From contig CP064994.1 of NCBI GenBank assembly GCA_016699975.1, positions 1,222-65,221 of the forward strand: a DNA stretch of 64,000 bases. The letters are read 5' to 3'. A program made the position numbers and the translations under genes. Source of the DNA: Candidatus Moraniibacteriota bacterium. Lineage in GTDB: Bacteria; Patescibacteriota; Minisyncoccia; Moranbacterales; UBA1568. This document shows, piece by piece, positions 1-64,000 of the stretch; the first letter of the stretch is position 1, and the number at the start of each line of letters is the position of its first letter. The notes beneath the pieces were generated by a model, which saw only the letters and a list, made by a program, of their open reading frames with translations, did no database searches and was not told where the DNA came from.

Positions 1-1061
1 AGGTCTCCCATATCTTCTTTGCCAAGATCCTCTGCCTTATCCTTCCCGTCAAAGTTCTTCCCTTTGGAAATCCAACATCGATTCTCAAAGGTTCCTCCTG
101 CTTTCTTCTGTCCATAGTTTTTTATATTCATATGGCAGTATCCATTCTTATTAACACGGAGAGAGGAAACTGGATTTTTATTTGCGTCAAGAAGTGATAC
201 TTCCCTCATGGTAAGGTTGGGAAGTTTTCCTGAGTGACTAGATTCAGATACAGGAGATTGTCCAGATGGCTCAAGATTATCACCTACAGTATATTGAGAA
301 GGCTGATCGCCAATGTAAGTAACATAACCACTCCCTTTTCCCCCACTTTCTGGGCATGATAAGGAAGAAAGTGTATAGAAATTATTAGCCTGTTGATCAA
401 AGTAATACCATTTTACAGCGTGTTCACATGCGGCGCTGTATTGACTATGAATCCAACAGAATGGCCCATACCCGCCTGGAAGATTTCGTGCGTTTGTCAC
501 GCAAGTTGCATTTGGTTTTTCGCCATCAATTTTTTCTTCAAAATGAAGGAAGTTATGCGGGTATTCAGATGTACTAGGGGTAAGAGTACGAATTCCGTAT
601 GCTCCTTTAGTTTTATAGTTATATTCAGCAACTTCAATTGAAGAAAGATCGCCATTGCCATGCACATTTATTTTGTATACATAGGCAACATGGCCAGAGC
701 TTGATGCCCCACTGCCAGCGTTCCAGTGCGCTACACTGCCAACAGCCGGATACAGATCTACTCGAATTCCCGCTTTCCCGGCTCTATCAGTATCGTCCCA
801 AAAATGAGCATCGCTCCATTTATCAACTTGTCCGTACCAATTCGAGAAATTAACTCTATTAAGATTCAGTCGATATGCAACGTATGATGTACAATTACAA
901 GCAGCAAAGCCCCGAGCATCTGTTTTATTAATGACATCAGGACAAGTTCCAACTACCCCTTTTAGCAATTCGTACCCCTTATCCAACTCAATTGCAAGAA
1001 TGAATTCAACGTTCGCAAAATAGATAAAAAATCCTAGAAAAATCCTAGAAAAGCCTCTCAT
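1..1061 (-). CDS. CHAP-domain protein (putative secreted peptidoglycan amidase/endopeptidase); partial, 3' end beyond window start
   Basis: Not in ORF track (no in-window stop). Manual minus-strand translation from the ATG at ~1059-1061 stays open to position 1: MRGFSRIFLGFFIYFANVEFILAI (hydrophobic N-terminus) ... TDARGFAACNCTSYVAYRLN ... WNAGSGASSSGHVAYVYKI. This is a Cys/His pair with CHAP-like spacing. Region is AT-rich relative to the rest of the window. Confidence 0.5.
   Translation of the reverse strand, partial: MRGFSRIFLGFFIYFANVEFILAIELDKGYELLKGVVGTCPDVINKTDARGFAACNCTSYVAYRLNLNRVNFSNWYGQVDKWSDAHFWDDTDRAGKAGIRVDLYPAVGSVAHWNAGSGASSSGHVAYVYKINVHGNGDLSSIEVAEYNYKTKGAYGIRTLTPSTSEYPHNFLHFEEKIDGEKPNATCVTNARNLPGGYGPFCWIHSQYSAACEHAVKWYYFDQQANNFYTLSSLSCPESGGKGSGYVTYIGDQPSQYTVGDNLEPSGQSPVSESSHSGKLPNLTMREVSLLDANKNPVSSLRVNKNGYCHMNIKNYGQKKAGGTFENRCWISKGKNFDGKDKAEDLGKEDMGD
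1030..1051. repeat. perfect 11-bp tandem duplication (aatcctagaaa x2) inside the 5' end of the CHAP ORF
   Basis: Read directly from the sequence; codes ...SRIFLGFF... on the minus strand. 11 bp is not a multiple of 3, so a recent duplication would have reset the N-terminal frame. Confidence 0.8.
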
Positions 1062-1110
1062 TATTACTCTCCTTCGAATTAGTCGAACTGGATTTTCTTG
1101 CGCCAAAAAT

Positions 1111-1782
1111 TTAAAACTCCAACGTTTCCAATACTTTCCTTGCGATGTCTACTTCGGGACTGTTCCTGAAACTCGCATTTTTATCGCGTAAATATTTATC
1201 ATCTGACTGACCACAGTTAAAGCCTGCTGCAATCCCTATTTCGCGATTATTTTTCTCAATACACGACGAGAGATGGCTCTTCTCTTTAGAATCAATTTCA
1301 CTATACCCTACTTTAATGCTTTTAGATGCTGTCTTGATAATTTCTGTGTTTTTCAACTGCTTTTTTGGGTCACAATTCCAAATCGGAGTTTTGCTTTTTT
1401 CATATCCTCGAAACTCTATACAGAAGTACCCTTCTTCTCTTTCTTTCCGAGAAAAAATTTGCACGATTTCTATTTTTCCTGACCTACCGTACTCGTCCTC
1501 TATCTGTCTATAATTCCAGTTTTCTGGATAAAAGAAACTTATATCACTTGTTCCCATGTGCGCTTTCTTCCACCCTTCAGGAGGTTTGAGGTTTTTTGGG
1601 ATTTCATTTTCTTGGATGATATTTTCAGATGTGTCAGTTTTCTTTTCTGAAGATTCTGTCCCTGTCATCTCTTGCAAAACGGCTGTCTTCTTTCTGTATT
1701 CATATTGCAAAAAAGTAGTAATCAGTATTCCTCCGGTTATGAGAAGAGCAAACGAAATGATGGCAATTTTTGTTGGTTTCAT
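1111..1782 (-). CDS. hypothetical signal-anchored (N-terminal TM) protein, copy 1 of a two-member module family
   Basis: ORF 223 aa. MKPTKIAIISFALLITGGILITTFLQYEYRKK is a single N-terminal hydrophobic helix, followed by a hydrophilic body. The N-terminus and upstream promoter are ~75-80% nt identical to the gene at 26254..27104. Confidence 0.5.
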   Translation of the reverse strand: MKPTKIAIISFALLITGGILITTFLQYEYRKKTAVLQEMTGTESSEKKTDTSENIIQENEIPKNLKPPEGWKKAHMGTSDISFFYPENWNYRQIEDEYGRSGKIEIVQIFSRKEREEGYFCIEFRGYEKSKTPIWNCDPKKQLKNTEIIKTASKSIKVGYSEIDSKEKSHLSSCIEKNNREIGIAAGFNCGQSDDKYLRDKNASFRNSPEVDIARKVLETLEF

Positions 1783-1810
1783 ACCTCGTGTGAAAAATTA
1801 AACGCTGTTT

Positions 1811-1852
1811 TCATGTTTATCATACGTCCCTTGTTACACTTTTGTAAACAAG
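1811..1852 (-). promoter_or_regulatory. sigma70-like promoter candidate (minus strand: TTTACA ... TATGAT) upstream of 1782 start; block conserved upstream of 27104
   Basis: Plus strand gtttatcatacgtc...tgtaaacaag. The reverse complement gives TTTACA (-35) and TATGAT (-10) with a ~18-19 nt spacer. The same TTTAT[C/G]ATACGTC and TGTAAACAA blocks recur at 27140-27172. Confidence 0.3.
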
Positions 1853-2219
1853 TTTGTATCCATAGTTGTCACCCTTCTCTTGCTCTTCCCTCCTCCCAGA
1901 AATATCATGCGATGTTTCCTTGAGAATCCGCATGACACAGAAACGCAAAAAACTGAATTCATACAATTTTTCTCCCGTTCGGGAAGAGAGACGAACGAGC
2001 GTGAGCGCCCGTTTTTCGGGAGAGCTCGCCGAAGTCTGGGAAGAGCTTCTTGCCGACCTTGCCCCCTTGAGCGCCTCCGACATCCTCAAGGAATGCGTTC
2101 GAGTTCGAGGATTTCTACTCGAACTTCAACGAAGGCAGGTAAACGGTGAGAAAGCCTATGCTCCTCGGCTACGCTCGCGTTTCGAAGAAAGACACCCAAG
2201 ATGTCGCCGCTCAGGTCGA

Positions 2220-3350
2220 TTACTTTTTCTTTTTCGTTTGTTTCTCTTCTTTCGATTTCTTTTCGGAATCCTGCTCACTCGTACTCTCGGAATCCTTTTG
2301 TTCTTCACCCTTCAACATGTAGAAAATTTTCTTCTCCGTTCGAAGGTCGACATAGTCGAGCCTGGAGCGATCTTCGGGGGAAAGAGTTTTCGAAAAAAAG
2401 AGTCGAAGCGCAAGCAGAGATTTTTCAAGCGGAATATCCGCACTCAAAAGAAGCTGCCAGCCTTCAGTGGTACGAAAACGCATTTCGTTCGACAGTCTCG
2501 AGGGAGTTTCCACCACTTTTTCAGTTTCGATGCCGAGCGCTTCGCGAAGCTGACTCGCCGCTTCGGGAAACTCCCGAGCAAAAGATTCCGAGACGCTCCG
2601 ACTTCCTCGAACGATTGCCTTCCCCGATGTATCAAGAAGAACGGAAACTGCCGATTCTCCGGAAGAAGAAAGGGGGGGCGCCGAGTCAAATGCCTCGCCT
2701 CGCTCGTCAATCCGGAAACAGGGTCCCCCGGAACACAAAAGAAAACGTTGCTCTCGCTCGCCAAAAAGGAGCTCGATCGTCTCCGGAAAAACAATCGAGA
2801 GTTTGGCTTCCCGAAAAATCGGGAAGTCTGCTTCGAGCGTGCGAAGAATTTCCCGTCGACGAAGAAAGACGAGTGGCAACGAATTGCGAGGAAAGAGACC
2901 TGCGAATTTTCCCTCAAGAAGCAATCGAGCTCGATTTTCTACCGCTTCTTTGGAGACCGTATGCGTGCCTATGATACGGTATTCCTTTACTCGCAAAAGC
3001 GGAGAAAAAAACGCGACAAAAAATGCTGCGACAAAAAATGCTGCCCACAAAAAAGCATACCACCAGGCCCACACCACAGAAGCCGCCGGAAAGGAAGGCG
3101 ACGAACTTTCTTCTCGGGGCCGCTTCTGCACCGTTCGACTTCGACGAGGACGCAGCAAGACGTCGGGCGATGAGCGTTTCGTTCGTTTGGAAAAGAAAGC
3201 CATATCAACGAAAAAAGAGGGTGAACAAAAAAGTTCGTACACCACGATCGTCCCGACGCCTCCCCGCCCAATCGTCGACATTCCCTCTCGAGAAAGAAGA
3301 GTGTATGAGAATGCTCGGGGTTTAGGTGAAACGACGAAAAGGACGCGCAA
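2220..3350 (-). CDS. hypothetical membrane protein (one TM helix, K/E-rich C-terminal tail), co-oriented immediately downstream of holB
   Basis: ORF 376 aa with hydrophobic stretch AASVVWAWWYAFLWAAFFVAAFFVAFF and non-repetitive globular-looking C-terminal half. It overlaps the holB stop by ~29 nt; the real start may be an internal Met (aa 24). Preferred over the antisense 1866..3173 ORF, which is R/K/C-rich low complexity. Confidence 0.4.
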   Translation of the reverse strand: MRVLFVVSPKPRAFSYTLLSREGMSTIGRGGVGTIVVYELFCSPSFFVDMAFFSKRTKRSSPDVLLRPRRSRTVQKRPREESSSPSFPAASVVWAWWYAFLWAAFFVAAFFVAFFSPLLRVKEYRIIGTHTVSKEAVENRARLLLEGKFAGLFPRNSLPLVFLRRREILRTLEADFPIFREAKLSIVFPETIELLFGEREQRFLLCSGGPCFRIDERGEAFDSAPPLSSSGESAVSVLLDTSGKAIVRGSRSVSESFAREFPEAASQLREALGIETEKVVETPSRLSNEMRFRTTEGWQLLLSADIPLEKSLLALRLFFSKTLSPEDRSRLDYVDLRTEKKIFYMLKGEEQKDSESTSEQDSEKKSKEEKQTKKKK

Positions 3351-4284
3351 GGAGCAAAGACGCGCTTCGTTTAAAAAAGAAAAGCGTTTCGAGCGTCAGA
3401 CGAACGCTTCCCGGAAATCGACGCATGTCCCGAAGAGTCGACGAAACACTCTCGAGCCGCTTAAGCAGAAAACCCCGCGACAAAACGTCCTCTGAGACAA
3501 CACTCGACTGAAGAGATCCAATCCACCACGAGAGCAGTCGCTCCGCAAGGAGACTGTCCGACGCGAGCATCTGCGCAAGTTGCGCTCGTTCTTGAAACGA
3601 GAGCGAATCGAAACGAAGCAGTTGCTCCAAAAGATTTTTCTCGCGTTCATATTTTTCAGGATTATCCCGAAACAGAACCGCGATTCCAGGGCGGCCCGTT
3701 GCCAGAAAACACGCAGGCGTCTCGGGAAGGAATTGCCGAATGCGACTGTTGGGAACGAGTGAAAATGAAACTCGCTCGGTTCGCGACCGAAGCGTTGGGA
3801 GGATGGCGCCTTCTTCCTGTGCTATCAAAAATATCACCGTTTCGGGATACGGCTCCTCAAGCGTTTTGAGGAGAGCATTCTGCGCACTTTCGGTCAGGCG
3901 GTCAGCACGATCGATGATGAGAACACGACGATTCCCTCTTGAAACCGAGAGCGTGATCGTTCGAATCGCTTCGCGCACGCGCTCAACTCCGATTGGCACC
4001 TCTCGCACTCTTCCCTTTTCTTCCACAACTTCCGGGGAGAGGAGAGTAAGAGACGCAGCATGAGGAGAGTCGCCCAGAAAACGCTTTGCGCATTCGAGCG
4101 CTACCAGTCGCTTCCCCACTCCTTCGGGACCCAAAAACAAAAACGCATGCGAAGCAGCGTGGCGCTCGAACGCACGAAAAAGTCGTTTGCAAATCGCTTC
4201 GTGTCCGATAATCATTGGGGAAGAGAAAGAAAAAAATTGCCAAAAAATTTTTTCAAGAAGACGCCAGATGCCATTCGACTCCAA
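3322..4284 (-). CDS. holB: DNA polymerase III delta' subunit
   Basis: GHEAI..., HAFLFLGPEGVGK (Walker A), ALLKTLEEP and TLRSR motifs typical of HolB. Start may be the internal MIIGHE (~4215). Confidence 0.75.
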   Translation of the reverse strand: MESNGIWRLLEKIFWQFFSFSSPMIIGHEAICKRLFRAFERHAASHAFLFLGPEGVGKRLVALECAKRFLGDSPHAASLTLLSPEVVEEKGRVREVPIGVERVREAIRTITLSVSRGNRRVLIIDRADRLTESAQNALLKTLEEPYPETVIFLIAQEEGAILPTLRSRTERVSFSLVPNSRIRQFLPETPACFLATGRPGIAVLFRDNPEKYEREKNLLEQLLRFDSLSFQERAQLAQMLASDSLLAERLLSWWIGSLQSSVVSEDVLSRGFLLKRLESVSSTLRDMRRFPGSVRLTLETLFFFKRSASLLLARPFRRFT

Positions 4285-4293
4285 ATCGTTGTC

Positions 4294-5503
4294 TTAGGGG
4301 GCGAGGCCCATCACCTCCCGGACCGCGGTTCGCATCGATTCATGAAATGTTGCTTCTGAAAATCGGGACGCTTTTATGCGGATCATTTCACGATCGAAGG
4401 TTGGTTCTTGCTTGAGGTACTCTCTCACCGCACGAAGAACGGCGTCTTCAGTTGGCTCCGAAAAAAATATTCCTGAGACACCCTCTTCTACAATTTCTCG
4501 CGCGCCGCCCGCCGACAGGGTAATGACGGGGAGTCCCGCATAACTCGCTTCCCGCAAGTGCGAGTCCGAAATCTTCCTCACCCGCGAAAACAAACGCGCG
4601 AGCGCTGCTATACAAAGTCCCAAGTTTCTCGTCGCTCACGTCTCCCGCAAACAAAACGGTAGGGCCGGCATGGTGCTTAAGGCGCGCGTGCTCGCGCCCC
4701 GTCCCCACGACGACAAGCGGGAGCTCGAGCTTCGTAAACGCGGAGACGAGCGCTTCGGTGTGTTTGTATTTCGAGAGACGCGCCACCGTGAGAAAGGGTC
4801 GATCTTCCAAAAAATGAGCCGGCTCCTCTTGCGAAAGAAACGGACGGACGGGTGGAAAAACAACGCGCGGTGTCCGACGGTAATACTTTTCGATGCGCTG
4901 CGCAGTATAGTGCGAGTTCGCAAGCAGCATATCCGGGCGAAGCGACGCTTCCTTGTCCCACATCCGAAGGTACGATAAGAGCGTGCGTTTCAAGAAATGA
5001 AATCCGCCACTCTCCACGAGGTAACGTTCGTTTTCGTCCCATACGAAGCGCATCGGGGAATGGAGGTACGCGATATGCTTTGTATAAAGCCGGGTCACAA
5101 TTCCCTTCATCCATGCGCCCGACGACGAAAGCACAAGATCAAAGTCGCGAAGATCGATCGCCTCGGCCGCCGTTGGATAGAGCGGCAATAGCAAGCGGTG
5201 ACGCCTCCGGACAAATCCCGGCCATGAGCCCAGAAAAGATGTTCGCACCTCGCGGTCCCGAAACATCCCCTTCATTCCCTCCGGATCAAAAAGGAGCGTG
5301 TAAATCGGCGCTTCGGGAAAAAGGTCTGCGAGCGATCGCAGAACACGCTCCGCGCCGCCCCGGTAGAGCAGAAAATCGTGAACAAGGGCCACGCGTCCTG
5401 AGAAGGCCGGAGGAGAAACAGGAACGTGTGAAGTAGTATCTTGACGCTCAGACATATTCATGCTATACAGGGAAGTCCCAATCCGCGGACGTTTCTTTAA
5501 CAA
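4294..5503 (-). CDS. GT4-family (GT-B, family 1 Pfam) glycosyltransferase, interrupted by one apparent frameshift (ORFs 4448..5503 + 4294..4623)
   Basis: N-terminal ORF ends ...FAGEEDFGLA and then goes out of frame. The C-terminal ORF carries AGLPVITLSAGGAREIVEEGVSG. Joined, they reconstitute the EX7E / GLPVI...GG..E.V motif region of retaining GT4 enzymes. Shift is near ~4575-4600. Confidence 0.65.
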
Positions 5504-5514
5504 AAGGAAAGTAG

Positions 5515-5724
5515 ATGCAACAATCCATCACGTTCCTACAGCTTCTCAATATCTTTCTTCTAGTTGGACTTCTTTTTTCAGTAATATCCTTTGTAAAAAT
5601 TGGCTCGACTCTGAAGGAGATAGAAAAGATAGAGGCACCCGATCAATCGTCAAAGAAAGTACAAGAAGATGCCTCTGAATTAGTCAAAAAAAGTGCGTAT
5701 TTTTTACTGTTCATAATCCTTTGA
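5515..5724 (+). CDS. small hypothetical membrane protein (69 aa)
   Basis: ATG preceded by aaggaaag (SD-like). Hydrophobic core LLNIFLLVGLLFSVISFV. Sits in an intergenic gap between two minus-strand GT genes. Could be spurious. Confidence 0.3.
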   Translation: MQQSITFLQLLNIFLLVGLLFSVISFVKIGSTLKEIEKIEAPDQSSKKVQEDASELVKKSAYFLLFIIL

Positions 5725-5818
5725 CTTCTTTCCGGCATTGTCTGCTCCATGATTTATCAGACATTTATCGGACAATGATTTAGTATTCGCATCGCCAGAA
5801 TTTTTTCTTCCCCCTCCA

Positions 5819-7023
5819 TCACAAAGTGATGCAGGGAATTTTATTTTTGCAAAGAACCTGAGCCACAAGCTCTGCACATCGTTTCCACCCAAACCGAGCC
5901 GCATTCGCTCGGCCTCGTTCGATTATACCACCCCGAAACATGGGATCCAAGGCAAGGCGCTCCATTCCTTGCGCAATACTCTCAACATCGAGCGGATCCG
6001 CAAGCACGGCCCCGTCTCCCGCCACTTCCCGGAGAGCGGGGATATCCGATATGAGTGCTGGGACACCGAGCGCTCCCGCTTCGAGTACGGGAAGCCCAAA
6101 TCCTTCCGCGAGAGACGGAAACAAAAACGCGTCAGCATTTTGAAGGAGAGTCCATTTTTTTTCCTCGCTCACGTATCCAAGCTCAATGATATCCGAGCTG
6201 TCGGCCACTCCTTTTCGTACTGCCACAATATCGGCGTACCCGTATCCTGGTTTCCCCGCGAGGAGAAGTTGGTGTTTCGTGCCACAGCGCTTTTTGAAAA
6301 GTCGAAACGCGTGAATCATGCGAACAATATTCTTCCGCCTCTCAAGTCGTCCTACGAACAAAAAGTAGGGCCTTGTCTCAGAAGACGAATATCCCTCGCT
6401 CGTCACCACAGGATCCTGTAGCGTGACATCGTGCGTGATAAAGTCATGTCGGGCAACTCCCGGAGTGTTCACTCCCTCGTGAACCACATGAATTTTTGTT
6501 TCTGGCACCCGGTAGAGCCGGACCACATCGCGCTTTGTACTCTCGGAGACCGCGATGAGAGTCGACGCCCACTGACACGAGCGGCGCACGAAAAATCGCA
6601 TCATCTGTCGCGAGAGTTCCGGGTACGCCTCCGGACACGTTTCGAACTCGAGGCCGTGAATCACCACCACGGTACGGGCGGGATGAATCCATGGCACAGT
6701 ATGCGCCGGTACCAACAACACGTCCGGCGGATCAAGAGCATCGTAAGCGCGAGACCCCCCTGTGTCCACGCACCCGGCCACCCCAGTTCGCACACCTCCC
6801 ACCGAGGAGGCAAGACAAACGGCTCCGCTCCGGATAAAACTGATCCTCCTTCTGTGGATGATTGACCCTCGCGTTGCACCCCATCATTCCACCTTTCTTC
6901 ACATACAAATGACTCGTTCATTCGCAAGCTCTTCGCGAAGGGCGTCGATGAGTCGTCGCGAATACATTTCTATACCCGTTGGGTTTGGAAGGAATGCTCG
7001 AGATGCGTCGATGCCAATAATCA
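5819..7023 (-). CDS. GT4-family glycosyltransferase, interrupted by one apparent frameshift (ORFs 5819..6802 and C-terminal part of 6899..7225)
   Basis: 6899..7225 ORF ends ...RVIIGIDASRAFLPNPTGIEMYSRRLIDALREELA, a canonical GT4 N-terminus; a GTG at ~7023 gives MIIGIDA. 5819..6802 carries EGFGLPVLEAGALGVPALISD. The in-frame upstream Met at 7225 overlaps mreB and is unlikely to be the real start. Confidence 0.6.
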
Positions 7024-7122
7024 CACGCGAAAAGTAACGAGAATAAAGCCGCGACTGAGTCGAGCGGAGGAGGAGAGGCTTCCCGGCATTTTTGCAAGAG
7101 TAATTCCGGCAGCCGCTCTTCT

Positions 7123-8148
7123 TTATTTCCCCATCATGATACTCCGCTTGTAGATGTCGAGATGCTCGAGAACAATGCCTGTTCCCTTCGCGACACAAAA
7201 AGCTGGGTCGTCCGCTACATAACACGGCACGCCAATGGTCCGCGCGATTAATTGATCAAGATTTTTGAGTTGCGCCGTTCCGCCCGAGAGAATCATTCCT
7301 TTGTCCATCACATCCGCAGCAAGCTCGGGCGGCGTTTCTTGAAGCACATGCTTGATGACGTTGATGATTTCGCGCAGCTCGTCCTGAATCGCTTCGGTAA
7401 TTTCATTGGACGATACTGTGAGCGTCTTCGGAAGTCCGCCCATTAAATCGCGCCCTCGAATATCGAGATATTCTTCCTTCACGAGCTGAATAGCTGAGCC
7501 GATTTTCATTTTCACTTCTTCCGCTGTTCGTTCGCCGATCGCCATACTGTATTTGCGCTTGATGTAATCGGAAATAGCCTGATCGATTCGATTGCCACCG
7601 ACGCGCGCGCTGTGCGCCGCCACAATTCCACCAAGAGAAATGATCGCGATCTCCGAGGTTCCGCCTCCAAGATTGATAATCATATTTCCCTGCGCGGTAT
7701 GAATCGGGATGCCCGCGCCGATCGCTGCAAGAATCGGTTCTTTGACCACATAGACCGCACGCGCGCCCGCCTTGATAGCCGCATCGACAACCGCACGCCG
7801 CTCGGTCGAAGTCACGCCCGCCGGAATGGAAAGGACAACTTCAGGACGAAAAAATCGCACTCGTCCTGAGACGAGCCCGATAAAATAGCGGAGCATCGCT
7901 TCCGTAATCCGATAGTCGGCGATCGCGCCGTCTTTGAGGGGTTGGGAGGCGACAATGGTGTCCGGCGTTCGCCCGAGCATTTCTTTTGCTTCGTTGCCAA
8001 CCGCAAGCACCTTGTTCTCCCCGATTGAGACCGCGACAACCGAAGGCTCATTCACGACGATACCCCGACCCGGCACAAAGACGAGCGTATTGGCTGTTCC
8101 TAAATCGATACCGATTTTTTTGACGAACATGGAAAAAATAAAAAGCAA
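7123..8148 (-). CDS. mreB: rod shape-determining actin homologue MreB
   Basis: IGIDLGTANTLVFVPGRGIVVNEPSVVAV..., full-length 341 aa, actin-fold phosphate-binding motifs present. Alternative start at Met7. Confidence 0.85.
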   Translation of the reverse strand: MLFIFSMFVKKIGIDLGTANTLVFVPGRGIVVNEPSVVAVSIGENKVLAVGNEAKEMLGRTPDTIVASQPLKDGAIADYRITEAMLRYFIGLVSGRVRFFRPEVVLSIPAGVTSTERRAVVDAAIKAGARAVYVVKEPILAAIGAGIPIHTAQGNMIINLGGGTSEIAIISLGGIVAAHSARVGGNRIDQAISDYIKRKYSMAIGERTAEEVKMKIGSAIQLVKEEYLDIRGRDLMGGLPKTLTVSSNEITEAIQDELREIINVIKHVLQETPPELAADVMDKGMILSGGTAQLKNLDQLIARTIGVPCYVADDPAFCVAKGTGIVLEHLDIYKRSIMMGK

Positions 8149-8394
8149 AAAGTATGATTCTCTTTTCCCTGAGAGCTCCCTGAGGGAACAAAAAAATACA
8201 AGAACGAGAAATTACGAAAAATGATAAGAGGCGCTCGAAAAATTTCTCTCTGCACGAAAAACGTAAAGGAATGCGTGATGTCGAGGAGTGAAGTCGCGGA
8301 TTGGCGGGAGATACAAGAAAAAAGAGCCATCTCCCCTTCTCTCAGAAAGAACCTCCTCCCCCTCCAATTCCTTTCGCACCAAAGGAAAGAAATT

Positions 8395-10001
8395 TTACGA
8401 CTGTTTTTCCATGCGGACAATCTGCGCGCCTATTTTTTGAAGACGCTTCTCGATAGACTCGTAGCCGCGATCGACCTGATAGATATCCTCGATCGTGGTA
8501 ACGCCTTGAGCTGCGAGAGCCGCGATAATGAGCGAGGCTCCAGCACGAAGATCGAAGCTCTTAATCGTGGTCCCGCGAAGAGGGGCCGGGCCATGGATCA
8601 CGGCTTGATGAGGATTGAGCACGGTTGCCCGAACGCGCATTTTTTCGAATTCGGAAATGTAATTGAAACGACCTTCGTAAAAGTGTTCGTGAATGAGCGT
8701 TTCACCTTCCGCACGCGTCGCAAGAACTGCAAAGAGAGAGAGCGCATCGGTCGGGATACCGGGATACAATTCTGATTTCACTTTTCCCGGGGAGATGAGT
8801 TTTCTGGCAGGAAGCACGGTTATACGATCCGACTCAATCCGAAAGTCGACTCCGAAATCTCGCATTTTGGAGAGCACTGCCTCAAGGTGCTCCTCGCGTG
8901 CGCCCGATACGGTAAGCGTGCTTCCCGTCACCGCCCCAGAATGAGGAAAGTGGTCGCCTCTATCGGATCGGCAATAACCGTGTGTTGTGCTCCATGGAGG
9001 ACACCGCCTTCGATAGTGAGCGTATGCGAACCGAGTCCCGTGATACGCGCACCCATCGCTTTCAAAAAATTTCCCAGATCTTCGACGTGCGGCTCTCCCG
9101 CGGCAAGGAGAAGCGTTGTCTTTCCTGGAAGAGACGCGGCAAGCATGAGGGCATCCTCGGTTGAAGTGACTGAAAATTCCCGTTGCACCACTTTCCCCGC
9201 TCGACGATCACTCGCATCTACTTCGTAGTGTTTTTCATGTTTCGTGATGCGAATGCCGAGCTGTTCCAGAGCATTCACGTGCGTTTCTATAGAACGCGCA
9301 CCGATCGCACATCCGCCGGGATGGCCGAGAACAAATCGCTCGCACCGAGCAGAAAGCGCCCCAAACAGGAGAACCGACATGCGAACTCGTCGTGTTTCAT
9401 CGAGAGAGAGGCGCTCGGGCGAGAGCGTCTTCGCCTCTATACGGAGAGTTCGTTCATTGAGCCACGTTACTTCGGCACCAAGACTCTTTATAATTTCGAG
9501 GAGACGAAATACATCCTCTATCCGAGGCACGTTGTGAAGAACACACGGCTCCTCTGTAAGAAGAGTCGCGACGATAAGAGGGGCGGCGGCGTTCTTCGAG
9601 CCGCGCACTTCAATTTCTCCCGAGAGAGTTTTTCCGCCTTCAATGCGAAATATCGATTCGCTCATGAGCCGAGTATAGACAAGAAACCCCTTTCTTTCAA
9701 GGAGAGGACGCCCCTTCCTCCCCCGTAAAAACTTCCGAGAAAAACTGTCTCGAGAAACATTTCTGAGGAGAGTCTTAGGAGAGAAATGATTTTCTGTGGC
9801 GTTTCCGATGAAAGGAAATTGCGAATCGATGCGCCTCAGCATTCGCAAGAAGCATCGATTTCCCGAAACGCTCCTTTTCTTCGCCGCCCAAAATTTCTTT
9901 CGGTTTGTGATGCGCATCTTTGAGAACCGAAAAAACAGGAATCGAGAGATCCCGATCGCGAAGAATTGCTTCCGCAACATGACGCTGCACATCCGATCCA
10001 T
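8395..10001 (-). CDS. murA: UDP-N-acetylglucosamine 1-carboxyvinyltransferase, split by a single-base frameshift (ORFs 8928..10001 + 8395..8931)
   Basis: N-terminal part ...GSKNAAAPLIVATLL...; C-terminal part ...TVSGAREEHLEAVLSKMRDFG...IPTD.... At the junction the sequence ctggggcggtg reads FLILGR* in one frame and AVTGSTL in the next. Inserting one extra g restores FLILGAVTGSTLTVSG. Confidence 0.85.
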
Positions 10002-11102
10002 CGACTACAAGCGCGTCAGGGAAGGTCCATTCCGAATGCGCGAGCCGGCGGCGAAGCAATTCTTCGAGCGCGACGAGATCATTGCCTTTCGCCTCGCCTC
10101 GAAGAATAAATTTTCGATAACTCGCGGGATCAGTGTGGCCGTTTTGCACCACGGTCATCACACCGACCGTGTGTGAGCCGCCAAGATACGCCACATCATA
10201 CGCTTCGATCCGAAATGCATTGCCCGACAAACGTTCCTCGCGATCACGCACAACGAGGGCGACATCTCGAATATGATTCAGGGAAAAGAGCGTTTTCTTT
10301 ATGTTCGCTGCTCGTTCAAAATCAAGATCCGACGCTGCGCTCGCCATTTCTTTCTCGAGAAGACGAACGAGCGAACGCTTCTTCCCCGAGAAAAAGAGGC
10401 GAATATGGCGTATCGTTTTCGCATACTCTTTTGCCGAAATGGCACCCGCACAAACGCCAGGACACAATCCGATCTGCGCATTGAAACAGGGTTTTGGCGG
10501 GAGAGGCACAAGCCCGCTCGGCGGCGTGCATGTATCCCGAAACGGAAAAATTTTCCGAATGATGCGCAGGGCTTCGAAAAGTGAACGCCCTGCCGGAAAC
10601 GGCCCGAACGATGCTTTTACACGAGAGCGAGCCTTCGTTCGTTTTCGTTTTTGACCGTCCTCTTCGGGGAGAGCTGCGGGATTTGAAAGCCGCGCGAACG
10701 CTCTTCCTCGCTCGACAAGAACCCGCGGAAACGCCTCATCGGTAATAACAACCATGTTCCAGCTCTTGTCATCTTTAACGTCGGTATTATAGGGAGGCTG
10801 ATGACGTTTGATAAGTTCGGATTCGAGGAGGAGCGCTTCCAACCTGAATCAGTTTTTTGAAATTCTATCGACGATGCCATGGCGATCATGCGCTCGATTT
10901 TCGGCCCGCGTGTCAGAAAAATATCGCGAGAGAAATAGCTGCGAACACGATCGCGAAGCGACGTCGCCTTCCCGATATAGAGAACGTTTTTGTTGTCGTC
11001 GAGAAAAAAATACACACCCGGCTCATCCGGGAGCGTTCGAAAAAATGTGGATTCAAAGACACTCGAATTCATAGAAGAAGGAGGTGGAAGCACAGCGGAC
11101 AC
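9775..11102 (-). CDS. uvrC: excinuclease ABC subunit C (short form lacking the C-terminal HhH region), split by a single-base frameshift (ORFs 10617..11102 + 9775..10842)
   Basis: N-terminal GIY-YIG: EPGVYFFLDDNKNVLYIGKATSLRDRVRSYF ... SIEFQKTDS, then out of frame. Second ORF EALLLESELIKRHQPPYN ... central Cys-rich and endonuclease region. At the junction gattcaggttgg, restoring one g gives DSGLEALLLE. Total ~440 aa. Confidence 0.8.
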
Positions 11103-11329
11103 TTTCAGCTTTCGGCATTTCCATTGTTTCAGAAGCGAACCTATTCTGATCTTATACCAAATTAACTTAATTCCTCACACATTCAATATCCCGTATCCAC
11201 TGAAATCACACTGCACCCCGCAAAGCTTTCGGATGTTTCAAGATTCACTCGCATCGCTTGGATTTGAGGATTATGGGTTGTTATTGTACCGGAGATTTGG
11301 TTAAGTTGGTATTACTCTTTTCGAAACTT

Positions 11330-11640
11330 CTTGAAAGAGAAGCCCTTCTCTCCCGAAGGGGTATTGGTACAATCCTGGAACCAGTAGCTGGGTTGAGTAC
11401 ACCGGGGCTTGTAGTGGGACACAGAATGGAAACTGGTGCCAGGGACCTGTCACGGCAACAGTGACTCATGCGAATATTGATACAACGAGTGCACAGACAC
11501 CCGTTACCTTTGTCGGGATGACCTGCTCTGTACAAACCGGTGCCTGGAAGTGTGGGTGTCGGGATACCACCTGTTCCTCCTTCTTGTGGCAGGTGCAGGG
11601 AGCGGGGAGGTAGGGGGTGAGCTCGTCTCTATTGGCAGAG
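11330..11640 (+). ncRNA. candidate structured RNA with RNase P RNA-like (bacterial type A) sequence blocks; boundaries approximate
   Basis: 560-bp non-coding gap between uvrC and the zinc peptidase gene. Contains ACACCGGGGCUUGUAGUGGGAC (cf. CR-I GUCCGGGCUCCAUAGGGCA), GGUGCCAGG (identical to the P5 block), CACGGCAACAGUGAC (cf. AGUGCAACAGAGAG) and ACAAACCGGUGCC (cf. CR-V ACAGAACCCGGCU). CACCGG and CCGGUG can form P4, and there are local hairpins (CCCUUC/GAAGGG, CCAG/CUGG). It is shorter than a typical rnpB; no covariance-model search could be run. Confidence 0.3.
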
Positions 11641-11661
11641 AATTCTTTGAGAGATTCATTT

Positions 11662-12636
11662 TTACTCCGTTCTTGAGAGACATGTCTCAAGCGAACCACC
11701 CTCATACCCGCGAGTGAAGGCGCTGACTCGTTCTTCCGAAGAGCCATGTGTCCAGGTTTCGGGATTCGTATATCCCTGCGCTTTCTCCTGGATCCGATCG
11801 TCTCCGACCGCGGCTGCCGCGTCCATCGCCTCGGAAATTTCGTTGGGCTCAAACACGGATTTGTCTTTGAGCGAATGTGCCCAGACTCCCGCAAGACAAT
11901 CAGCCTGTAGCTCCATCCTCACCGATTCTTCATTGGTCCGTGCAGCCGTTTTCAGTTTTCCTAAAATATTTTGTACGTGGTGACCTCCCTCGTGAGCAAT
12001 GACATACGCCTGTGCAACATCGCCGCCCTTCGCTCCGAGTTTCTGAGTCAAAACATCAAAAAATGTTTCATCGAGATAGAGAGTGGAGTCCAGAGGACAA
12101 TAGTGAGGACCAATACTCGACGTAGCACCTCCGCACGAAGACGGGGTTTGATCACGAAATAAGACAAGCCTTGGCGGCACATATTGCTTTCCGATCTTTT
12201 CAAACGCCGACCGCCACACTTCGTCGTTCGAACCGAGTACCGTCGAAGCGAATCGTTCGTACGAATCCTCCCCTTCATAGTCCACATGGTTGCGCGAAAC
12301 ATTCGAGGAAGACATTTCCGGGAGAAGCTGTATCGCCCGGTCCAGCGTCTCCGGAAGCGAATTTCCCAAGAGAAGATTTATCCCTACAAACAGTGCGATT
12401 CCAGTGAGACCGATTCCGCTCACGCCGGAAACCATGCCCCGGCGATCTTCCACGCTGCCGCGAGCCGAAATTTTATCCCAGAATGCCATAGGTGATTTGA
12501 TAGCGAGAAAAGCAAAAAGTCGAGAGAAAAAGGGTTCATCATAATGAGGGGGCGCGAAGAATACTGACGATTGGAAAGAGTGAATGGTGCAAGAAAAAAG
12601 AAGTGTCATTATCATAAAGGATATTCGGCAACTCAA
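11662..12636 (-). CDS. putative neutral zinc metallopeptidase (YpfJ family)
   Basis: N-terminal TM region then YVIAHEGGHHVQNILGK...ELQADCLAGVWAHS, the HExxH-like signature and layout of the YpfJ/Zn_peptidase_2 family. The real start is probably an internal Met (MAFWDK or MVSGVSG). Confidence 0.65.
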   Translation of the reverse strand: MSCRISFMIMTLLFSCTIHSFQSSVFFAPPHYDEPFFSRLFAFLAIKSPMAFWDKISARGSVEDRRGMVSGVSGIGLTGIALFVGINLLLGNSLPETLDRAIQLLPEMSSSNVSRNHVDYEGEDSYERFASTVLGSNDEVWRSAFEKIGKQYVPPRLVLFRDQTPSSCGGATSSIGPHYCPLDSTLYLDETFFDVLTQKLGAKGGDVAQAYVIAHEGGHHVQNILGKLKTAARTNEESVRMELQADCLAGVWAHSLKDKSVFEPNEISEAMDAAAAVGDDRIQEKAQGYTNPETWTHGSSEERVSAFTRGYEGGSLETCLSRTE

Positions 12637-12833
12637 AAAGAAAAACCGAATTGGAAGTGCTCTGCGAGATGGGATGGAGAAAGGGAGAACGGAATTTCGG
12701 AAATTGAATTACCGGAGGTCTTTTTCGCCAGGGTGAGAAAATTCTCGGAGATAACTCTCGTTCAGAAAAGCTTGTCATGTTGCCAAGCAGATGCTCTCCT
12801 CTGAGGGCACAAAGGGACAAGAAGGCAAAAGTT

Positions 12834-15401
12834 TCATTTTTCCTTCTTGAGAACACGCTTCAGATAGACCCCGGTATGAGATCGCGGATTCGCGGCCACT
12901 TGCTCAGGAGTCCCTTTCGCAACAAGCATTCCGCCGCCCGCACCACCTTCCGGACCAATATCGAGAAGGTAGTCCGAATTTTTCAAAATATCAATATTGT
13001 GTTCGATAAGGACAACGGTGTTCCCTTTCTCAACCAAACGCTCGAGAATTTCGATGAGCTTTTTCACATCGTCATAATGAAGTCCGACGGTGGGCTCGTC
13101 GAGGAGATACATGGTTCGGTGAAGATCGGGCCGATAGAGTTCGCTTGCGATTTTCACGCGCTGCGCCTCGCCTCCCGAGAGCGTCGTCGCCGACTGGCCG
13201 AGTTCCAAATAGCCAAGTCCAACATCGAGAAGGGTCTTGAGGCGATCAGCAATTGCCGGAATATCTTTAAAAAATTCAAACGCTTCTTCCGCCGTCATGC
13301 GGAGCACTTCCGAAATGTTTTTGTTTTTGTATTCGATTTCGAGCGTCTCTTTCGTAAAGCGCTTCCCGCCGCAGACATCACAGAGAACATAGACGGTCGG
13401 AAGAAAGTGCATCTCGACTGCGATCTCGCCGTTTCCTTCGCAGGCCTCGCACCGCCCACCACGCACATTAAATGAGAATCGCCCCGGCTTCCACCCACGA
13501 AGACGCGCTTCCGATGTCATTGCAAACATATCGCGAATATGCGTCCACATACCCGTATAGGTTGCCGGATTCGAACGAGGCGTTCTGCCAATCGGAGACT
13601 GATCAATCAAGACCGCACGCGACAAATATTCGGTTCCCGAAAACGAAGTGCAATTGATCACCTTCGGACTCTTGTATCGGCGATCCAGTCGCGCCTGCAG
13701 ATTTTTGTACAGTATTTCGTACAAAAAGGTAGATTTCCCTGATCCCGAAACTCCGGTAATCCCGACCATCCGTCCGAGCGGAATATCGGCATCGAGGTTG
13801 GTAATGTTAAACGCTTTTCCTCCCCGAATTTTGATCGCTCCTTTTTCTTTCGTGCGGCGACGCAGAGGAAGGGGGATAAACGATTCGCCGCGCAAATACG
13901 AAAGCGTGCGCGAGCCCGACGTATTTTTCTTCGCGGTAAGGAGTTCTTCCAAAAATCCAGACACAACGACGGATCCGCCGTGAACTCCGGCAGCGGGTCC
14001 GATATCAACAATATAGTCCGCAGAAAAGAGCGTGTCTTCATCATGCTCCACGACAAGAATCGTATTCCCAAGATTGCGAAGTTCGAGAAGCGTTTTGATG
14101 AGGCGATCGTTGTCACGCGGGTGAAGTCCGATCGTTGGTTCATCAAGAACATAGAGCGCTCCGACAAGCCGACTCCCGAGTTGTGAAGCGAGCCGAATAC
14201 GCTGCGACTCCCCGCCCGAAAGGGTGTTCGCGCGCCGGTCGAGCGAGAGATAATCGAGTCCCACATCGAGAAGAAAAGCGAGTCGCGCACCAATCTCTCG
14301 AAGCACTACCGAAGCAATCGCGCGTTCCCGATCGGTCAAGTGCGCCGTATCAAGAAATTGTTTCGCTTCACCGATCACCATACTCGAAAACTGCACGATA
14401 TTTTTGTCGGCTACTTTCACATGAAGCGCCTCTTCGCGAAGACGACTCCCCTTGCAGAGAGGACACGGCTCCGATCCGAAAAAATGTTTCGTTCCGAGTC
14501 CGTTACAGTCCGGACACGCCCCGAAAGGCGAATTGAAAGAGAAGAGCCGTGGCTCTACTTCCGGATACGAAAAGCCATCGTACGGACACGAATATTTGGA
14601 AGAGAGAAGCTTCTCTTCAGAGCCGACCACAATTTTTACAAGTCCTTCAGTTTCTTCAAGAGAACGCTCCACTGCTTCCCGCAAACGCATCCCGGCGTCG
14701 GCACTCCAGATCGCACTCTTCATTTCCGAAACGGGAATCGTATCAACGAGCATATCGATATCGTGCGTCTTGTACTTTGAGAGCACCACTCGCTCACGAA
14801 GACTTTTCATTTCGCCGTCGATCCGTGCTTCGGAAAATCCTTTTCCGAGATAGTCGTAGAGAAGCTGATAGTACTCGCCCTTTCGACCGCGCACGACGGG
14901 CGCAAAAATTCGAAGCGCCGCATTCGGTTCGGCATGCGTCGCGCGCTCCGTGATGAAACCAATCATTTCATCTGTCGAGAGCTTAGAAATTTCCCGTCCG
15001 CACGTGAGGCAGTGAGGGCGGCCAATGCGCGCATACAAGACACGCAAGTAGTCATAGATTTCGGTGACGGTCGCTACAGTCGAACGCGGATTCGACGAGC
15101 GCGATTTTTGGTCGATGGATATGGCAGGCGAGAGACCCTCGATTTCATCGACATCCGGCTTTTGCATTTGATTCAAAAATTGACGTGCATACGCCGAAAG
15201 CGACTCGACATATCGTCGCTGCCCTTCTGCAAAGATGGTATCGAAGGCGAGTGACGATTTTCCGGATCCTGAGAGTCCCGTAAAGGCGGTCATTTTTCCG
15301 CGCGGGATCGATACCGTAACATTCTTCAAATTGTGCGTCCGCGCCCCTTTCACCGTAATCCATTCTTGCGGGGAGTGAGGTTCGTTTCGTTTGTGCGCCA
15401 T
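12834..15401 (-). CDS. uvrA: excinuclease ABC subunit A (compact, 855 aa)
   Basis: ARTHNLKNVTVSIPRGKMTAFTGLSGSGKSSLAFDTIFAEGQRRYVESLSAYARQFL, two ABC modules with LSGGE signatures and Cys-rich zinc-finger insertions. Confidence 0.9.
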   Translation of the reverse strand: MAHKRNEPHSPQEWITVKGARTHNLKNVTVSIPRGKMTAFTGLSGSGKSSLAFDTIFAEGQRRYVESLSAYARQFLNQMQKPDVDEIEGLSPAISIDQKSRSSNPRSTVATVTEIYDYLRVLYARIGRPHCLTCGREISKLSTDEMIGFITERATHAEPNAALRIFAPVVRGRKGEYYQLLYDYLGKGFSEARIDGEMKSLRERVVLSKYKTHDIDMLVDTIPVSEMKSAIWSADAGMRLREAVERSLEETEGLVKIVVGSEEKLLSSKYSCPYDGFSYPEVEPRLFSFNSPFGACPDCNGLGTKHFFGSEPCPLCKGSRLREEALHVKVADKNIVQFSSMVIGEAKQFLDTAHLTDRERAIASVVLREIGARLAFLLDVGLDYLSLDRRANTLSGGESQRIRLASQLGSRLVGALYVLDEPTIGLHPRDNDRLIKTLLELRNLGNTILVVEHDEDTLFSADYIVDIGPAAGVHGGSVVVSGFLEELLTAKKNTSGSRTLSYLRGESFIPLPLRRRTKEKGAIKIRGGKAFNITNLDADIPLGRMVGITGVSGSGKSTFLYEILYKNLQARLDRRYKSPKVINCTSFSGTEYLSRAVLIDQSPIGRTPRSNPATYTGMWTHIRDMFAMTSEARLRGWKPGRFSFNVRGGRCEACEGNGEIAVEMHFLPTVYVLCDVCGGKRFTKETLEIEYKNKNISEVLRMTAEEAFEFFKDIPAIADRLKTLLDVGLGYLELGQSATTLSGGEAQRVKIASELYRPDLHRTMYLLDEPTVGLHYDDVKKLIEILERLVEKGNTVVLIEHNIDILKNSDYLLDIGPEGGAGGGMLVAKGTPEQVAANPRSHTGVYLKRVLKKEK

Positions 15402-15532
15402 AAATAAGTGCGATGGAATCTCTTGACGAAAGAGAATCAGTATATCGTGAAACTCGCCTCAGATCAACTCGCAGAAATTCACCAACAAAAAGAGAGGAAA
15501 GAGGAGAGACGAAGCTGCTTCCCTCTCGAAAA

Positions 15533-15566
15533 AGAAGGCGGCTGAGCGCCGCCTTCTTTTTATTCA
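15533..15566. terminator. bidirectional rho-independent terminator (GAAGGCGGC-ugagc-GCCGCCUUC flanked by A- and T-runs)
   Basis: aaaaagaaggcggctgagcgccgccttctttttatt is a perfect 9-bp GC-rich stem with T-run. Lies downstream of the 15625 minus-strand gene end and upstream of the uvrA start. Confidence 0.6.
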
Positions 15567-15624
15567 CTGTTCACTTCTCTTATTGAAGAGAGAATGAGAC
15601 ACACGCTTGTCTCGAGAATCCTGA

Positions 15625-15975
15625 TTATTCTTTTTCAAGTGAACGCGCTTTAGGTTGTTCCGGGGCGCCCATTTCGATCGGAGCATCGAACGCTGCCTTC
15701 AACTCGGCGCGCGCACGGTCAACAGATGTTTTAAATTCTTCAAGTGCTTTTTGAAACGCGGTTCTCTGAGCTTCGGCGAGCGCTTTTACTCGAGCTCCCA
15801 CCGTAAGAGAAGCGGCACGATCATCGCGCGTCGCGTTTCGCGCCACATCAAGACTTGATCGCAATTGATCGCGAACCTCTTTTGCCGGCACTCCAGATTC
15901 ACAGTCGCGACGCGCTGCTAAGAAAGCCTGTTCGGAAGCAGACTGAAACCGAGCAACACTTCCTTCCATCGTCAT
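15625..15975 (-). CDS. hypothetical helical protein (may be the C-terminal continuation of 15972..16673)
   Basis: 116 aa, A/R/K/E-rich helical composition like its upstream neighbour. ATGA overlap with the preceding ORF (either translational coupling or a frameshift in one gene). Confidence 0.35.
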   Translation of the reverse strand: MTMEGSVARFQSASEQAFLAARRDCESGVPAKEVRDQLRSSLDVARNATRDDRAASLTVGARVKALAEAQRTAFQKALEEFKTSVDRARAELKAAFDAPIEMGAPEQPKARSLEKE

Positions 15976-16673
15976 CTTTTGGAACCGATCGCGGCATCGA
16001 CGCCCGTTCGAAAAGTCTTCTTTTCAGCATCCACAGCACTCGTTCTCTTTGCTATTGCGTCTTCAACTGCCAATCTGAAGGCATTCACGGCATCACTCTT
16101 CTTGGGATCATCTCCGGCTTTCTCCAAGAGTGTGCGATACATTTCCTCACGCTTCTCCTGCCGCTGTGTCCGAAGACCAGCAAGTTTCTCATCACGTTCG
16201 GATCGCTTTTCATCAAAAACAGTGAGTCGCTTTTCTTTTCGTTCGAGCATTTTTTTCACACGTTCACTGAGGCGATCGCTCGTTTTTGCTCCTCGTTCCA
16301 AGAGCTTTGCGCACAGCTTCTCTGTCTGTTCCTCACTCTCTTCTTCTTCTTTTTCGACACGCTCGGTTGAGAAATTTTCTTTTCGCTCACGATCTTCCTT
16401 TTGTGATTCGAACAACTTCTTCCGCTCTTCTCGCTCTTTTTCTCGCGCATCTTTCAAGGCTTCCTCGCGCTTCTTTTCCATCCGGTCCTCATTTTCTTGT
16501 TCTCTCTCCTTTGCTTCTTCTCCCTCGTTCTCGTCTTCGTGCGTCTCCTCGGCCGAATCTTCACGCTCGGCGCCATCATCCTCCCCTCGCACAGGAACAA
16601 CTGAGGTGAAGAGGAATCCCGTGGCAGAGAAGATTCCAATCATCACAAGACGCTTACAAAGATTTTTCGTCAT
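15972..16673 (-). CDS. hypothetical secreted/anchored acidic coiled-coil protein
   Basis: N-terminal hydrophobic segment LVMIGIFSATGFLFTSVVPVRG, then very E/K/R-rich predicted coiled coil (EREEALKDAREKEREERKKLFESQKEDRERKE...). Not simple-repeat junk; the antisense 15979..16932 ORF is S/R-rich and rejected. Confidence 0.4.
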   Translation of the reverse strand: MTKNLCKRLVMIGIFSATGFLFTSVVPVRGEDDGAEREDSAEETHEDENEGEEAKEREQENEDRMEKKREEALKDAREKEREERKKLFESQKEDRERKENFSTERVEKEEEESEEQTEKLCAKLLERGAKTSDRLSERVKKMLERKEKRLTVFDEKRSERDEKLAGLRTQRQEKREEMYRTLLEKAGDDPKKSDAVNAFRLAVEDAIAKRTSAVDAEKKTFRTGVDAAIGSKR

Positions 16674-16977
16674 AGGTGTTATTTATATCATGAATTGTTT
16701 CGACATTTTCTTGAGCCGCTTCCGACTCCCCTTCTGCTTCTTCATCGAGAATATTTTTTCCGGAATCTCCCTCAAGAATGTTATCTGCGATGGCGTCCGG
16801 CGTCTCAGGGACCGGCGCTGGTTTTTCCGGTCGAGACACAGAAGAAGTGTCAGAGCGTGGAGGAACTCGACGATCATCATTCTCATCGCGCACAGAAAAC
16901 GACCGATAAAGAAAAACAAACGCGAGTACTAAAAAGAATACTCCAATAAACACTACAATTTTTTGTTTTTCGGTCAT
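16654..16977 (-). CDS. small membrane-anchored acidic protein
   Basis: 107 aa. MTEKQKIVVFIGVFFLVLAFVFLYRSF is one TM helix, then a D/E/P-rich tail. Heads the 16977->15625 operon. Confidence 0.35.
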   Translation of the reverse strand: MTEKQKIVVFIGVFFLVLAFVFLYRSFSVRDENDDRRVPPRSDTSSVSRPEKPAPVPETPDAIADNILEGDSGKNILDEEAEGESEAAQENVETIHDINNTYDEKSL

Positions 16978-17048
16978 AGGTTGCGAAAGATAAAAATATA
17001 TCGTGTTTCAACATGCAAATACATTCTAACACACTTGTTTACAATGAA

Positions 17049-17086
17049 AGAAAAAACCACCCAGAGAAGGCCAGGTGGTTTTCTTG
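17049..17086 (-). terminator. rho-independent terminator downstream of DEAD-box helicase gene
   Basis: Plus strand aaaaaaccacccagagaaggccaggtggttttctt. On the minus strand the AACCACC...GGTGGTT stem is followed by TTTTTTT. Confidence 0.55.
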
Positions 17087-17337
17087 AAACTCATTTCAAA
17101 AAAGAGGAGTCAAACAATAGAGAGTGAGAAAATTTTTTGAATGAGATGAGAAGAGGAAAAAAATAAAAATGAGGAAGGAATGCTCAAAATATATTCCACT
17201 CCGATATGAACCATTGAGTGAAAGGCCAAGGAGGCCACGACAAGGGAAGACAAAATTTGAGGCACGTTCTTGTTCGAAGAGCGCTCCTCAAACAAGACGT
17301 CGGGTCAAGAGAGCTTCTGAAAGAGCGCGACGAATAC

Positions 17338-18624
17338 TTAGCGTGCTCGCCGATGAAACGGTCGTGACGAACGAGGCTTCGAAGCCGGACGATCGGAAGA
17401 ACGCGTCAGACGAAATCCGGAGAATTCTTCTACAAAGGTAAGCGCATATCCGATATTTGCACCGCGACCCGTGCGCCCGATCCGGTGTACATAATCTTCG
17501 TAGGTCATTGGCAAATCATAGTTGATGACATGGGTGATGCCATCGATATCGAGACCCCGAGCGGCGACATCGGTCGCGACGAGAACTCGAAGATGATCTT
17601 CCCGAAAGCGTTCGAGAGAGCGACGACGTTCGGCCTGAGAAAGATCACCATGAATCGCGCCTGCCTTGAATCCCCGTTCGAAGAGCGAGCGCGCAAGACG
17701 ATCCGCGCCGCGCTTCGTCTTGCTGAAGACGAGCACTTTTCGAAATTCTTCTTTGAGAAGAAGTTCATGGAGCGTCTCTATTTTTTCTTCGACCGTTTTT
17801 ATAGACACGATATCTTGATGAACGTTTTCACTCGTCGCGCGCGTTTTGACGAAAATCGTGATGGGATTCTCGAGAAAAGTCTTCGCCAAATCACGCACAG
17901 CCCCTTCGAGCGTTGCCGAAAAAAAGAGCGACTGGCGATCTTTCCGAACCAAAGAAAGGAGGTACTTCATGTCTTTGACGAATCCCATATCGAGCATGCG
18001 ATCGACTTCGTCGAGAACAACGGTATTCACAACCGAGAGATCAAGGAGTTTTCGTTCCACCAAGTCGTTTACTCGCCCGGGCGTGCCAAAAATAAAATTG
18101 GGACGTGCACGAAGATCGCGGACTTGAAGTCGCATATGCGCACCGCCGATGATGAGCGCGGAAGCGAGTCCCGACCCTTTCGAGAACTCCGTAAACTCTT
18201 CTTGAATCTGAAGCGCCAGTTCGCGTGTCGGCACCAGTACCAGAACAAATTCTTTTTTTGGTGCATGGAAAACTTTATTGATGAGCGGTATAAGAAAAGC
18301 AGCGGTCTTCCCGGTGCCGGTATTTGCAATGCCAATCACATCGCGTCCATTCAGAACGTGGGGAATGGCGCCGTCTTGAATAGGCGTCGGGTCCGTAAAG
18401 TTTCGCGCGGCGATGTTTCGTTTCAACTTTTCGTGAAGCGGAAAGTCGGCGAAATGAAATTCTGGAACAAACGGTTTTTCAGAAGCGGGTGCCGCCCGTT
18501 TCACAAATTGCGTCACATCAAGCTCTTTTCCGCGTGTGCGCGAAACAGAAGTGTTTCTGCTGCGGGAAAATCCCGTTCGGCCTCCTCTTTGGGCACTCGT
18601 TGATCCCGAATGTCGCTGGTACAT
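17338..18624 (-). CDS. DEAD-box ATP-dependent RNA helicase with R/S/G-rich N-terminal extension
   Basis: Q-motif and GTGKTAAF, PTRELA, DEVD, SAT, HRIGRTGRG motifs all present. Confidence 0.85.
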   Translation of the reverse strand: MYQRHSGSTSAQRGGRTGFSRSRNTSVSRTRGKELDVTQFVKRAAPASEKPFVPEFHFADFPLHEKLKRNIAARNFTDPTPIQDGAIPHVLNGRDVIGIANTGTGKTAAFLIPLINKVFHAPKKEFVLVLVPTRELALQIQEEFTEFSKGSGLASALIIGGAHMRLQVRDLRARPNFIFGTPGRVNDLVERKLLDLSVVNTVVLDEVDRMLDMGFVKDMKYLLSLVRKDRQSLFFSATLEGAVRDLAKTFLENPITIFVKTRATSENVHQDIVSIKTVEEKIETLHELLLKEEFRKVLVFSKTKRGADRLARSLFERGFKAGAIHGDLSQAERRRSLERFREDHLRVLVATDVAARGLDIDGITHVINYDLPMTYEDYVHRIGRTGRGANIGYALTFVEEFSGFRLTRSSDRPASKPRSSRPFHRRAR

Positions 18625-18647
18625 AAATTCATGAAAAAAGAAAAAAG

Positions 18648-18681
18648 ATCCTCAAAAGGATCTTCTCGTTTCTCTACACGA
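18648..18681 (-). terminator. rho-independent terminator downstream of obg
   Basis: Plus strand gaaaaaagaaaaaagatcctcaaaaggatcttctc. On the minus strand the AAGATCC-uuuuga-GGAUCUU stem is followed by a UUUUUUCUUUUUU run. Confidence 0.55.
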
Positions 18682-18864
18682 AAAATTCCCTCCAAGAGAC
18701 GTTCCCACATTAAAGCAGAAACCGGTTCTCGTGTCAACAGGGTATTCCCGGGCGAGAGAATGAGACGGAACACGAACAAAAACCGCTCGTCTGCCCTTTC
18801 TTCTTCGAGAGCATTGCTGCTTCAGGAAATAAGAGAAAGGAAGGCCGACTCATGTTCATAGTAC

Positions 18865-19865
18865 TCACGCTCTTTCTTGAGCGGAATCACTCGAAGAATT
18901 CAATGAACACTGCGTCGAGAGAATGTGCTTCACGCGATCGAGACTCACATCGTCGAGAATGGAGAGCGACGAGACGCGTTCGTTTTTTTCGGCAAGCGCC
19001 GCAACAAGCGCCTTCACGTGCTCAGGATCGACTTCATCGGCGCGCGACACGAACACCCACTCGGGTTTTTTGAGAAGTGCCGGGTTATATTTGCGAAGCT
19101 CTTCGCGAACACTCATATAATCAGCGATCGGGTCATCACTTTCCGCCGACACCAAATGAAACAAAACACGCGTTCGCTCAATGTGACGTAAAAACTTGTG
19201 TCCCAGTCCCTTTCCTTCAGCTGCCCCTTCGATGAGGCCGGGAATATCCGCGAGAATGACATCAAAATACCCGCCCAGATTGGGCTCAAGCGTCGTGAAG
19301 CGATAATTCCCCACCTTGCTCGAGGCACTGGTGAGCACATTGAGGAGACTCGACTTTCCAGCATTTGGGACTCCAATAAGCCCACATCGGCAATCATTTT
19401 GAGTTCGAGGCGAAGCTCCCACGTTTCCCCCGGGAGTCCGGGAAGCGCTTTTTCGGGAGTTGTATTACGACTTGAACGGAAGCGAGCATTCCCAAACCCG
19501 CCTTTCCCTCCTCGTGCAACCACAATGCGCTGCCCAACGGACACCATCTCCACCGTCTGTCCGTTCGTCACATTATGCGCCACGGTGCCAATCGGCACCC
19601 GCACTACCATATCTTCGCCTCCCCCACCAGTACGAGTATTTTGTTCGCCGGGCCCTCCATCTTTCGCACGAATTTCCTTGACGGAGCGAAATACCCGAAG
19701 CGCGCCAAGATCATTCACGCCGCATAGAACCACATCCCCTCCTTTTCCGCCGTCACCTCCTGTCGGCCCTTCGGTCATCATGGTGCGCGCAAACCGTACG
19801 ACACCATCGCCGCCTCTTCCCGCCTTCACAGTAATGGTGACATCGTCTATTAACATAGGGAGCAT
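18865..19865 (-). CDS. obg: GTPase Obg/CgtA, split by a single-base frameshift (ORFs 19113..19865 + 18865..19422)
   Basis: N-terminal Obg fold with glycine-rich repeats (GGDGGKGGDVV..., GGKGGFGN) up to LELKMIADVGLL, then out of frame. Second ORF GLIGVPNAGKSSLLN...DIPGLIEGA... is the G domain. In GGCTTATTGGAGTC, restoring one a (TTAATT) gives IADVGLIGVPNAGKS. Confidence 0.85.
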
Positions 19866-20423
19866 TTGAAAAGGTCTGAATCAAGGTCACGAAAAATCGA
19901 GGGGGCGAGATTGAGGGTAAGCTATAACGAATCGCTCAAATGCTGGGAAGAAAAAGGAGAAATGTACGATCAGGAAATTTTTTGAGATATATTTGAAACC
20001 TCTCTCTTTTGGGTTCCAGTATCGCCAGAGGACGCGGTCAATCTACAAAAGGAACCGCTTCGGAGAACTCTTACGGTACCTTGATTCTCTGAAAAAGAAA
20101 AGCCTTGGCTTTCCTGGCTCTCCCCTTGTGTCTCAAATACAAGAGAAACCTCGCTGCAGTTCCCCACAAGGCAAAGAGGAAATATCTGCCTCTTCTCAAG
20201 AAAAATCAAAGTAATCTACCTGCCACTTCAACAGAGAGGAAAAGAGAAAGGGGAGAAAAAGTTTATCCAAAAGAATTTTTCGATGTCACAAGAAAACGGA
20301 GAAACCGGGAAAGTCGTTGCCCTTTGGAAGAACGTACCAAAGTCACTCGCCTCATCTCTCCCCTCTCTCTTTCCTTTTTGAGGAACGGGGAATATTACTG
20401 TCCTTTCTTACAAAAAGCAACGA

Positions 20424-23285
20424 TTGGCGATCAGAAAAAACCTCAAGAAGATAAAGAGGGAATGCTATACTGAAAGAAGTGATGGCACTCATTCGAAAAA
20501 TAAGAACAAGATTCCTATGTCACTTTCCGAATCTTCAAAAACAATATCGCCGCTCACGCTCACGACACTTTCGCCGGAAGAAACACTTTCGAAACTCGGC
20601 TCTTCGTGGGGAGGACTCCCAACCGAAGAAGCCGAAGCGCGTCTTGTCACGTGGGGAAAGAATGAACTCAAAAAAGAGCATCGCCTTCGCTGGAGTGAGA
20701 TTCTTCTCCATCAGTTTACTGATATCCTCATTTGGATTCTCCTCACGGCCGCGTTTTTCTCACTCATCTTCGGTGAATTTCGTGACACCACTATTATTCT
20801 CATAATCGTGTCCGTGAACGCCTTGATCGGATTCGTACAAGAATATAAAGCCGAGCGCATCCTGGACCGACTGCGCGAACTCGAAACCGATCGCGCGATT
20901 GTTATCCGAGACGGACAACGAAGCGAAATCAATTCGCGCGAACTGGTGCCAGGCGATATGATCGCTCTTGATGCCGGAACAACGGCGCCCGCCGATGTAC
21001 GACTCCTCGAGAGTTTTTCACTCAAGGTAAACACGATTCTTTTTACAGGTGAAGCTCATCCTCGCAAGAAAAACGCGCTTCCCCTTTCTGAAATGCCCGC
21101 CTCTCTTCCTGATGCCGAAAATATTATTCTCTCCGGAGAATCGGTAACGACAGGAGAAGCGCGCGGAGTTGTCATTGCGACCGGAAGCGCAACCGAGCTC
21201 GGCCACCTTGCCACCATGACTGCGCGCATCGAAGAAGAACCGACTCCGCTTCAGAAAAAAATGAGCCGCCTCGGAAAAGCAATCGCACTTCTCTCGCTCG
21301 TGATCGGCATTGCCGTGATAGCAATCGGGCGAAACGGCGGCCTCTCGTGGTACGACAACTTTCTCTTGGCGCTCGCCCTTGCTGTCTCGATCGTGCCTGA
21401 GGGGCTTCCGGCCGCCATCTCGATCGCCTTTGCACTCGGCATGAAGCGACTCCTCAAGTTTCGCATTCTCGCGAAAAAATTGAACGCCGTCGAAACACTC
21501 GGGTCCGTGACGACCATCTGTACAGATAAAACCGGCACTATCACAAAAGGAGAGCTCACCGTTACCCATATTATTCTCGGACACGACCTCTACGACGTAA
21601 GCGGCGAAGGCTACGAACCGCGTGGCGGATTTTTTCGAAACGGAAAAGCCGTAAGTCCCGCAAGTATTCTCGGCGCCGAAACGCTCTTCAAGATCGGGGT
21701 CCTGGCAAACAGCGCGAGCCTCATCACGCGGGATGATCGTGTGGAAGTGGTCGGCGACAGTACCGAGGGCGCCATCCTCGTCGCTTCGCGAAAGTACCAT
21801 CCGGATCCCGACTTTTTCCGCATCGGAGAAACAAAAATTTTTGAACATCCTTTCTCCTCGGAACGCATGCGCATGAGCGCGCTCTTCCAAAATTCCGGTG
21901 TGACATCGTACGTGAAAGGCTCCCCGGACGTTCTCCTCGCGCGCGCCACAAAGCAACTAAAGAACGGGCGCGAAGTTCCCTTTCCAGAAACGGACCGAAA
22001 CAAAACAAAAGCGCTCTACGATGAACTCTCCGCAAAAGCGCTTCGGGTTCTCGCTTTCGGGTACCGCACGCTCACGACGCTTCCAGAATCCGAACGAGCA
22101 GACGCCATGGAGCGCGACATTGTCTGGGTCGGGATGATGGCCATGGTCGACCCGCCACGTCCAGGCGTTCGAGATGCCATTCTCGAGTGCCGCGATCGCG
22201 GCCTTCGCGTCGTCATGATCACAGGAGACTACGAAGTGACCGCTGCTGCAATCGCGAAAAACATCGCTCTCATCGATGAAAGTCGTCCGTACAAAATCGT
22301 GAACGGGAAAGATCTCGCGACCCTTTCGGACGACGAACTCTTTTCGCAGATTCAAGAGAAAGATGCGGTCTTCGCGCGAATCACTCCCGAACAAAAACTG
22401 CGTATCGCAACCGTCCTTAAGGATCGCGGCGAAACAATTGCCATGACGGGCGATGGAGTGAACGACGCCCCTGCCCTCAAGAAAGCCGATATCGGCGTCG
22501 CGATGGGAATAACAGGAACGGACGTTTCAAAAGAAGCGGCGGACATGATCCTTCTCGACGATAATTTTTCGAACATCGTCTATGGTATTCGCGAGGGCCG
22601 CACCATTTTTTCCAATCTCAAAAAATTTGTTCATTACGTTTTCACCTCGAATGTGAGTGAGCTCTTTACCGTGCTCCTCGGATTCGCGCTCGGTATTCCC
22701 GCCCCTATTCTCGCGGTTCAAATTCTCGCAATCGACCTCGGCACCGACGTCTTCCCCTCGCTCGCACTCGGTGTCGAACCCGAAGAACCTCACTCGTCAA
22801 AACAAGGGAGCGCCGAAAATACCGCTTCCGTCATTGATAGAGAGGGCGTGGGTCGACTCCTTCGATTCGGACTCCTCATGGCACTTGGCGCTGTGACCGC
22901 CTTTCTCCTTTCTCTCCTTCGCGGCGGCTGGCAGTGGGGCGACGCAATCGACACACACTCCGCTCTCTATCAGAAATCGACCGCGGCGACCTACACAACA
23001 CTCGCCCTCACGCAAATGGCAAACCTCTTACAATCACGCTCGGCGACCCTCTCGTTTTTTTCACTCCCCTTCTTTTCGAATCCGTGGATCTGGATCTCCA
23101 TGACATTCTCGCTCTTTCTCCTCTGGGTGGTGACCTCTTCTCCCCTTCAGTCTCTCCTCTCTCTGCAGACGCCAGACGCACTCGACTGGATGACCGCAAT
23201 GACGTTTACGGTCCTTATCTTCACCTACGAAGAAATCCGAAAGCGACACGCACTCAAAAAAGCGGGTGTTGGAGAGAAATCTTAA
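20424..23285 (+). CDS. cation-transporting P-type ATPase (P2-type, Ca2+/Mg2+ SERCA/PMCA-like)
   Basis: 953 aa with TGES-like actuator, ICTDKTGTITKG phosphorylation motif, TGDGVNDAPALKKADIGVAMG hinge and 10 predicted TM helices. The real start is possibly Met32 (MSLSESSK...). Confidence 0.85.
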   Translation: MAIRKNLKKIKRECYTERSDGTHSKNKNKIPMSLSESSKTISPLTLTTLSPEETLSKLGSSWGGLPTEEAEARLVTWGKNELKKEHRLRWSEILLHQFTDILIWILLTAAFFSLIFGEFRDTTIILIIVSVNALIGFVQEYKAERILDRLRELETDRAIVIRDGQRSEINSRELVPGDMIALDAGTTAPADVRLLESFSLKVNTILFTGEAHPRKKNALPLSEMPASLPDAENIILSGESVTTGEARGVVIATGSATELGHLATMTARIEEEPTPLQKKMSRLGKAIALLSLVIGIAVIAIGRNGGLSWYDNFLLALALAVSIVPEGLPAAISIAFALGMKRLLKFRILAKKLNAVETLGSVTTICTDKTGTITKGELTVTHIILGHDLYDVSGEGYEPRGGFFRNGKAVSPASILGAETLFKIGVLANSASLITRDDRVEVVGDSTEGAILVASRKYHPDPDFFRIGETKIFEHPFSSERMRMSALFQNSGVTSYVKGSPDVLLARATKQLKNGREVPFPETDRNKTKALYDELSAKALRVLAFGYRTLTTLPESERADAMERDIVWVGMMAMVDPPRPGVRDAILECRDRGLRVVMITGDYEVTAAAIAKNIALIDESRPYKIVNGKDLATLSDDELFSQIQEKDAVFARITPEQKLRIATVLKDRGETIAMTGDGVNDAPALKKADIGVAMGITGTDVSKEAADMILLDDNFSNIVYGIREGRTIFSNLKKFVHYVFTSNVSELFTVLLGFALGIPAPILAVQILAIDLGTDVFPSLALGVEPEEPHSSKQGSAENTASVIDREGVGRLLRFGLLMALGAVTAFLLSLLRGGWQWGDAIDTHSALYQKSTAATYTTLALTQMANLLQSRSATLSFFSLPFFSNPWIWISMTFSLFLLWVVTSSPLQSLLSLQTPDALDWMTAMTFTVLIFTYEEIRKRHALKKAGVGEKS

Positions 23286-23457
23286 TCACAAAAATTCTCA
23301 AGCGATGACGAGAGTTGCCCAAATGAAGACACGGAACGCTTGTGAAAAAGAGGAAAAGAAGTGCCTTCGGAACCGATATCAACCCATATGAGGGCAAAAA
23401 CGATGAAAGATCGCTTTCTGAAAAAAGAAGATGAGCCCGAGAAAACTCATCAAAAAA

Positions 23458-23484
23458 ACATCCGAAATACGGATGTTTTTTATT
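23458..23484 (+). terminator. rho-independent terminator after P-type ATPase gene
   Basis: acatccg-aaata-cggatgt followed by ttttttatt. Confidence 0.55.
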
Positions 23485-23519
23485 GGAAGTGTTCACTCGT
23501 TTTTTCCTTTCCAAAAAAT

Positions 23520-24032
23520 TCACATTCTTCGAGTATCGTACGCCCACTGGAGGAGCGCTTGCCGTTGTCGCGGGCGACACAAAAAATCTCCAGGACGACA
23601 GTGGTATGAAATTTGTGCGAGGTGCCGACGCATCGCTTTCCACCGAGCGATTTGTCGACGATCGTCAGGATGACGACGCCCCGAAAAATACCGAGAGTAC
23701 CACTGAAACCATCCGCGCGGATCGTCGGGATGAATCCATCCTTTGGCTTGCCAAACCGAAAGCGACTGTCCCGCGAGCATACCGAAAAAATTGAGTGACG
23801 GATCGCGCTTCCCGATCGCGAGCTTCGCTTCGCGAAACCAGTCGGGCGGAAATTCCTTCACGCAATCGCGCATGTAGACACCACCAAAAATTCCAAGCCG
23901 GAGCATTGCTTTTGGCGAAAGATCTGGAGTAAAGTCCGCGTCAAAGTGTTTCCCCATGGGTTCGGTACGGACATACCGGTATCCGCGCTGCATGCGATCG
24001 TGCACCCTTACCCGCTTCCTCTCCATACGCAT
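23520..24032 (-). CDS. conserved hypothetical protein (W/R-rich; possibly a DUF4385-like family, from memory only)
   Basis: 170 aa, non-repetitive, carries the distinctive motif DPRGWFQWYSRYFSGRR. No enzymatic signature recognised. Confidence 0.35.
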   Translation of the reverse strand: MRMERKRVRVHDRMQRGYRYVRTEPMGKHFDADFTPDLSPKAMLRLGIFGGVYMRDCVKEFPPDWFREAKLAIGKRDPSLNFFGMLAGQSLSVWQAKGWIHPDDPRGWFQWYSRYFSGRRHPDDRRQIARWKAMRRHLAQISYHCRPGDFLCRPRQRQALLQWAYDTRRM

Positions 24033-24066
24033 ATTTCACAACCATTTCTGAAGCTTTCCTTACTCA

Positions 24067-24932
24067 TCAATCGATGATTTCGTAGGTAATCATTACCTGA
24101 AGATTCTTGTTGCGAGATCCCGGTTCCGGCGTGGGGACGCCTTCCCCGGCATTCGCTTTCATCTGAGCTCCCCCCATTCCCTCAAACGGGAAGGGCGGGT
24201 CGGTCGTTTCCGAAATATTCACAAGCTTTCCGATACGAAACTTCCCGGCCTTTGAGAGCGCATCGGCCTTTTGCGAGCCACTTCAATCGCTTTTGTGCGC
24301 GCTTCGTTTCGCGCCTTGGTGTCGTCATCCGTTACAAATCGAATATCGGACACACCAGTCGCACCTTTTTCGACAACGCCGGAAAGAAGCGCTCCTGTTT
24401 TCTCTCGGTCTCGCACTTTGACCACAAGAGACTGTGTCAACGTATAGCCAATTTTTTTCTGCTCCGGACATATACCACTTGCGCACGAAAGAGCCTCATA
24501 CCGCGGAGCAAGCGAATATTCCGACGTCTCGAGATCCTTGGCATCAATGCCCTCTCCTTTCAAGAAATTCGAAATCGCGTTCATTTTTTCCGCATTCTCG
24601 CGCAACACGTTTTGTGCATCCATCGATCCCTCTGTCACCACCGAAACCGAGAATGTCGCTACTTCGGGCACACCCTCAATCACACTTGAGCCCTCGACCG
24701 AAAATGTTCTCGACGGATACTGCTGCGCAACGGACTGCTGTACAGATACCGCATAAAAATAGGTGTAGACCGAAAACGCCGCCGCAAGAAGAAGCCATGA
24801 AATCGACCGAATCGAAGGACACCACCGAACACATCCTTTGTGCAATGTCTCGCATTCGCTCTGCTCATTCATATTCATAAAAAAAGAATTATACCAAGAG
24901 AATACCTCGCTCCCCCACAGCACATCAATCAC
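24067..24932 (-). CDS. SIMPL-domain (DUF541, YggE-like) secreted/periplasmic protein, with one frameshift near ~24270
   Basis: N-terminal TM or signal segment, then ATFSVSVVTEGSMDAQNVLRENAEKMNAISNFLKGEGIDAKDLETSEYSLAPRY..., typical of SIMPL. The ORF-track protein ends ...AIEVARKRPMRS, but the +1 frame continues KADALSKAGKFRIGKLVNISETT...ITYEIID*, the canonical SIMPL C-terminus. One a is missing in cgcaaaaggcc. Confidence 0.6.
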
Positions 24933-25626
24933 TTTCAGTCGTCGCGGTTTTCACGGGCGAGGCGATCGAGTACGCGCTCTCTCCGGACTTTTTGATCTGT
25001 GCCTTAAATCGATACGCGGTGTCGGATGCCAAACCATCAACGAACACGATTCCCTCCCCGTCACCGTCAAGCGTGAGCGAAAACACCCGCTTCGTCCACG
25101 ATTTTTTCTTCTGGTACGAAACCTGAACATTCACCGCTTTGTTTTCGAGATCATTGCTCACAATGCGAAGTTTCACCGAGTTATCGGTAATATTGGTAAT
25201 CTTCGAAATTTGCGGTTTATGCTTGGATCCCTTGGTGGTTACTTTGGCCTCACCCGAAAACGGCGTGTAAGAATCGCCCGATGTCCCACGCTCTTTCATT
25301 TTCACTTTGAACGAATACGGCGTTGAGGAATCGAGATCGCGAATCTGTATGGTAGTAGTTCCCTTTTTCTTCCCGAGTTTCGCATCGAATGTCTTTTGCG
25401 AATTCGAATCGTCAGCAGTATTCGAAACCGTCACTTTGAGAGAGACTTCTTTTCCTTTGAGACCCGAACATCCGACTTTCATTTTGACCGCGGTCTCTTT
25501 TATTTTTTTCACACTCAAAGATGGCGTGCAGAGTTCATCCGCAGCAAAAGAGCTCGGGGCACCGAAAAAGATGCCACCTGCAACAAGCATCGCGATCGAA
25601 CACATTCGAAATATCTTTTTTCTCAT
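24925..25626 (-). CDS. secreted protein with two fibronectin-III-like beta-sandwich repeats
   Basis: Signal peptide MRKKIFRMCSIAMLVAGGIFFGAPSSFA, then two ~90-aa repeats that both end with S..TPYSFKVKM / S.DTAYRFKAQ patterns. Confidence 0.45.
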   Translation of the reverse strand: MRKKIFRMCSIAMLVAGGIFFGAPSSFAADELCTPSLSVKKIKETAVKMKVGCSGLKGKEVSLKVTVSNTADDSNSQKTFDAKLGKKKGTTTIQIRDLDSSTPYSFKVKMKERGTSGDSYTPFSGEAKVTTKGSKHKPQISKITNITDNSVKLRIVSNDLENKAVNVQVSYQKKKSWTKRVFSLTLDGDGEGIVFVDGLASDTAYRFKAQIKKSGESAYSIASPVKTATTESD

Positions 25627-25882
25627 ACGGGTTTCTTAAAAGTAAGAACATAGTACCACACTCGCCCTGCATAAGAATAGGAAGGCCACACAAATTGACG
25701 GTACCCCGCTTAAATCGACACACCTGAATCGCTCAAAAACATTGAGAGAGCAGTGCCCCGCTTGAAAATTCGCCAGACCAGACTATATAGAGTTGACGAC
25801 TGAATTAATCTTTTTGAATTTATAACTTTCACAGTTTGGCGATAAGCTAAAATAGGTTTTTCAACTTTTCCGGAGAGAGACG

Positions 25883-26074
25883 ATGGAAGAATCATTAGAG
25901 CAAATTTACAAATTCTACGAGGATTTGTTCAACAACCCTACCCGCAGGAGCGACAGAGGAAGTGAGCATGGCCGAGCTGATCAAGCTCGGAAATTCCGAA
26001 TTAACGGCCAACGTGAGTACTCTCAGATACTCAAGGATAATAGAACTGATCGAGCAAACTTTGTCATAACCTAA
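25883..26074 (+). CDS. orphan small ORF (63 aa) in AT-rich islet
   Basis: Lone plus-strand ORF with a strong intrinsic terminator 30 nt downstream. No recognisable domain; could be non-coding. Confidence 0.3.
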   Translation: MEESLEQIYKFYEDLFNNPTRRSDRGSEHGRADQARKFRINGQREYSQILKDNRTDRANFVIT

Positions 26075-26105
26075 TGGGAGATTCCCTATAGATATAAATA
26101 ATGGG

Positions 26106-26138
26106 AAAGGCAAAACACAATTGTTTTGCCTTTTTATT
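26106..26138 (+). terminator. rho-independent terminator (AAGGCAAAAC-acaau-GUUUUGCCUU + UUUAUU)
   Basis: gggaaaggcaaaacacaattgttttgcctttttattattg read directly from the sequence. Confidence 0.55.
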
Positions 26139-26253
26139 ATTGTGACTTCTGAGGCTCTAGAATGTAGAATGAGGACTCTTTACAATTTACAAGTTAAAAA
26201 AAGACTCTATTTTCTTCCCTGACAATACTTAAAATTCTTTCCCCCTCTCATTT

Positions 26254-27104
26254 TCACTCAAATCTCAAACTGTCCAGAAGATGATCAAAGCTCTCGCTCT
26301 CGATTTTCTTAAGGTCATCTTGAGTATACTGAGCCCTCTCCTCTGGTCTGACATAATGTTGCTTGTAGAGAACAAGAGATTTTTCCTTCGCAAGAGGAAT
26401 ATTCACTTCCATCCACTTTGAATACGGGTCTGGAGTATTCTCTCCGAAAGAAATGAAAGCCGAACGACCTCCAATGGTTTTCTTCAATGTAAATCGAAAA
26501 TTTATTGTAGGCAGTATAAAGAGGTCTATTTGAGTAGAACTTGCAGTCGGATAGGATATCCCACCGAGTGAAGACAGAGATGCTTTGGGAAATCCAGGAA
26601 AGTTTCCTGGATTAATATACTCATCAAAAACTTTTTTCATTTCTTCATATTTCATATTTTTGAGCATCTCCCAATTGAAGTCGAGATATTGCCCTGAAAG
26701 TTCCGGGTTTTCTTTGATGTTTCCAAAATAATTTGTGGCGAAAAACTCCCTCAACTCCTCTTCCGTCATCTCTCTTTCTCCAGAATTTCTTGTTTCTACA
26801 AAGTAGGTATCGGGAACTTCAAAGGAGAAGGTGATTTGCCCATCGTGGATGGTCACTTTTTTGTACGGACCTTCAATATCTTTAACGCCCGTGATTTTAC
26901 TTTCAGGAAGCACTTTGTTGTAGCGTTCGAATTCCGCTTGCGAGAAAGTGCTGCTTGAGGAGATTCTTGTACAGATTCGGCACGATTCACTGCTTGTGAA
27001 GCGCTCTGTTCTTTTCTGCGTTCGTATCGGAAGAGTACGGTGAGCAGTATTCCTCCAGTTACGAAAAGAGCGAAAATCACGATGGCGGTTTTTGTTGGTT
27101 TCAT
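26254..27104 (-). CDS. hypothetical signal-anchored protein, copy 2 of the shared-promoter/leader family; frameshifted (ORFs 26853..27104 + 26254..26913)
   Basis: N-terminus MKPTKTAIVIFALFVTGGILLTVLFRYERRKE matches the 1111..1782 N-terminus MKPTKIAIISFALLITGGILITTFLQYEYRKK. The body (26254..26913, GTG-initiated in another frame) has no similarity to the body of copy 1. Confidence 0.45.
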
Positions 27105-27137
27105 AGATTCGAAAAGAAGTGAGTGATTGTTGTTTGA

Positions 27138-27175
27138 GTTTATGATACGTCTATGATGAGCGTGTAAACAAAAAT
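27138..27175 (-). promoter_or_regulatory. promoter candidate conserved with 1811..1852 (minus strand TTTACA/TTGTTT ... TATCAT)
   Basis: Plus strand gtttatgatacgtct...gtgtaaacaaaaa. Same blocks as upstream of the paralogue at 1782. Confidence 0.3.
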
Positions 27176-27253
27176 TTTTTGAGCGGCACTATTCCTTCTT
27201 GCTCGTATCATGAAGCCTCTGAGTGGCAAGAAAAAAACTTACGCCTTCCTCAT

Positions 27254-27925
27254 TCACTCGCGTTCGGGTTGGGAATGGCGGAGCAGGAAAAGTGTAAAGA
27301 GGTACGGGATAACCGTGACGAGCGAGAAGAGAAACGAGAGAAGAAGAGCATGAAGCATCCATGCCGGACTCGCGAAATGGAGCGCCGTTTCGTGTATCAC
27401 AGTGAGCGGTTCGGTCACTACTTGCCAGCTATTAAGTCGCAAGAACCGTCCCAAATAGACTCCCACTCCTGAGAGACAAACGCTGAGGAGAAGAAAAAAA
27501 TCGGAGAGCATGCTCCCCCACATTCGCTCAAGGGTTGCTTTCATCGATACGAGAGAGAGGATTCCGAAAAGTATCCCAGCAGAGGCAAACGATCCCACTA
27601 AGAGAAAGTCGTAGAGGAAGAAAATCGAGGAAGCATATTCCCACGGAAGATGGATGAAGTCTGTCACGATATAGGGCGCATTGGGAAAAAAGAAAAACCA
27701 CACCAAAAGAATCGGCGCATTCCACAAGAAAGAGAGTGGATGCTTTTTCGAAATCCACTCAAAGAAGGAGGCCACAATATATGGAATAGCGGCGAGTCCA
27801 AGGTTCCACGTCAAGAAAAAGTATCCGTCGGTTTCCGTTGCAAGCATGCGTATCCCCAAGAGAAGAAACGCGATACTCGAAACGAAGCGAAGAAGCGCGT
27901 TCAAAAACGAGAGACGAGAATCCAT
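27254..27925 (-). CDS. DUF1361-family polytopic membrane protein
   Basis: 6-7 TM helices and the hallmark PNAPYIVTDFIHL motif of DUF1361. Last gene of the long minus-strand glycan operon. Confidence 0.5.
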   Translation of the reverse strand: MDSRLSFLNALLRFVSSIAFLLLGIRMLATETDGYFFLTWNLGLAAIPYIVASFFEWISKKHPLSFLWNAPILLVWFFFFPNAPYIVTDFIHLPWEYASSIFFLYDFLLVGSFASAGILFGILSLVSMKATLERMWGSMLSDFFLLLSVCLSGVGVYLGRFLRLNSWQVVTEPLTVIHETALHFASPAWMLHALLLSFLFSLVTVIPYLFTLFLLRHSQPERE

Positions 27926-28138
27926 ACGAAGAAAGTCGACAATGGAAATACCATTGTATCACGGCGGGAGAGGAGCAAAAGAAGTTATTCCTTCAGCTCG
28001 TAAATATCCGCGAATGGATATGAATCGACTTTGGTATAGCGCTCCAAAAATCGCGGATTATTTTTAAGAAGACGCCAGGTAGAATCACTGTCGGAATAGG
28101 AGCGGACGACAATAAATCGCGCATATTCGTCGGGCGTA

Positions 28139-29572
28139 TCAATCGCGCGGCGATAGTATTCCCCGTTCCTCGCGAATAAACCGTTTCATGGGAAGACCAG
28201 ACGAAAAAATAATGGAATCGTGCGAAGCAGCCGATATGAGAATATATCCGTCGCGCCCTCCTGCGTGCTCGCGAAGCCACGTCGAAACTTCGGTGACATT
28301 TTTTTGACTTGATCCCACACGACCGTCGTCGATGGTCACCGCGTCCGCGCTCGAAAATTGAAAGAAGAAGACGAGCGCGAGCGTCCCCACAAGAACAGAT
28401 CGAATCCCGGCCATTCGCTCCATCAAGAATCCTGCAAATATGGCGACCGACGGCATCATCATGATGCCGTAACGAATATTAAACCACGTGTCTCCCGAAA
28501 GCCCCTGAATAAAAAGAACGGAGTGTCCCAAATAGAGCGCGAGAATATTGAAGAAGAGTGGCGCAAAAAGGGCGAGTGAAGCGAAGCGCGCATTTCTCGA
28601 AACACGCCGATCAAGAAAGAGAAGAATGGTTCCGACAAATCCGAGCGCGAGGACCCACGCATTGGTATTATACGCGAGCGCATAGAAATACATCTTGGCT
28701 GATAAGAACCAATCACCTTTTGTCGGAAGCATGCCCGCAGACTGAAGATCCTGTTGCTGCGTGTGTGCGGAATAGGGGCCAAACGCGAAAAAGAGTGGGT
28801 CGCCAAAAATGAGGAGATTCCACAACAGCCACAGAAAGACACCGAATCCACCGAGCGTCGCGAACAAAATGAACCGCCCTTCCGCCTTCCGGTATCCGCC
28901 CTCCTTGAAACTCGAGAAAAAAATCATGAGGGAAGAAAAGAAGAGAAGAAACCATCCGTCGTAGCGCACAAGGGTCGCAAGCATCACAAAGAACGACGAC
29001 AGAATGAGAAATGACAAAATGCCACGCGTGTAGAAGAGAAGAAGAAAATATGCGGCGGCAGTCATCGTTCCCAAAAGAACAAGTTCGGTCATCGCGGTCG
29101 ACTGAAGATAGAGGATATTGATGTTCGCCGCAAAGAGGAAAACGCCCGTCAATCGGCCGACCCTCCCGACGCCAAGCTCCTTCAGGAAAAGATGAATAAG
29201 GACACCCGTCCCCACAAAAGAAATCATGGACCACAAGGCGCCCGCGAGTCCCGAGTGCCACATGAAATCATTCCACACCGTGAGCGTCATAAGGAGATGC
29301 GTAAGCGGAAGCCACACGCTTCCAAGTTGAGCAAATCCGGGGCTCAGTCCCTCGACGACGCGCCGCCCGATATCAAGATGGGAACGCGCATCGTTGTACG
29401 CAAGGCCGAGGCCGTTTTGATAATAGAAAACGAAGGCGATGACGGAGATGATCGACAAGACAAGAGAAAGAATCGAAACCTCGTATCGATCGAGAATCAT
29501 TTTGAGTCGCCCGAAAAAGCGAGGGGTGATATTTTCTTCCATATGAAAAGAATTGGAGGGTGAAATATTCAT
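28139..29572 (-). CDS. large polytopic membrane protein, putative GT-C fold glycosyltransferase (ArnT/PMT/YkcB-like)
   Basis: 477 aa, ~11 TM helices, N-proximal extracytoplasmic loop with acidic motif (NDARSHLDIGRR). Architecture matches lipid-linked-sugar GT-C transferases. Assignment rests on topology and context, not a strict motif. Confidence 0.45.
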   Translation of the reverse strand: MNISPSNSFHMEENITPRFFGRLKMILDRYEVSILSLVLSIISVIAFVFYYQNGLGLAYNDARSHLDIGRRVVEGLSPGFAQLGSVWLPLTHLLMTLTVWNDFMWHSGLAGALWSMISFVGTGVLIHLFLKELGVGRVGRLTGVFLFAANINILYLQSTAMTELVLLGTMTAAAYFLLLFYTRGILSFLILSSFFVMLATLVRYDGWFLLFFSSLMIFFSSFKEGGYRKAEGRFILFATLGGFGVFLWLLWNLLIFGDPLFFAFGPYSAHTQQQDLQSAGMLPTKGDWFLSAKMYFYALAYNTNAWVLALGFVGTILLFLDRRVSRNARFASLALFAPLFFNILALYLGHSVLFIQGLSGDTWFNIRYGIMMMPSVAIFAGFLMERMAGIRSVLVGTLALVFFFQFSSADAVTIDDGRVGSSQKNVTEVSTWLREHAGGRDGYILISAASHDSIIFSSGLPMKRFIREERGILSPRD

Positions 29573-31158
29573 ACGCGTCTCGAAGGAAAAGAAGATTCAC
29601 GAAGCAGTGCGTATAGAAAGAGGAACGCACTCACGACAACAAAAATGAAAAGTGAAACGCCATACGGTATCGCTCCGAAGAATCGGTGGAGCACACTTCG
29701 ATAAAGAAAGGCGGTGGACGTGTTTTGTTCCAAAGCTTGCCAGTTCCTCATCACGGTATACTTTTGTTCCTTTCCTGAGAGCGCTTCAAGTTCCAAGACC
29801 TGCACTTTTGGCGGATTGGCGATCGACGTAATAGCGCCGAGCGTATTCACCGAAAGAGAGAACGAGAAGAGCAAAAAGAACGCGGCCAGAAAAATGAACG
29901 ATCGCTTCCTTGATTCGAGCGCAATGGCGATTCCAATCGAGAGCATCGCATACGCCGGGATAAGGTAGCGCGATCCGAATGCCCATCCGCCCCACGGATC
30001 GCTCCACAATGAGTAGAGAAGAAACGTGAGCAAAGAAGTCCCCAAGAGAACGCGAAGTATTCCATACTCTTTGCGCACAAACAGCACGGCAAAACCAAAG
30101 AAGCCCAAGAAAATAACCGGCGTAAACCACAGCGCTCCGCGATCCGGACTTGTCAGATGGATCAGAAATCCATTGAGGAGCGCTCTCGTTTGAAAAAATC
30201 CGACAGCCGTTTTCTCCGACGCTTCTCGTTCAAGTCGATCGCGCGGAATTTGGTTCGGGTCCGTCGAAAGCGGAGAGCCGTCGGAAGAGATTGCAACAAC
30301 CGAAGGAAGTGTTCCCGATAACGTGAATGGATTCCCGTTTGCGAGGGAGTTGTACCACAAAAAAAAGAGGAGCGGGATCACGGCAAAGAATCCCGAGAAC
30401 AAAAGGAGGGGTCGGAAGGACACGCGCACACTCTCCGTATCCGAAGTGCGGAAGGAAAGGATTCGAGACAAAGCCCAGAGACCAACCGGCAAAAAGAGAA
30501 TCGCATTCGGATTGTCGAGCGCGATTCCCGAGACGAGCAGGAAGAACACCAACGCAAGCGACAGAAATCCTCGATTCGAGAGAAGGAGGAGGATAGCACT
30601 GAGGAGAAAGAGCACCGAAAAGTGGTGCTGATAGAGCGTCGTTGCGTAAGGAAATGCGGGCGTCGCCAAGAGAAATGTGAGCGCGCCAAGGGACGCGGCA
30701 TTTTTTCCGGCACCAAGGCGAAGCGCAATCGCGCGGATGAGAAACGCATTGGCAAAAGCCGCAATCGCTACAACGAGAGTGGCACCGACCACGGAGGCAC
30801 CAAAGAACTTCCCGATCAAATATCCGGGAATAAGGAGGAATGAAAGAAGCGGCGCAAAAAGCGACACGAATTTTCCATCCGGATTCCGCGCAAGGTCCGG
30901 TGTTGCAAGCCGCGCAACCGGAAGCGAAAAAAAGAGTGAACGATCCTCAACCACAGAGTAAAGAAGCGCGAACCGCCCACGTTCCGGTGAAAGCTCAAGC
31001 GGGCCATGATCTTTCCAAACGGGCGTCACAAGTTCCTGCGCTGTTGGATTTCCCGGAAGCCCGCGCACCGAGAAAAGAAGTGCGATCGCGCACACGAATC
31101 CGAACAAAAAGATGGAAAGTCGAGAGTATTTCATACGAATGTAAAAAGCATGTACCAA
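29569..31158 (-). CDS. large polytopic membrane protein, second putative GT-C-like glycosyltransferase
   Basis: 529 aa, ~13 TM helices, first loop ELSPERGRFALLYSVVEDRS (DE-like motif), large C-terminal periplasmic domain. Stop-start overlap with 28139..29572. Confidence 0.45.
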   Translation of the reverse strand: MVHAFYIRMKYSRLSIFLFGFVCAIALLFSVRGLPGNPTAQELVTPVWKDHGPLELSPERGRFALLYSVVEDRSLFFSLPVARLATPDLARNPDGKFVSLFAPLLSFLLIPGYLIGKFFGASVVGATLVVAIAAFANAFLIRAIALRLGAGKNAASLGALTFLLATPAFPYATTLYQHHFSVLFLLSAILLLLSNRGFLSLALVFFLLVSGIALDNPNAILFLPVGLWALSRILSFRTSDTESVRVSFRPLLLFSGFFAVIPLLFFLWYNSLANGNPFTLSGTLPSVVAISSDGSPLSTDPNQIPRDRLEREASEKTAVGFFQTRALLNGFLIHLTSPDRGALWFTPVIFLGFFGFAVLFVRKEYGILRVLLGTSLLTFLLYSLWSDPWGGWAFGSRYLIPAYAMLSIGIAIALESRKRSFIFLAAFFLLFSFSLSVNTLGAITSIANPPKVQVLELEALSGKEQKYTVMRNWQALEQNTSTAFLYRSVLHRFFGAIPYGVSLFIFVVVSAFLFLYALLRESSFPSRRV

Positions 31159-31170
31159 TAATAAGAGAGA

Positions 31171-32175
31171 TTAGAAACCATTTTTCGAAAGCGAATACGA
31201 AAGCAGTTTCGTATCACGAGAAAAAAACTCGAGAAACTCTGCTAGCCCTTTCGCGCGATCTGAAGACAGAGTCGAACTCTCAAGAAGAAGTGCCTGAACG
31301 AACGAAAAAGCGAGAAATGCGATACAGCGCGACTTTTCGGAAGGTGTCATTGAAAAAGAATCAAGAAACCGTTTGGTAGAATATAGTCCCCATATCGGAA
31401 ACGCCTCAAGAACAATGCGAGCCACTTCCAATTCCGGATTCGACCGCACGCATAGTTCGAAGTCGAAGACCGAAAGCGTCTCACCTTTCACCGCCATATT
31501 CCGCGCGAAAAGATCCCGATGCGTCACAACGAGACGAGACGGGGCAAATACTGCTTGAGACGCGTTCAAAAAGAAGAGTTTTCCGAAGGAGAGAAGCGTT
31601 CGAAAAAAACGCGGAAAGAGAACAAGAGAAATTCCCCAATAGATCGGAAAGGTGACGAGCGCGAGAGAAAACGGGCGTCGCGCAAAAGAAGATACCGCGT
31701 CATCGGGAATCGCGCGCAGGGAGAGAATAGCGACCCGAAGCGCCTCCTGTTCGAAAGCGATGTCTTTGGAAACCGGCCGCCCGGAGTGAAAAGACCGCGC
31801 TATCGTTATACGCCCACCTACCTCTTCGAATGAGAGGAGGCGCGGGAAAAAAACCCGTCGAAATCTCGAGGACTCGAGGACGACAGACATGCCGCCTATA
31901 TGCGACAGCACATGCGCTTCGTTCCTCAGGTGAAAAAAAGAAAGTGTTCGAAAGCGAAACCGGAGTCGTTTCAAGAGGACCGGTGTTTGTCCATGAAAAA
32001 AGATGCCGACCGTTTGTCTCCCATTTTTCTTTTGCTCTTTAAGAAGGCGCCTCGAAGAGGCGGGGAATTCTCGAAATTCCCGCTCTGGAAGTGAAAGAGG
32101 AAACAAGAGCTCAAGGGCGCTCCCGATCGCGCCTCGCAGACTTTTTCCAAAAGTGAGTGCTCCGATATTTTTCAT
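31171..32175 (-). CDS. protein-kinase-like fold phosphotransferase (APH/choline-kinase/Kdo-kinase-like)
   Basis: VTHRDLFARNMAV (HxDLxxxN catalytic loop) followed by LSVFDFELCV (DFE/DxD metal-binding). No Gly-rich loop recognised, so the substrate is unknown. Confidence 0.5.
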   Translation of the reverse strand: MKNIGALTFGKSLRGAIGSALELLFPLSLPEREFREFPASSRRLLKEQKKNGRQTVGIFFHGQTPVLLKRLRFRFRTLSFFHLRNEAHVLSHIGGMSVVLESSRFRRVFFPRLLSFEEVGGRITIARSFHSGRPVSKDIAFEQEALRVAILSLRAIPDDAVSSFARRPFSLALVTFPIYWGISLVLFPRFFRTLLSFGKLFFLNASQAVFAPSRLVVTHRDLFARNMAVKGETLSVFDFELCVRSNPELEVARIVLEAFPIWGLYSTKRFLDSFSMTPSEKSRCIAFLAFSFVQALLLESSTLSSDRAKGLAEFLEFFSRDTKLLSYSLSKNGF

Positions 32176-32227
32176 ACGTCAGTTCTCGTTGATACGATTC
32201 TCGATGAAGCTTTTTCAAGTGGCATTC

Positions 32228-33052
32228 TCAAAACCATGACGGCAGCCACCGCTTCACCGTGGCGCGAAACACAATGGCACTCGTACTGAAAAGTGTTTCA
32301 CATTCCGAAACAGTGTGCGTGCGATCGACACCAACGCGCGGCACTCTGAAAGGATCAATCCCTGGCTCCACGAATCCGTCATCCATAGAAAGCGCGAGCA
32401 AAAATCCAGCATCTCGAAGCGCGCGGCGCACAACTTTTGTTGAACGTCCTCGCGGATACGCGAAGAAGCGAATGGGAACTCCCACTTCCGACTCAAGCAT
32501 GCGCTTTGCACCAACAGTTTCCTGAGCCACCTGCTTTGAAGATAAGGCCCACATGTCCCGGTGAGTCGCACTGTGGCAACCAATCTCCCAACCTGATTTG
32601 GCGAGAAATCGCAACTCCTCCGTACCGAGAAACGCGCGATCAGTTCCGAGTTCGCTCGTGTCGGCATGCGCGCGATCGGCAAGTGGAAAAACACTGGGTG
32701 TCACGCCGGAATCGCGAAGAAAATCGAAAACGTCGAGAATATCTCGGTAACCATCATCAAAACACAAGACGAATGAAGGTTCCGTAAAAGGTGCCTCTCC
32801 TGAAATGTGTCGCGCGAGTTCGGACAGAGACCGAGGTTTTCGTTTCCGGAGAAGACGAGTAATTTGTTGTTCGAAAGAAGCGCGATCGATACTATACCGC
32901 CAAGAATCTTCCGCAATACTGTGATAGGCAAAGACAACGACCCGCGGTTCGGGAATGCGAAAAACACGATCGAAAATTGTGAACATTCGATAGGCGATTC
33001 TTCGAAGACCAGAAAAAAGTTTCGTGCGAAATGACATAGTGTCCTTCCTCAT
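32228..33052 (-). CDS. polysaccharide deacetylase (NodB/CE4 family)
   Basis: VLCFDDGYRD (motif 1 D-D), CHSATHRD (His motif), FFAYPRGRS and the beta/alpha barrel order of CE4. Confidence 0.75.
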   Translation of the reverse strand: MRKDTMSFRTKLFSGLRRIAYRMFTIFDRVFRIPEPRVVVFAYHSIAEDSWRYSIDRASFEQQITRLLRKRKPRSLSELARHISGEAPFTEPSFVLCFDDGYRDILDVFDFLRDSGVTPSVFPLADRAHADTSELGTDRAFLGTEELRFLAKSGWEIGCHSATHRDMWALSSKQVAQETVGAKRMLESEVGVPIRFFAYPRGRSTKVVRRALRDAGFLLALSMDDGFVEPGIDPFRVPRVGVDRTHTVSECETLFSTSAIVFRATVKRWLPSWF

Positions 33053-33960
33053 TAACGGAGTCGTTTCGAAGTCGTTGAAACGTCCCAGAGTTCTTCGGGC
33101 GCGGGCGCAAAGAACGAGCGGATTCGTGTCGTCACAACGACGATCATATACGAGATTGAGCGAATCGGATGGCGAAAAAGAAGCGGCGAAGCAGAAAGGG
33201 CCCCACGAAAAAATGCGCTGACAGGAATATACATCTCTTGTTCGACGAGCTCTTTGGGAAATTCCTTCATGAGCGTTTCTTTCCCGCGAGAGAATCGAAA
33301 GCTTTGCTTATCATTGTCGGCGCTGGTCGCTGGCACCCGCAAAAAGAGTACCGCGTCTTTCACATACGCGTAGCGAAAATTTCGAGCGATGCAGGAGAGA
33401 TACGAATATGCGTCCTCCCCCACGCTCTGCGTAAATCGAAACTGAGCGAAGAACCTTCGCGAAAATGCACGGCACGCTCCATGACAGGTATATATGGTCT
33501 TCCCGCCCCGTATTGATTCGAAGAGCGTGTTTTTCAGGAGAAATCCTGTCTCGAGAATTCGTTCGAAACGGCCTCGTGCCGACATCGGACGAAGATCAGA
33601 CGAGGTCAATTCGGCTTTCCCTTCACGAATCGGCCGTGTCAGTTTTTCTAAAAATCGATCGTCATCAATCCGCATATCAGCGTTGACGAGCACGAGAACA
33701 TCGCTCTTCGTTCGTTCGAGAATCACATTTTGTCCACAGGCAAGCCCTTGTCGACCCGGTCCCTCGATCAATTCCACACGGGCATCTCGCAGCGAACGAA
33801 CAATTTCATTCGTTCTATCGGTGCTGCCATCGGAGTAGACAAGAATTTTCTCAAGCGAAAATTCTTCCGCGCTCTGCCGGAGAAGATCTCTGAGGAGAGC
33901 GCCGATATTTTCGGCTTCGTTGTAGGCCGGAATCCCGACCGTGACCGTAGCGTGTTTCAT
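33052..33960 (-). CDS. GT2-family glycosyltransferase (GT-A fold)
   Basis: VTVGIPAYNEAENIGALLRDL...YSDGSTDRT...VNADM..., the canonical GT2 N-terminal region and DxD. Confidence 0.75.
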   Translation of the reverse strand: MKHATVTVGIPAYNEAENIGALLRDLLRQSAEEFSLEKILVYSDGSTDRTNEIVRSLRDARVELIEGPGRQGLACGQNVILERTKSDVLVLVNADMRIDDDRFLEKLTRPIREGKAELTSSDLRPMSARGRFERILETGFLLKNTLFESIRGGKTIYTCHGACRAFSRRFFAQFRFTQSVGEDAYSYLSCIARNFRYAYVKDAVLFLRVPATSADNDKQSFRFSRGKETLMKEFPKELVEQEMYIPVSAFFRGALSASPLLFRHPIRSISYMIVVVTTRIRSFFAPAPEELWDVSTTSKRLR

Positions 33961-36900
33961 ACTTCGTTGTGCTTTGCGAATACCGCAGAAAACAATTGCT
34001 TACTCGACACGTCCCAATCGAAACCTTCCGCCCACTCGCGCGCCTCACGATTCATGCCGAGTCGAAGTTCCCGATCGCGAATAAGCAAGAGCATTTTTTC
34101 TGCGAAGAGATCGACATCACCGTACGGAATCAAAAACCCAGACTGAGTGTTGACCGAATCTCGCAGCCCCGGCACATCTGAGGCAATGACCGGCGTACCG
34201 CATGCATTCGCTTCGATTGAGACAATACCCCACCCTTCCATTTTTGACGGATTCACGAGCATCCATGCTTCCCGCAAAAGCCGCTTTTTTATTTCTTCGG
34301 AAACATATCCCAGAAATTCCACATGATTTGTTCCGAGTCGAAGTTCTTCGTAGGCGAGGTATTTAAGAGCCTGCTCTTCGTCACCGTTTCCTGCAATAAC
34401 AAGTCGCGCTTCAGGGCGCTCGGATCGTACCTGGTGAAATGCGCGAAGCAAGATATCAACCGACTTGTAAGCTTTGAGTCGGCCAAGATAGAGAATGAGC
34501 GGTGTCTCTGACTTTCGTTCCGAGGGTACAAATTCGTCGAGCAAAACACCGGGGTGGACAATGCTTACGCCCGCTTTTCCGAGACCGAGCGCGAGCAAAT
34601 CCTCACGACTTGATTCCGAAACAGTCACAAATGGAACATTCGCATACACAATCGGCATGAGCGTTCCCTCAAGAAAGTTCGCGAGGTGAGCGAATGGTTT
34701 CGGGAGATACTGAAAAAAAATCGTTCGATGCACGTGATGAAGAAGGCACACCACCGGTTCCTTCACATAGAGTGGTGTAAAAAATGGTATGCCGTTTTCG
34801 CAATCAATAATCACGTCGTAGCGTCCGCGAAAGCGCGTGAAGTAATACACAAACGCCCACACATACACCAGATAAAATCCGCCGCGGCGCACGATATGAA
34901 TACCGTCTCGGATCTCATGCCGGGGAAGTCGGCCATCATTTCCGGAAAACAGAGTGACAAAATGACCATCCGCGACCCACCGCTTCGCCATTTCCTCTAT
35001 ATACACTTCCGCGCCGCCGCCGTGTTGATGTTTTGTATCGCGCCAGTTCACGATGAGAACGCGTTTCCCGCCTGTGAGTGGTGAGAGTTCCGGGATCTTC
35101 CCGCGAAAGGCATCAAGAAAATCTCGAACACCGCGCTCGAGGAATCGAAATTGCGGTTCGAAAAGATGAAGAAGTTCGAGTATCCCCCACCCCACAAGTC
35201 CCGAAAAAAAGACGGCGTGCGCCACCGCTTCGAGAGAATCGTGGAAGAAAACGATACTCATCACTTCGCCGATCGCCACCAACAACGAGACTCCCACGAA
35301 AATATATTTTTTCTTCGCAAGCTGATACGTCACGATGAGCGTCGAGAGTGTGAAAAAAGCAGCAGAGAGGGTTGAGATGAGGAGGAGGGGTGCCACTTCC
35401 CGCACTTTTTCTCCAAAAAGAAATGGCGCAAAAAATTCTCCGAAGAGTCCGAAAAGAAGTACTCCCAGAATGCACGCCGCCATCGAAAACGCGTAGAGTA
35501 TTCGGAAAACATACCGTGTTCCTTTTTTGAGACCCTTATTTCGTCCAACGAGGGTCATCATGAACATGTTGGGCATGGTTCCGAAGAAGAAAACGATTTT
35601 CCCAACAAGCGACAGGAGCGCGTACCGACCAGCATCGTATTCTGGCAGAAAGTGTTTCGCCAAAAGAACATCGACGGTCGTAAACGTGGCCGTCGAAAGC
35701 GTGAGGAGAAGTGCCGCAACAAAAAACGTGAACGGAAACGCTTCTCGACTTTTTTCAAAGAGGAGCGCGCGCGATACCGAGGGAATGAAAAATCCCGATG
35801 CGACCGCTGCAACAAAAACACTCGCAGGAATAGAAAGATAGGCGAACTCCGCGTATCCGAAGGTCACAAACAAGAAAGCAACAAGAAGTTTCGTAAGCGC
35901 CTCGACAAAAGAAATAACTCCTGCCGCGCGAAAGCGAAGCGATCCTTGTAAGAATCCGAAGTTGCCAAACGAAAAAAGTCCGAGTGAGAGAAGCGGCGCA
36001 AAGGAAATGAGGAGGAAGAGATCGTCGACGTGAAAGAATCGCGCGAGCGTCGGCACGAGAAACAACCACAGCGCACTCAAAAATATCGAAACGATAAGTC
36101 CCGTTCGGAGAACCGAGGCCCACAGTGTACGCGCCTCTTTCGCTCCACACTTCGCGGAAAGAAACGATGTCTCGCGATTGATCATCGTCGAAAAGGGACT
36201 GATGAAAATGAGTGCGAGATACCACAACGTATTGAGGAGCGCGACTGCGCCGAGCGCTTCAAAGGGGAGCGTCCGTCCCAAAAATGCGCTAAAGGTGAAA
36301 TTAAGAACACTGGTCGCTATGATCGCCATCGCAAAAAATCCTTCAGGAGAAGTGAGAAGGCGAAGCATTTTTTGAAAAGAGCGTAAAAGAAAGGTGGGCG
36401 AAGAACTTACCGGAGCCACCTCGGAAATCCGTTCGGGAGACAGAATATTCTGCGACAGAATCGGTGACAAAGATGGGTCTCGTTGCGACAAAGGATCGGG
36501 CGAAGGAGGCAAATCAGCAACTGATTCCTTTCGTTTTTTCTTGAGAAGGTGAAGTCCGTGTGTCGTTTTTTCCCAGTAGTGCGGTTTCACGAGAAGCTGA
36601 TACGCCGCCATCATGGCTGCAAGAGAAACGAGAAGCCAGTAAAAAGGAATGAGAAAAACCCACTTCATGAGCGACCACTTTTCTCGTTTCGCACAGCCGA
36701 TCATGTAGTAGTACATCGCAAGAAAGTTTCCAAAGACGAGCGAAACGACCGCCATATAAAAGACGACACTCGGGTAGAGCGACTCGATTGCGCCCCCTAC
36801 GGAATCGCGAAATGTAAAATAGAGAATCGTTTCGATCCACAGGATAGGATTAATGAGCATGAAGGCGATTTTTCCGCCGACGATGAACTGAAAGAGAAGA

Positions 36901-38915
36901 GCATGAACGCCGTTTTTTCGGAAGAATTCTCCGGGACGACGCATGTGGACGAGATACGTTTGCATGTATCCTTTGATCCAACGGGAGCGCTGTCGAATCC
37001 AATTCCCAACTTTGCTGTTCGCTTCTTCGAGCGTAACGGAATCAATGATCGCCGTGCGAAATCCACGCGTGAAAATTCGCGCGCCCAAATCGCAGTCTTC
37101 CGTCACATTAAACGGATCCCATCCCTCAAGAGCGAGTAAATCTTCGCGACGAAAGTGATTGCTCGTGCCGCCAAGTGGAATCGACGTCGAAACCGACTGA
37201 AGCGCCGGAAGCATGACATCGAACCACAGCGAATACTCCGCCGTAAAAAGACGTGTCAGAATATTTTGATCGACATTGAAATAGTTGAGTTTCGCCTGAA
37301 GACACCACACCGTTCTCGGAAGCGTCTGAAATCCGAGATACGCCTTTTTCAGCTGAGCGGGATCGGGAATATCTTCCGCGTCATAGATCACCACATATTC
37401 CCCCGTCGCAACCGAAAGTCCATAGTTACAGGCTTTTGGTTTTGTCTTCGGTTCCGAATGCGGGACAACCACGATCTTCACAAACGAAGGGAGGGCCATA
37501 GCACGCGCCGCCTCAATCGTTTCACGATCGTTTTCTTCAAGAAGAAGAAGTGCTTCGAGTTTCTCTTTCGGCCATTCCATTTTCTCTATCGCTTCGAGAA
37601 ATCCCGGGAGCACGTGCGCTTCTCGATAGAGTGGGCACAGAACGGAATAGGTGGGAAGCGAATCGTCCGAAATGAGAGCAAGTTCTTCTTTCGTAAAAGA
37701 AATTTCGGGCGGTTTCTTGAGACTCCGCGAGACGAAGAAGAGATTAAAGAGTACATCAAAAAAGTAAATGCCGGTCAGGATGGCGGTAACCGTAATAAGC
37801 GTCCCGAGCGGAAAGAAAACGAGGCCACCAACAAAGAGAAAAACCAGAAGGAAAAGGAGGGCCTTTTGCCACAAAAGAAACGTGTGCAGCGCGGAAAATT
37901 CATGGGACAGCGTCGAGTGGGTAATGAATCGCTTCCTCGCATGAAGAACGCCCGCACCAATCATGCTCCGACCTGAATTCCCCTGCTCGGCCGGCATTAT
38001 GTGAAACGGAAGAAGGGAGCGGAATCGGAGACGAATTGCATTCCAACCAATCTCTCGGATTGCTTTCCCGAGAACGATTTTGGATTCGCCGGCCATGCGC
38101 TCCGAGAAAGTGATATCGTGCCCTCCAATGTGGTAGCCGTAGTGACGCGCGGTACGCAAAAATTCGAGATCGAATGTCCACGGATCGGGCGCGATGCGCA
38201 CTTCGCGCGCAATGGTGGAACGAAAAACCTTGAGGCCCGATTGTACGTCAACATCAAATCCGTGAAGAAGTTTCGAAAACACGAAAGCGAATCCGCGACT
38301 CGACAATTTCCGCACAAAACTCGTTTCACGTTCGACTCGATTCGCAACCACGATATCGAGTCCTTCGGAGAGTTTCTGCACCATGGCGGGAATCGCTTCG
38401 GGTGGATACTGCAAGTCCGCATCGATCATCGCTATCATCTCGAATCGAGCATGTTCGAATCCTTCAAGAATCGAAAACGCTTTTCCGGGTCTCCCCTTTT
38501 TGACATGCAAAAAAACCGGGAATTGGTTTTTCAACTTCTCGATTTGGTCGGTGGTTCCATCGCTTGAGTGATCATCGATCACGTGAATTTCATATTCAAT
38601 TCCCGCGCCACGAATCGACGCGTCAAGACGACGGATGAGTTCCGCTATATTGCCCGCTTCGTTCAAGGTCGGTACTAAGATCGAAAGGCGTTTCTTGTCC
38701 ATCATATTTTTTGCGAGCTGCCGTTTCGCTTGAGTAAGGAAAGACTCTTCCTCGTACGAAGAACGAGAAAGAGTCCGTCTTTTCCCCAAGCGACCAGCGA
38801 GTGGCCCGTACATAAATGCGCGAAATGTCAGCCTAAATGAACACTTGAATTTTGTCAAGAGGACGGGCCCATTGTGACAAGCTCGAGAATCAAGTACGAT
38901 AACGAGAGCAATCAC
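33957..38915 (-). CDS. giant multidomain glycan-synthesis protein: GT2 (Dpm1/GtrB-like) + processive membrane GT2 synthase (QxxRW) + MOP/Wzx-like flippase domain + GT4
   Basis: Single uninterrupted 1652-aa ORF. aa ~75-320: LSILVPTLNEAGNI...IDDHSSDGT...IDADLQYP. aa ~400-760: TM helices then YSVLCPLYREAHV...YDAEDIPDP...TEDCDLG...QRSRWIKGY plus C-terminal TMs. Then a P/S-rich linker (KKKRKESVADLPPSPDPLSQRDPSLSP). aa ~800-1230: 12-14 TM helices with polysaccharide-biosynthesis/MOP-like composition. aa ~1250-1652: GT4 with EGWGIVSIEANACGTPVIASDVPGLRD. Probable true start is MMDKKR (~38705). Confidence 0.75.
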   Translation of the reverse strand: MIALVIVLDSRACHNGPVLLTKFKCSFRLTFRAFMYGPLAGRLGKRRTLSRSSYEEESFLTQAKRQLAKNMMDKKRLSILVPTLNEAGNIAELIRRLDASIRGAGIEYEIHVIDDHSSDGTTDQIEKLKNQFPVFLHVKKGRPGKAFSILEGFEHARFEMIAMIDADLQYPPEAIPAMVQKLSEGLDIVVANRVERETSFVRKLSSRGFAFVFSKLLHGFDVDVQSGLKVFRSTIAREVRIAPDPWTFDLEFLRTARHYGYHIGGHDITFSERMAGESKIVLGKAIREIGWNAIRLRFRSLLPFHIMPAEQGNSGRSMIGAGVLHARKRFITHSTLSHEFSALHTFLLWQKALLFLLVFLFVGGLVFFPLGTLITVTAILTGIYFFDVLFNLFFVSRSLKKPPEISFTKEELALISDDSLPTYSVLCPLYREAHVLPGFLEAIEKMEWPKEKLEALLLLEENDRETIEAARAMALPSFVKIVVVPHSEPKTKPKACNYGLSVATGEYVVIYDAEDIPDPAQLKKAYLGFQTLPRTVWCLQAKLNYFNVDQNILTRLFTAEYSLWFDVMLPALQSVSTSIPLGGTSNHFRREDLLALEGWDPFNVTEDCDLGARIFTRGFRTAIIDSVTLEEANSKVGNWIRQRSRWIKGYMQTYLVHMRRPGEFFRKNGVHALLFQFIVGGKIAFMLINPILWIETILYFTFRDSVGGAIESLYPSVVFYMAVVSLVFGNFLAMYYYMIGCAKREKWSLMKWVFLIPFYWLLVSLAAMMAAYQLLVKPHYWEKTTHGLHLLKKKRKESVADLPPSPDPLSQRDPSLSPILSQNILSPERISEVAPVSSSPTFLLRSFQKMLRLLTSPEGFFAMAIIATSVLNFTFSAFLGRTLPFEALGAVALLNTLWYLALIFISPFSTMINRETSFLSAKCGAKEARTLWASVLRTGLIVSIFLSALWLFLVPTLARFFHVDDLFLLISFAPLLSLGLFSFGNFGFLQGSLRFRAAGVISFVEALTKLLVAFLFVTFGYAEFAYLSIPASVFVAAVASGFFIPSVSRALLFEKSREAFPFTFFVAALLLTLSTATFTTVDVLLAKHFLPEYDAGRYALLSLVGKIVFFFGTMPNMFMMTLVGRNKGLKKGTRYVFRILYAFSMAACILGVLLFGLFGEFFAPFLFGEKVREVAPLLLISTLSAAFFTLSTLIVTYQLAKKKYIFVGVSLLVAIGEVMSIVFFHDSLEAVAHAVFFSGLVGWGILELLHLFEPQFRFLERGVRDFLDAFRGKIPELSPLTGGKRVLIVNWRDTKHQHGGGAEVYIEEMAKRWVADGHFVTLFSGNDGRLPRHEIRDGIHIVRRGGFYLVYVWAFVYYFTRFRGRYDVIIDCENGIPFFTPLYVKEPVVCLLHHVHRTIFFQYLPKPFAHLANFLEGTLMPIVYANVPFVTVSESSREDLLALGLGKAGVSIVHPGVLLDEFVPSERKSETPLILYLGRLKAYKSVDILLRAFHQVRSERPEARLVIAGNGDEEQALKYLAYEELRLGTNHVEFLGYVSEEIKKRLLREAWMLVNPSKMEGWGIVSIEANACGTPVIASDVPGLRDSVNTQSGFLIPYGDVDLFAEKMLLLIRDRELRLGMNREAREWAEGFDWDVSSKQLFSAVFAKHNEV

Positions 38916-38931
38916 TTTTCTTCTTCACATT

Positions 38932-39462
38932 ATGGAAATATCTCCCGCCAAAAAACTTCGCATCGGTTGGTTTACCTTTACCTGCTGCGAAGACAGCACC
39001 GTTATTTTTACGGAAATCATGAACGATCATTTCGAAACGTGGCGAAAAATACTCGATATCCGACATGCGCGTGTCCTTCAAACAAAAAATGTGCTTGACG
39101 AACTCGACGTCGCCTTCGTCGAAGGAGCAATCAACTCCGACGAACAAGAATCCCGCCTCAAAGAGATTCGCGCGAAATCAAAAAGACTCGTTGCAATTGG
39201 AGCCTGCGCGTGTACCGGCATGCCGAGTGCCCAGCGAAACGCATTTCCACCAGAACTCAAAGATAAAATTCAATTTCTCCTCGACCGGTTTCATCAGGGA
39301 GAAAGGGTGAAGAAACTCGATGAAGTCGTCACGGTCGATGATCGTGTCCCGGGCTGCCCTATGACAGAATCCGCTTTCCTCGCCGCCCTCGAAAAGATGC
39401 TCAAAGAGTTCGAAATTCCTCTTCCTGAAAAAGAACCAGAAACATCAGAAAAGAATGTCTGA
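38932..39462 (+). CDS. [NiFe] hydrogenase small subunit, minimal NuoB-like form (proximal Fe-S cluster only)
   Basis: 176 aa: FTCCEDS ... AFVEGAI ... AIGACACTG ... VPGCPM, the four Cys motifs in the order of the Oxidored_q6 / hydrogenase small-subunit N-domain. No C-terminal medial/distal cluster domain. Confidence 0.7.
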   Translation: MEISPAKKLRIGWFTFTCCEDSTVIFTEIMNDHFETWRKILDIRHARVLQTKNVLDELDVAFVEGAINSDEQESRLKEIRAKSKRLVAIGACACTGMPSAQRNAFPPELKDKIQFLLDRFHQGERVKKLDEVVTVDDRVPGCPMTESAFLAALEKMLKEFEIPLPEKEPETSEKNV

Positions 39463-39723
39463 TGCCTCGCATCGCTTGCTGCGAAAGCAATAATCTTGAA
39501 AGAAAAGGTGCCCGGAAAAATACTGGGCTCAAAATCTTTGAGTGAAAGATGAGCAGTATCGTTTCTCGAGCACTTCCCCAAAAATACTCGTGGAACACCG
39601 CTCAAGATTTTTTAAGTGAGGACGCAAAAAAAGAGAAGCAGAAATTTCTCCTCCGACTTTGGGAAACATGCTTGAACCTCAAATAAAATGTTTGGTCAGA
39701 AATATTTTTGAAGTGGTATAAGA

Positions 39724-39762
39724 AAACCCCCTTCGTTTCAAGAAAAACGAAGGGGGTGTTTT
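39724..39762. terminator. bidirectional rho-independent terminator (CCCCCUUCGUUU-caagaa-AAACGAAGGGGG)
   Basis: aaaacccccttcgtttcaagaaaaacgaagggggtgtttt lies between the convergent hydrogenase small-subunit gene (+) and the 39768..40592 gene (-). Confidence 0.6.
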
Positions 39763-39767
39763 AATTA

Positions 39768-40592
39768 CTAATAGGGGACGGGCGGGAAAAGCGCCCCATG
39801 TATCTTCCAGGCAATATCCATTCCGCGTCCTCCCAAGTACGTTTCACTCATTCCGTGACAGGTCCAATCGTCCGGTGAACACGGGACATTTGCATTTGCC
39901 GGAAGCGCTCCGGTAACGTCACGAATGGTATTTATCACCATATCGTTTTCCCCGGTAACATACCCGAGGGAAGGAGCGACACTTTCCGGAGTCGCAATGG
40001 CGAGAACCGGGAGCCGAAGTTCTCGCGGAAGCAAGAGATTTGCTTGCGTCGCATAGAAGTTCCCTTGGGAATGCGGTACAACTATTCCTCTGCCGTTCGT
40101 TCCCGCATACGTTTCGACATGCTGCCGGAGATCCCCGTCCACTATGTAGAAAATCGCACTCGAAATGGTCTTTGAAACAGTAAGCTCCACTTCTTTGAAC
40201 CATTCGGGGACAGGAATGCCGTGCGATCGCGATATCCATTCCCAGAAATGCACGGTATCATCGGAAGAGGACTGGACAAACGCTTCCAGAAGATCAAGCC
40301 AGGCTTTCTCTCTCTGGTTATGCGCCACACGAAATTCCACACAACGCATTTCGTCAGTGACGAATTGTTGATCCGGAATTGTTTCAAGGTAGGAAAGGTA
40401 GGTGGCTTTTAATCTCTGCTTTGTCATTTCTGCTGAGAAAGCATCCACATACATCCCATTTACATAGAATACTGTCGATTTGTTCGCAATAGCAGAACAA
40501 CGATCGGCCCCTTGCGCAACTGCGATTTCCTGTTGACACAAGACAATCAACAATAAAACAAGAAGACGAGAAAACCATAAAACAGCTTTCAT
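39768..40592 (-). CDS. secreted protein, possibly alpha/beta-hydrolase (lipase/esterase-like HSQGN nucleophile elbow)
   Basis: Signal peptide MKAVLWFSRLLVLLLIVLCQQEIAVAQG. VVPHSQGNFYA resembles a GxSxG-type nucleophile elbow. Function is a weak inference. Confidence 0.4.
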   Translation of the reverse strand: MKAVLWFSRLLVLLLIVLCQQEIAVAQGADRCSAIANKSTVFYVNGMYVDAFSAEMTKQRLKATYLSYLETIPDQQFVTDEMRCVEFRVAHNQREKAWLDLLEAFVQSSSDDTVHFWEWISRSHGIPVPEWFKEVELTVSKTISSAIFYIVDGDLRQHVETYAGTNGRGIVVPHSQGNFYATQANLLLPRELRLPVLAIATPESVAPSLGYVTGENDMVINTIRDVTGALPANANVPCSPDDWTCHGMSETYLGGRGMDIAWKIHGALFPPVPY

Positions 40593-40725
40593 GATACGCT
40601 TCCTCCTCGGAAAGTTCAGTTACAATGAGAAATCACATTGCTTCACGTAAGTCTCTTGAGGGACATCTCCTCCCACCTCCCCACCAATGTTTCTGTTAAA
40701 CGATACCCATGCTCGAGTACGCATC

Positions 40726-41517
40726 TCAGTGTTTGGGGACCTGAGCTTTCAGCTCTTCCTGAGCTTCGCTTGACATTTCAATGCCCATGACACCGGTCAA
40801 ACAATATCCATCTCTCTCTCGTTCATGAAGAACCTTGACCGACTCCGCTTCGTCCGATGCGGCAAGGAGAGCCATTTGAAACCCTTTAGCCTGTTGACGA
40901 AGCGCCTTTCGCACATTTTCCTCGCTCCTTCCGGGATACGTCTCTGCGATATAACGCTCGATATCATCGCGCAGTCCATCTTTGTTGGCATCAACTCCTT
41001 CAATCGTTACCTTCCCAGCTTCACCGGGATCAGGCGGGAGACCGTCATCAAAAGTCTCGATTGAGAGCGTGATGAGAAGTGGCTCCGCAAGAAATACGGG
41101 GAGAGTTACCTCTCTCCCGAAGACGCGTGCTTTCCGAAAAAGGCGCATCTCTCCATTTATAATTCCTTCCGGCGCAGACGGGGAAAGATACAGGGTCACA
41201 ATAAGAGTCGTGTCTGCCCTGCATATCGCTCCGGGAACAATTTGGGTACTGACCGCGACTGCCGAAAGATTCTCGGAAAGACGAGGAACAGTGGAGGCTC
41301 CCAAGAGACACAAGGTTTTCGAAAGTATGTTTCCCGCATGAGCCGAAACTGAAAATGAAACACGATCGCCCGGCATTCCGGAGAGAGTGATCGCTTTCGG
41401 ATTCCACGAGAATGCTTGATCAAGCTTCTCGGAAGCACGAAATCCTACCGAGAAAAGGAGCGTGAAGAGCACACCAGAAATCAAGAGTGCTCGTTTGGAT
41501 ATTCGCAAAGTTTTCAT
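40726..41517 (-). CDS. secreted hypothetical protein
   Basis: 263 aa, signal peptide MKTLRISKRALLISGVLFTLLFSVGFRASE, no recognised domain. Confidence 0.4.
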   Translation of the reverse strand: MKTLRISKRALLISGVLFTLLFSVGFRASEKLDQAFSWNPKAITLSGMPGDRVSFSVSAHAGNILSKTLCLLGASTVPRLSENLSAVAVSTQIVPGAICRADTTLIVTLYLSPSAPEGIINGEMRLFRKARVFGREVTLPVFLAEPLLITLSIETFDDGLPPDPGEAGKVTIEGVDANKDGLRDDIERYIAETYPGRSEENVRKALRQQAKGFQMALLAASDEAESVKVLHERERDGYCLTGVMGIEMSSEAQEELKAQVPKH

Positions 41518-41778
41518 ACGATACTACCTCATTGTAGCATGAAGCTTTCTTCATGCTGATTGAAAAGAACTCCCCGATTTTCTGTCGGGTACGAAACAAG
41601 AACCCATGGAGGTTCTCGAAAAAATCGTAGTGGAAGAGGAGAGATACGTCAATACTTTTCTGTCGGCATACATGAGGCGTGATGTTCTTCCCTTTTCTCA
41701 GAAAAGTCCCTACAATGAGGAATATTCGTCCGAAAGACGATCGGGAAAATCGTTCGAAGAAAATTTGAAATTTTCGAT

Positions 41779-43155
41779 ATGCATCAAATATCCGAACTCA
41801 GTCAGTTCTCAATAGAAGAAATCACCAAGGTCGAAGGCGCTGCGGGACTGAACGTTTTCCTCGAAAGCGGCCGCGTGAAAAAAGTGGAGTTCGCGATTAA
41901 AGAATTCAAGCGTTTTTACACGCACGCAATGGAAGGAAAACCAATCGCGGCGATTCCACAGCTTCTCGCGCGAATTTGTGGCACGTGTTCGAATGCACAT
42001 TTGGTCGCGAGTATCGAAGCCGTAGAAAAAACGCTCGGCATCGTTCCCTCGGAGCAGACCATGATTTTGAGAACCCTCACCTATCACGGGCTCATTATCC
42101 GCGATCACGCGCTCCATCTCTATCTCTTTTGTCTCCCCGACATTTTCGGAAAAGATTCTTTGCTCGGCTTCGACGAGAGCGATCCGGTGGAGCACCAACT
42201 CCTCCATGATGCCTTCGCCGTGAAAGCATCGGGGAATCACCTCGCTATTGCTGTTGCGGGGCGAAGCGTTCACGCGCCCCTCCCAATGCCAGGAGGCTTC
42301 GCAAAAATTCCCGACAAAAAGGCAGTGGCAGAAGTTATTCTTGAGCTCGAAAATATTCGTCCGGCGGTTCTTCGTCTTATTCGGGTTTTTACTGATGATC
42401 CATCTTCTCTCGTTCGGGAAAGTAACTCGGCAGCGCTTCGAAATAGTAAATTTTCATACCTCGAGGGCGATCTCTGGGATATGCATGGTTTTGTCGTCGA
42501 CGAAGCAGGTTATCGCGATCATCTCGAACATGTCGTTCTGCCCTATTCGCAGGCATCCGCCTATACCTTTGATGGCGAAACTTATCGTGTGGGTGCGCTC
42601 GCGCGCCTCAATATAAATGCCTCTGGTCTCCATCCGCGTACGAAGCACGACGCAGAAGAAGCGCTTCGACTTTTCCCATCGAACAATATTTTTCACAATA
42701 ACTTGGCTCAGGCAATCGAGATCCTCCATTCGGTCGATGAATCAATTGACCTCCTGAAGCAAAAAATGTTCGTCCCCGAACCACTGCAAAAACTCGTTCC
42801 CAAAAGTGGCGTCGGTGTCGGTCTTGTGGAAGCACCACGCGGTGCGCTCTACCACAAACTCGAAGTGAATGAAAAAGGAATCGTGGAGCGTGGCGAGGTG
42901 GTCGTCCCCACAGGGCAAAATCAGATCGCGATCGAGCTCGATCTCATACAGTTTATAAACAACCATCTCGACATGGAAGAAGAAGATATGAAACTCGAAT
43001 GTGAAAAAATCATTCGCGCGTATGACCCGTGCATGAGTTGCGGCGCGCACTTTCTTGAGCTCAAGGTAAGTCGCGATGGGAAACCCCTCAAAAAAATTAT
43101 CCCGAAAAAGAAACGGACCACATCCAAAAAAACTTCTCATCATCACCCTGCTTGA
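41779..43155 (+). CDS. [NiFe] hydrogenase large subunit with cleavable C-terminal extension
   Basis: N-terminal Ni-binding motif RICGTCSNAH and C-terminal DPCMSCGAH, followed by a ~34-aa basic tail (the usual substrate for a HycI/HybD-type maturation protease). 458 aa. Confidence 0.85.
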   Translation: MHQISELSQFSIEEITKVEGAAGLNVFLESGRVKKVEFAIKEFKRFYTHAMEGKPIAAIPQLLARICGTCSNAHLVASIEAVEKTLGIVPSEQTMILRTLTYHGLIIRDHALHLYLFCLPDIFGKDSLLGFDESDPVEHQLLHDAFAVKASGNHLAIAVAGRSVHAPLPMPGGFAKIPDKKAVAEVILELENIRPAVLRLIRVFTDDPSSLVRESNSAALRNSKFSYLEGDLWDMHGFVVDEAGYRDHLEHVVLPYSQASAYTFDGETYRVGALARLNINASGLHPRTKHDAEEALRLFPSNNIFHNNLAQAIEILHSVDESIDLLKQKMFVPEPLQKLVPKSGVGVGLVEAPRGALYHKLEVNEKGIVERGEVVVPTGQNQIAIELDLIQFINNHLDMEEEDMKLECEKIIRAYDPCMSCGAHFLELKVSRDGKPLKKIIPKKKRTTSKKTSHHHPA

Positions 43156-43179
43156 TGACGCCCAAAAAATCAGAAAAAG

Positions 43180-43220
43180 AAAACCGCCTTTTCCAAAATG
43201 GAAAGGCGGTTTTGCATTTT
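43180..43220 (+). terminator. rho-independent terminator after hydrogenase large subunit gene
   Basis: aaaccgcctttcc-aaaatg-gaaaggcggttt then tgcatttt. Confidence 0.55.
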
Positions 43221-43614
43221 ATGTCTTGAGCCCGCAGACCATTCTTTTGGTATCGAGACTCCAAAATATTATTGACAGAGAAAGGAAAATGGTGACACAA
43301 CCCAGAAAGACAGTCGCAAAGAAAAAATTTAGGAAAAGAGCCAAAAAAAATCCTATGGCAGATCCTATGAGCACATAGGACACACTCCCCGCTATTCTCA
43401 GTGAACGCCAATGAAACTCCCGCTCGCATGCTTCTCTTTCAAAATCCACTTCCGTAACGAATTCCAGGGTATATCGATTCATCCAGGAAAAAACCGCTAG
43501 AATTTGAGAGGAAAACAGAATGCCAACATCATGGAGATCGGAAAGTGAAAGTTCAATTCCTTCCAGCCCCAGAGGGAAACTGCAAAAAACGAAGAATACG
43601 AAAATCGAGCTCAT
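43219..43614 (-). CDS. hypothetical small membrane protein (last ORF of convergent accessory operon)
   Basis: 131 aa with two hydrophobic stretches; weak coding evidence. Confidence 0.25.
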   Translation of the reverse strand: MSSIFVFFVFCSFPLGLEGIELSLSDLHDVGILFSSQILAVFSWMNRYTLEFVTEVDFEREACEREFHWRSLRIAGSVSYVLIGSAIGFFLALFLNFFFATVFLGCVTIFLSLSIIFWSLDTKRMVCGLKT

Positions 43615-43671
43615 ATTCTCGTCGTCTTCCCTGAAGAATGGTATGCCATCATACTTACTCCTCTTGTTTCA

Positions 43672-44217
43672 TCAGAATACCTTTGAGACGGCATGGGACA
43701 CTTCGAATCGACGAAAATCGACACAAAGCCTCCCTCGAACTTGGTAGTAATCAAGAAATTCATGAGTAGTCCAAGTAGCCGATCCACCACAAATTATCGA
43801 TGAATGATAGAGATACTGGAGATCTCTACATGGACCACGAAGCGAGTGTCCCAAAAATACTGCCGAATGCCAGTTCATCCTTAGCGCCCCGTTATTTGAA
43901 GAAGCTGCCGTTTTCGAGGCCTTATTTCTTCGTTCGGCATAGATCACATCATGAACACACGCCGACTCGAAAGAATTGTTCTCGTCATCTACCGGAATAA
44001 ATTTTCCCAACATTTCGGGGGACAAAATATCTTCCGCGGGAATAAATGCTCCGCGCGCGTACCAGAAATACGCCTGAACCGCTCGTCGAGAGTTACCCGT
44101 TTTGAAGCCCTTCTGCATTTCTTGGAGAGAAGCAAATGGACCACTCTCGTGGGTGTACACAAACGAAGGGATCGTCTCTCGCGGAGGATGTGTGCGTTGT
44201 AAAGGAACTCTATTCAT
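43672..44217 (-). CDS. hypothetical protein (faint, degenerate metallophosphoesterase-like His/Asp pattern)
   Basis: 181 aa. 4-nt overlap with the upstream hycI-like gene. ...YTHESG...VHDVIY...FLGHSL...NPGS-like order but motifs imperfect. No confident family. Confidence 0.35.
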   Translation of the reverse strand: MNRVPLQRTHPPRETIPSFVYTHESGPFASLQEMQKGFKTGNSRRAVQAYFWYARGAFIPAEDILSPEMLGKFIPVDDENNSFESACVHDVIYAERRNKASKTAASSNNGALRMNWHSAVFLGHSLRGPCRDLQYLYHSSIICGGSATWTTHEFLDYYQVRGRLCVDFRRFEVSHAVSKVF

Positions 44218-44219
44218 GC

Positions 44220-44636
44220 TTACCTCCTCTTGTTTTCAAGAACATTCGAAAGCGCTCGGGTAATATCTCGGAAGACTGCCTCTTCGTGAATGCCCTGGGG
44301 CACACCGAGAATCTTCGGCGCAAACGACGGGTCGAGCTTCTTTCCAAGGAGAAGAAGGGTCGACAAGTCGTAATCGTGCGCTGTGAGAGCGTTTGCCCGC
44401 TCAGCAATTTCCTCCACGGAAACCCACGATACCCGGTCAAGTCCTCGAACCGTGTCGAGAATAACCCAGTCACCATGCTTTGGCAAGTCTATTTCGTTTG
44501 GATCTTCCACAAAGAAGGAGACCTTTGGAAATCGCTTTCGAAGACGAGGCACGAGTCGAACAGGAAGATTGTCCGAGAGAAGATCGGGATTCCCGAAGAT
44601 GGAAACGGAAATTAAGTTAGCCGCGTTCATAAGCAT
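44220..44636 (-). CDS. hydrogenase maturation endopeptidase (HycI/HybD/HoxW family)
   Basis: 138 aa: SIFGNPDLLSDNLPVRLV ... DWVILDTV, matching the GNxxxxDDGxG and (I/V)ILDA core of hydrogenase maturation proteases. Adjacent to a large subunit that carries a C-terminal extension. Confidence 0.6.
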   Translation of the reverse strand: MLMNAANLISVSIFGNPDLLSDNLPVRLVPRLRKRFPKVSFFVEDPNEIDLPKHGDWVILDTVRGLDRVSWVSVEEIAERANALTAHDYDLSTLLLLGKKLDPSFAPKILGVPQGIHEEAVFRDITRALSNVLENKRR

Positions 44637-45354
44637 TCGAGAGAGCGATACTTTTTTGCGTGAAGAAACGAAGGCGCCGCACTGCCTCTTCGGAGATCAC
44701 TTCGCAGGGTACGCCCCAATGAATTGTGATCCAATTTCCAGGAGCAAGAAGATCAATATCAATGTCAGCTCCGAGACTGCGCGTGATCTTTCGAGAGAGA
44801 GGCGGCCCGAGCGAAAAATTCCCCCGCTCATCCCGAAGAAGCGGTTCGGTGGACACCTCGATGAACGGTCCCGAGACCGAGATCACTTTTCCCCAGGTGA
44901 CAAGACACTGCGCTGCCGCACTCCAGTTTGTTCGAAACAATTCGTGCCCCGTCCGACTCCACACATTGAGCACATGGAAAGAATGATGCGGAAATCCGCC
45001 ATGTACAATGCTCTGCCCGATCCGATCAAATCGCTCGCGACCGGTTTTCTTTTTGACGTCGAGGTCGTCGAGAAGCGCCAGATACTTCCTTGAAGAAAAG
45101 GTGTTGAGAAGCCTGTTCCCAATCCAGTACGATTCCACCACGCGATCATCGAACGGATCGCGAATGCCATTTCCTTCCGCAATATGTGAAAGGTAGGGAA
45201 AAAGATTCTGAAATCGCGTGAGAATCGCAGAGAGCGCGGGATCGCTTTCGCCCGCATCAAGATATTCCTTCATGGTTCGGTTGGCATCGGGGCCACAGTA
45301 GTGCAAACGATTTGGTCCGAACGCATATCGACTGCACCGTAACACTCCATCCAT
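44617..45354 (-). CDS. hypothetical protein (Cys/His-containing, first gene of accessory operon)
   Basis: 245 aa, non-repetitive; CSRYAFGPNRLHYCGPD and HGGFPHHSFH could be metal ligands. No family recognised. Confidence 0.4.
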   Translation of the reverse strand: MDGVLRCSRYAFGPNRLHYCGPDANRTMKEYLDAGESDPALSAILTRFQNLFPYLSHIAEGNGIRDPFDDRVVESYWIGNRLLNTFSSRKYLALLDDLDVKKKTGRERFDRIGQSIVHGGFPHHSFHVLNVWSRTGHELFRTNWSAAAQCLVTWGKVISVSGPFIEVSTEPLLRDERGNFSLGPPLSRKITRSLGADIDIDLLAPGNWITIHWGVPCEVISEEAVRRLRFFTQKSIALSNAYERG

Positions 45355-45423
45355 AAAAATTGCGAAACTATTTTCGAAAAGACTCCTTTACTCCTCTTAC
45401 TCTATGTGACCCATAAAAAAAGT

Positions 45424-45460
45424 GCAAAAAAAGCCGGCTTGGTTTTACCAAGTCGGCTTA
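45424..45460 (-). terminator. rho-independent terminator downstream of 45476..45727
   Basis: Plus strand aaaaaaagccggcttggttttaccaagtcggctt. On the minus strand a 12-bp stem (one G/A mismatch) is followed by UUUUUUU. Confidence 0.55.
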
Positions 45461-45475
45461 ACAGTTCTCAATTCA

Positions 45476-45727
45476 TTAAAGTTTCGGAAAGACCGTCCGG
45501 TCGTAGTATCCTTGAGGATTACGCCTTGATTGTTCCAGCCTTTCTTCTAAAGCTTCCCTTTTCCTTTCAAAATAAGCCCTAGAAACAGCCTCCCGCAAAT
45601 ACAGCGGAGCTTTCCAGTACGCCTCCGAACCATATTGTATGGTAGTAGGATCGGGGGAATAATCTATAACACGCATACAACACCTCCAATTTTGTTGTTG
45701 TGGTTCCACACCGTTCCAAAAAGTCAT
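45476..45727 (-). CDS. small hypothetical protein (83 aa; downstream member of a two-gene cassette)
   Basis: Separated by 6 nt from 45734..46036 and followed by a terminator. W/Y-rich with a basic helical C-terminus. Confidence 0.35.
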   Translation of the reverse strand: MTFWNGVEPQQQNWRCCMRVIDYSPDPTTIQYGSEAYWKAPLYLREAVSRAYFERKREALEERLEQSRRNPQGYYDRTVFPKL

Positions 45728-45733
45728 TCAAAG

Positions 45734-46036
45734 TCATGCTTTGTTTTCTTGTTCTTGTTTAAATTCAGCAACAATTTCTTCAAATTGGCGGTTCAAGAGA
45801 ACAATTGCATCATCAAGAACCAGCCGCAATGTTATGAGGGCTTCTTCAAGCGCTGCATTGTGACCCCCACCAGCATCAGCTTCTTCGAGGCTCTGGATGA
45901 AGCTCAGAAGTTCAATGACCTGGCCTTGGAAAACTCTTCGGCGAGCCAATTGAAGCAAGGAAACATCCTGTAGCAGGCGAGCAAATTTATCAATAGCGTG
46001 GCGAAGGCCAATTTCTTCTTCATTGAGGAGTGTCAT
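45734..46036 (-). CDS. small hypothetical helical protein (100 aa; upstream member of a two-gene cassette)
   Basis: GGGGA SD-like sequence 8 nt upstream of the ATG; all-helical acidic composition. Confidence 0.35.
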   Translation of the reverse strand: MTLLNEEEIGLRHAIDKFARLLQDVSLLQLARRRVFQGQVIELLSFIQSLEEADAGGGHNAALEEALITLRLVLDDAIVLLNRQFEEIVAEFKQEQENKA

Positions 46037-46096
46037 TTCTTTTCCCCTTTCTTGTTTTAAAAATTTTTAAAAAACTGTTTCTTGGATGTTTCTTGG

Positions 46097-46130
46097 AAAC
46101 AAAAAGAGCGAAACGATGGTGTTTGCTCTT
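46097..46130 (-). terminator. rho-independent terminator (minus strand) downstream of 46193..46465
   Basis: Plus strand aaacaaaaagagcgaaacgatggtgtttgctctt. The reverse complement has the stem followed by a UUUUUGUUU run. Confidence 0.45.
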
Positions 46131-46192
46131 TTGTGACTGTCTACAGAGTACTCGTAAATGTCAGCGTTGTCAAACAAAAACTTCAGCGAAGT

Positions 46193-46465
46193 TTAAAAAT
46201 AATTATTCCTCCTCGCGCTCCGCCTCCCGAACGAGTGTCCGGAGAGAGTGTGTGGTAAGAAGGTTCCGACACCCTCTTCCCCGGTCATCGCGTTCATCGA
46301 ATAATTCGTTGAGCCCGCATTTTCCTCTCCGCCTGCACCGAATCCAAAATTTCTGAGTTCATAATTCGTACTCGCCGGAAACACAAAAAAGAAAGCGAAA
46401 CTGGCCGCCATGCACGTACGGAAAGAAAAAAATTCACCACGACGCATACAAAAAGCGTTTGTCAA
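46193..46465 (-). CDS. possible small secreted peptide (90 aa)
   Basis: MRRGEFFSFRTCMAASFAFFFVFPAS is a signal-peptide-like N-terminus with a terminator downstream. Weak evidence. Confidence 0.25.
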   Translation of the reverse strand: MTNAFCMRRGEFFSFRTCMAASFAFFFVFPASTNYELRNFGFGAGGEENAGSTNYSMNAMTGEEGVGTFLPHTLSGHSFGRRSARRNNYF

Positions 46466-46664
46466 TTTTTTTTATTATAGGTCATTCCTTCACAAACAAA
46501 AACGAGTGATGTGTTTATCACTCGTTTTCTGAGAGGGATTTTTCATTCGGAAAGACACCTGGAAGAGTCGCTCTTGTTTTGGAAAAACCGGACGGTTTCT
46601 TTCGAAAAAGAGATGTCGAATCGCTCTCTCGAGCACTCACGCTTTCCGAGAGGAGTCGGGCGCG

Positions 46665-47150
46665 TTATTTCTCGAGGACGCCGATTTGCATTTTTTCAAG
46701 ACCCATCTCTTGTTTTTGTTTGCCGCCGTGTTGCTTCACGAATTCTTCGGTCGCATCACGTCCACACATGTTGAGAATTTTTTCTGATCCTCCGGGGTGC
46801 GTCTTTATGGCAGGCGTCACGTCGTAAACATTGCCACGCACAATCGTCCAGCAATCAGATTCGCTCTTGTGCGCAGAAACCTGCACCGAACTATACTGAG
46901 GAAATACTTGGGGAGAAGTTGATCTGCCAGCTTTTTCGGTTTCCGTTTCCTCGTTCTCCGTTTCGACTTCGGACATTTCTTTGTCGGAAGAAACATCACT
47001 CTCTTTGTCTTCGGATGTCGCCATCTGCTCTTCTTCCGAGCCCTCGCCCGGAGCGGGAGCCGCTGTCTCTCGCACGAACCAGAAAATGCCGAGCACAAGG
47101 ACGAGAAGAGCAATGCCTCCTGCGATCAGTGTTTTGTTTGACGCATTCAT
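46665..47150 (-). CDS. membrane-anchored cytochrome b5-like heme-binding domain protein
   Basis: TM anchor LIAGGIALLVLVLGIFWF, acidic linker, then SESDCWTIVRGNVYDVTPAIKTHPGGSEKILNMCGRDATEEFVKQHG, the HPGG heme-ligand motif and fold signature of cytochrome b5. Start taken at MNASNK (ORF-track start is 47189). Confidence 0.6.
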   Translation of the reverse strand: MNASNKTLIAGGIALLVLVLGIFWFVRETAAPAPGEGSEEEQMATSEDKESDVSSDKEMSEVETENEETETEKAGRSTSPQVFPQYSSVQVSAHKSESDCWTIVRGNVYDVTPAIKTHPGGSEKILNMCGRDATEEFVKQHGGKQKQEMGLEKMQIGVLEK

Positions 47151-47233
47151 ATTGGTGAAATTAAAAAAGAAAAATGATCCAAAGAGCACTCCAAGTATAC
47201 TCGAGAGTCAAAAAAAATTCCAAGAACGTTTTC

Positions 47234-48688
47234 TCACTGCAGCGTCTCGAGGTCGATCACTTCATCGATTCGAATCTGCGAAACAAACTGGAAATCGTGA
47301 CTCACGAGAATGAGCGTTCCCCGATACCGATCAAGCGCTTCGGCAATCACTGGGAGGTGCCGAAAGTTAATATGATTGGTCGGCTCATCAAGAAGGAGCA
47401 GATCCGGTTCCTCAAGAAACAGTGTTGCAAAAAGAAGCAATCCCTTTTGTCCCTCAGAAAGACTCGATACCCGATTCTGAAGAAGACTGGCCGGCAAAAG
47501 AAAACGCGCCGCAGTTTTGTAGACGAGTTCTTTATTTTTTTCAGGAAGAGAAGCGAACAGCGTCTCGAATACCGTTTTTTCAAAATCAAGCGTAGAGAAA
47601 TCCTGTCGGTAATATCCCACTCGTACTCCAGGCAGAATGGACGCGATCGAGGTTTCGCCGCGCGCAATCGACTCGAGAAATGTGCTCTTCCCTATTCCGT
47701 TCGGCCCCGATACGAGAACATGTGTCTTCTTCTTCAGCGTGAGTTCGAGCGGGCGAACATTTGAAACCCCCCCACTCAAGAGGGAAATTCCGTGAATTGC
47801 GACGATCGGCCCCGGCCGTTCGGAACAGGCAATCTCAAACGAAGGAAGTGTTTTGTCTTCACGTCGCACATCGGCTTTATTTTCTTCGAGATCATCGGCA
47901 AGCGTACGCATACGTTTGGCAACAGAGCGAAGCTTTCCTCCTTTGTGAGCAAAGACATTGGCCTGCGCTCGCTTCTCCTTGATTGTGCGCTCGCGTCTCG
48001 CGTTTTCACTCTCGGCTTTTTCGATGCGGCGCTCTATTTCTTCAACCACATCATAATAGTCCCCCGCGTACTGCTCGATTTTTTTTGTAAAGATATCAAG
48101 ATACAGGACCCCGTTTGTGAACGAATTCAAAAAGTCAGCATCGTGAGAAATAACAAGACACGTTTTTTGGAAATTCGCGAGAAACGCTTTGAGATGCTCG
48201 ATGCCAAGGGGATCAAGATTGTTCGTCGGCTCATCGAGAAGCAAAATATCCGGATCAGAAATGAGTGCTGCCGCAAGAAGGAGGCGTGCCTGCTGACCCC
48301 CCGAAAAATCCCGGATTTTTTTCTGAAGAGGGGGCATTGGCAAGTGCACGGTCTCGAGAACGTTTTCGATACGAGCCGGGAGATTCCACTTCTTGTCTCT
48401 GAAACACTTCGCGAAAAATGCTTCGACCGACAGGTCGAGCTTATCCCGGCGTACCACCTGCCGCGCGATCGAAACACTTGCCTGCGGATCAATCGAAATT
48501 CTTCCACTGTTCGCAGTAAGCTCACCCAAAATAAGTCGGAAGAGAGAGCTCTTCCCGGCCCCATTTTGACCCATAAGCGCTGCTTTGAATCCGCTGCGAA
48601 CAGAGAAACTCACCTCTTCCAAAAGAGGTTTGTTGTGACTATATTCAAAGGAAACATTTTCGAAACGAAGTACCGTTTTGTCGGTCAT
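47234..48688 (-). CDS. ABC-F family ATPase (tandem ABC domains, no TMD)
   Basis: Two Walker A sites (GQNGAGKSSLF, GPNGIGKSTFL), two signature motifs (LSGGQQ, LSEGQK), two Walker B sites (ILLLDEPTN, LLLLDEPTN) with an inter-domain linker. Confidence 0.85.
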   Translation of the reverse strand: MTDKTVLRFENVSFEYSHNKPLLEEVSFSVRSGFKAALMGQNGAGKSSLFRLILGELTANSGRISIDPQASVSIARQVVRRDKLDLSVEAFFAKCFRDKKWNLPARIENVLETVHLPMPPLQKKIRDFSGGQQARLLLAAALISDPDILLLDEPTNNLDPLGIEHLKAFLANFQKTCLVISHDADFLNSFTNGVLYLDIFTKKIEQYAGDYYDVVEEIERRIEKAESENARRERTIKEKRAQANVFAHKGGKLRSVAKRMRTLADDLEENKADVRREDKTLPSFEIACSERPGPIVAIHGISLLSGGVSNVRPLELTLKKKTHVLVSGPNGIGKSTFLESIARGETSIASILPGVRVGYYRQDFSTLDFEKTVFETLFASLPEKNKELVYKTAARFLLPASLLQNRVSSLSEGQKGLLLFATLFLEEPDLLLLDEPTNHINFRHLPVIAEALDRYRGTLILVSHDFQFVSQIRIDEVIDLETLQ

Positions 48689-49086
48689 AAGAAAACTCAG
48701 TTGAGAGGAAAAGAGAAAGAATGAAGAATGGTGACGAAGAGAGAAAGGGCAAAGAGAAATCGATTGAAAAAGACGCCAAGGCGCCTTCCACCATGACAGA
48801 AAAATTCAAAGGAAGCAAGTGATTCTCTTTCAGAGGCTGATCTCCCATGCTCACGTGAAACCTTTTTTCTCACCGGCATACCTCACAAGACAGATCGCCC
48901 TCCAAAAAATATATTCCCAAAATTTTCTTCTCTCTGACTCGTCAACAGGAACATTCAGGTTAGGAAAAGAAATGGATTTGCTTTCGATTGAGAATTATTT
49001 TCGAGCGATACGATGGAAAACCATCAATCAGCCATGAGGAAGAGTAAGAACAACGGATCAATCGAAGCGCTGCGTCTTAGATTCAT

Positions 49087-49473
49087 TTCAACTCGTCGTC
49101 CATTTTTTTAAGCCACTCTTCGAGTGCCTTCCTCTGGTGAGTCGCCAACTTTTTCTGCTCGTCGAGCCATCCAGGAACTTCAGAATCGACTTTCGTCTGA
49201 AATCTTCTTGCTTTTTTTCTCATCTTCATCGGTCCAACCTTCCAGTTTTTTTCCGGACATTTTCCGAATTTTCTTGCTAGATGATCTCAATATATCGAGA
49301 AAGCTCTTTTTCTCCTCGACCCATTGCTCTCGTGTTTTTTCTTCGCTGGAAGCAAGCTCTTCTTGCCTTTCTCTGGGTACATCCAAAACTGATGTCATAT
49401 ATGTATTTAAGAACGTATGAGGAGAAAATTCTCGCCGCTTCACTTTTTGAGGAGTGCCCTTCTGCGGCACCAT
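49087..49473 (-). CDS. hypothetical charged (K/E-rich) protein, one frameshift in an A7 run
   Basis: The ORF-track 97-aa protein ends ...EDEKKSKKISDESRF*. The adjacent frame continues ...FQTKVDSEVPGWLDEQKKLATHQRKALEEWLKKMDDELK*. The junction is at gagaaaaaaagc. Confidence 0.3.
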
Positions 49474-49549
49474 TTTTCTTGAATAAAAATTTTTCCTCCA
49501 AGAGAATGTCCAGAAACCATCATTCTTCTTTTTTCTTTGAGAAAAAGCA

Positions 49550-52137
49550 TCATTCCATCCTCACCAGTTTTTCAAAGAGTCGCTTCGCACCTTCGACGGT
49601 CGCGAGATAGAGAATCGTAATGCCAAGAAGTGCTGCAAAGAGCGCGGGCGGAAGCGGCTCGAAACCAAACACCTTCCCGAACGGCGAGAGCGCAATTGTC
49701 CAGCCAATAAGGAGAATAATCGCGGTATTGAGAATCAGAAACCCGCTCGGCGTACTCCGAAAAAAAGGGATACGCCTCGTTCGAATAATAAAGATAACGA
49801 GAACTTGAGTCGCGAGCGATTCCAAAAACCAGCCGGTCTGAAAGGTGCGTTCCCCAAGATGAAAGACGCCGTACAAAATACCAAAGGTGAGAAAATCAAA
49901 GACCGAACTAATGGTACCGAAGACAAGCATATATCGGCGAATTCCGCGCAGGTTCCACCGCGATGGCTTTCGAATGGAAAGTGTATCGACGCGATCCGTA
50001 GGTAAGCCGATCTGCGCCGCGTCGTAGAGAAAGTTGTTCAATAAAATCTGCTGCGGCGCCATCGGAAGAAACGGCAAAAATGCAGACGCTCCCATCATCG
50101 AAAACATGTTGCCAAAATTCGAGGAGAGCCACATACGAATATACTTGAGCGTGTTCTCAAATGTCTTTCTTCCCTCTTCGATGCCGTCTTTTAAGACAGA
50201 GAAGTTTTTCTCAAGGAGAATAATGTCCGCCGCATCTTTGGCAACGGGGACTGCATTTTCAACGGAGATGCTAACATCGGAAATCTTGAGCGCCGTCACA
50301 TCATTGATGCCATCCCCCATATAACCCACTACGGTCTCGGAATCGTGCGGAGCGCGGCGATGATCCGCTCTTTCTCGGCAGGAGTCACGCGCGCAAATAC
50401 CGTCGTATGGGCAGCGAGCGCCGCCACTTCCGATTCGGAACATCCGTCGATATCTTTTCCAAGTGCGATTCCCTGAACCGGGATACCGATATCGGAACAG
50501 ATTTTTTTGGTGAGGATTTCGCTGTCTCCGGTCAAAATTTTTACGGAGACGCCGCGCTCCGCGAGTTCGGCAATAGTTTGCGCCGCATCTTTCTTGGGCG
50601 GATCAAGAAAAGCGGCAAATCCGACGAACGTCATCCCGGATTCATCCTCGACGCTGTATGTGTAGTCATCCGCGTCCAGCACCTTGGTAGCGATCGCAAG
50701 AACGCGGAATCCTTCCTCGAAAAATCGCTCCGCCATTTTTTCAAGCGTTCGAAGCCGCTCAGGACTGATCGGCACCAGTTTTCCTGCTTCCGAGATCGAC
50801 GAGGCGATGGAGAAAATATGTTCGGGCGCGCCTTTCGTCGTCAGTATTTTTTTCCCCGCACGAGAAACAACGAGCGACTGGCGACGGCGAACGAAATCGA
50901 ACGGCACTTCGTCGACTTTTTCGAACGCGGAAATATCCGGCGTTCCGTGTTCAACAATCGCCCTATCGAGAGGGTTTTTGACTCCCGTCTGAAAGACGCT
51001 GTTCAAAAACGAATAGAGAAACACCTCTTCGGAATCGCGGCCGTCACCGTCAACATGACGCACGAGAGTAATGCGATCTTCGGTTAAGGTTCCCGTCTTA
51101 TCGGTACAGAGAATCGTCATACTGCCGAAATTTTGAATAGACGAGAGCGTCTTCACGACGGCATGTTTTTTCGCCATGCGCACCGATCCGCGCGCGAGAG
51201 AGACTGAGAGCATTACCGGCAAGAGTTCTGGCGTGAGGCCAATCGCGATTGCAATCGAAAATGTGAGCGCGTCCAAAAAATCCCGGCCGAGAAGCGTGTT
51301 CACGATAAGCACGATCCCCACGAGTATGAAATTGAGGCGCATGATAAAGAGACTGAACGATCGGATATGTTTCTCGAAATCCGTTTCCCGCGTCCCACTC
51401 GAAAGTTTTTGCACTATTTTTCCATACTCCGTCTCTTTGCCAGTCGCCAAAACTCGCACCGTTGCAAAACCAGACACAACACTCGTCCCCAAAAATACCC
51501 GATCGAGACGTTCCGAAATCCTCTCTGTTGTCGCTCCATCCGAAAGCGGGCGCTTCTCAACCGGAAATGCTTCTCCCGTAAACGCAGACTGGTTTACAAA
51601 AAAATCGCGTGCCTCAAGAATCTCTCCATCCGCTGCAACAAGACTTCCCGCGGAAAGAAGAAGAATGTCTCCCGGCACTACCCGACGCGCGTCGATCTCA
51701 CACTCTTCGCGATCACGGCGGACACGCGCCAATGTCTTCACCCGTTCCGCCAACTTCACGGATATTTTCTCGGATCGATACGTATTCACGAAGTCGACAA
51801 TGGCAGAGATAAAAACCATCGCCACGATGATTACCGCATTCGTTTTTTCCCCGAGAACGAAAAACGAGGTCCCAGCGATTGCAAGGAGAATAATGAGAAG
51901 CGGGCTGTTAAATTCTTTCAAAAATTCAAGAACCGGTCGAAAGGGCCGAGACTCCGACACCACATTCATTCCGTATTCCAAGAGTCTCTGCTTCGCTTCT
52001 TCAGAGGAGAGTCCCGCTGCCGCATCTATCGCCGTCAATTTCGATTGCTCTTCCTGCGCCATAGGTTTAGTCAAAAGATGTATCGGCAACATTACCGCGC
52101 ACTCCATGTGAAAAGAAAATGACTGCTTTATCCACAA
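49550..52137 (-). CDS. mgtA: Mg2+-importing P-type ATPase (MgtA-like, P3B), split by a frameshift (ORFs 50329..52137 + 49550..50443)
   Basis: N-terminal ORF: ...ICTDKTGTLTEDRI..., KILTGDSEI. C-terminal ORF: MGDGINDVTALKISDVSISV... and C-terminal TM helices. The junction ...AEKERIIAALR|...ETVVGYMGDGINDV falls inside the conserved hinge. Confidence 0.85.
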
Positions 52138-52259
52138 GAGTATCGCGACTCAAAACTTTCTCCTCTCGACTTACTTGATGAACGATTCCAGAAAAACTTT
52201 GTTCTCCCTTCCCGGGGAAAAAATCAAAAAAAATAATCAGAGAATCTCGATCGCTCCCA

Positions 52260-52772
52260 TCAGTCATCTGAACACACTCCGTCTGCCCAGAGTCCGCGCC
52301 TTGCTTCGCGCGCCTCACGCTCAGCCTCACGAAAAAGATCTTGATGCGCCACATCGGGCGGATAGGCGGACGCGCGCGCAAATCCATCCCGAACAAGCAC
52401 TTCGTTTACAAACGTGTCTCCCACATAGACGTAGCGCAACAGTCGACCATATTTATCCGTTTCGGAAACATCTTTTTCGAGACGCACAGATTTTCCCGAA
52501 ACGAGTTCAATATTTCGCTTGCTCGCTTCTTTTCCAAAACACTGAGCGCCGCGCCTCGGATCAACTGTTTCCGGCGTATCGATGCCGATATAGCGGAGTG
52601 TTTTCCCATTTGAAAGTTTTACGGTATCGCCATCGACCACACGCTCCACTTGCACCGTATCGCGTTCGTTCGGAGCAGGAAAAATTCGCTCGTGAGAAAG
52701 AGAGAAGAGTGCTGCGAGAAGAAACACTGTCATCCCAAAAAGTGTTCTTCGAAACGATCTTGTGAAACGCAT
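52260..52772 (-). CDS. secreted thermonuclease (staphylococcal nuclease/SNase homologue)
   Basis: Signal peptide, then VVDGDTVKL...RYIGIDTPE...RLLRYVYV...DGFA, the SNase catalytic motifs. Confidence 0.75.
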   Translation of the reverse strand: MRFTRSFRRTLFGMTVFLLAALFSLSHERIFPAPNERDTVQVERVVDGDTVKLSNGKTLRYIGIDTPETVDPRRGAQCFGKEASKRNIELVSGKSVRLEKDVSETDKYGRLLRYVYVGDTFVNEVLVRDGFARASAYPPDVAHQDLFREAEREAREARRGLWADGVCSDD

Positions 52773-52781
52773 ACGGAACCC

Positions 52782-53516
52782 TTAGTGTGACACATGCGTT
52801 TCCGAGCTTCGAGAAGCAAGGAAGGAGCGGTACCGAGACGAGATTTGATCCCGTACGCTCACCAAGATACTCGGCATACCACGATATGCCCAAAACTTGA
52901 GAAGCAGGTAGATTCCCAACACAAAAAACGTCGGCGGGATCGCCCTTTGAACACCAGCACCATGCTCCGTCGCAAACTTATGGAAGACCGCAAAAAAAAG
53001 AAGGGGGTAGGCCAAGAACTGCACACGTTTCCAATAAATGCCGAGCCACTTTGTCGAGAAATCGTTTGAGGTAAGAAGAAGCGGGACCGTAAGAAGAAGC
53101 GCGCAAACGCCAAGCGCGAAGGCCGAATCAACAAACGACGAACTCACAAATCCCCACGCACCCGTATTCGGATTCAATTGAAAAAGATCAAATAAATATC
53201 CCGAACCATGAACAATGGCGAGCGCGCCCATCAAAATCCCCAGTTGCCGACGGTAGCTCATGAGAAGAACAAGGAGCCGCATGCCAAGAATTTTTGAAAT
53301 GGGACTGAGAAAGAGCAAAAAGAGAAGTACGTTGAGCGCCTGTTCGCCGAAATCCTTCCGCCACTCCGGCACAAAAATTCCAAGAAGCGAAAAGAAAGCG
53401 AAAAAAAGAAGGGTGCGCTTTAGGAGAACCATGTTCCGTACCAGAATATTCGAAACGCGATCGTGAAGAAGAAAAATCGTATTCATAAAAGTAAAGTGAA
53501 TGTCACACTCATACAA
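52782..53516 (-). CDS. ferric-reductase-like transmembrane heme-binding protein (MsrQ/YedZ-like)
   Basis: 6 TM helices with conserved His pairs (AIVHGSGYLF; WKRVQFLAYPLLFFAVFHKF), matching MsrQ/YedZ. The real start is probably Met29. The C-terminal ~25 aa are possibly out of frame. Confidence 0.45.
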   Translation of the reverse strand: MYECDIHFTFMNTIFLLHDRVSNILVRNMVLLKRTLLFFAFFSLLGIFVPEWRKDFGEQALNVLLFLLFLSPISKILGMRLLVLLMSYRRQLGILMGALAIVHGSGYLFDLFQLNPNTGAWGFVSSSFVDSAFALGVCALLLTVPLLLTSNDFSTKWLGIYWKRVQFLAYPLLFFAVFHKFATEHGAGVQRAIPPTFFVLGIYLLLKFWAYRGMPSILVSVRDQISSRYRSFLASRSSETHVSH

Positions 53517-53718
53517 GATCTTCCTGAATGCCTTTCAAAAACTTCGACAGAATCAGGTCCGTCCAAGAAGAACTTTTACAGCGCCTCTCATAGAAAAGAA
53601 AGTGTCGTATGGATCGCTCTCTTTTGAGTATAAAACGTTTCGGGAGTTTTCGGAAAAATAGCCTTCCCCCACTTGAAACTCGAAATGCTTTTCGGATTTC
53701 ATCCAAAAAGTGAATTGC

Positions 53719-54222
53719 TTAAGGGTTGAGCGATTCCCATGCGAGTATCGCTTTCTTTCGACGAGTTCCCCATCGGTACCCACCAATCGTCGCATCGGAT
53801 CGAATCACGCGGTGACACGGAATAAAAAGTGAAATCGGATTCGCGCCGATCGCCGTACCAACGGCGCGCACGGCCCGAGGATGTCCGATTCGTCGCGCGA
53901 CTTCGGCATAGGTCGCTGTCTTCCCGCGCGGAATATCAAGAAGCGCCTTCCACACGGCGCACTGAAACGGTGTGCCCGAGAACCGAAAGAGCACCCTGGG
54001 CAATGTGCGATTTTCCGAAAGGAATGTTTGCGCCTTCTCATGCCATTTCGCCTCCCCTTGAGAAATCGAGGCTTCTGGAAACTCATTTCGGAGAAGAGCT
54101 ATTGCCGCATCATGACCTGCCTCAGAAAATCCTGCGAAACAAATTTTCTCGGCTGTGCCCAGAACCACCAGAGATCCAAAAGGCGCTTCATACCGAGTGA
54201 AAATGAGTGCTTCTTTTTTCAT
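53719..54222 (-). CDS. ogt: methylated-DNA--protein-cysteine methyltransferase
   Basis: IPCHRVIRSDATIGGYRWG active-site PCHR motif, and HTH YAEVARRIGHPRAVRAVGTAIGANPISL. Confidence 0.8.
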   Translation of the reverse strand: MKKEALIFTRYEAPFGSLVVLGTAEKICFAGFSEAGHDAAIALLRNEFPEASISQGEAKWHEKAQTFLSENRTLPRVLFRFSGTPFQCAVWKALLDIPRGKTATYAEVARRIGHPRAVRAVGTAIGANPISLFIPCHRVIRSDATIGGYRWGTRRKKAILAWESLNP

Positions 54223-54700
54223 ACGCTCCTGAGGACCCGAGAAAAATCATGCACCCCTCACCTCCCACATTCGCCTCACACATTTCTCTTACATTTTTTC
54301 TCGAATTGTCTTGAGAACTGAAACGCTCACAAGAAGAATGGAGGCTGGAGAGGCAAGACGTAACAAGTCAGTAATTTCCAAATGAAAACGACGAAACCAA
54401 GAAGTGGTCCCAAAAATTCGAGCAGATTGAAAACCCCGAACCACAGTACCGTCACAAAAAAGGATTCGTGTTGGCACCTGCATCGACCGCATTTGGTCTA
54501 TTTGCGGGACGTCCGACCGAGAAGTCGGTCAACAAAAGTGCGCAGAAGAAAAATTCCCGCGACGACTAATACCTTTCTCAGTATCGTTTTCATATGAGTG
54601 AAGAAAAAAGTTATCAAAAAAGAGACTCAGCCAAAATTGCACAACATCGATCAGAACGTGAATAGGTTTTCCTCAAGAAAAAACATTTTCCGACAAGGCG

Positions 54701-55551
54701 TTAGAGAGATCGCTTGCGAGGTGATGTGGCGAAGATTGCAACTGCTTCCGCGCCCAAAAAAAGAATGTGCGATGAATAATAAATCCAGAGCAGAATAAGA
54801 AGTATGGAGCCCGCCGCGCCGGAAGAAGAAACCGCGCCGCTTCTTCCCAAGTAAAGGCCGAGCAGGGTTTTGCCGATGACGAAAAGAACAGCCGTAAACA
54901 ACGCGCCGCGGAGAATTGGTTTCCACGAAAAGCGCGTATCCGGAATAAAACGAAAGAGAAGAGCAAAAATGCCAAAGATCAGTAGGAAAGAAAGACATCC
55001 ACTCAGAAGACTCCAGATACCCGCCGGAAATATGGGGAGGAGATAAGAAGCGGAGTCCAACAAAAACTGAGGACTGCGGTAAGAACAAGTGAGACAAGAA
55101 GCAGAAATCCCGTCGCAATCACCATCCCGAAACTGAAAAAGTTTTGTTTCAAAAATCCGAAAATCCCACCTTTTTCTCGGCAATATCAAAGATACGATTC
55201 AGACTGCTTTTGAGTTCCTTGAAGACACTCGCCGCCCCAACAAGCAACAAAACAAATCCAAGAAGAGCGAAGACCCCTCCTTTTTGAAGCCGAGTCGTTC
55301 GAAGCCATCATACTTCTCAATGTCTCTTCTCCTTCTCTTCCCAAGAATGCGCTCGCTTCGGAAAGGACGACCCGTTCCGCTTCCGTCGTCCCAAAAACGA
55401 TGCCAACGATACCAACCAAAATGATAAGAAGTGGAGAAAGCGAAAACACGGCATAATACGAAAGAGCCGCACTCATACGCGACACCTCGTGATCAAGAAA
55501 TCGCGCAAGCATCTCCGAGAAGAATGACCGTATAGAGGCAAAGTATTTCAT
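54701..55551 (-). CDS. yihY: YihY/BrkB-family membrane protein, frameshifted (ORFs 55186..55551 + 54701..55189)
   Basis: MSAALSYYAVFSLSPLLIILVGIVG in the first ORF and ...YYSSHILFLGAEAVAIF in the second correspond to the N- and C-terminal conserved blocks of YihY. Confidence 0.6.
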
Positions 55552-55680
55552 AGAAATATTCTCTTATGAAGCTTTTAATCTCAGCACAAAGATTCTCTCT
55601 CCACCATACTCGGAACCTCCAAAAAAAGAAAGCGGGGACGAATCCCCGCCTTTTAAAAAGGAGTAAAGTGCGCATTGGAG

Positions 55681-56757
55681 TTAGAGAAGCGTCGTCTTTA
55701 CCACCAGTCGCTTCCATGTAGTATTGAGCGGCCAACAGGTCACGAGCGTAGCGCGTGGCACTTCCGACTCCGCAAAAATACGGGCATCGTCAGGAGAAGC
55801 CACGAATTTTTCATCCACACGATACGTATACTCCTGCCGATTTCCATTTTGCTGCGTCAGCACCACTTTGACAGTGTCTCCCGCCTCCAGGTCATTTAAA
55901 TTGCGAAAGATATAATTGTACGCGCCCGGCGCCCAAGCGTAGTTGCTGCTGTGTGCGGTAATCATAGCATTGCCCTTTTGCCCGGGAGTCGCCGTGTCGG
56001 GGTAAAGGACTGCTCCGCGCTCCAAATCTTTCTCGATTGCCGCATCTTCCGTATCTTCGGAAAGAACAATCGGCACGGCTACGTTAATTTTTGAAATGAA
56101 GAGCTCGACTTTCGGACGAGCATCTCCCGGAGCCGAAGGATCGTAGCCGTCTCGAATTTCTTGTCCGTCCGAGAATCCATCTCCGTCAGAATCAAGAACG
56201 ATCGGATTCGTTCCAAACGTGTACTCGTCCCGAGTCACAATTCCGTCTCCGTCTCGATCATCGAGACTCTCGTCTTTTCGAAGAGAAAGTCCGTACTGTT
56301 TCTCCCACTGGTCTGGAATTGCGTTTTCGTTCGTGTCGGCAATACCGGAGCCGTTCGGATTTTGTCCGCGGTCGACTTCCTCGCCATCGTGTTTCCCGTC
56401 CCGGTCAGTATCGGCTTCAAGTGGATTCGTATGGTACAAATATTCGCCAAGCAGATCGAGCCCGTCCTGATCGGCATCAACATAGAGATCCTCCTTCGTC
56501 TTGACGGTAAGGCTATACTGATCAAGCCACTCAGGAGCAATACTAAGGCGCGCATCGTCTTCACGGTCGAGTGTTTTGAGTTGTTCCGCGCGGTTTTTGG
56601 AAACCGTGAAGCTGTCCCGAAAATCGGAAGTCAAGAGCCACAAGCCTCCAAAAAATACTCCTCCAAAAATGAGAACCGTAATCGGAGAAAATCGAAACGG
56701 CTTGCGAGAAAATTCCCGAAACGAAAGAGAGGGATCAATTTCGGAAGAAAATTTCAT
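55681..56757 (-). CDS. sortase-family transpeptidase with Asp-rich calcium-binding-like (thrombospondin type-3-like DxDxDG) linker
   Basis: N-terminal TM anchor; middle DADQDGLDLLGE, DTDRDGKHDGEE, DDRDGDGIVTRDE, DSDGDGFSDGQE repeats; C-terminal catalytic domain with NAMITAHS (His), TLVTCWP (TLxTC Cys) and downstream Arg. Confidence 0.6.
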   Translation of the reverse strand: MKFSSEIDPSLSFREFSRKPFRFSPITVLIFGGVFFGGLWLLTSDFRDSFTVSKNRAEQLKTLDREDDARLSIAPEWLDQYSLTVKTKEDLYVDADQDGLDLLGEYLYHTNPLEADTDRDGKHDGEEVDRGQNPNGSGIADTNENAIPDQWEKQYGLSLRKDESLDDRDGDGIVTRDEYTFGTNPIVLDSDGDGFSDGQEIRDGYDPSAPGDARPKVELFISKINVAVPIVLSEDTEDAAIEKDLERGAVLYPDTATPGQKGNAMITAHSSNYAWAPGAYNYIFRNLNDLEAGDTVKVVLTQQNGNRQEYTYRVDEKFVASPDDARIFAESEVPRATLVTCWPLNTTWKRLVVKTTLL

Positions 56758-56904
56758 AGGCTCAACTCAAAGAGTAATCATCATTCCCTCGAAAGAGCAA
56801 TTGCTACGATAACAGGCGATAATAGCATAGAAATTACTATGTGTCAACACTTTTCGGCAAAGGAAGTCTCTTCCTTGGCTTAGGAAAGCCATGTATAAAC
56901 TTCC

Positions 56905-56948
56905 GAGAAAAAAGAAACCCCTCAGCATTCAGCATTATGCATGAGGGG
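56905..56948 (-). terminator. rho-independent terminator (minus strand) downstream of 57016..57249
   Basis: Plus strand gagaaaaaagaaacccctcagcattcagcattatgcatgagggg. The CCCCUCA/UGAGGGG stem on the minus strand is followed by a UUUCUUUUUUCUC run. Confidence 0.45.
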
Positions 56949-57015
56949 ATAAAAAAGTTCTGAAAACAATACTATAACAAATATAATAATAGTAACTGGA
57001 TTTTTTGGGAAACCT

Positions 57016-57249
57016 CTAAACCACCCGGATCCTGTGCCTCACGACGGGTTTATGCGCGAAACAGAGATCCCCCCCATTGTATCTACTTAATTTTTTTCCA
57101 CATTCCGTGCAGCACCTCTGAGTCCCTCCTCGGGTTATTCCATCTTTCTCTTTCTTCTTGCTCCTTGGCGGTCTCTCAACTAACGAAAAATAATTTGTAT
57201 CAGAATGTCGTAAGCCGTCTCTTGCTCCTCTTATGAAACATCCGCTCAT
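57016..57249 (-). CDS. possible small zinc-ribbon protein (77 aa)
   Basis: CCTECGKKLSRYNGGDLCFAH gives a C-x2-C ... C-x2-H spacing. Has its own downstream terminator. Otherwise weak. Confidence 0.25.
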   Translation of the reverse strand: MSGCFIRGARDGLRHSDTNYFSLVERPPRSKKKEKDGITRGGTQRCCTECGKKLSRYNGGDLCFAHKPVVRHRIRVV

Positions 57250-57504
57250 CTTCTTTACCTCTTTAAAAAAACTTGACTAAAATCCGCCCAGAAAACATAC
57301 GGGGCGACGAGTTGGGAAAGAACGCCCCCACCATAGCAAAGAATGTCAACTTCGTCAATAGTCATCGACACTTTGAAAAAGGTGGCGGTTTGACCGTCAA
57401 GCGCTTCTTTGGTAGCGTGGAGTACTTACGGACACGAAGAGTTGCTTTCTTCCTCTTGCACGTCCGAACGACACCAAAAACCCACCCCTCCCCTTCCTGA
57501 ACAT

Positions 57505-58647
57505 ATGTCACTCCCTCTCGAACTGCAGGTCAAAGAACTTCTCGAAAAATCTTCTTCCGTCCTGATCCTCCTCCCAAGAGAACAAAACGGAGATGCATTT
57601 GGTGCGGCGGCCGGCCTCGGCGCTTTTTTTGAGAAAATAGGAAAGAGCGTCACTCTCTCCGGGGAAGACGCGGAAGATTCATCGAAGCGTTTCGCATTTC
57701 TTCATCCACCCAAAACCGTTGTTCCCACCATTTCCGGTGTTCGAGAATTCATCCTCTCCTTCAACACGAAGCGAAATGACATTGTCTCAGTCCGAAGTGA
57801 ACGAACCGACGATGCCTACAATATCTTCATCACTCCCGAAAAAGGATCGATTGATCCGCGGGACTTCTCGTTCATCCCAGCAAAATTTTCATTCGACTTA
57901 GTCATAGTGACCGGTGCGCCCGACAAAGAATCCCTTGGCCTCATCGCTTCCGAAAATCCCGATATTTTTTACGAGGTGCCCGTCATTACGCTCGACTGCC
58001 GCGCCGAGAGCGAACGATTCGGTCAAGTAAACATCGTCGATGTAACCGCTTCGACGACAAGTGAGGTCGTCACAAAGCTCCTCGAAAAAATCGGCGGGCC
58101 GCACTTCGATGCTCGAGTAGCAGGACTTCTCTTGGGCGGCATCGTCTCGGGCACCGAAAGCTTTCAGAAAGAGACGACGACCCCAGGGGCACTCCATGCC
58201 GCCTCTCAGCTTATGGATCGCGGTGCCGATCAGCACGACATCATTTTTCGCCTAGTGAAAACGCAACCCCTCTCCCTCCTCAAACTCTGGGGGCGCGCCA
58301 TGGCAAACCTCAGATGGGACGATGCAAAAAAAACCATGTGGGCCCAAATTTCCCAAAAAGATGTTGCCGAAACCGGTTCACGACCGACCGACATCCCGCT
58401 CATTCTCGAAAAAATAAAAAGTCATTCATCTCTCGGGAATACCGTCATCATTTTTTCGACCTCTTCCGACAGTCCCGTCGTGGTAACAATAAAGAGTACC
58501 GATTCGGTGCTGGAGACGCTTTCCACCACATTTCCAAACACGCTGCGCCGCGGCGATGTTCTCGCGATTCCCCTGGAGATCACAAGCTTCTCCGATGCGG
58601 AAGCGCTTATTCTCAAAGAAATCCCCACGGAATCATCGGCGAAATAA
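57505..58647 (+). CDS. nrnA: DHH-family phosphoesterase (NrnA-like nanoRNase / pAp phosphatase)
   Basis: VLILLPREQNGDAFGAAAGL (DHH motifs I-II), LLLGGIVSGTESF (motif III-like) and DHHA1-like C-terminal domain. Start placed at MSLPLELQ; the ORF-track Met is at 57409. Confidence 0.65.
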   Translation: MSLPLELQVKELLEKSSSVLILLPREQNGDAFGAAAGLGAFFEKIGKSVTLSGEDAEDSSKRFAFLHPPKTVVPTISGVREFILSFNTKRNDIVSVRSERTDDAYNIFITPEKGSIDPRDFSFIPAKFSFDLVIVTGAPDKESLGLIASENPDIFYEVPVITLDCRAESERFGQVNIVDVTASTTSEVVTKLLEKIGGPHFDARVAGLLLGGIVSGTESFQKETTTPGALHAASQLMDRGADQHDIIFRLVKTQPLSLLKLWGRAMANLRWDDAKKTMWAQISQKDVAETGSRPTDIPLILEKIKSHSSLGNTVIIFSTSSDSPVVVTIKSTDSVLETLSTTFPNTLRRGDVLAIPLEITSFSDAEALILKEIPTESSAK

Positions 58648-59078
58648 ACGAGAAGGGGCGGAGAACCAAAAAAATCGGATCGAAAATACCATTAACAAAA
58701 TAGAGGTCACAAACGTTCATATGTCCCGCGCTCTTCTTAAAAATACCAGACAAGAAAGTGTGAATATTTTTTGAGAAAAGACACAAAAGATCAGCAAAAA
58801 GAACGGCGGATATTCTGGAGAAGCTCAAGCTATTCGAAGAGTAAAAATCTGATACGTGGTTGGAAGAGATTGTTGAGAGAACCTCGGAAAGACCCCTACA
58901 AAAAATTCTTGCCCAGAGAATTTTGCAAAACCAAAAATGGTGCTTGTGCCAGAAGACATGAAGATTGAAATGAGATCAATCTCTCACGTCTTCCTCTCAC
59001 TTATTCTTCGACGCCCGCATGGTATACTGAAGAAAATTGTAGCGAATTTTCGTATGGTAACCGTCGTGACTCGAGGAA

Positions 59079-60750
59079 GTGGAGACGAGCTCCGAAACGA
59101 ACGCCAAGAAAAACCGAAAAATACTCTCGACTCTCAAGCGCTCTTCGGAAGAAAATGAAGCGGCGCTTCTTGCTCATACGGCGCGTCTCCCGTATGTGGA
59201 CCTCCACATTTTTCCGGTTGACTTCGATCGTGTCAGTCTCATCCCCGAACGGGAAGCACGAACCCTCGGAATCGCACTCTTCCACAAAAAGGGTCGGGAA
59301 ATACGCCTTGCCATACAGAATCCCGAAAACCCCGAGGCAGTCGACTTTATTCGACGATTCGAAGAACGAGAAGGAGTATCCGCAAAAATATACGTCGCGT
59401 CGAAGCCATCTCTCGAACACGCGTGGAATGCGTACAAAAAAGCACTCTTTCTCGAATACCTCGATCACCTGAAAGTGAACCTTTCGGAAAATGACCTGGA
59501 AAAATTCGAGGCCGATTTTGGAACGCTTCTCGAACTCAAAGATCGCATCCTAAATATTCCGACGACACAAATCCTCGAAACTGTTCTCTTGGGCGCAATC
59601 AAACTCCGCTCGAGCGACATTCACCTTGAGCCGGAGGAGCACGACGAAATCCGTCTGCGTTACCGTATCGACGGCATCCTTCAGGATATCGGGCGCTTCC
59701 CCGAGAGTATCTATCCGCTTCTCCTCTCTCGCGTCAAAATGCTCGGCAAAATGAAACTGAACGTCCGAGACAAATCCCAAGACGGACATTTCTCGCTCAA
59801 CCTTGATTCGCGAAAGATCGACATTCGCGTCTCGAGCATCCCCGGAAACTACGGCGAGAGTCTGGTCATGCGACTCCTCGACCAAGAAACGGCACTCCAA
59901 GACATAGAAACGCTCGGACTACGCGGCCTTGCTTACGAACAAGTCGAGCGAGCTTTTCAGAAGCCAACCGGCATCATCTTGAACACCGGCCCGACAGGAA
60001 GCGGCAAAACAACCACGCTGTACGCGATCCTTCGCAAATTAAACGACACGAAAACCAAAATCATCACGATCGAAGATCCGATCGAGTATGAAATTCCAAA
60101 CATCACGCAGACGCAGGTGTCGAGAAGTCGAAACTACACGTTTGCCATGGGACTGCGCTCCATCGTTCGCCAGGACCCCGATGTTATTTTGGTCGGTGAA
60201 ATCCGCGACGACGAGACCGCAAATATCGCAATCAACGCTGGCCTCACAGGGCACCTCGTTCTCTCCACTCTCCACACGAATAACGCCGCGGGATCAGTGG
60301 CGCGGCTTAGTTGAGATGGGCGTTCGGCCAAATACTATTCTGAACGCCGTGAATGCCTTCATTGCGCAGCGACTCGTGCGCGTCCTCTGCGAGCACTGCA
60401 AAGAATCCTACGAGCCTGCCCAAGAAACCGCGAACTCACTCAAAGAAATTCTTTCGCTCATTTCACCGAAAGCGAAAATGGAAATTCCGAAAGAGATTTC
60501 TTCACTCTTTCGCGCCAAAGGGTGTGAACGATGCAATGGAACAGGGTACCGCGGACGAATTGGCATCTTCGAAGTCTTGACGATGACTGACCGCATCGTC
60601 GAAAAAATCTCTTCGCTCGCGAGTGAAAACGAAATCATGCGCGAGGCGCTCGAAGACGGCATGGTGACTATGGCGCAAGACGGGATCCTGAAAGCAATCG
60701 AGGGCGTGACGTCCCTCGACGAAGTCTGGCGCGTCACCGGACAGACAGAA
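59079..60750 (+). CDS. pilB: type II/IV secretion-system ATPase PilB/GspE (unit 1, full-length with N1 domain), one frameshift at ~60300
   Basis: GSPII_E_N-like N-domain (PYVDLHIFPVDFDRVSLIPEREA), GILQD, Walker A TGPTGSGKTTTLY, Asp box IITIEDPIEY, Walker B ILVGEIRD, His box TLHTNNAAG. The frame then breaks (CGGCTTAGTTGAG has one extra A) and the C-terminus, including the tetracysteine CEHCK...CERCNGTGY, continues in ORF 60088..62091. Confidence 0.8.
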
Positions 60751-60762
60751 TTTCTCAAAGAG

Positions 60763-62091
60763 ATGTACGACAATCTCATGTCCCAAACGCTTGCGCGCGC
60801 CTTTCCCGTTTCAACAACGATTTTGAACGAATCGCGCGAGAGCCTCAAACAATTTTCGGATTTCGGTGCTCTTGTCGAAAAAGTCGACCAGAGAAGCGTT
60901 CTTAAATATATTTTCGCCGGCGCCCTCCTCACGAATGCAAACGATATTCACATCGAGCCAGAAGAAAATGCCGTCGACATTCGTTTCCGAATTGATGGCA
61001 TTCTGCGAACCGTCGCATCCCTTCCCATGAACGAATACCCGTCCCTCCTCGGCGATATCAAGCTTCTTTCGGGACTCCGTACCGAGGAACGCTCTGGCGT
61101 CCGAGACAGCCGATTCATGGTCAAAACCGAATCGCCGCTCCCCGAAACCAATGAGGAAAAATTCGATATTCGCGTTTCCATTATTACCGGAGGATTCGGC
61201 GAAACAGTCGTTATGCGACTCCTCAGTCGCGGCGCGATCGCTCTTAGCCTCGGGAAACTTGGCATTCGTCCGGAAACGCTCGCACGCATCGAACGCGGCG
61301 CGAGGAAGCCAACCGGCATCATCTTGAATACCGGCCCGACGGGAAGCGGCAAAACAACCACCCTCTACAGCCTCATTGATTCAATCAAAACGCCGGAACT
61401 GAAAATCATTACAGTCGAAGATCCGATCGAATATCAGTTCTCGGGCATTCTCCAAACGCAGGTCAACGAAGAGAGTGGCTATACATTTTCGTCCGCACTG
61501 CGCTCTCTCCTCCGACAGAACCCGAACATTATTATGATCGGCGAAATCCGAGACGACGAAACGGCCGCGATCGCCTTTCAGGCGGCACTCACGGGTCACC
61601 TCGTCATCGCAACCCTTCACACCAATAACGCAGCCGGCAGTATTCCGCGCCTCCTGTCGATGGGAGTACGCCCGGACGACATCGTGAATGCGGGCGGCAC
61701 TTTTATGGCCCAGCGACTGGTCCGTAAACTCTGCGAATGTAAAAAGCGTATCTCCATTACACCGTTCCACCAAGAAACCTTGGAAAAAGTACGGGCACAG
61801 TTTACTCCAGCATCTCACATATCCACTCCGCTCACGCCAGCGGAAGAATGGGCCCCCGTAGGATGCGAGCGCTGCGGCAATTCCGGATACAAAGGACGAC
61901 TCGTTCTCTCAGAAGTACTTGAGATTGATAAAGACATTCAGCACCTCATTATGTCGGGCGCCCTCAATATTGAAATCGAAGAAAAAGCGGTCGAAAACGG
62001 CATGATCACCATGTTGATGGACGGCGTTCTTCGCGCGATCGAGGGTGAAACGTCTTTCGAAGAAGTCTTCCGTGTTGTCACGCCCCAGTAG
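60763..62091 (+). CDS. second PilB/GspE-like ATPase (unit 2, short N-terminus), in-frame with unit 1 with no intervening stop
   Basis: From MYDNLMSQTL: NDIHIEPEEN, Walker A TGPTGSGKTTTLY, VEDPIEY, MIGEIRD, TLHTNNAAG, tetracysteine CECKK...CERCGNSGY, C-terminal EVFRVVTPQ*. About 55% identical to unit 1 across the ATPase core. Confidence 0.65.
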   Translation: MYDNLMSQTLARAFPVSTTILNESRESLKQFSDFGALVEKVDQRSVLKYIFAGALLTNANDIHIEPEENAVDIRFRIDGILRTVASLPMNEYPSLLGDIKLLSGLRTEERSGVRDSRFMVKTESPLPETNEEKFDIRVSIITGGFGETVVMRLLSRGAIALSLGKLGIRPETLARIERGARKPTGIILNTGPTGSGKTTTLYSLIDSIKTPELKIITVEDPIEYQFSGILQTQVNEESGYTFSSALRSLLRQNPNIIMIGEIRDDETAAIAFQAALTGHLVIATLHTNNAAGSIPRLLSMGVRPDDIVNAGGTFMAQRLVRKLCECKKRISITPFHQETLEKVRAQFTPASHISTPLTPAEEWAPVGCERCGNSGYKGRLVLSEVLEIDKDIQHLIMSGALNIEIEEKAVENGMITMLMDGVLRAIEGETSFEEVFRVVTPQ

Positions 62092-62150
62092 AAAAGCAGA
62101 CCAAGAAACGTACCAAAAAAGAGTGGCCCTCACAGAAAAAGAAAACAAAA

Positions 62151-62185
62151 GAAAACGGACATACGCACATGTCCGTTTTTTAAAA
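62151..62185. terminator. rho-independent terminator after pilB tandem (ACGGACAU-acgcac-AUGUCCGU + UUUUU)
   Basis: gaaaacggacatacgcacatgtccgttttttaaaaatatttt. Also terminator-like on the minus strand, for 62274..62495. Confidence 0.6.
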
Positions 62186-62273
62186 ATATTTTACATTACT
62201 GGCTCGCCAGCTCCTTCTCTTCAGGAAGGAGTCTCAGGAAACATCTTTCGAGGAGATCATGTTCGCCATATTC

Positions 62274-62495
62274 TTAAATGAATGACTCTGCCGTTTGCTC
62301 GTGGTCAAAACGTATCCTCTCGATTTCCTCTGAAGAAAACTCTCCATTCAGAAGAGCATACACAAGTGCCGCCGGCCAAAATGTATGATCCGGATAAGTC
62401 CCTTTTTGCACATGCTGTATAAAGCAGACGCGACCAATTCTTTTGAGCTCCTTAACCAAAAAAACGCAAATTTCTTCTTTCGAAACATCCTGCAT
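62274..62495 (-). CDS. hypothetical small protein (73 aa)
   Basis: Non-repetitive composition and a downstream terminator. No domain recognised. Confidence 0.3.
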   Translation of the reverse strand: MQDVSKEEICVFLVKELKRIGRVCFIQHVQKGTYPDHTFWPAALVYALLNGEFSSEEIERIRFDHEQTAESFI

Positions 62496-62672
62496 TTCAA
62501 TCGCAAGAGCAAGAATTCTGGCTAGCTTTTCATTCCAAAGCCAGGGAAACCTGCAAGGACCTGGCGCTGGGTAAAATCTTGCAAGATCAATTTTTGAAAC
62601 TGCTTGCAGAACAATTTCTCAAAGCGGATTTCGAAAATCAACAGATTTCATTACTTCCTCCTACCCAAAAAT

Positions 62673-62700
62673 CGGGCTTTCTATATCGGGCTTTCTATAT
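62673..62700. repeat. 14-bp perfect tandem duplication (cgggctttctatat x2)
   Basis: Read directly from the sequence, in the low-GC region upstream of the IS30 transposase. Confidence 0.8.
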
Positions 62701-62753
62701 AATAGATGAGAAACGCTGGAAGATTGGAAAAGATAAAAAATCACACATCCCCG

Positions 62754-62905
62754 CCGGTCTGTAGACGGATCCTCGAAGAAAAATTCCCCGAGGGAAGGAG
62801 CAGTGTCGAGGAATAGGAGAGCCGAAACCCTCACTACCCGATCTGGGCAAAAAAGCTCCCGGTTTGAGGACAAAAGATAGAAGTCCCCAAGTGTCTACAG
62901 ACCGG
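62754..62905. repeat. perfect 13-bp inverted repeat (ccggtctgtagac / gtctacagaccgg) bracketing a 126-bp segment
   Basis: Read directly; an inner CCUCG/CGAGG hairpin is also present. MITE-like element or long RNA stem. Confidence 0.7.
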
Positions 62906-63073
62906 CGAGTCTGTCGTATTTCGCGAGAAAGAAGGATTGTGAACGAACAAAAACGGCGCGACTGCCCATCCTAGCATGGGTTTTCTTTTTTGTCAACCAG
63001 AGGTAGACTAGGGTGAATTCAAACCCCGAAGCCCCTTTTCTGGTATACTCCGGCGTTAACTTCCAAAAACGCT

Positions 63074-64000
63074 ATGAATATGCCAAAAGGAACGTCCATA
63101 ACCTTCTTTGAACGAGAGCGAATAAGCTTTCTCCGCATGAAGAAAAAGAAAACATGGATCGCGGAGAAACTTGGAAGAGATTACTCCGTCATCAAGCGAG
63201 AGATACAAGATTCGAGTCCGCACCTTCCCTATGTTGCCATCCGAGCTGAAGCGTATGCGGAAAAGACGAAGAAAATACCAACAAAAAGACTGGAAAAATG
63301 GCAAAACGAGAAACTGAAAAAAGTTTGTCGAAAGCGAACTCCTGAAGGGACATTCACCGGAGCAGATAGCCGGCCGGTTGAAAACATCTCCTCCGAAAAT
63401 CTTTCCTCGTGTACGGATACCTCGATAAGTTACGAATCCATCTATGATTACATTTACCGCGGGAAGGAAGGGTCGGCGGATGGTACAAACATCTGCGACG
63501 AAAACAGAAGCGGAGACGACCAAAGTTCTCTCGAAAACCGCGAAAAGAGACGATTCCGGATAGAATACCCATTCACGAAAGACCCGCGGTCATTACCAAG
63601 CGTACACACTTTGGAGACTGGGAAACCGATTCCGTGATATTCTCAAACAGAAGTCAGTACTCCGGTACAGTACGAGCGAAAAAATGAAGCTATGCCGATT
63701 AAAGAAAGTTCCAAACAAAACAGCGGTCGAAAGCGAACGAGCGATACAGGGACATTTCTCTGCTTCCGCAGCAATTGAGGAGAAGTATTACGAGAGATAA
63801 TGGAACGGAGAATGTTTTGCACGGAGAAACGAAACAAAAACTTTCTCTTCCTACTTCTGCGATACCTACAAAAGTTGGCAGAAAGGAGGTGTGGAAAACT
63901 TGAATGGATTGTTACGAGAGTATTTTCCAAGAAATGCCCGTTTGATAAAATTTCCCAAAAAGAAGTTCGGTCAGTTCAGGACAAACTCAACAATCGACCG
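63074..64000 (+). mobile_element. IS30-family transposase gene, partial (runs off window) and disrupted by at least 2 frameshifts
   Basis: N-terminal HTH KGTSITFFERERISFLRMKKKKTWIAEKLGRDYSVIKREI (IS30 pattern LT.EER..I......S.R.IA..LGRS.STISREL). Later, in shifted frames, IHERPAVITKRTHFGDWETDSV (cf. ...ERP..VE.R...GHWEGD) and FCDTYKSWQKGGVENLNGLLREYFPR (cf. [26 protein letters not shown]) and ...QDKLNNRP. No terminal inverted repeats could be defined in-window. Confidence 0.6.

Follow-up and report, generated by a model that had tools for sequence, protein, structure and literature searches.

Our results indicate that two genes of a Candidatus Moraniibacteriota bacterium, which belong to different sequence families, begin with a common region that carries both a promoter and the code for a membrane anchor. 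The window, as the whole 64,000-nt stretch of analysed DNA is called here, contains two copies of this 5' module. It is likely that the anchored proteins of the two families, F1 and F2, share a module that has been exchanged or homogenised between their genes, and that their ectodomains are putative partners of cell-wall hydrolases. A first-pass annotation of the DNA had proposed a common promoter and signal-anchor module on differing sequence families of extracellular parts, and this proposal is supported; its wording that the module was "duplicated onto" the bodies describes a process indistinguishable from homogenisation by gene conversion. The features concerned are the following.

1691..1783, minus strand: coding part of the module, copy 1 (ATG plus 31 codons, membrane anchor; from the repeat, the local alignment score and the codon table)
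27013..27105, minus strand: coding part of the module, copy 2 (from the direct repeat and the local alignment with copy 1)
1111..1782, minus strand: copy 1 gene, family F1, an ORF of 223 aa (NCBI IPL87_00010)
26254..27104, minus strand: copy 2 gene, family F2, split by a frameshift in this assembly

The top direct repeat of the window pairs 1691-1783 with 27013-27105 (93 nt, 74% identity). The best local alignment of the two copies, 61 nt at 80% identity, corresponds to the first 61 coding nucleotides of both genes, and its score of 33.5 compares with 11.0 +/- 1.0 in 200 shuffles; these figures agree with the ~100 coding nucleotides at ~75-80% identity originally annotated. The coding similarity runs from the ATG to codon 31-32 and stops right behind the hydrophobic helix. 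The N-terminal anchors, MKPTKIAIISFALLITGGILITTFLQYEYRKK in copy 1 and MKPTKTAIVIFALFVTGGILLTVLFRYERRKE in copy 2, are identical at 19 of 30 residues, and the AF2 models of both proteins show a continuous helix over residues 3-40. The degenerate pattern MKPTK...TGGI[LF] occurs twice in the window, with 0.00 occurrences expected from window shuffles. Searched as a DNA pattern, MKPTK-x(8-12)-TGGI[LF] had no match across 185,579 species-representative genomes and just four in the JGI metagenomes, all of them unrelated chance matches. As had been noticed before, the loci are AT-rich, with a GC content of 37.1% for copy 1 and 41.1% for copy 2 against 49.1% for the window.

Several other identities for the shared region were considered and rejected. 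Inspection ruled out a type IV pilin-like leader, given the lack of a G|F...E motif, and a lipoprotein leader, as neither protein has a lipobox Cys among its first 60 residues. A generic signal peptide was also ruled out, because in other genomes the orthologues of either body bear unrelated N-termini. A Rfam scan of the entire window returned no family, so that a known RNA element does not account for the shared 5' region, and an NCBIfam search gave nothing useful. Phage origin was discarded, with no IMG/VR relatives and no PHROG matches.

Conservation extends into the DNA upstream of the two genes, where the following blocks were delimited.

1815..1851, minus strand: conserved upstream block, copy 1; promoter-like, with TTTACA (1848-1843), an 18-nt spacer and TATGAT (1824-1819)
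27138..27171, minus strand: conserved upstream block, copy 2; TTGTTTACA ... ACGTATCATAAAC, with a spacer of 15 nt in this assembly

The annotated identity of 75-80% over ~70 bp of upstream DNA was overstated, since a global alignment of the 78 upstream nucleotides gives 56%. Conservation was found in two blocks, TTGTTTACA at 1843-1851 and 27163-27171, and ACGTAT[G/C]ATAAAC at 1815-1827 and 27138-27150. Relative to L014, an independent assembly of the same population in which copy 2 is intact, the window's copy 2 has a 3-nt AAA deletion at ~27152. When copy 1 is aligned with the L014 copy 2, both blocks merge into one gapless stretch of 37 nt (27/37 identical), placed at an equal distance from the ATG (+/- 1 nt), with a score that none of 2000 shuffles reached. 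A promoter scan gave 10/12 matches in copy 1 and likewise 10/12 in the L014 copy 2 (TTTACA-18-TATCAT), the -35 and -10 hexamers being 18 nt apart in both, and made no call at the window's copy 2.

The frameshift in the window's copy 2 separates the anchor from the body.

26853-27104, minus strand: anchor ORF of copy 2, 83 aa
26254-26913, minus strand: body ORF of copy 2, 219 aa (NCBI IPL87_00125), in a different frame from the 83-aa ORF
26940..26946, minus strand: frameshift site, a 1-nt deletion (TCTTCG to TCTCG)

This break is probably an assembly error or a strain variant. The L014 gene encodes an uninterrupted protein of 283 aa (P0025), and the alignment of L014 with the window, 2568 nt long, shows two substitutions and three indel events; the homologues of copy 2, with 277-316 aa, run through the break. 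Exact look-ups of the 83-aa and 219-aa ORFs found no match. Both loci are reproduced by independent short-read assemblies, that of copy 1 in L001 with 2 mismatches in 1554 nt.

A disordered linker leads from the anchor of the copy 1 protein to a beta-rich ectodomain, in which two Cys are invariant, and the chain ends in a C-terminal helix (AF2 model, pLDDT 78); the protein has five distant homologues. The BLASTP alignment of copy 1 with copy 2 is confined to the first 100 residues, and the bodies alone do not match. A comparison of F1 with F2 by hhalign (E = 0.09-0.29) matched the transmembrane helix alone and, once this was trimmed, a hairpin of 17 residues (E = 0.09), so that homology of the bodies is not demonstrated at the sequence level. 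The bodies had been called unrelated in the first-pass annotation; the lack of significant sequence similarity stands, and unrelatedness itself is unproven, given that both proteins retrieve the same weak set of folds. Fold prediction, suggested there as a check, led Foldseek from both AlphaFold models to the same PDB entries (PsbP/CyanoP, Tsi3, Apa and 3lyd), at E values of 1e-3 to 5e-2 and TM scores of 0.2-0.6, which are weak and relate each model to PDB entries. PsbP, CyanoP, Tsi3 and BT_1490 are among the matches of the copy 1 model, and Tsi3, the top PDB fold match for copy 2, is within the top ten for copy 1. A GxxSFxxPxxW hairpin and a C-terminal hLxTLxF motif are kept in both bodies. 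On the strength of the models, the two bodies may be related.

The predicted topology of the ectodomains, an N-terminal hairpin followed by an antiparallel sheet and a C-terminal helix, may resemble that of PsbP-Mog1-like domains such as PsbP, CyanoP, LpqN, DcrB and Apa. Unlike members of Pfam PsbP_2 (PF18933; gathering score 27 bits), neither copy 1 nor the corrected copy 2 matches the model at E <= 1. Matches below the threshold were obtained for three of six F1 members (best E 6.4e-4) and for none of 18 F2 members, and two array neighbours of the related loci match PsbP_2, L008_b at 27.2 bits and L019_3 at E 4.4e-4. Profile-profile comparison with PsbP_2 aligned the hairpin alone (best E = 4.7e-4 for F1, with 33% probability; E = 0.014 for F2), and a PDB sequence search gave a non-significant PsbP match for F1 (E 0.22) and none for F2.

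At least three other uncultured bacteria, among them one named Candidatus Paceibacteria, show the same mosaic of a common 5' end and different bodies in their cell-wall-hydrolase gene clusters, each with a module of its own. In three other genomes the module is present in 2, 3 and 4 or more copies. That of L002 and L003 (80 nt at 93%) is found in two independent assemblies; that of L008 spans 165 nt, 70 upstream and 95 coding, in three copies at 82-84%; and that of L019 covers 212 nt in four copies plus two relics. The window pair, with 74% nucleotide identity and a dN/dS of ~0.4, is the weakest example of the mosaic. Of their N-terminal 30 residues, the two window proteins share 19; the corresponding counts within other genomes are 26 for the L002 pair, 27-29 for the L008 trio and 19-23 for the L019 quartet. 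Every pair from different genomes, orthologues of the same family included, shares 4-13/30. Bodies match inside a family (E 1e-15 to 1e-95) and not inside a genome. Anchors thus cluster by genome and bodies by family, a pattern that points to recombination of the 5' end within genomes, followed by purifying selection.

Substitution rates in the module bear on the same point, with dS 0.42-0.75 and dN 0.01-0.03 in L008, dS 0.36 and dN 0.02 in the L002 pair, and dS 0.66 and dN 0.25 in the window pair; all the dS estimates are drawn from just ~20 synonymous sites. Diverged synonymous sites beside unchanged amino acids imply an old common DNA ancestry and subsequent purifying selection. Further mosaic tracts were found in these clusters, namely a 206-nt tract at 98% within two F2 paralogues of L009, CHAP gene fragments duplicated at 97-99% in L002, L005 and L008, and conserved junctions of ~500 nt in L019.

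Plain duplication of whole genes would make F1 and F2 old paralogues whose 5' end has been conserved by selection while the ectodomains diverged, with no recombination involved. The common architecture of the two proteins, their possibly common fold, the SFxxPxxW hairpin and C-terminal TLxF motifs and the evident purifying selection on the anchors are all in keeping with such an origin. However, vertical descent predicts that the anchor follows the body, and the orthologues of F1 and F2 elsewhere have unrelated anchors (4-13/30), with different families sharing an anchor within a genome. Moreover, identical codons at four-fold sites and the conserved non-coding blocks speak for a more recent common origin of the 5' DNA than of the bodies. 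Whole-gene duplication is for these reasons an improbable account of the data.

Mycoplasma species have multigene arrays (vsp, vlp, vpma and vsa) with a near-identical 5' UTR and signal peptide and differing mature parts, and these variable surface lipoproteins switch by promoter slippage or by site-specific inversion with a recombinase nearby. Programmed switching of the vsa or vpma type, with an expression site moved by site-specific recombination onto silent bodies, would fit the module boundary, which lies directly behind the leader or anchor in all genomes examined, and the arrays of alternative bodies in L008 and L019. It is nevertheless very unlikely here. In contrast to the Mycoplasma loci, there are no inverted copies, and every copy is equipped with a start codon and a promoter-like site (copy 2 in its L014 form), so that none would be silent; the window copies are directly oriented and 25 kb apart, so that recombination between them would delete the intervening genes. 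No recombinase lies within ~3 kb of either copy, the surrounding genes being a 376-aa ORF with no Pfam match, DNA polymerase III delta', a glycosyltransferase, SIMPL, fn3, DUF1361 and a 477-aa ORF. The arrangement is unchanged between the window and its independent assemblies (L001, L014) and between L002 and L003, and recombination sites in active use would not show the 7-30% differences found among the module copies. As for a chance likeness between hydrophobic signal sequences, or an artefact of assembly, the biased composition of such leaders and the indel problems of this assembly might have suggested either, but both are refuted by nucleotide scores far above those of shuffles, by a pattern with 0.00 occurrences expected, two found and none in the 185,579 genomes, and by the independent short-read assemblies of the two loci.

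By analogy, the closest counterpart is the promoter and leader family of the Borrelia burgdorferi erp genes (ospE/ospF/elp, with their upstream homology box), paralogues that combine conserved promoter or operator DNA and a conserved leader peptide with diverse, recombining exported parts. The likeness lies in one 5' expression and export module for many bodies, with co-expression as a probable corollary here. As among erp paralogues, promoter DNA is conserved between the two copies (the 27/37 block, its 18-nt spacing and its score against 2000 shuffles), and a conserved leader (19/30) precedes exported parts that have no significant similarity by BLASTP or hhalign. Unlike the erp leaders, which are lipoprotein signal peptides with a lipobox, the anchor described here is apparently uncleaved and has no lipobox Cys. 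The erp genes occupy allelic sites on cp32 prophage plasmids, whereas copy 1 and copy 2 are chromosomal, on a 1.05-Mb contig amid housekeeping genes such as those for DNA polymerase III delta' and glycosyltransferases. Genes of the present kind also form part of cell-wall hydrolase clusters in a CPR bacterium, and their module sequence is genome-specific. Borrelia already exemplifies the principle of one promoter and leader serving many bodies; what is new is the lineage, the type of anchor and the hydrolase context.

The hydrolase context is visible beside copy 1 and, in the window, missing beside copy 2.

1..1061, minus strand: 5' part of a secreted CHAP hydrolase gene, clipped by the window edge (Pfam CHAP, 5.8e-10)
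26104..26135, both strands: bidirectional terminator-like hairpin, ~120 nt downstream of copy 2

The CHAP gene, which the first-pass annotation had recognised as following copy 1, begins 49 nt downstream of it, with no terminator-like site between them, and the two genes are probably co-transcribed. The CHAP product has CHAP+CARDB orthologues in L002 and L005, at 53-62% identity, and the CARDB domain is known from these. F1 genes adjoin CHAP+CARDB genes in the window, L002/L003 and L005, and a CARDB protein gene in L007; F2 genes adjoin CHAP genes in L008, L009, L011, L012, L019 and L020. CHAP and/or CARDB is thus encoded within one or two genes of F1 at 4/4 distinct loci and of F2 at 6/6 loci outside the window. 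The window's copy 2 is the exception: no hydrolase gene follows it, and tblastn with CHAP proteins finds just the gene at 1-1061 in the window. A signal-peptide-like N-terminus is visible in the hydrolases, and in the L019 array several of them (CHAP, M23 and CHAP+RicinB) alternate with small anchored proteins. The hydrolase subtype tracks the body family of its neighbour. Comparison of the N-terminal 260 aa gives 270-333 bits among F1-linked hydrolases, 48-288 bits among five F2-linked ones and <=37 bits between the sets; the sample is small, and a short CHAP in L008 and the CHAP in L019 fall less cleanly into the sets.

The bodies had first been viewed as effector or cell-surface domains; an effector role for them is not supported. 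Since both families are conserved beside CHAP/CARDB hydrolases, the hydrolase is the likelier effector, with the F1 and F2 proteins as its partners. A small envelope-located protein encoded beside a secreted peptidoglycan hydrolase, and a partner family that co-varies with the hydrolase subtype, recall effector/immunity pairs such as Tse3-Tsi3; arrays of orphan immunity genes belong to the same general concept, and copy 2, with no hydrolase neighbour, resembles these. Unlike in Tse3-Tsi3, the partner gene lies mostly upstream of the hydrolase gene, not downstream, and the matches to the Tsi3 fold are weak. Markers of delivery, be it by type VI or type VII secretion or otherwise, were not seen.

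Taken together, these data can be accommodated as follows. Copy 1 and copy 2 would encode single-pass, membrane-tethered extracytoplasmic proteins, with a 5' module of ~130 nt made up of a putative sigma-70-type promoter (TTTACA-18-TAT[G/C]AT, in the 37-nt block) and the first 31 codons, which are predicted to form the N-terminal signal-anchor helix. Recombination or gene conversion within the genome would exchange or homogenise the 5' ends of these genes, and purifying selection would then keep the module while the ectodomains remain deeply divergent. The common promoter may provide co-expression, that of copy 1 probably driving the copy 1-CHAP operon, and the common anchor may place the proteins alike in the membrane or give them one membrane partner. 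The variable PsbP/Tsi3-like ectodomains would be hydrolase-specific binding partners, in which case copy 2 would be an orphan whose cognate hydrolase is not in the window. Gene order and co-variation suggest that they are most likely inhibitors or immunity-like proteins, and less likely activators or scaffolds.

A further and more tentative proposal, possible though doubtful, is that the hydrolase and anchored-partner clusters of Paceibacteria are exchangeable cassettes. The junctions, each joining the 3' end of one hydrolase gene to the promoter and anchor of the gene that follows (up to ~0.5 kb in L019), would serve as homology arms that let hydrolase/partner (immunity) cassettes shuffle and homogenise within a genome. 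The near-perfect conservation, at the amino-acid level, of the anchor peculiar to each genome (dN/dS ~0.02-0.07) would then mean that the partners all dock one dedicated membrane component.

CPR/Patescibacteria spend their lives attached to other cells, and knowledge of their surface proteins, and of how they handle the cell wall, be it their own or that of the host, is very limited. A full-text literature search found no paper tying CPR/Patescibacteria to PsbP or CHAP domains. The loci described here have a recurrent design, in which a secreted CHAP or M23 hydrolase is accompanied by a membrane-tethered PsbP/Tsi3-like partner and a small secreted protein, and in which the promoter and anchor of the partners evolve in concert in each genome while the ectodomains stay distinct. 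The finding also provides a simple sequence signature for locating such clusters, and the hypotheses offered are cognate inhibitor or immunity pairs, co-regulation through the common promoter and a common docking partner in the membrane. If the exchangeable cassettes are real, these episymbionts would have a toolkit for attack and defence that has not been described before.

Two genes of the window share a 5' module, made of an upstream promoter block and membrane-anchor codons, and continue into different outer bodies. The protein of copy 1 is identical to IPL87_00010, an NCBI hypothetical protein of Candidatus Moraniibacteriota bacterium, and IPL87_00125, on the same contig, is the body of copy 2.

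1111-1782, minus strand: copy 1 ORF, 223 aa
26853-27104, minus strand: copy 2 anchor ORF, 83 aa, overlapping the body ORF in another frame
26254-26913, minus strand: copy 2 body ORF, 219 aa, overlapping the anchor ORF in another frame

Among the direct repeats of the window, that between 1691-1783 and 27013-27105 ranks first (93 nt, 74% identity), with a core of 80% over 61 nt whose local score of 33.5 is far above that of shuffles (11.0 ± 1.0). The coding share of the module runs from the ATG to codon 31-32. The first-pass annotation had described a promoter and anchor cassette joined to unrelated bodies in AT-rich islets, copy 1 preceding a CHAP gene; the observation is confirmed and its interpretation partly supported. 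Both loci have a GC content of 37-41%, against 49% in the window, and the CHAP-domain gene starts 49 nt downstream of copy 1. The upstream identity of 75-80% claimed there was too high, as we measured 56% over 78 nt. Two upstream blocks, TTGTTTACA and ACGTAT[G/C]ATAAAC, are kept in position in both copies, and in copy 1 they correspond to a promoter-like site, TTTACA-18-TATGAT, matching at 10 of 12 positions. The window case is modest: it has two copies within 64 kb, 74% identical, and copy 2 is damaged in the assembly. A scan of species-representative genomes with the module pattern gave no matches. Near copy 1, between 1866 and 3500 on both strands, long Lys/Arg-rich ORFs lie opposite a 376-aa ORF (2220-3350, minus strand) that has no Pfam match; rather than genes, these ORFs appear to be non-coding shadows cast by a GA-rich coding strand.

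Copy 2 has 18 homologues, 17 of them from other assemblies, and most of the 17 are proteins of 255-316 aa continuous across the break; the NCBI-annotated start leaves out a conserved motif, AxFxKYNKVL, which is encoded 5' of it. An intact form of 283 aa (P0025), which belongs to the 90% cluster of the copy 2 body, was found in a Logan short-read assembly of the same population, on a contig (L014) with the same DUF1361 neighbour. Alignment of this contig with the window over 2568 nt shows 2 substitutions and 3 indel events.

25938: indel site relative to L014
26943 (approximately): T absent (TCTTCG to TCTCG), the frameshift of copy 2
27152 (approximately): AAA absent, in the promoter spacer of copy 2

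The promoter of copy 2 in L014 is TTTACA-18-TATCAT (10 of 12 matches), with the geometry of copy 1. Set against copy 1, this L014 upstream region gives a gap-free alignment of 37 nt, 27 of them identical, at equal distance from the ATG, a score reached by none of 2000 shuffles. The frameshift is probably an assembly error or a strain variant, and copy 2 is treated here as a putative 283-aa gene. The copy 1 locus differs from L001, a contig of another independent assembly, by 2 substitutions and no indels in 1.55 kb. Elsewhere in the window, two PilB/GspE-type ATPase genes (Pfam T2SSE) stand in tandem at 59079-62091 (plus strand). The first ORF (59079-60314) breaks off at position 256 of the 370-position profile; the C-terminal remainder is encoded in a different frame, joined to the 5' end of the following ORF (667 aa). 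This conserved gene is therefore also frameshifted, the second such case in the window, which suggests indel errors in the assembly.

Relatives of the copy 1 family (F1) and the copy 2 family (F2) in other genomes all carry an N-terminal hydrophobic helix, and the helix sequences are unrelated. In two independent assemblies (L002/L003), the gene 5' of the F1 orthologue matches it at 93% over the first 80 coding nt but encodes another body, the common anchor being MKLQRTSIIIIS.LTLLLVGAGVFWCG. In 'Ca. Paceibacteria bacterium JTS-AC323' (L008), a 165-nt module (70 nt upstream, 95 nt coding) is shared at 82-84% by three genes with bodies of an unnamed family (Fx), of Pfam PsbP_2 (27.2 bits) and of F2. 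The 303-kb contig L019 has a 212-nt module in four genes (F2, Fx, PsbP_2-like and one other) and two relics. N-terminal 30-mers are identical at 19-29 of 30 positions within a genome and at 4-13 between genomes, orthologous bodies included. Bodies match within their family only, with E values of 1e-15 to 1e-95 for F1 and F2. L008 and L019 contain the same three body families behind two different modules, so the families predate the split of these lineages and each module is common within its lineage only.

Judged from the sequences, then, anchors follow the genome and bodies follow the family. To account for such discordance, 5' ends must have been exchanged or homogenised within genomes; simple vertical descent of whole genes does not explain it. 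Switching of the Mycoplasma type fits poorly, given that a start of its own is present in each copy, no recombinase lies within about 3 kb of either window copy and the arrangement is alike in independent assemblies. The Borrelia erp genes follow the same logic, one promoter and leader module before diverse exported bodies, but the present genes have no lipobox, are not on prophage plasmids and are embedded in hydrolase clusters. The promoter-anchor mosaic recurs in Paceibacteria as a pattern not described so far; in the full-text literature, no papers were found joining 'Candidate Phyla Radiation' with PsbP, or Patescibacteria with 'CHAP domain'.

Mosaic tracts occur in several clusters. At three L019 junctions of about 0.5 kb, 300-nt blocks from the 3' ends of hydrolase genes (89-96% identical) are followed directly by the promoter-anchor module, and CHAP gene fragments are duplicated at 97-99% beside anchored-protein genes in three contigs.

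L019 9638-10133, 11582-11961 and 13334-13829: hydrolase-module junctions
L002 1171-1320 and 2247-2396: CHAP duplicates
L005 1-300 and 2487-2786: CHAP duplicates
L008 7797-7929 and 9526-9658: CHAP duplicates
L019 4002-4700 and 5339-5884 (minus strand), 4971-5309 and 6346-6876 (plus strand): duplicated gene and F2 halves

The CHAP duplicates indicate repeated segmental duplication or conversion in the clusters, although that of L005 touches the contig end and may be an assembly effect. In another Moraniibacteriota genome (L009, CP064974.1), two F2 paralogues are 98% identical along 206 nt (5720-5925 and 8082-8287); this tract sits inside the conserved N-terminal subdomain, and the anchors and C-terminal parts differ. 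The annotated TTG start of the second paralogue (P0014) seems too far 3': with translation begun at an in-frame ATG lying 66 nt upstream, the protein gains a normal anchor. Of the hydrolase genes at the L019 junctions, one encodes a CHAP protein, one an unassigned protein of 369 aa and one an M23 protein; the M23 ORF continues into a degraded copy of the module. On the same contig, the N- and C-terminal halves of an F2 gene are separated by a duplicated gene (96-98% nt identity, no Pfam match), possibly an insertion-sequence gene, so that the F2 gene appears disrupted. In L011, whose binning as Bdellovibrionales is probably wrong, a repeat with a tRNA-like 3' end and a hairpin after it occurs three times (1-90, 789-878, 1740-1780), separating single genes (a membrane protein, a trypsin-like peptidase) just 5' of an F2-CHAP+CARDB cassette. 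ARAGORN found no intact tRNA; the repeats may be traces of repeated integration.

An exhaustive HMMER search gave five distant relatives of copy 1 (27-42% identity), and the resulting F1 family shows the motifs W..A.M..SGISF.YPK.W, EEGYFC, FNC.QSD and C-terminal EILETL.F, with two invariant cysteines; F2 is larger. Copies 1 and 2 have no Pfam matches, nor significant protein similarity to each other beyond the module. Profile-profile comparison of F1 and F2 aligned the membrane helix only and, after trimming, a 17-residue hairpin at E = 0.09. AlphaFold models (pLDDT 78 and 71 for copies 1 and 2) have the same layout of helix, disordered linker, beta-rich domain and C-terminal helix. Both models recover the same weak set of PDB neighbours: for copy 1, PsbP/CyanoP, Tsi3 (the immunity protein of Tse3), Apa, LpqN and DcrB, and for copy 2, Tsi3, Apa, CyanoP and 3lyd; three of the six F1 members weakly match Pfam PsbP_2. 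The bodies thus belong to different sequence families that may have a PsbP-like fold in common, and the comparisons establish neither homology nor the unrelatedness stated in the first-pass annotation.

Estimated from about 20 synonymous sites, dN and dS of the module are 0.01-0.03 and 0.42-0.75 in L008, 0.02 and 0.36 in L002, and 0.25 and 0.66 in the less constrained window pair. In L008, the non-coding DNA upstream has changed less than the anchor codons have at their synonymous sites. Synonymous divergence without amino-acid divergence indicates that the exchange was not very recent, and that the promoter and the exact anchor sequence have since been held by selection. For a plain membrane anchor, this degree of conservation may point to a specific partner in the membrane.

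Beside F1 genes, the window, L002/L003 and L005 carry a hydrolase of the CHAP+CARDB type, and L007 carries a CARDB protein. CHAP proteins adjoin F2 in L008, L009, L011, L012, L019 and L020. The N-terminal regions of the hydrolases form two groups that track the partner family, scoring 270-333 bits among the F1-linked and 48-288 bits among five F2-linked proteins, and at most 37 bits across groups. In the L019 array, CHAP, M23 and CHAP+RicinB hydrolases are interspersed with anchored proteins. No terminator-like site lies between copy 1 and its CHAP gene, so one module promoter probably transcribes both. A small, probably secreted protein of about 70-117 aa is often found 3' of the CHAP/CARDB hydrolase.

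L002 3870-4181: small protein
L005 3585-3902: small protein
L012 1914-2264: small protein
L020 3301-3654: small protein
L009 11028-11243: small protein

Those inspected N-terminally have a signal-peptide-like hydrophobic start, some share the motif ALQANPDYDWP, and those scanned have no significant Pfam, PHROG or NCBIfam match; the small protein may be a third cassette component. Gene order and co-variation lead us to infer that each anchored protein is a partner specific to its hydrolase and tethered to the membrane. Their most likely role would be inhibitor or immunity-like, a prediction that fits the Tsi3-like fold matches and the orphan copy 2.

Follow-up and report, generated by a model that had tools for sequence, protein, structure and literature searches.

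Organization of the gene cluster

The window, a stretch of 64,000 nucleotides from Candidatus Moraniibacteriota (CPR/Patescibacteria), harbors a genuine co-directional gene cluster, in which large minus-strand ORFs run without interruption across positions 27254–38915. An ORF scan yields seven ORFs of at least 200 aa, and the public record likewise lists seven consecutive proteins (QQS20955–QQS20960 and DUF1361): a giant glycosyltransferase/flippase fusion, a small GT2, a CE4 deacetylase, a kinase-fold phosphotransferase, two GT-C-like membrane proteins (ORF5 and ORF6) and a DUF1361 protein. An earlier note on this DNA had recognized the co-directional run and its junctions, but had counted eight genes and placed the start of the giant gene at 38915. 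That position merely marks the limit of the longest GTG-initiated ORF; the most likely start is ATG 38705, from which the annotated 1582-aa product (33957–38705; 100% identical to QQS20960.1) is read and which has an equivalent in most giant homologs.

All three overlapping junctions lie where they had been reported: the giant and GT2 genes share an ATGA at 33957–33960, the GT2 and CE4 genes share TAATG with a 1-base overlap at 33052, and ORF5 and ORF6 share an ATGA at 29569–29572, the last provided that ORF6 starts at ATG 29572 (NCBI) and not at ATG 29542 (Logan gene call). The CE4 and kinase genes are separated by 52 bp, and the kinase gene and ORF5 by 12 or 36 bp; the probable start of ORF5 is ATG 31134, which is also the one chosen in an independent assembly and gives a protein of 521 aa.

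Strong bidirectional hairpin terminators (12–14 bp stems) sit solely outside the cluster, at 26104–26135 (12–14 bp), the first strong stop signal downstream, and at 39726–39757 (13–14 bp), where the hairpin insulates the cluster from upstream minus-strand genes; nothing comparable was found inside. Promoter-like sites within the cluster are not enriched (7 found versus 10.3 expected). The sole plausible site for a cluster promoter would be the divergent intergenic region at 38706–38931, between the giant gene and a plus-strand NiFe-hydrogenase small-subunit-like gene, which holds a TTGACA at 38852–38857 followed, after 17 nt, by a poor −10 element (TAGGCT).

Could the genes be mere neighbours, expressed and working independently? 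A weak hairpin at 27939–27957 in the spacer ahead of DUF1361, and terminator-like matches in the region at twice the expected frequency (47 versus 23), would fit such a view, the latter all being short stems in T-rich coding sequence. Against it stand the three stop/start overlaps, an order and strand conserved in 80 loci from many Patescibacteria lineages, fusions between member genes, and the confinement of strong terminators to the flanks, and we consider it very improbable. The overlapping codons, the conserved gene order and the fact that no strong terminator interrupts the cluster make it likely that the genes act as one functional unit, as the earlier note had held.

ORF6 (27985–29572) is annotated as a 477-aa protein (28139–29572; QQS20955.1), truncated by a frameshift at 28160–28170, where two G's are missing from G-runs on the minus strand (GAGG-AAC-GGGGAA here versus GAGGGAACGGGGGAA in an independent assembly). 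The final ~60 codons can still be read, in a different frame, down to a TAA at 27985–27987; therefore, the 213-bp "gap" before DUF1361 is mostly coding, the true gap is ~60 bp, and the repaired protein has ~530 aa. An independent, 99.3%-identical contig (L002, from SRR15021097) carries two extra G's at the site and an intact ORF6. Compared with a 99.3%-identical strain, codon differences number 21 synonymous and 5 non-synonymous, a ratio that speaks for the reading that we prefer below. An intact 519-aa cluster member (P0476) also exists, and further housekeeping genes of the window show the same kind of split. The frameshift in the record counts against the reading that we prefer below, though it is probably an assembly error.

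The DUF1361 membrane protein (27254–27925; 223 aa, PF07099 at 125.8 bits) is a same-strand neighbour. Only the window and L002, which represent one and the same species, have it downstream of ORF6, and in 67 of 80 other loci a different gene of ~425 aa takes its place. The Pfam call made previously is thus borne out, but conservation of the locus does not extend to DUF1361.

A four-module fusion protein

The earlier note had named the first gene product a giant synthase. It does contain a synthase-type GT2, but the name undersells a four-module fusion that begins with a polyprenyl-phosphate sugar synthase. More than 120 full-length homologs (49–70% identity) share its Pfam set, a hydropathy scan detects sixteen hydrophobic segments, and all three transferase modules have catalytic motifs that do not vary among 28 homologs.

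Module A (aa 1–240; 37986–38705) is predicted to be a GT2 polyprenyl-phosphate sugar synthase of the DPM1/ArnC/GtrB type. Its sequence matches in the PDB are DPMS (5mlz; 88.8 bits, E = 1.4e-24), ArnC (9hwj/9bhc) and GtrB (5ekp), and in its DADLQYPP motif Asp95, Asp97, Tyr100 and Pro102 are invariant, the remaining residues being kept in 24–27 of the 28 homologs. Enzymes of this class move a sugar from a nucleotide sugar to polyprenyl phosphate and so make the donor that GT-C enzymes need.

Module B (aa 340–715; 36561–37688) appears to be a membrane-embedded GT2 of the cellulose/PNAG/chitin-synthase type (PF13641, PF13632), preceded by two TM helices (aa 282–324) and followed by three hydrophobic segments. 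Its D, DAED, TED and QRSRW motifs are invariant in 28/28 homologs, and it aligns over its full length to CelA (64.7 bits), PgaC (53 bits) and XrtG-associated synthases, at scores to be read against NCBIfam equivalog cut-offs of 422–699 bits. By itself, the module looks like a self-contained synthase-translocase with no need of a flippase or GT-C enzymes, an observation that counts against our preferred reading.

Module C (aa 785–1200; 35106–36353) is a polytopic block with 11 hydrophobic segments, which we assign to the MOP (Wzx/MATE) flippase superfamily through its relatives. Among 18 homologous blocks (30–58% identical), PF01943 (Polysacc_synt) matches six, PF01554 (MatE) five and PF13440 (Polysacc_synt_3) two, with a best E-value of 6.5e-11, and precomputed Pfam entries of giant homologs agree. 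The window's own block has no Pfam match, and its profile returns only spurious GPCR matches from the PDB; this lack of a family match also counts against the preferred reading.

Module D (aa 1213–1582; 33960–35069) is a predicted GT4 enzyme of GT-B fold (PF00534 at 136.7 bits), in which both glutamates of the EX7E motif are invariant among the 28 homologs. Its nearest PDB matches are PimA (2gej/4n9w) and PimB' (3okc), a generic similarity in that MshA, GlgA and BshA reach comparable scores.

A conserved core around a variable cassette

Relatives of ORF6 occur in at least 465 species genomes. The comparison with CPR glycan loci that the earlier note had suggested was made on the 80 fetched loci, and reveals a conserved order of giant, variable cassette and GT-C pair. 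ORF5 adjoins ORF6 in 70/70 related loci, and of the 57 loci that reach 9 kb, 47 have the giant gene upstream in the same orientation. The core, a four-enzyme fusion plus two GT-C membrane proteins, thus keeps its order in hundreds of genomes of ultrasmall bacteria; a literature search found no description of it.

The intervening cassette measures 1.9–7.6 kb. Small GT2 genes are present in 45 of the 47 loci (85 genes in total), CE4 in 24, small GT4 in 16 and the kinase in 10. Gene fusions tie the parts of the cluster together: GT2 is fused to an ORF5-type protein in two cases (P0183 and L048), and CE4 to the kinase in three loci (L058, L071 and L081) and in 19 of 60 kinase representatives, while fusions of the kinase to GT2 and to GT4 are also found. 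In one further locus (L016), a stand-alone module-B GT2 adjoins ORF6 paralogs.

In the window, the cassette consists of three genes. The small GT2 (33052–33960; 302 aa, PF00535 at 78.9 bits) has no TM segment by hydropathy scan and appears soluble. The CE4 polysaccharide deacetylase (32228–33052; 274 aa, PF01522 at 70.4 bits) carries FDDG and HSATH motifs and weakly matches PgaB, HfsH, NodB and IcaB. Both calls, like that of DUF1361, lie above the Pfam cut-offs, as the earlier note would have expected. The third gene encodes a fast-evolving APH/choline-kinase-fold phosphotransferase (31171–32175; 334 aa, HRDLxxxN...DFE), which at 22.8 bits falls 0.4 bit short of the PF01636 (APH) cut-off of 23.2. 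Its family clearly has the kinase fold, as judged by matches of 48/60 members to APH, by invariant His219, Asn226 and Asp238, and by a family profile that matches 176 kinase sequences in the PDB.

In the hydropathy scan neither CE4 nor the kinase has an N-terminal hydrophobic segment, and CE4 has no hydrophobic segment at all. Both therefore look cytoplasmic, and deacetylation and phosphorylation would occur inside the cell. Moreover, CE4 is missing from 23/47 loci and the kinase from 37/47, so neither can be core chemistry; both are accessory. The earlier note, which had made deacetylation and phosphorylation steps of the pathway as such, needs to be changed in this respect.

The model of the earlier note can be put as a synthase-dependent exopolysaccharide system of the PNAG/chitin type, in which module B polymerizes and exports a poly-HexNAc that CE4 partly de-N-acetylates, the kinase phosphorylates and the GT-C proteins decorate outside the cell. 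The invariant motifs of module B, its full-length alignment to PgaC and XrtG-associated synthases, and the CE4 matches, together with the occurrence of CE4 in about half of the loci, speak for such a model. The PNAG, chitin-oligosaccharide and holdfast systems (PgaC/PgaB, IcaA/IcaB, NodC/NodB, HfsH) also combine a membrane GT2 bearing QxxRW with a CE4 deacetylase, and NodB and HfsH resemble the present CE4 in having no signal peptide. However, module B scores far under the equivalog cut-offs, CE4 and the kinase are optional and would work in the cytoplasm, like NodB and HfsH, not on a secreted polymer, and the model leaves no role for the invariant module A, the MOP block and module D; polyprenyl-phosphate sugar synthase, MOP and GT-C components have no place in those systems. 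We regard the model as unlikely.

The GT-C pair and the proposed pathway

The AF2 model of ORF5 (29569–31134; pLDDT 92.1) was compared with the PDB using Foldseek. The top matches, at probability 1.00, are ALG12, Pmt4, ArnT, STT3, ALG9 and AftB (TM 0.32–0.48), followed by EmbB, AftD and ALG3 (0.96–0.97). The protein has 970 homologs, and its family alignment shows 57 invariant columns. ORF6, with a mean column identity of 67% among 63 homologs, was represented by the AF2 model of the 79%-identical P0242 (pLDDT 80), for which the top 37 PDB matches are all GT-C-type folds, with TM-scores up to 0.61. TM-scores of the two models to solved GT-C enzymes are modest, at 0.3–0.6.

Neither protein has an HMM match above threshold in Pfam or NCBIfam, including PMT_2; the best score for the pair is 37 bits to NCBIfam LA_3751/2, against a cut-off of 200. 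These low scores and the modest TM-scores count against the reading that we prefer below. The earlier note had staked its GT-C and kinase calls on HMM thresholds, which formally neither passes. The calls stand because of structural and profile evidence alone: the AlphaFold models match GT-C folds only, and on this modelling we conclude that ORF5 and ORF6 have the GT-C fold. To our knowledge, every characterized GT-C enzyme takes its sugar from a lipid-linked donor, on the outward-facing side of the membrane.

The matches also bear on protein glycosylation, whereby the giant and the cassette transferases would make a lipid-linked oligosaccharide, the MOP block would flip it, and ORF6 and/or ORF5 would serve as oligosaccharyl- or mannosyl-transferases that modify S-layer proteins, pilins or further proteins of the cell surface. 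By E-value, the best matches of ORF6 are the protein-modifying GT-C enzymes STT3, DPY19, AglB and Pmt4; its model has a small C-terminal α/β domain behind the last TM helix, a Wzx-like block occurs together with cytoplasmic transferases, and the window also contains genes for type IV pili and sortase. However, that domain spans just ~100 aa, the ORF6 sequence contains no WWDYG-type motif, and the best TM-scores belong to ALG12 (0.55/0.61) and ArnT (0.52), whose acceptors are glycans or lipids. The cluster also has no initiating phosphoglycosyl transferase, and module A points to donors in which polyprenyl monophosphate carries a single sugar, rather than to en-bloc transfer. Such a role for the locus seems to us quite doubtful.

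Based on these observations, we propose, with a probability of roughly 0.6, that the locus encodes a three-component-type extracytoplasmic glycosylation machine, widely conserved in Patescibacteria, which uses polyprenyl-phosphate-linked sugars for an envelope glycoconjugate, the final acceptor of which may be a wall polymer, a lipoglycan or a protein. Working from the cytoplasmic side, modules D and B together with the cassette GT2s would build or prime an acceptor glycan that is anchored in the membrane; in the present genome, CE4 would de-N-acetylate a HexNAc in the cytoplasm, and the APH-fold kinase would phosphorylate either an amino sugar or the glycan itself. Module A would make the polyprenyl-phosphate sugar donor, the MOP block would flip the donor and/or the lipid-linked glycan, and ORF5 and ORF6, possibly paired, would move donor sugars to the acceptor outside the membrane. 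Most likely, then, the cluster builds a cell-envelope sugar polymer with lipid-linked sugars. Of the earlier interpretation, the glycan role, the single unit and the GT-C fold are retained, whereas CE4 and the kinase as central steps and the membership of DUF1361 are not; that the product is N-acetylated is a supposition. Among the seven cluster genes and ~40 other large ORFs, a scan found neither an initiating phosphoglycosyl transferase nor a Wzy polymerase, an ABC exporter or an LCP ligase that would point to a primary acceptor pathway, which counts against the proposal.

A missing phosphoglycosyl transferase would be expected if the primer were a membrane lipid. In a lipoglycan pathway resembling that of mycobacterial PIM/LM/LAM, the PimA-like GT4 and perhaps module B would glycosylate a putative membrane glycerolipid in the cytoplasm, the MOP block would flip the glycolipid, and the two GT-C enzymes would extend it outside using the polyprenyl-phosphate sugar of module A. 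This overlaps our preferred explanation, the acceptor being the sole difference. PIM/LM/LAM and arabinan are essential envelope glycoconjugates, and GT-C extension from polyprenyl-phosphate sugar donors, which the locus fits, is the logic of LM/LAM. Like their assembly (PimA/PimB', Ppm1, PimE/Mpt/Emb/Aft), the locus combines cytoplasmic GT4 steps, with PimA and PimB' the best matches of module D, a DPM1-like synthase of the Ppm1/DPMS class and several GT-C enzymes, and AftB, AftD and EmbB are among the structural matches. Unlike the mycobacterial enzymes, however, the proteins here show no sequence-level membership, and neither the fusion architecture nor the module-B synthase has a mycobacterial counterpart. 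As the GT4 similarity is generic, the ORF6 model matches PimE only weakly (probability 0.41) and the lipid acceptor is putative, we hold this variant to be tentative and on balance improbable.

Returning to the three-component-type machine, we compared it with other envelope systems. As in O-antigen and capsule loci, conserved machinery genes bracket a cassette of GT2, GT4 and tailoring content that changes from genome to genome; in contrast to these, the present locus shows no sign of an initiating phosphoglycosyl transferase, Wzy, Wzz or an ABC transporter, and the conserved flanks are a multi-domain fusion and a GT-C pair. Three-component extracytoplasmic glycosylation is exemplified by GtrB/GtrA/Gtr*, ArnC/ArnEF/ArnT and GacI/GacK/GacL of group A Streptococcus. 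The combination of a MATE-family flippase, a polyprenyl-phosphate sugar synthase and a GT-C enzyme has been dissected experimentally as such a system, with ORF15/ORF14(MATE)/ORF12(GT136) in Citrobacter (PMC11127046). The present locus resembles these systems in encoding a GT2 polyprenyl-phosphate sugar synthase, a flippase candidate and GT-C-fold transferases together, and the Citrobacter system in that the flippase candidate is of the MOP/MATE type. It differs in that (i) synthase and flippase are fused with two further GT domains in 1582 aa, (ii) there are two GT-C proteins, from families without a Pfam or NCBIfam model, and (iii) no separate primary glycan pathway (Wzx/Wzy or ABC) is seen beside the locus. 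The conserved ends would constitute the machinery and the variable cassette would set the strain-specific structure of the glycan, and the locus seems to belong to the core gene set of an entire bacterial radiation and not to be an optional, serotype-converting add-on.

Gene layout and the interrupted ORF6

The minus-strand glycan cluster comes from a Candidatus Moraniibacteriota MAG and lies on a 1.05-Mb contig. The earlier note had counted eight genes in it, and our ORF scan recovers seven large minus-strand ORFs at 27254–38915: a giant protein (33957–38915 at its maximal extent), a small GT2 (33052–33960), a CE4 deacetylase (32228–33052), a kinase-like protein (ORF4, 31171–32175), two polytopic membrane proteins (ORF5, maximal ORF 29569–31158, and ORF6, 28139–29572) and a DUF1361 protein (27254–27925), with Pfam supporting the small GT2, CE4 and DUF1361 assignments. 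The three stop/start overlaps described before are real (ATGA at 33957–33960, TAATG at 33052 and ATGA at 29569–29572), and the remaining spacers measure 52 bp and 12 or 36 bp. In a consensus scan, strong hairpin terminators, with stems of 12–14 bp, fall outside the cluster only (26104–26135 and 39726–39757), and promoter-like sites show no enrichment (7 observed vs 10.3 expected). Numerous weak terminator-like matches occur within the cluster, all of them short-stemmed and located in T-rich coding sequence. The cluster thus holds up as an operon-like unit, and the original observation is largely right, but its gene count, two start sites and a pseudo-gap need correction.

The annotated start of the giant is ATG 38705, which yields a protein of 1582 aa and is the start position common to most homologs; 38706–38931 is therefore a divergent intergenic region between the giant and a plus-strand NiFe-hydrogenase small-subunit-like gene. 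An independent assembly calls the ORF5 start at ATG 31134, for a product of 521 aa. No Shine-Dalgarno-like motif precedes the cluster start codons at 27925, 29572, 31134, 32175 and 33960; four of these five starts read CGTATG and the fifth AGTATG. In the public records (giant, QQS20960.1; ORF6, QQS20955.1, locus tag IPL87_00135), the membrane proteins are annotated as 'hypothetical protein' and the fusion as plain 'glycosyltransferase'. Exact-sequence look-ups with the window CE4 and giant protein matched no contig on record.

The window copy of ORF6 is 477 aa long, compared with ~540 aa in all homologs, and the absent C terminus can be read in a different frame as far as a TAA at 27985–27987. 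Such a truncation could reflect either a biological pseudogene or an indel error in the assembly. A 6.8-kb contig from a separate sequencing run (SRR15021097), 99.3% identical to the window, contains an intact ORF6: it reads GAGGGAACGGGGGAA where the window reads GAGGAACGGGGAA, and the G-runs at 28160–28170 in the window are short of two G's relative to that contig. Over the whole cluster, 21 synonymous and 5 non-synonymous codon differences separate the two strains. Five other window genes are likewise split into same-strand overlapping or abutting ORFs (MurA-like EPSP-synthase-family, UvrC, Obg, P-type ATPase and PilB/T2SSE ATPase; 8395–10001, 9775–11102, 18865–19865 and 49550–52137 on the minus strand, and 59079–62091 on the plus strand). 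The Pfam matches of each split pair are consecutive parts of a single profile, and the five cases point to frequent assembly indel errors and not to real pseudogenes. Such errors are clearly present in the assembly, and with five further genes broken up likewise, the ORF6 frameshift most probably belongs among them; given also the intact ORF6 of the independent assembly, we reject the pseudogene explanation.

The four-module giant and the GT-C-like membrane proteins

The giant had been read as one giant synthase, which overlooked its key feature: the protein comprises four modules (A–D), with donor-synthase and flippase modules among them. Full-length homologs of identical architecture number more than 120, at 49–70% identity, and occur in Moran-, Niyogi- and other Parcubacteria. 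Module A (aa 1–240) matches dolichol-phosphate-mannose synthase DPMS (5mlz, 88.8 bits), ArnC and GtrB. Across 28 homologs, the DADLQYPP motif of module A never varies at its two aspartates (D95 and D97), Y100 or P102, and its other residues are near-invariant. Module A has the features of a polyprenyl-phosphate sugar synthase (GT2, DPM1/GtrB/ArnC type) and, as judged by sequence, belongs to the class making polyprenyl-phosphate sugars. Two TM helices precede module B (aa 340–715), a membrane GT2 whose D, DAED, TED and QRSRW motifs are invariant. Its full-length alignments with PgaC and cellulose-synthase models score far below their cut-offs, and it reaches 53.2 bits for the PgaC/IcaA PNAG synthase equivalog, where the cut-off is 422.3.

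Module C (aa 785–1200) follows a Ser/Pro-rich linker and is polytopic, with 11 hydrophobic segments in our scan. The window's own block has no Pfam match, and a module C profile retrieved only spurious orexin-receptor matches from the PDB. Among 18 homologous blocks, six match Polysacc_synt (PF01943), five MatE (PF01554) and two Polysacc_synt_3 (PF13440), all of which are families of the MOP (Wzx/MATE flippase) superfamily; we therefore place module C in this superfamily, as a candidate flippase. Module D (aa 1213–1582) is a GT4 closest to PimA and PimB', and its EX7E motif is invariant.

For ORF5 and ORF6, the proposed GT-C fold is upheld by structural models, although no HMM supports it. Neither protein matches any Pfam family at E ≤ 0.01, PMT_2/ArnT-like PF13231 and PF02366 included, which leaves the suggested PMT_2 membership without an HMM match, and the precomputed Pfam entry is '-' for nearly all of ~240 homologs. 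The one NCBIfam match of ORF5 is weak (37 bits, where the cut-off is 200) and points to a Leptospira family described as 'putative glycosyltransferase', and single-sequence searches of the PDB with ORF5 and ORF6 returned no match. AlphaFold models were built on 60–63 homologs, using a 79%-identical full-length proxy for ORF6, and reached pLDDT values of 92 (ORF5) and 80 (ORF6 proxy). When both models were compared with the PDB using Foldseek, the top of both lists was exclusively GT-C (probability 0.96–1.00, TM-scores up to 0.61), with matches to ALG12, ALG9, ArnT, STT3/AglB, DPY19, Pmt4, AftB, AftD and EmbB. Both proteins are N-in according to the positive-inside rule, and their invariant acidic residues (E63 and D80 in ORF5, and those of YNDARSHLD in ORF6) would sit in the first external loop, as in GT-C enzymes. 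They differ from the STT3/PglB/AglB type: WWDYG is absent from both, and the C-terminal domain of ORF6 spans ~100 aa only.

BLASTP found no similarity between ORF5 and ORF6, and with a profile-profile (hhalign) probability of 9.8% we do not claim them as paralogs. One loop motif, G-D-x-W...F-x-x-R-Y, is common to the two and occupies equivalent late positions (aa ~377–390 in ORF5, aa ~357–366 in ORF6); it reads GDPWGGWAFGSRY vs GDTWFNVRY and is invariant or nearly so within each family.

Conservation of the locus, its variable cassette and its flanks

Peptide patterns from ORF6 located relatives in at least 465 species-representative genomes, and the 80 best of these were fetched. The 80 loci represent lineages of both Parcubacteria and Microgenomates (Moran-, Levy-, Ames-, Gottesman-, Woese-, Davies-, Curtiss-, Shapiro- and Chisholmbacteria, and Paceibacterota), with ORF6 identities of 59–84%, unusually high for a membrane protein. 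ORF5 directly precedes ORF6 in all 70 loci with enough flank. Of the 57 loci extending to 9 kb, 47 have the four-module giant upstream in the same orientation. The giant and the ORF5/ORF6 pair are separated by a variable cassette of 1.9–7.6 kb, in which small GT2s occur in 45/47 loci, CE4 in 24/47, a small GT4 in 16/47 and a kinase in 10/47, besides SDR, DRL-type oxidoreductase and methyltransferase genes. CE4 and the kinase, which had been treated as part of the pathway, are hence not core members of the locus. CE4–kinase fusions are found in three of the fetched loci (L058, L071 and L081), and GT2–ORF5 fusions in locus L048 and in the homolog P0183. Many locus-bearing assemblies (L003–L082) carry TPA titles such as 'uncultured Gammaproteobacteria', 'Bdellovibrionales', 'Pseudomonadales', 'Bathyarchaeia' or 'Eisenbacteria', which look unreliable. 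In one related locus (L016:13459–20559), a second set sits downstream of the main one and consists, in this order, of a module-B-type GT2 standing alone (534 aa), a paralog of ORF6 (532 aa) and an 872-aa ORF6-like protein; this arrangement suggests a specific functional link of module B with ORF6-type GT-C enzymes.

Within the window's cassette, the small GT2 passes its Pfam threshold (78.9 bits). The CE4 call is confirmed by PF01522 (70.4 bits vs a cut-off of 23.1) and by the FDDG and HSATH motifs of the Asp-His-His metal triad. Against PgaB and IcaB it scores at most 36 bits (cut-offs 248–1091). A hydropathy scan detects no hydrophobic segment, at variance with the extracytoplasmic location of PgaB/IcaB-type deacetylases, and the enzyme is therefore probably cytoplasmic, like NodB and HfsH. 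For ORF4, the kinase fold is secure from family and profile evidence, but the gathering score of APH (PF01636) is missed by 0.4 bit (22.8 bits, cut-off 23.2). The APH match is present in 48 of 60 family representatives (E ≤ 0.001; best E-value 1.6e-11). H219, N226 and D238 are invariant among the 60 sequences and D221 and E86 at least 90% conserved, so that the family displays the HxDxxxxN catalytic loop, metal-binding D and N-lobe K/E of APH/choline kinases. A single-sequence PDB search with ORF4 gave no match; with the family profile, 176 PDB kinase sequences were matched across both lobes, at E-values down to 2e-9. The family is fast-evolving, with 22 representatives only at E ≤ 1e-10 among 1.8 billion proteins. 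Because ORF4 homologs are fused to CE4 in 19 of the 60 representatives, and in others to GT2 or GT4, a glycan-related role is predicted. Both the deacetylation and the phosphorylation step are predicted to take place in the cytoplasm. The earlier note had staked its GT-C and kinase calls on HMM thresholds; formally they fall short of these, and they stand instead on fold and profile evidence.

The DUF1361 protein is a genuine family member (PF07099, 125.8 bits vs a cut-off of 25), but not part of the conserved locus: it follows ORF6 in the window's species only. A role as pathway member is rejected since it is syntenic nowhere else among the fetched loci, and so is an origin as a low-GC insertion, given a GC content (0.488) similar to that of the other cluster genes; low GC is confined to unassigned ORFs further downstream. 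In 67 of the 80 related loci, a ~425-aa protein is encoded directly after ORF6 at ~0–100 bp (e.g. L051:11584–12864), carrying a TM anchor at the N terminus and a CarboxypepD_reg match that stays below threshold. It has no PDB sequence match, and a glycoside-hydrolase-like motif was dropped as unsupported. By tblastn the window contains no copy, DUF1361 occupying that position. Between DUF1361 and the strong terminator lie two ORFs on the minus strand that overlap each other and encode 83 and 219 aa (26254–27104, GC 0.40–0.44), the first starting with a TM anchor and neither with a Pfam match above cut-off; they may represent a single frameshifted gene for a membrane-anchored protein.

The locus is flanked by NiFe-hydrogenase small- and large-subunit-like and DUF6390 genes (38932–39462 and 41779–43155, plus strand; 44617–45354, minus strand), with unannotated minus-strand ORFs at 39768–40592 and 40726–41517 between the hydrogenase genes. 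The same flank is seen in a related Moraniibacteriota genome, CP064974.1 (L001:1–3584). Further GT4 genes lie 21–23 kb past the DUF1361 end, near MreB and the MurA-like gene (4448–5503 and 5819–6802, minus strand).

A proposed pathway and its meaning for Patescibacteria

GT-C enzymes are established to use lipid-linked donors at the outer face of the membrane, and one three-component glycosylation system employs a MATE-family flippase (PMC11127046). The locus resembles three-component systems in the donor-synthase class of module A and in its two GT-C proteins, the latter as judged by predicted fold only; the MOP-type block would be the candidate for the flippase. Three-component systems act after polymerization on the glycan of a separate pathway, for which the scanned window ORFs yielded no genes, and the locus may itself constitute the primary pathway. 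A Wzx/Wzy-dependent pathway would share the MOP-type block, but the initiating phosphoglycosyl transferase and Wzy are absent from the cluster genes. The scan, which covered the cluster and other large ORFs of the window, detected neither of these two, nor any ABC exporter or LCP ligase. We read the locus as most likely a system for extracytoplasmic glycosylation from lipid-linked donors, distinguished by a fusion for which we know no precedent and by two GT-C families that lack an HMM model. Of the earlier interpretation, the operon-like unit, CE4, the kinase fold and the GT-C fold remain, but CE4, the kinase and DUF1361 do not count as core.

Based on the match of the donor-synthase class, flippase candidate and two GT-C proteins to three-component logic, we propose a stepwise scheme. 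In the cytoplasm, modules B and D together with the cassette glycosyltransferases would assemble a membrane-anchored acceptor, which CE4 and the kinase would tailor there in the window's strain. Module A would provide the polyprenyl-P-sugar donor, the MOP block would flip donor and/or acceptor, and ORF5 and ORF6 would finish the glycan on the outer side of the membrane, with a wall polymer, a lipoglycan or a protein as candidate acceptors. In this scheme the conserved ends of the locus would represent machinery, and the cassette would set a strain-specific structure.

To our knowledge, CPR/Patescibacteria surface chemistry is essentially unknown. All cultivated members of these ultrasmall bacteria are described as living attached to other microbes. 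Many CPR-enriched protein families are unannotated membrane proteins, with nothing further on point in that survey (PMC6744442), and the passages on Patescibacteria in the lipocone paper are unrelated to the locus. Targeted full-text searches, and searches of the DUF1361 and GT-C literature, found no description of the locus, and the annotation gap is therefore real.

The locus is a concrete, phylum-wide candidate for CPR surface-glycan machinery. It offers two GT-C families without an HMM model and a four-module enzyme with donor synthase–flippase–transferase logic, and its variable cassette could account for strain-level host or phage specificity. Taken jointly, with a probability that we put at roughly one in three, the giant and ORF5/ORF6 might make a signature envelope polymer common to Patescibacteria, a lipoglycan or wall-linked glycan, with the cassette individualizing the surface glycan of each strain. 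If so, ORF5 and ORF6 would found two new GT-C families at the CAZy level, and the giant would be the first known enzyme to unite donor synthase, flippase and acceptor-building transferases in one polypeptide. The polymer would then fill the role of teichoic acids or LAM in other monoderm bacteria, and each strain's own surface glycan could govern host-cell attachment and phage recognition.

Follow-up and report, generated by a model that had tools for sequence, protein, structure and literature searches.

Organization of the locus

The window analyzed here is a 64,000-nucleotide stretch of the genome of Candidatus Moraniibacteriota, an ultra-small, uncultured bacterium of the CPR/Patescibacteria. 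On its minus strand, a single stop-free frame of 1,652 codons occupies 33957..38915, as the sequence-only reading had reported; the chance of encountering 1,652 stop-free codons at random is ~4e-35. The frame can be extended upstream to a GTG at 38915, but homologues do not share this N-terminal stretch: residues 1-70 are absent from all 119 aligned homologues (96-98% gaps), and an NCBI protein that is 100% identical to query residues 71-1652 (P0001, 1,582 aa) starts at M71. Because these residues are missing in the homologues and the NCBI start is at M71, the real coding sequence is most likely 33957..38705, so that the frame stands but its proposed start at 38915 probably does not. The modules of this giant gene and the genes that follow it are listed below, with residues numbered from the start of the 1,652-codon frame.

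33957..38705, minus: GT2a-GT2b-MOP-GT4 fusion coding sequence, M71 to stop, 1,582 aa (NCBI protein P0001 and homologue alignment)
38016..38699, minus: GT2a GT-A domain, residues ~73-300, DPMS/ArnC/GtrB-like polyprenyl-phosphate glycosyltransferase type
37716..38015, minus: GT2a/GT2b boundary, residues ~301-400, interface helix, small beta-hairpin and TM hairpin (~348-367, 369-400) (hydropathy, AF2, conservation, split loci)
36936..37703, minus: GT2b catalytic GT-A domain, cellulose-synthase-like, residues ~405-660
36546..36935, minus: GT2b membrane part, residues ~661-790 (AF2, BcsA/HAS alignment, loop charge, near-invariance)
36366..36545, minus: variable basic, P/S-rich linker from GT2b to MOP, residues ~791-850 (conservation, length, split junctions)
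35100..36365, minus: predicted 12-TM flippase module of the MOP superfamily (PST/Wzx type), residues ~851-1272, with both termini in the cytoplasm
33957..35063, minus: GT4 (GT-B fold, retaining), residues ~1285-1652 plus stop (Pfam, NCBIfam, PDB, EX7E)
33052..33960, minus: small soluble GT2, 302 aa, its start overlapping the stop of the giant gene by 4 nt
32228..33052, minus: CE4 polysaccharide-deacetylase-family protein, 274 aa (FDDG and HSATH motifs)
31171..32175, minus: APH/kinase-fold-like protein, 334 aa (weak PF01636 match, 8.9e-5, 22.8 bits vs. a cutoff of 23.2)
29569..31134, minus: M529, polytopic membrane protein with no Pfam match, 521 aa in database calls, next-to-last gene of the locus
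27985..29572, minus: M477, Pfam-less polytopic membrane protein, ~540 aa in relatives, last gene of the locus

The three glycosyltransferase modules

Four activities had been proposed for the frame, and Pfam confirmed three of them (GT2, Glyco_tranf_2_3 and GT4), while the transmembrane module had no Pfam match. The motifs on which the proposal was built are all present, with IDADLQYP at residue 164, QRSRW at 642 and EGWGIVSIEANACGTPVIAS at 1560.

The first module, GT2a, matches the Pfam GT2 family over residues 78-207 (1.7e-35) and carries its DxD motif (DAD, residues 165-167) inside IDADLQYP (residues 164-171, 38403..38426). It resembles the GT-A domain of DPMS, ArnC and GtrB in both sequence and fold and is DPM1-like, and on this basis we assign it to the DPMS/ArnC/GtrB type, enzymes of which transfer sugars from nucleotide sugars to polyprenyl phosphate at the cytoplasmic face. 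Its scores lie far below every NCBIfam equivalog cutoff (81.4 vs. 529 bits for ArnC, 71 vs. 500 for PgfS and 55 vs. 325 for AglJ), so GT2a has no orthologue among the named enzymes. The AF2 model of the N-terminal half (helices 212-228, 278-297 and 299-330 in model numbering) contains the juxtamembrane interface helix and C-terminal TM hairpin found in polyprenyl-phosphate GT2s, and the interface helix within residues ~301-400 is amphipathic. This boundary segment is conserved and nearly constant in length. Where the gene is naturally split, the hairpin remains with GT2a in one locus (L072) and with GT2b in three others (L053, L068 and L069).

GT2b is the most conserved module of the giant protein. 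A Glyco_tranf_2_3 match spans residues 421-649 (2.2e-32), and the module contains a KAGN-like KPKACNYG, the DxD motif YDAED, TED at 605-607 (37095..37103) and QRSRW at 642-646 (36978..36992); YDAED, VTEDCD and QRSRW line up with the corresponding motifs of E. coli BcsA and are invariant or nearly invariant across the family. Alignments extend well past the GT-A domain, with 382 residues aligned to BcsA and 373 to HAS. The membrane part comprises TM helices at 671-701 and 716-743 and a hydrophobic interface-type helix at 747-776, followed by a nearly invariant KPHYWEKTTHG (residues 777-787, 36555..36587). In BcsA, FxVTxK forms the cytoplasmic gating loop. KPHYWEKTTHG lies 139 aa past QRSRW and the BcsA NPHKGKFNVTAKG lies 124 aa past QRIRW, a gating-loop likeness that consists of motif and spacing only. 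The sequence thus identifies GT2b as a putative membrane-integrated cellulose-synthase/hyaluronan-synthase-type GT2 with all BcsA catalytic motifs, in agreement with the membrane-embedded QRSRW enzyme first proposed from the sequence alone.

A retaining GT4 was likewise correctly recognized at the C-terminus. Both GT-B Pfam domains exceeded threshold (Glycos_transf_1, PF00534, residues 1465-1628, 7.3e-40, 136.7 bits; Glyco_transf_4, PF13439, residues 1300-1459, 9.3e-14, 52.2 bits), and the EX7E motif is EGWGIVSIE at residues 1560-1568 (34212..34238). The best partial NCBIfam matches were MshA and BshA, and the PDB matches were PimA (1.1e-18), PimB' and MshA. The domain is thus predicted to be a cytoplasmic retaining GT-B enzyme, nearest to the PimA/MshA type.

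A predicted MOP-type flippase module and its junctions

The transmembrane module contains 12 TM helices and a terminal amphipathic helix; the flippase-like fold first proposed was upheld, but the count of ~13 TM helices was not. No Pfam match was found for the window copy even at E ≤10, and the family profile gave no sequence signal against E. coli WzxE. Structure prediction, in contrast to the Pfam search, returned the two-lobed (6+6) 12-TM MOP fold, and among 19 orthologous modules PF01943 was matched by 7, PF13440 by 1 and MatE by 3. Its closest stand-alone relative, P0241, passed the thresholds of both PF01943 and PF13440. Since the window copy has no match of its own whereas its orthologues and P0241 do, its PST-family membership is by transitivity, and the MOP/Wzx signal sought at ~800-1230 comes from predicted structure and orthologues. 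We consider the module to be a predicted 12-TM MOP transporter of the PST/Wzx type; that it is instead a MATE-type cation-coupled efflux pump, joined to glycosyltransferases by happenstance, is very improbable given the PF01943 and PF13440 matches among its orthologues, the scores of P0241 and the invariable placement of the module between glycosyltransferases within a glycan locus.

A P/S/K-rich linker had been described as joining the activities, which holds for the GT2b-MOP junction only, the other two junctions being conserved and of near-constant length. The linker is the sole poorly conserved segment (conservation 0.10-0.13, gaps ~0.6). Across the family it varies from 21 to 199 aa (median 52) with 11.6% K and 7.5% R, and it is here that many relatives split the gene. 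Loop charge and AF2 both indicate ~4 TM helices plus interface helices for the synthase part, with basic loops at 658-670, 744-746 and 777-800 in addition to the K/R-rich linker. The topology check suggested earlier gave a coherent predicted orientation, in which a 2+2 TM synthase and a cytoplasmic basic linker are followed by a 12-TM MOP module whose two ends face the cytoplasm, where the three catalytic domains are also predicted to lie.

Genes downstream of the fusion

One to five paralogues of the small soluble GT2 are present in related loci. The CE4 protein has neither a signal peptide nor a TM segment and is therefore taken to be cytoplasmic; a CE4 is present in 26 of the 53 complete loci, is fused between a GT2 and a kinase-like domain in L003, and in L001 the deacetylase is PIG-L. 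No sequence similarity was detected between the CE4 protein and E. coli ArnD. Homologues of the APH/kinase-like protein are found in L002 and L003.

M529 belongs to a CPR-wide family. All 30 of the 30 family members examined match NF047440 ("LA_3751/LA_3752 putative glycosyltransferase"), every one below cutoff (best 7.5e-18), and M529 had no PDB sequence match and scored 5.6 bits against ArnT. We regard it as distantly related to the NF047440 family and as a candidate extracytoplasmic transferase. M477 is 61-79% identical among relatives and has no Pfam or PDB match; in the window it is frameshifted near its 3' end, in a GGGG run at ~28164-28186. A P-type ATPase is also split by an indel in this assembly.

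Between 12.8 and 52.1 kb of the window, a scan of 20 ORFs gave no phosphoglycosyltransferase match (PF02397 or PF00953); L001 and L002 likewise had none, and only L003 has one, upstream. Wzy_C and Wzz had no match in the window ORFs scanned. Profile comparison with E. coli WzyE and WaaL was negative, in a test whose positive control (MOP vs. WzxE) also failed.

Conservation of the fusion across Patescibacteria

Relatives are carried by at least 171 species representatives in a pattern-limited scan, and the locus is conserved in Parcubacteria, Microgenomates, Saccharibacteria and others. The module order is the same across the phylum whether the genes are fused or split, so that the proposed search of CPR genomes recovered the domain order many times over. 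Homologues are by no means always split: the gene is fully fused in 50 of 80 species-representative loci, and more than 118 full-length homologue clusters were recovered at 49-70% identity. Split forms include [GT2a-GT2b]|[MOP]|[GT4] (L004) and [..GT2b]|[MOP-GT4] (L005), and in most cases the ATG at a split junction lies 2-10 nt past the upstream stop. Among 149 representatives, 71 have MOP alone, 39 MOP-GT4, 11 GT2b-MOP-GT4 and 8 the full set; with MOP-GT4 also fused in 15 of the 80 loci, no other fused core is as persistent as this pair. The giant ORF represents a whole operon, conserved and joined in one frame. Variable tailoring glycosyltransferases, a cytoplasmic deacetylase and the two conserved polytopic proteins follow the modules, and M529 and/or M477 end 48 of the 51 loci with at least 8 kb of downstream sequence, with 0-6 tailoring domains in between.

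Could an error in assembly, sequencing or frame calling have merged neighboring genes? Indels do exist in the assembly (the 3' end of M477 and the P-type ATPase), and the 100%-identical database protein most likely derives from the same assembly, but we rejected an artefact, whose probability is negligible, because the uninterrupted fusion recurs in clusters of many sources and in the 50 species-representative genomes, junction lengths other than that of the linker are conserved, and the split forms, which have no linker, carry unambiguous start and stop signals. The continuity of the frame, which had been judged probably real, is borne out.

A proposed envelope-glycan pathway

The giant protein probably builds the surface glycan of this bacterial group. 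Our main reading, to which we assign a probability of roughly 60%, is that the fused operon encodes the membrane-bound core of an envelope-glycan pathway that is common to Patescibacteria and runs on two tracks. In one, GT2b would polymerize, and probably translocate, a backbone that is conserved and beta-linked. In the other, running alongside it, sugars or short glycans linked to lipid would be made at the inner face, where GT2a may act on polyprenyl phosphate, GT4 and the variable soluble GT2/GT4 enzymes may add to the lipid-linked sugars, and the cytoplasmic CE4, or PIG-L in some relatives, may remove the N-acetyl group of a HexNAc. Flipping of the lipid-linked units is predicted to fall to the MOP module in the same chain; on the outer side, M529 and M477 could then use these units to decorate or extend the polymer, or to anchor it. 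By being fused, the flippase would stay tethered to the enzymes producing its substrate. The self-contained machine for initiation, polymerization, translocation and decoration envisaged from the sequence is partly supported overall.

A further proposal, tentative and less likely than not, is a hybrid route by an obligate physical complex that matches none of the Wzx/Wzy, ABC transporter and synthase schemes: a BcsA-type synthase would extrude the backbone, the tethered Wzx-type flippase would deliver the lipid-linked products of GT2a, GT4 and the tailoring enzymes, and M529 and M477 would attach them outside, yielding a signature Patescibacteria envelope glycopolymer or lipoglycan.

A single-track lipid-linked-oligosaccharide pathway, Wzx/Wzy-like or archaeal Agl-like and without synthase-dependent export, is rather unlikely. 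In such a pathway, GT2a would initiate on polyprenyl phosphate (compare AglJ on dolichyl phosphate), GT2b would be non-processive or short-processive on a lipid-linked acceptor, its membrane part binding lipid as that of PcManGT may, GT4 and the variable soluble enzymes would finish the unit, MOP would flip it, and M529 and M477 would polymerize it or ligate it to a wall polymer or surface protein. GT2b, however, retains every motif of processive synthases, among them a gating-loop-like one that hardly varies and has a BcsA-like spacing; no module is more conserved, and its best alignments, over ~380 residues, are with BcsA and HAS. Neither the ORFs scanned around the locus nor the conserved synteny includes a phosphoglycosyltransferase, Wzy_C or a co-polymerase.

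In classical pathways, a deacetylase (MshB, BshB or PIG-L) acts after PimA/MshA/BshA-type enzymes. If the MOP-GT4 core served mainly in a lipoglycan pathway of the GPI/PIM kind, GT4 would add alpha-HexNAc to a membrane lipid (phospholipid or polyprenyl phosphate), CE4 or PIG-L would de-N-acetylate it in the cytoplasm, MOP would flip the glycolipid, and M529 and M477 would extend it outside with the polyprenyl-P-sugar of GT2a, the GT2b glycan being unrelated or attached. The prevalence of the MOP-GT4 pair, the PimA, MshA and BshA matches of GT4, the cytoplasmic deacetylase (PIG-L in L001) and the DPM1-like GT2a fit this explanation. CE4, on the other hand, occurs in only about half of the complete loci, and the searches gave no evidence of a GT-C identity for M529 or M477. 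We consider this improbable as the main role, although it overlaps the two-track reading and does not exclude it.

Patescibacteria (CPR) represent a very large, almost wholly uncultured bacterial diversity whose envelope chemistry is essentially unknown. Being conserved across Parcubacteria, Microgenomates, Saccharibacteria and others, the locus stands out as a strong candidate for the principal machinery of their surface glycans. Its natural series of forms, from fused through partly fused to split, is Rosetta-stone evidence for cooperation among an enzyme of the cellulose-synthase type, a polyprenyl-P-sugar synthase, a Wzx-type flippase and a GT4. The series also suggests a physical coupling between flippases and the enzymes that supply their substrates, which is difficult to test when the proteins are separate, and the single-chain synthase-flippase is an attractive cryo-EM target. 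M529 and M477, as large Pfam-less membrane-protein families, are probable new extracytoplasmic glycan-processing enzymes.

Comparison with known systems

BcsA and class I hyaluronan synthases are membrane-integrated processive GT2 enzymes of the synthase-dependent route. BcsA has 8 TM helices, whereas GT2b has ~4 plus interface helices, no PilZ domain and no BcsB-like partner that we could see, and it is flanked in the same chain by a DPMS-like GT2 on its N-terminal side and by the MOP flippase and GT4 on its C-terminal side. GT2a differs from DPMS, ArnC and GtrB in sharing its TM hairpin with the following synthase. GT4 resembles PimA, MshA, BshA and PIG-A in its GT-B fold Pfam domains, its EX7E motif and its association with a deacetylase gene, but it lies well under the equivalog cutoffs (99.5 vs. 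462.5 bits for MshA) and sits on the C-terminus of a flippase. Compared with the Wzx/PST flippases WzxE and GacK and the archaeal PST-type PF0708, this MOP copy is too diverged for Pfam and is covalently joined to glycosyltransferases, and its conserved locus includes no Wzy, Wzz or phosphoglycosyltransferase.

ArnC-ArnD(CE4)-ArnT, Bordetella LgmA-LgmC-LgmB and GPI synthesis (PIG-A(GT4)-PIG-L-flip-DPM1-dependent GT-C steps) follow the same logic as the pathway proposed here, and the position of ArnD and LgmC resembles that of the cytoplasmic CE4. This logic is common to the multi-component transmembrane glycosylation systems, among them GtrA/B/V, CsbB-GtcA-YfhO and GacI/J/K/L, of which GacK is a Wzx-type flippase like the MOP module. 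Systems in which a GT-A C55-P-sugar synthase, a Wzx-type flippase and a polytopic transferase together modify a polymer that arises by a separate route offer a precedent (10.1101/180810, PMC8035078). Of the components by which such systems are defined (PMC8035078), the synthase and the flippase have counterparts here, by homology and fold only, in GT2a and MOP. Unlike the Gtr, Csb, Gac, Arn and Lgm systems, the locus described here combines the backbone synthase, C55-P-sugar synthase, flippase and GT4 in one polypeptide, and its candidate extracytoplasmic enzymes, M529 and M477, belong to uncharacterized families.

A single frame encoding four modules

The stop-free frame of 1,652 codons described in the sequence-only reading was borne out at 33957..38915 on the minus strand, and the probability of encountering such a frame in random sequence is ~4e-35. 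That reading had assigned three glycosyltransferase modules to the frame, and a per-domain Pfam check recovered all of them (residue numbers count from the 1,652-codon frame).

Pfam matches in the giant ORF (minus strand)
Residues 78-207: GT2; module GT2a, DPMS/ArnC/GtrB-like
Residues 421-649: Glyco_tranf_2_3; module GT2b, BcsA/HAS-like
Residues 1300-1628: Glyco_transf_4 + Glycos_transf_1; module GT4, retaining GT-B

The motifs quoted previously were also located, with IDADLQYP at residue 164, QRSRW at 642, and EGWGIVSIEANACGTPVIAS at 1560. The GT4 module contains an EX7E motif; its closest solved structures are PimA, PimB', and MshA, and its best NCBIfam models are MshA and BshA. The transmembrane module of the window protein, a predicted PST/Wzx-type flippase (MOP), searched alone, had no Pfam match at E≤10, and its sole NCBIfam match, V-ATPase subunit I, was judged spurious. 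The database annotation of the giant protein is merely "glycosyltransferase."

The frame stands, but its product is probably shorter. Codons 1-70 showed conservation in 0 of 119 aligned homologues, and an NCBI protein that is 100% identical to the giant protein (from a Candidatus Moraniibacteriota MAG) begins at M71. Because of these observations, the true product is most likely, as judged from sequence, a 1,582-aa protein encoded by a CDS at 33957..38705.

The fusion recurs and has natural split forms

Among NCBI, JGI, ENA, and Logan assemblies, protein searches returned >118 full-length clusters of 1,530-1,730 aa at 49-70% identity, labelled Patescibacteria wherever a taxon is named. Matches with "44% coverage" were rejected as a different architecture: in them the linker of the same protein is longer and breaks up the BLAST alignment. 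We then scanned relatives in one genome per species, of which at least 171 were positive, and retained 80 loci. The order GT2a-GT2b-MOP-GT4 was uninterrupted in 50 of these, confirming that the in-frame four-module fusion recurs; MOP-GT4 was present in 15, mostly with a separate GT2a-GT2b gene ahead, GT2b-MOP-GT4 in nine, and MOP alone in five. The module sequence was constant throughout the 80 loci. When the MOP module served as query in an exhaustive profile search, a similar pattern emerged: the best 149 representatives comprised 71 stand-alone proteins, 39 MOP-GT4, 12 MOP-GT2, 11 GT2b-MOP-GT4, 8 full fusions, and rare permutations.

Two sites serve as breakpoints: the variable linker (21-199 aa) and the junction between MOP and GT4. 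The low-complexity linker that had been proposed to join the modules is present at one site; the other junctions are nearly constant in length. In split loci, which lack the long linker, an ATG lies mostly 2-10 nt past the upstream stop, a few codons ahead of the MOP domain, indicating at the sequence level that the split forms are genuine, tightly coupled genes. Given this natural series of split forms, we conclude that the giant ORF is an operon joined in frame. An assembly artefact joining adjacent genes was rejected on the basis of the >118 full-length clusters, the 50 of 80 loci in one frame, and the clean split-gene signals. The earlier argument from continuity is likewise upheld: since this same assembly has indels elsewhere, the intact 4.7-kb frame carries more meaning, not less.

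Several loci, L036 among them, bear the label Saccharibacteria or Saccharimonadales, a group with genetically tractable members. Many TPA MAGs with this locus, which is typical of Patescibacteria, are titled "uncultured Bdellovibrionales" or "uncultured Gammaproteobacteria" (L009, L010, L012, L014, L033, L035, and others), and two protein/locus pairs are titled Verrucomicrobiia (P0120/L013) and Candidatus Fimivivens (P0031/L027). Such non-patescibacterial titles are probably mislabelled or mis-binned records rather than a sign of wider host range.

Other in-frame fusions of locus genes were seen in relatives, namely GT2-CE4-APH (938 aa, locus L003, 14886-17702), GT2-GT4-PIG-L (946 aa, locus L001, 14875-17715), MOP-GT4-GNAT/FemAB-like (1,195 aa, protein P0260), and MOP-GT4-GT2 (1,119 aa, protein P0249). 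This glycan locus as a whole seems prone to gene fusion.

Predicted topology

We considered topology from predicted helices, loop charges, and knowledge of the families. GT2a is followed by a predicted TM hairpin at residues 348-400. C-terminal to the QRSRW interface helix are predicted TM helices at 671-701 and 716-743, then a predicted hydrophobic interface-type helix at 747-776 and a gating-loop-like motif. A strong basic charge marks loops 658-670, 744-746, and 777-800 but not loop 702-715, and the GT2b-MOP linker is rich in K/R family-wide. This pattern of basic loops, together with the K/R-rich linker, places the linker, the three catalytic domains, and both termini of the MOP module with its 12 TM helices on the predicted cytoplasmic side, a model in which the orientation of the catalytic domains and the flippase module is coherent.

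The glycan locus and its tailoring genes

The giant gene is followed on the same strand by five genes.

Genes downstream of the giant gene
33052..33960 (-): small soluble GT2; its start is overlapped by the giant gene's stop
32228..33052 (-): CE4, a polysaccharide-deacetylase-family protein, next after the small GT2
31171..32175 (-): kinase-fold protein (marginal match), after CE4
29569..31134 (-): M529, polytopic, Pfam-less
27985..29572 (-): M477, polytopic, Pfam-less, frameshifted in the window

In the three distant loci L001-L003, M529 (43-46% identity) and M477 (61-66%) again lie downstream of the giant gene, and one or both close 48 of the 51 loci having enough downstream sequence. The stretch between the core and these end genes encodes 0-6 tailoring domains, and 26 of 53 complete loci include CE4. 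The window CE4 retains the catalytic FDDG and HSxxH motifs and has neither a signal peptide nor a TM helix. In L003, CE4 is fused between a GT2 and a kinase fold; its place in L001 is taken by a PIG-L deacetylase fused to a GT2 and a GT4. From these features, CE4 is predicted to be a cytoplasmic enzyme whose substrate must be an intermediate rather than the exported polymer.

Directly after the giant gene of L002 (Niyogibacteria-type; 14851-18542) are NTP-transferase, dehydratase/epimerase-family, and dTDP-sugar isomerase genes, a trio of the RmlA/B/C families for dTDP-sugar synthesis, while a phosphomannomutase and two nucleotidyltransferase genes precede the giant gene in L001. These genes hint that donor sugars differ between lineages.

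Around the window locus, a DUF1361 membrane protein gene (27254-27925, minus strand) is directly downstream of M477. A NiFe-hydrogenase small-subunit-like gene (PF01058; 38932-39462, plus strand) and the giant gene are transcribed divergently; 2.3 kb beyond the small-subunit-like gene is a large-subunit-like one (PF00374; 41779-43155, plus strand). G+C content is lower at 1-2000 (0.40) and 26001-28000 (0.43) than the window average of ~0.50, and the 64-kb window contained no tRNA genes.

M529 and M477

Both families are large, Patescibacteria-wide (seen in L001-L003 and L008-L087), and nearly always the final two genes of the glycan locus; M477 (61-79% identity) is more conserved than the giant enzyme. 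All 30 M529 members matched the NCBIfam model "LA_3751/LA_3752 putative glycosyltransferase," all below threshold (best 7.5e-18), while the same 30 gave only noise against Pfam, one of them matching PMT at E 0.53. M477 searches matched nothing, neither family matched PDB sequences at E≤10 by single-sequence or profile search, and hhalign gave a 15% probability for M529 against M477. Family profiles were also negative against E. coli ArnT, WaaL, and WzyE, but these negatives carry no weight because by the same method the MOP profile fails to detect WzxE. M529 is fused to a GT4 in L003, and the M529 homologue P0454 also bears GT2 domains.

The window M477 is 477 aa vs. ~540 aa in homologues. A frameshift at a GGGG run near its 3' end (~28164-28186, minus strand) leaves the conserved C-terminal ~60 aa (…DSTWRLLKNNP…YPFADIYELK) to run on in another frame, which points to a sequencing indel or to a gene that has recently become a pseudogene. 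The coding sequence of a P-type cation ATPase is likewise split into two overlapping ORFs (602 and 297 aa; 49550-52137, minus strand), with the break just ahead of the GDGxND motif, probably a second frameshift of the assembly; an intact 953-aa paralogue lies at 20424-23285 on the plus strand.

Proposed mechanism and comparison with known systems

The most economical account of the locus is two cooperating tracks, for which we infer the sugars, lipid carrier, product, and processivity. On the backbone track, GT2b, judging from its motifs, would synthesise and probably translocate a conserved beta-linked backbone. On the lipid-linked track, GT2a would produce a polyprenyl-P-sugar, GT4 would join the variable soluble GTs in building on a lipid acceptor, a HexNAc would lose its N-acetyl group in the cytoplasm, the tethered MOP module would flip the lipid-linked units, and M529 and M477 would consume them outside the membrane. 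The leading alternative has just one lipid-linked-oligosaccharide track: GT2b would be non-processive and PcManGT-like, and polymerisation or ligation of the product would fall to M529/M477. The variable tailoring block speaks for this alternative, but GT2b retains the complete processive-synthase motif set and a gating-loop-like motif, and neither a phosphoglycosyltransferase nor a Wzy was recognised in the conserved locus. The literature citing PcManGT does not settle the processivity of that enzyme.

Every module of the giant protein is from a known family, and none of it is new in kind. The novelty lies in the conserved single chain that unites a DPMS-type enzyme and a BcsA-type synthase with a Wzx-type flippase and a GT4, in the range of naturally fused and split forms, and in the two membrane families, both uncharacterised, that are linked to the giant protein; a literature search found no description of the four-module fusion or of glycan machinery in CPR bacteria. 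GPI synthesis, with its PIG-A, PIG-L, and DPM1 logic, and the Arn/Lgm pathways run along the same lines as the two tracks. Multi-component transmembrane glycosylation systems provide a precedent for the two-track scheme, among them the Wzx-type flippase GacK, a proposed carrier of GlcNAc-P-undecaprenol for the decoration of a polymer that is exported another way (10.1101/180810; PMC8035078).
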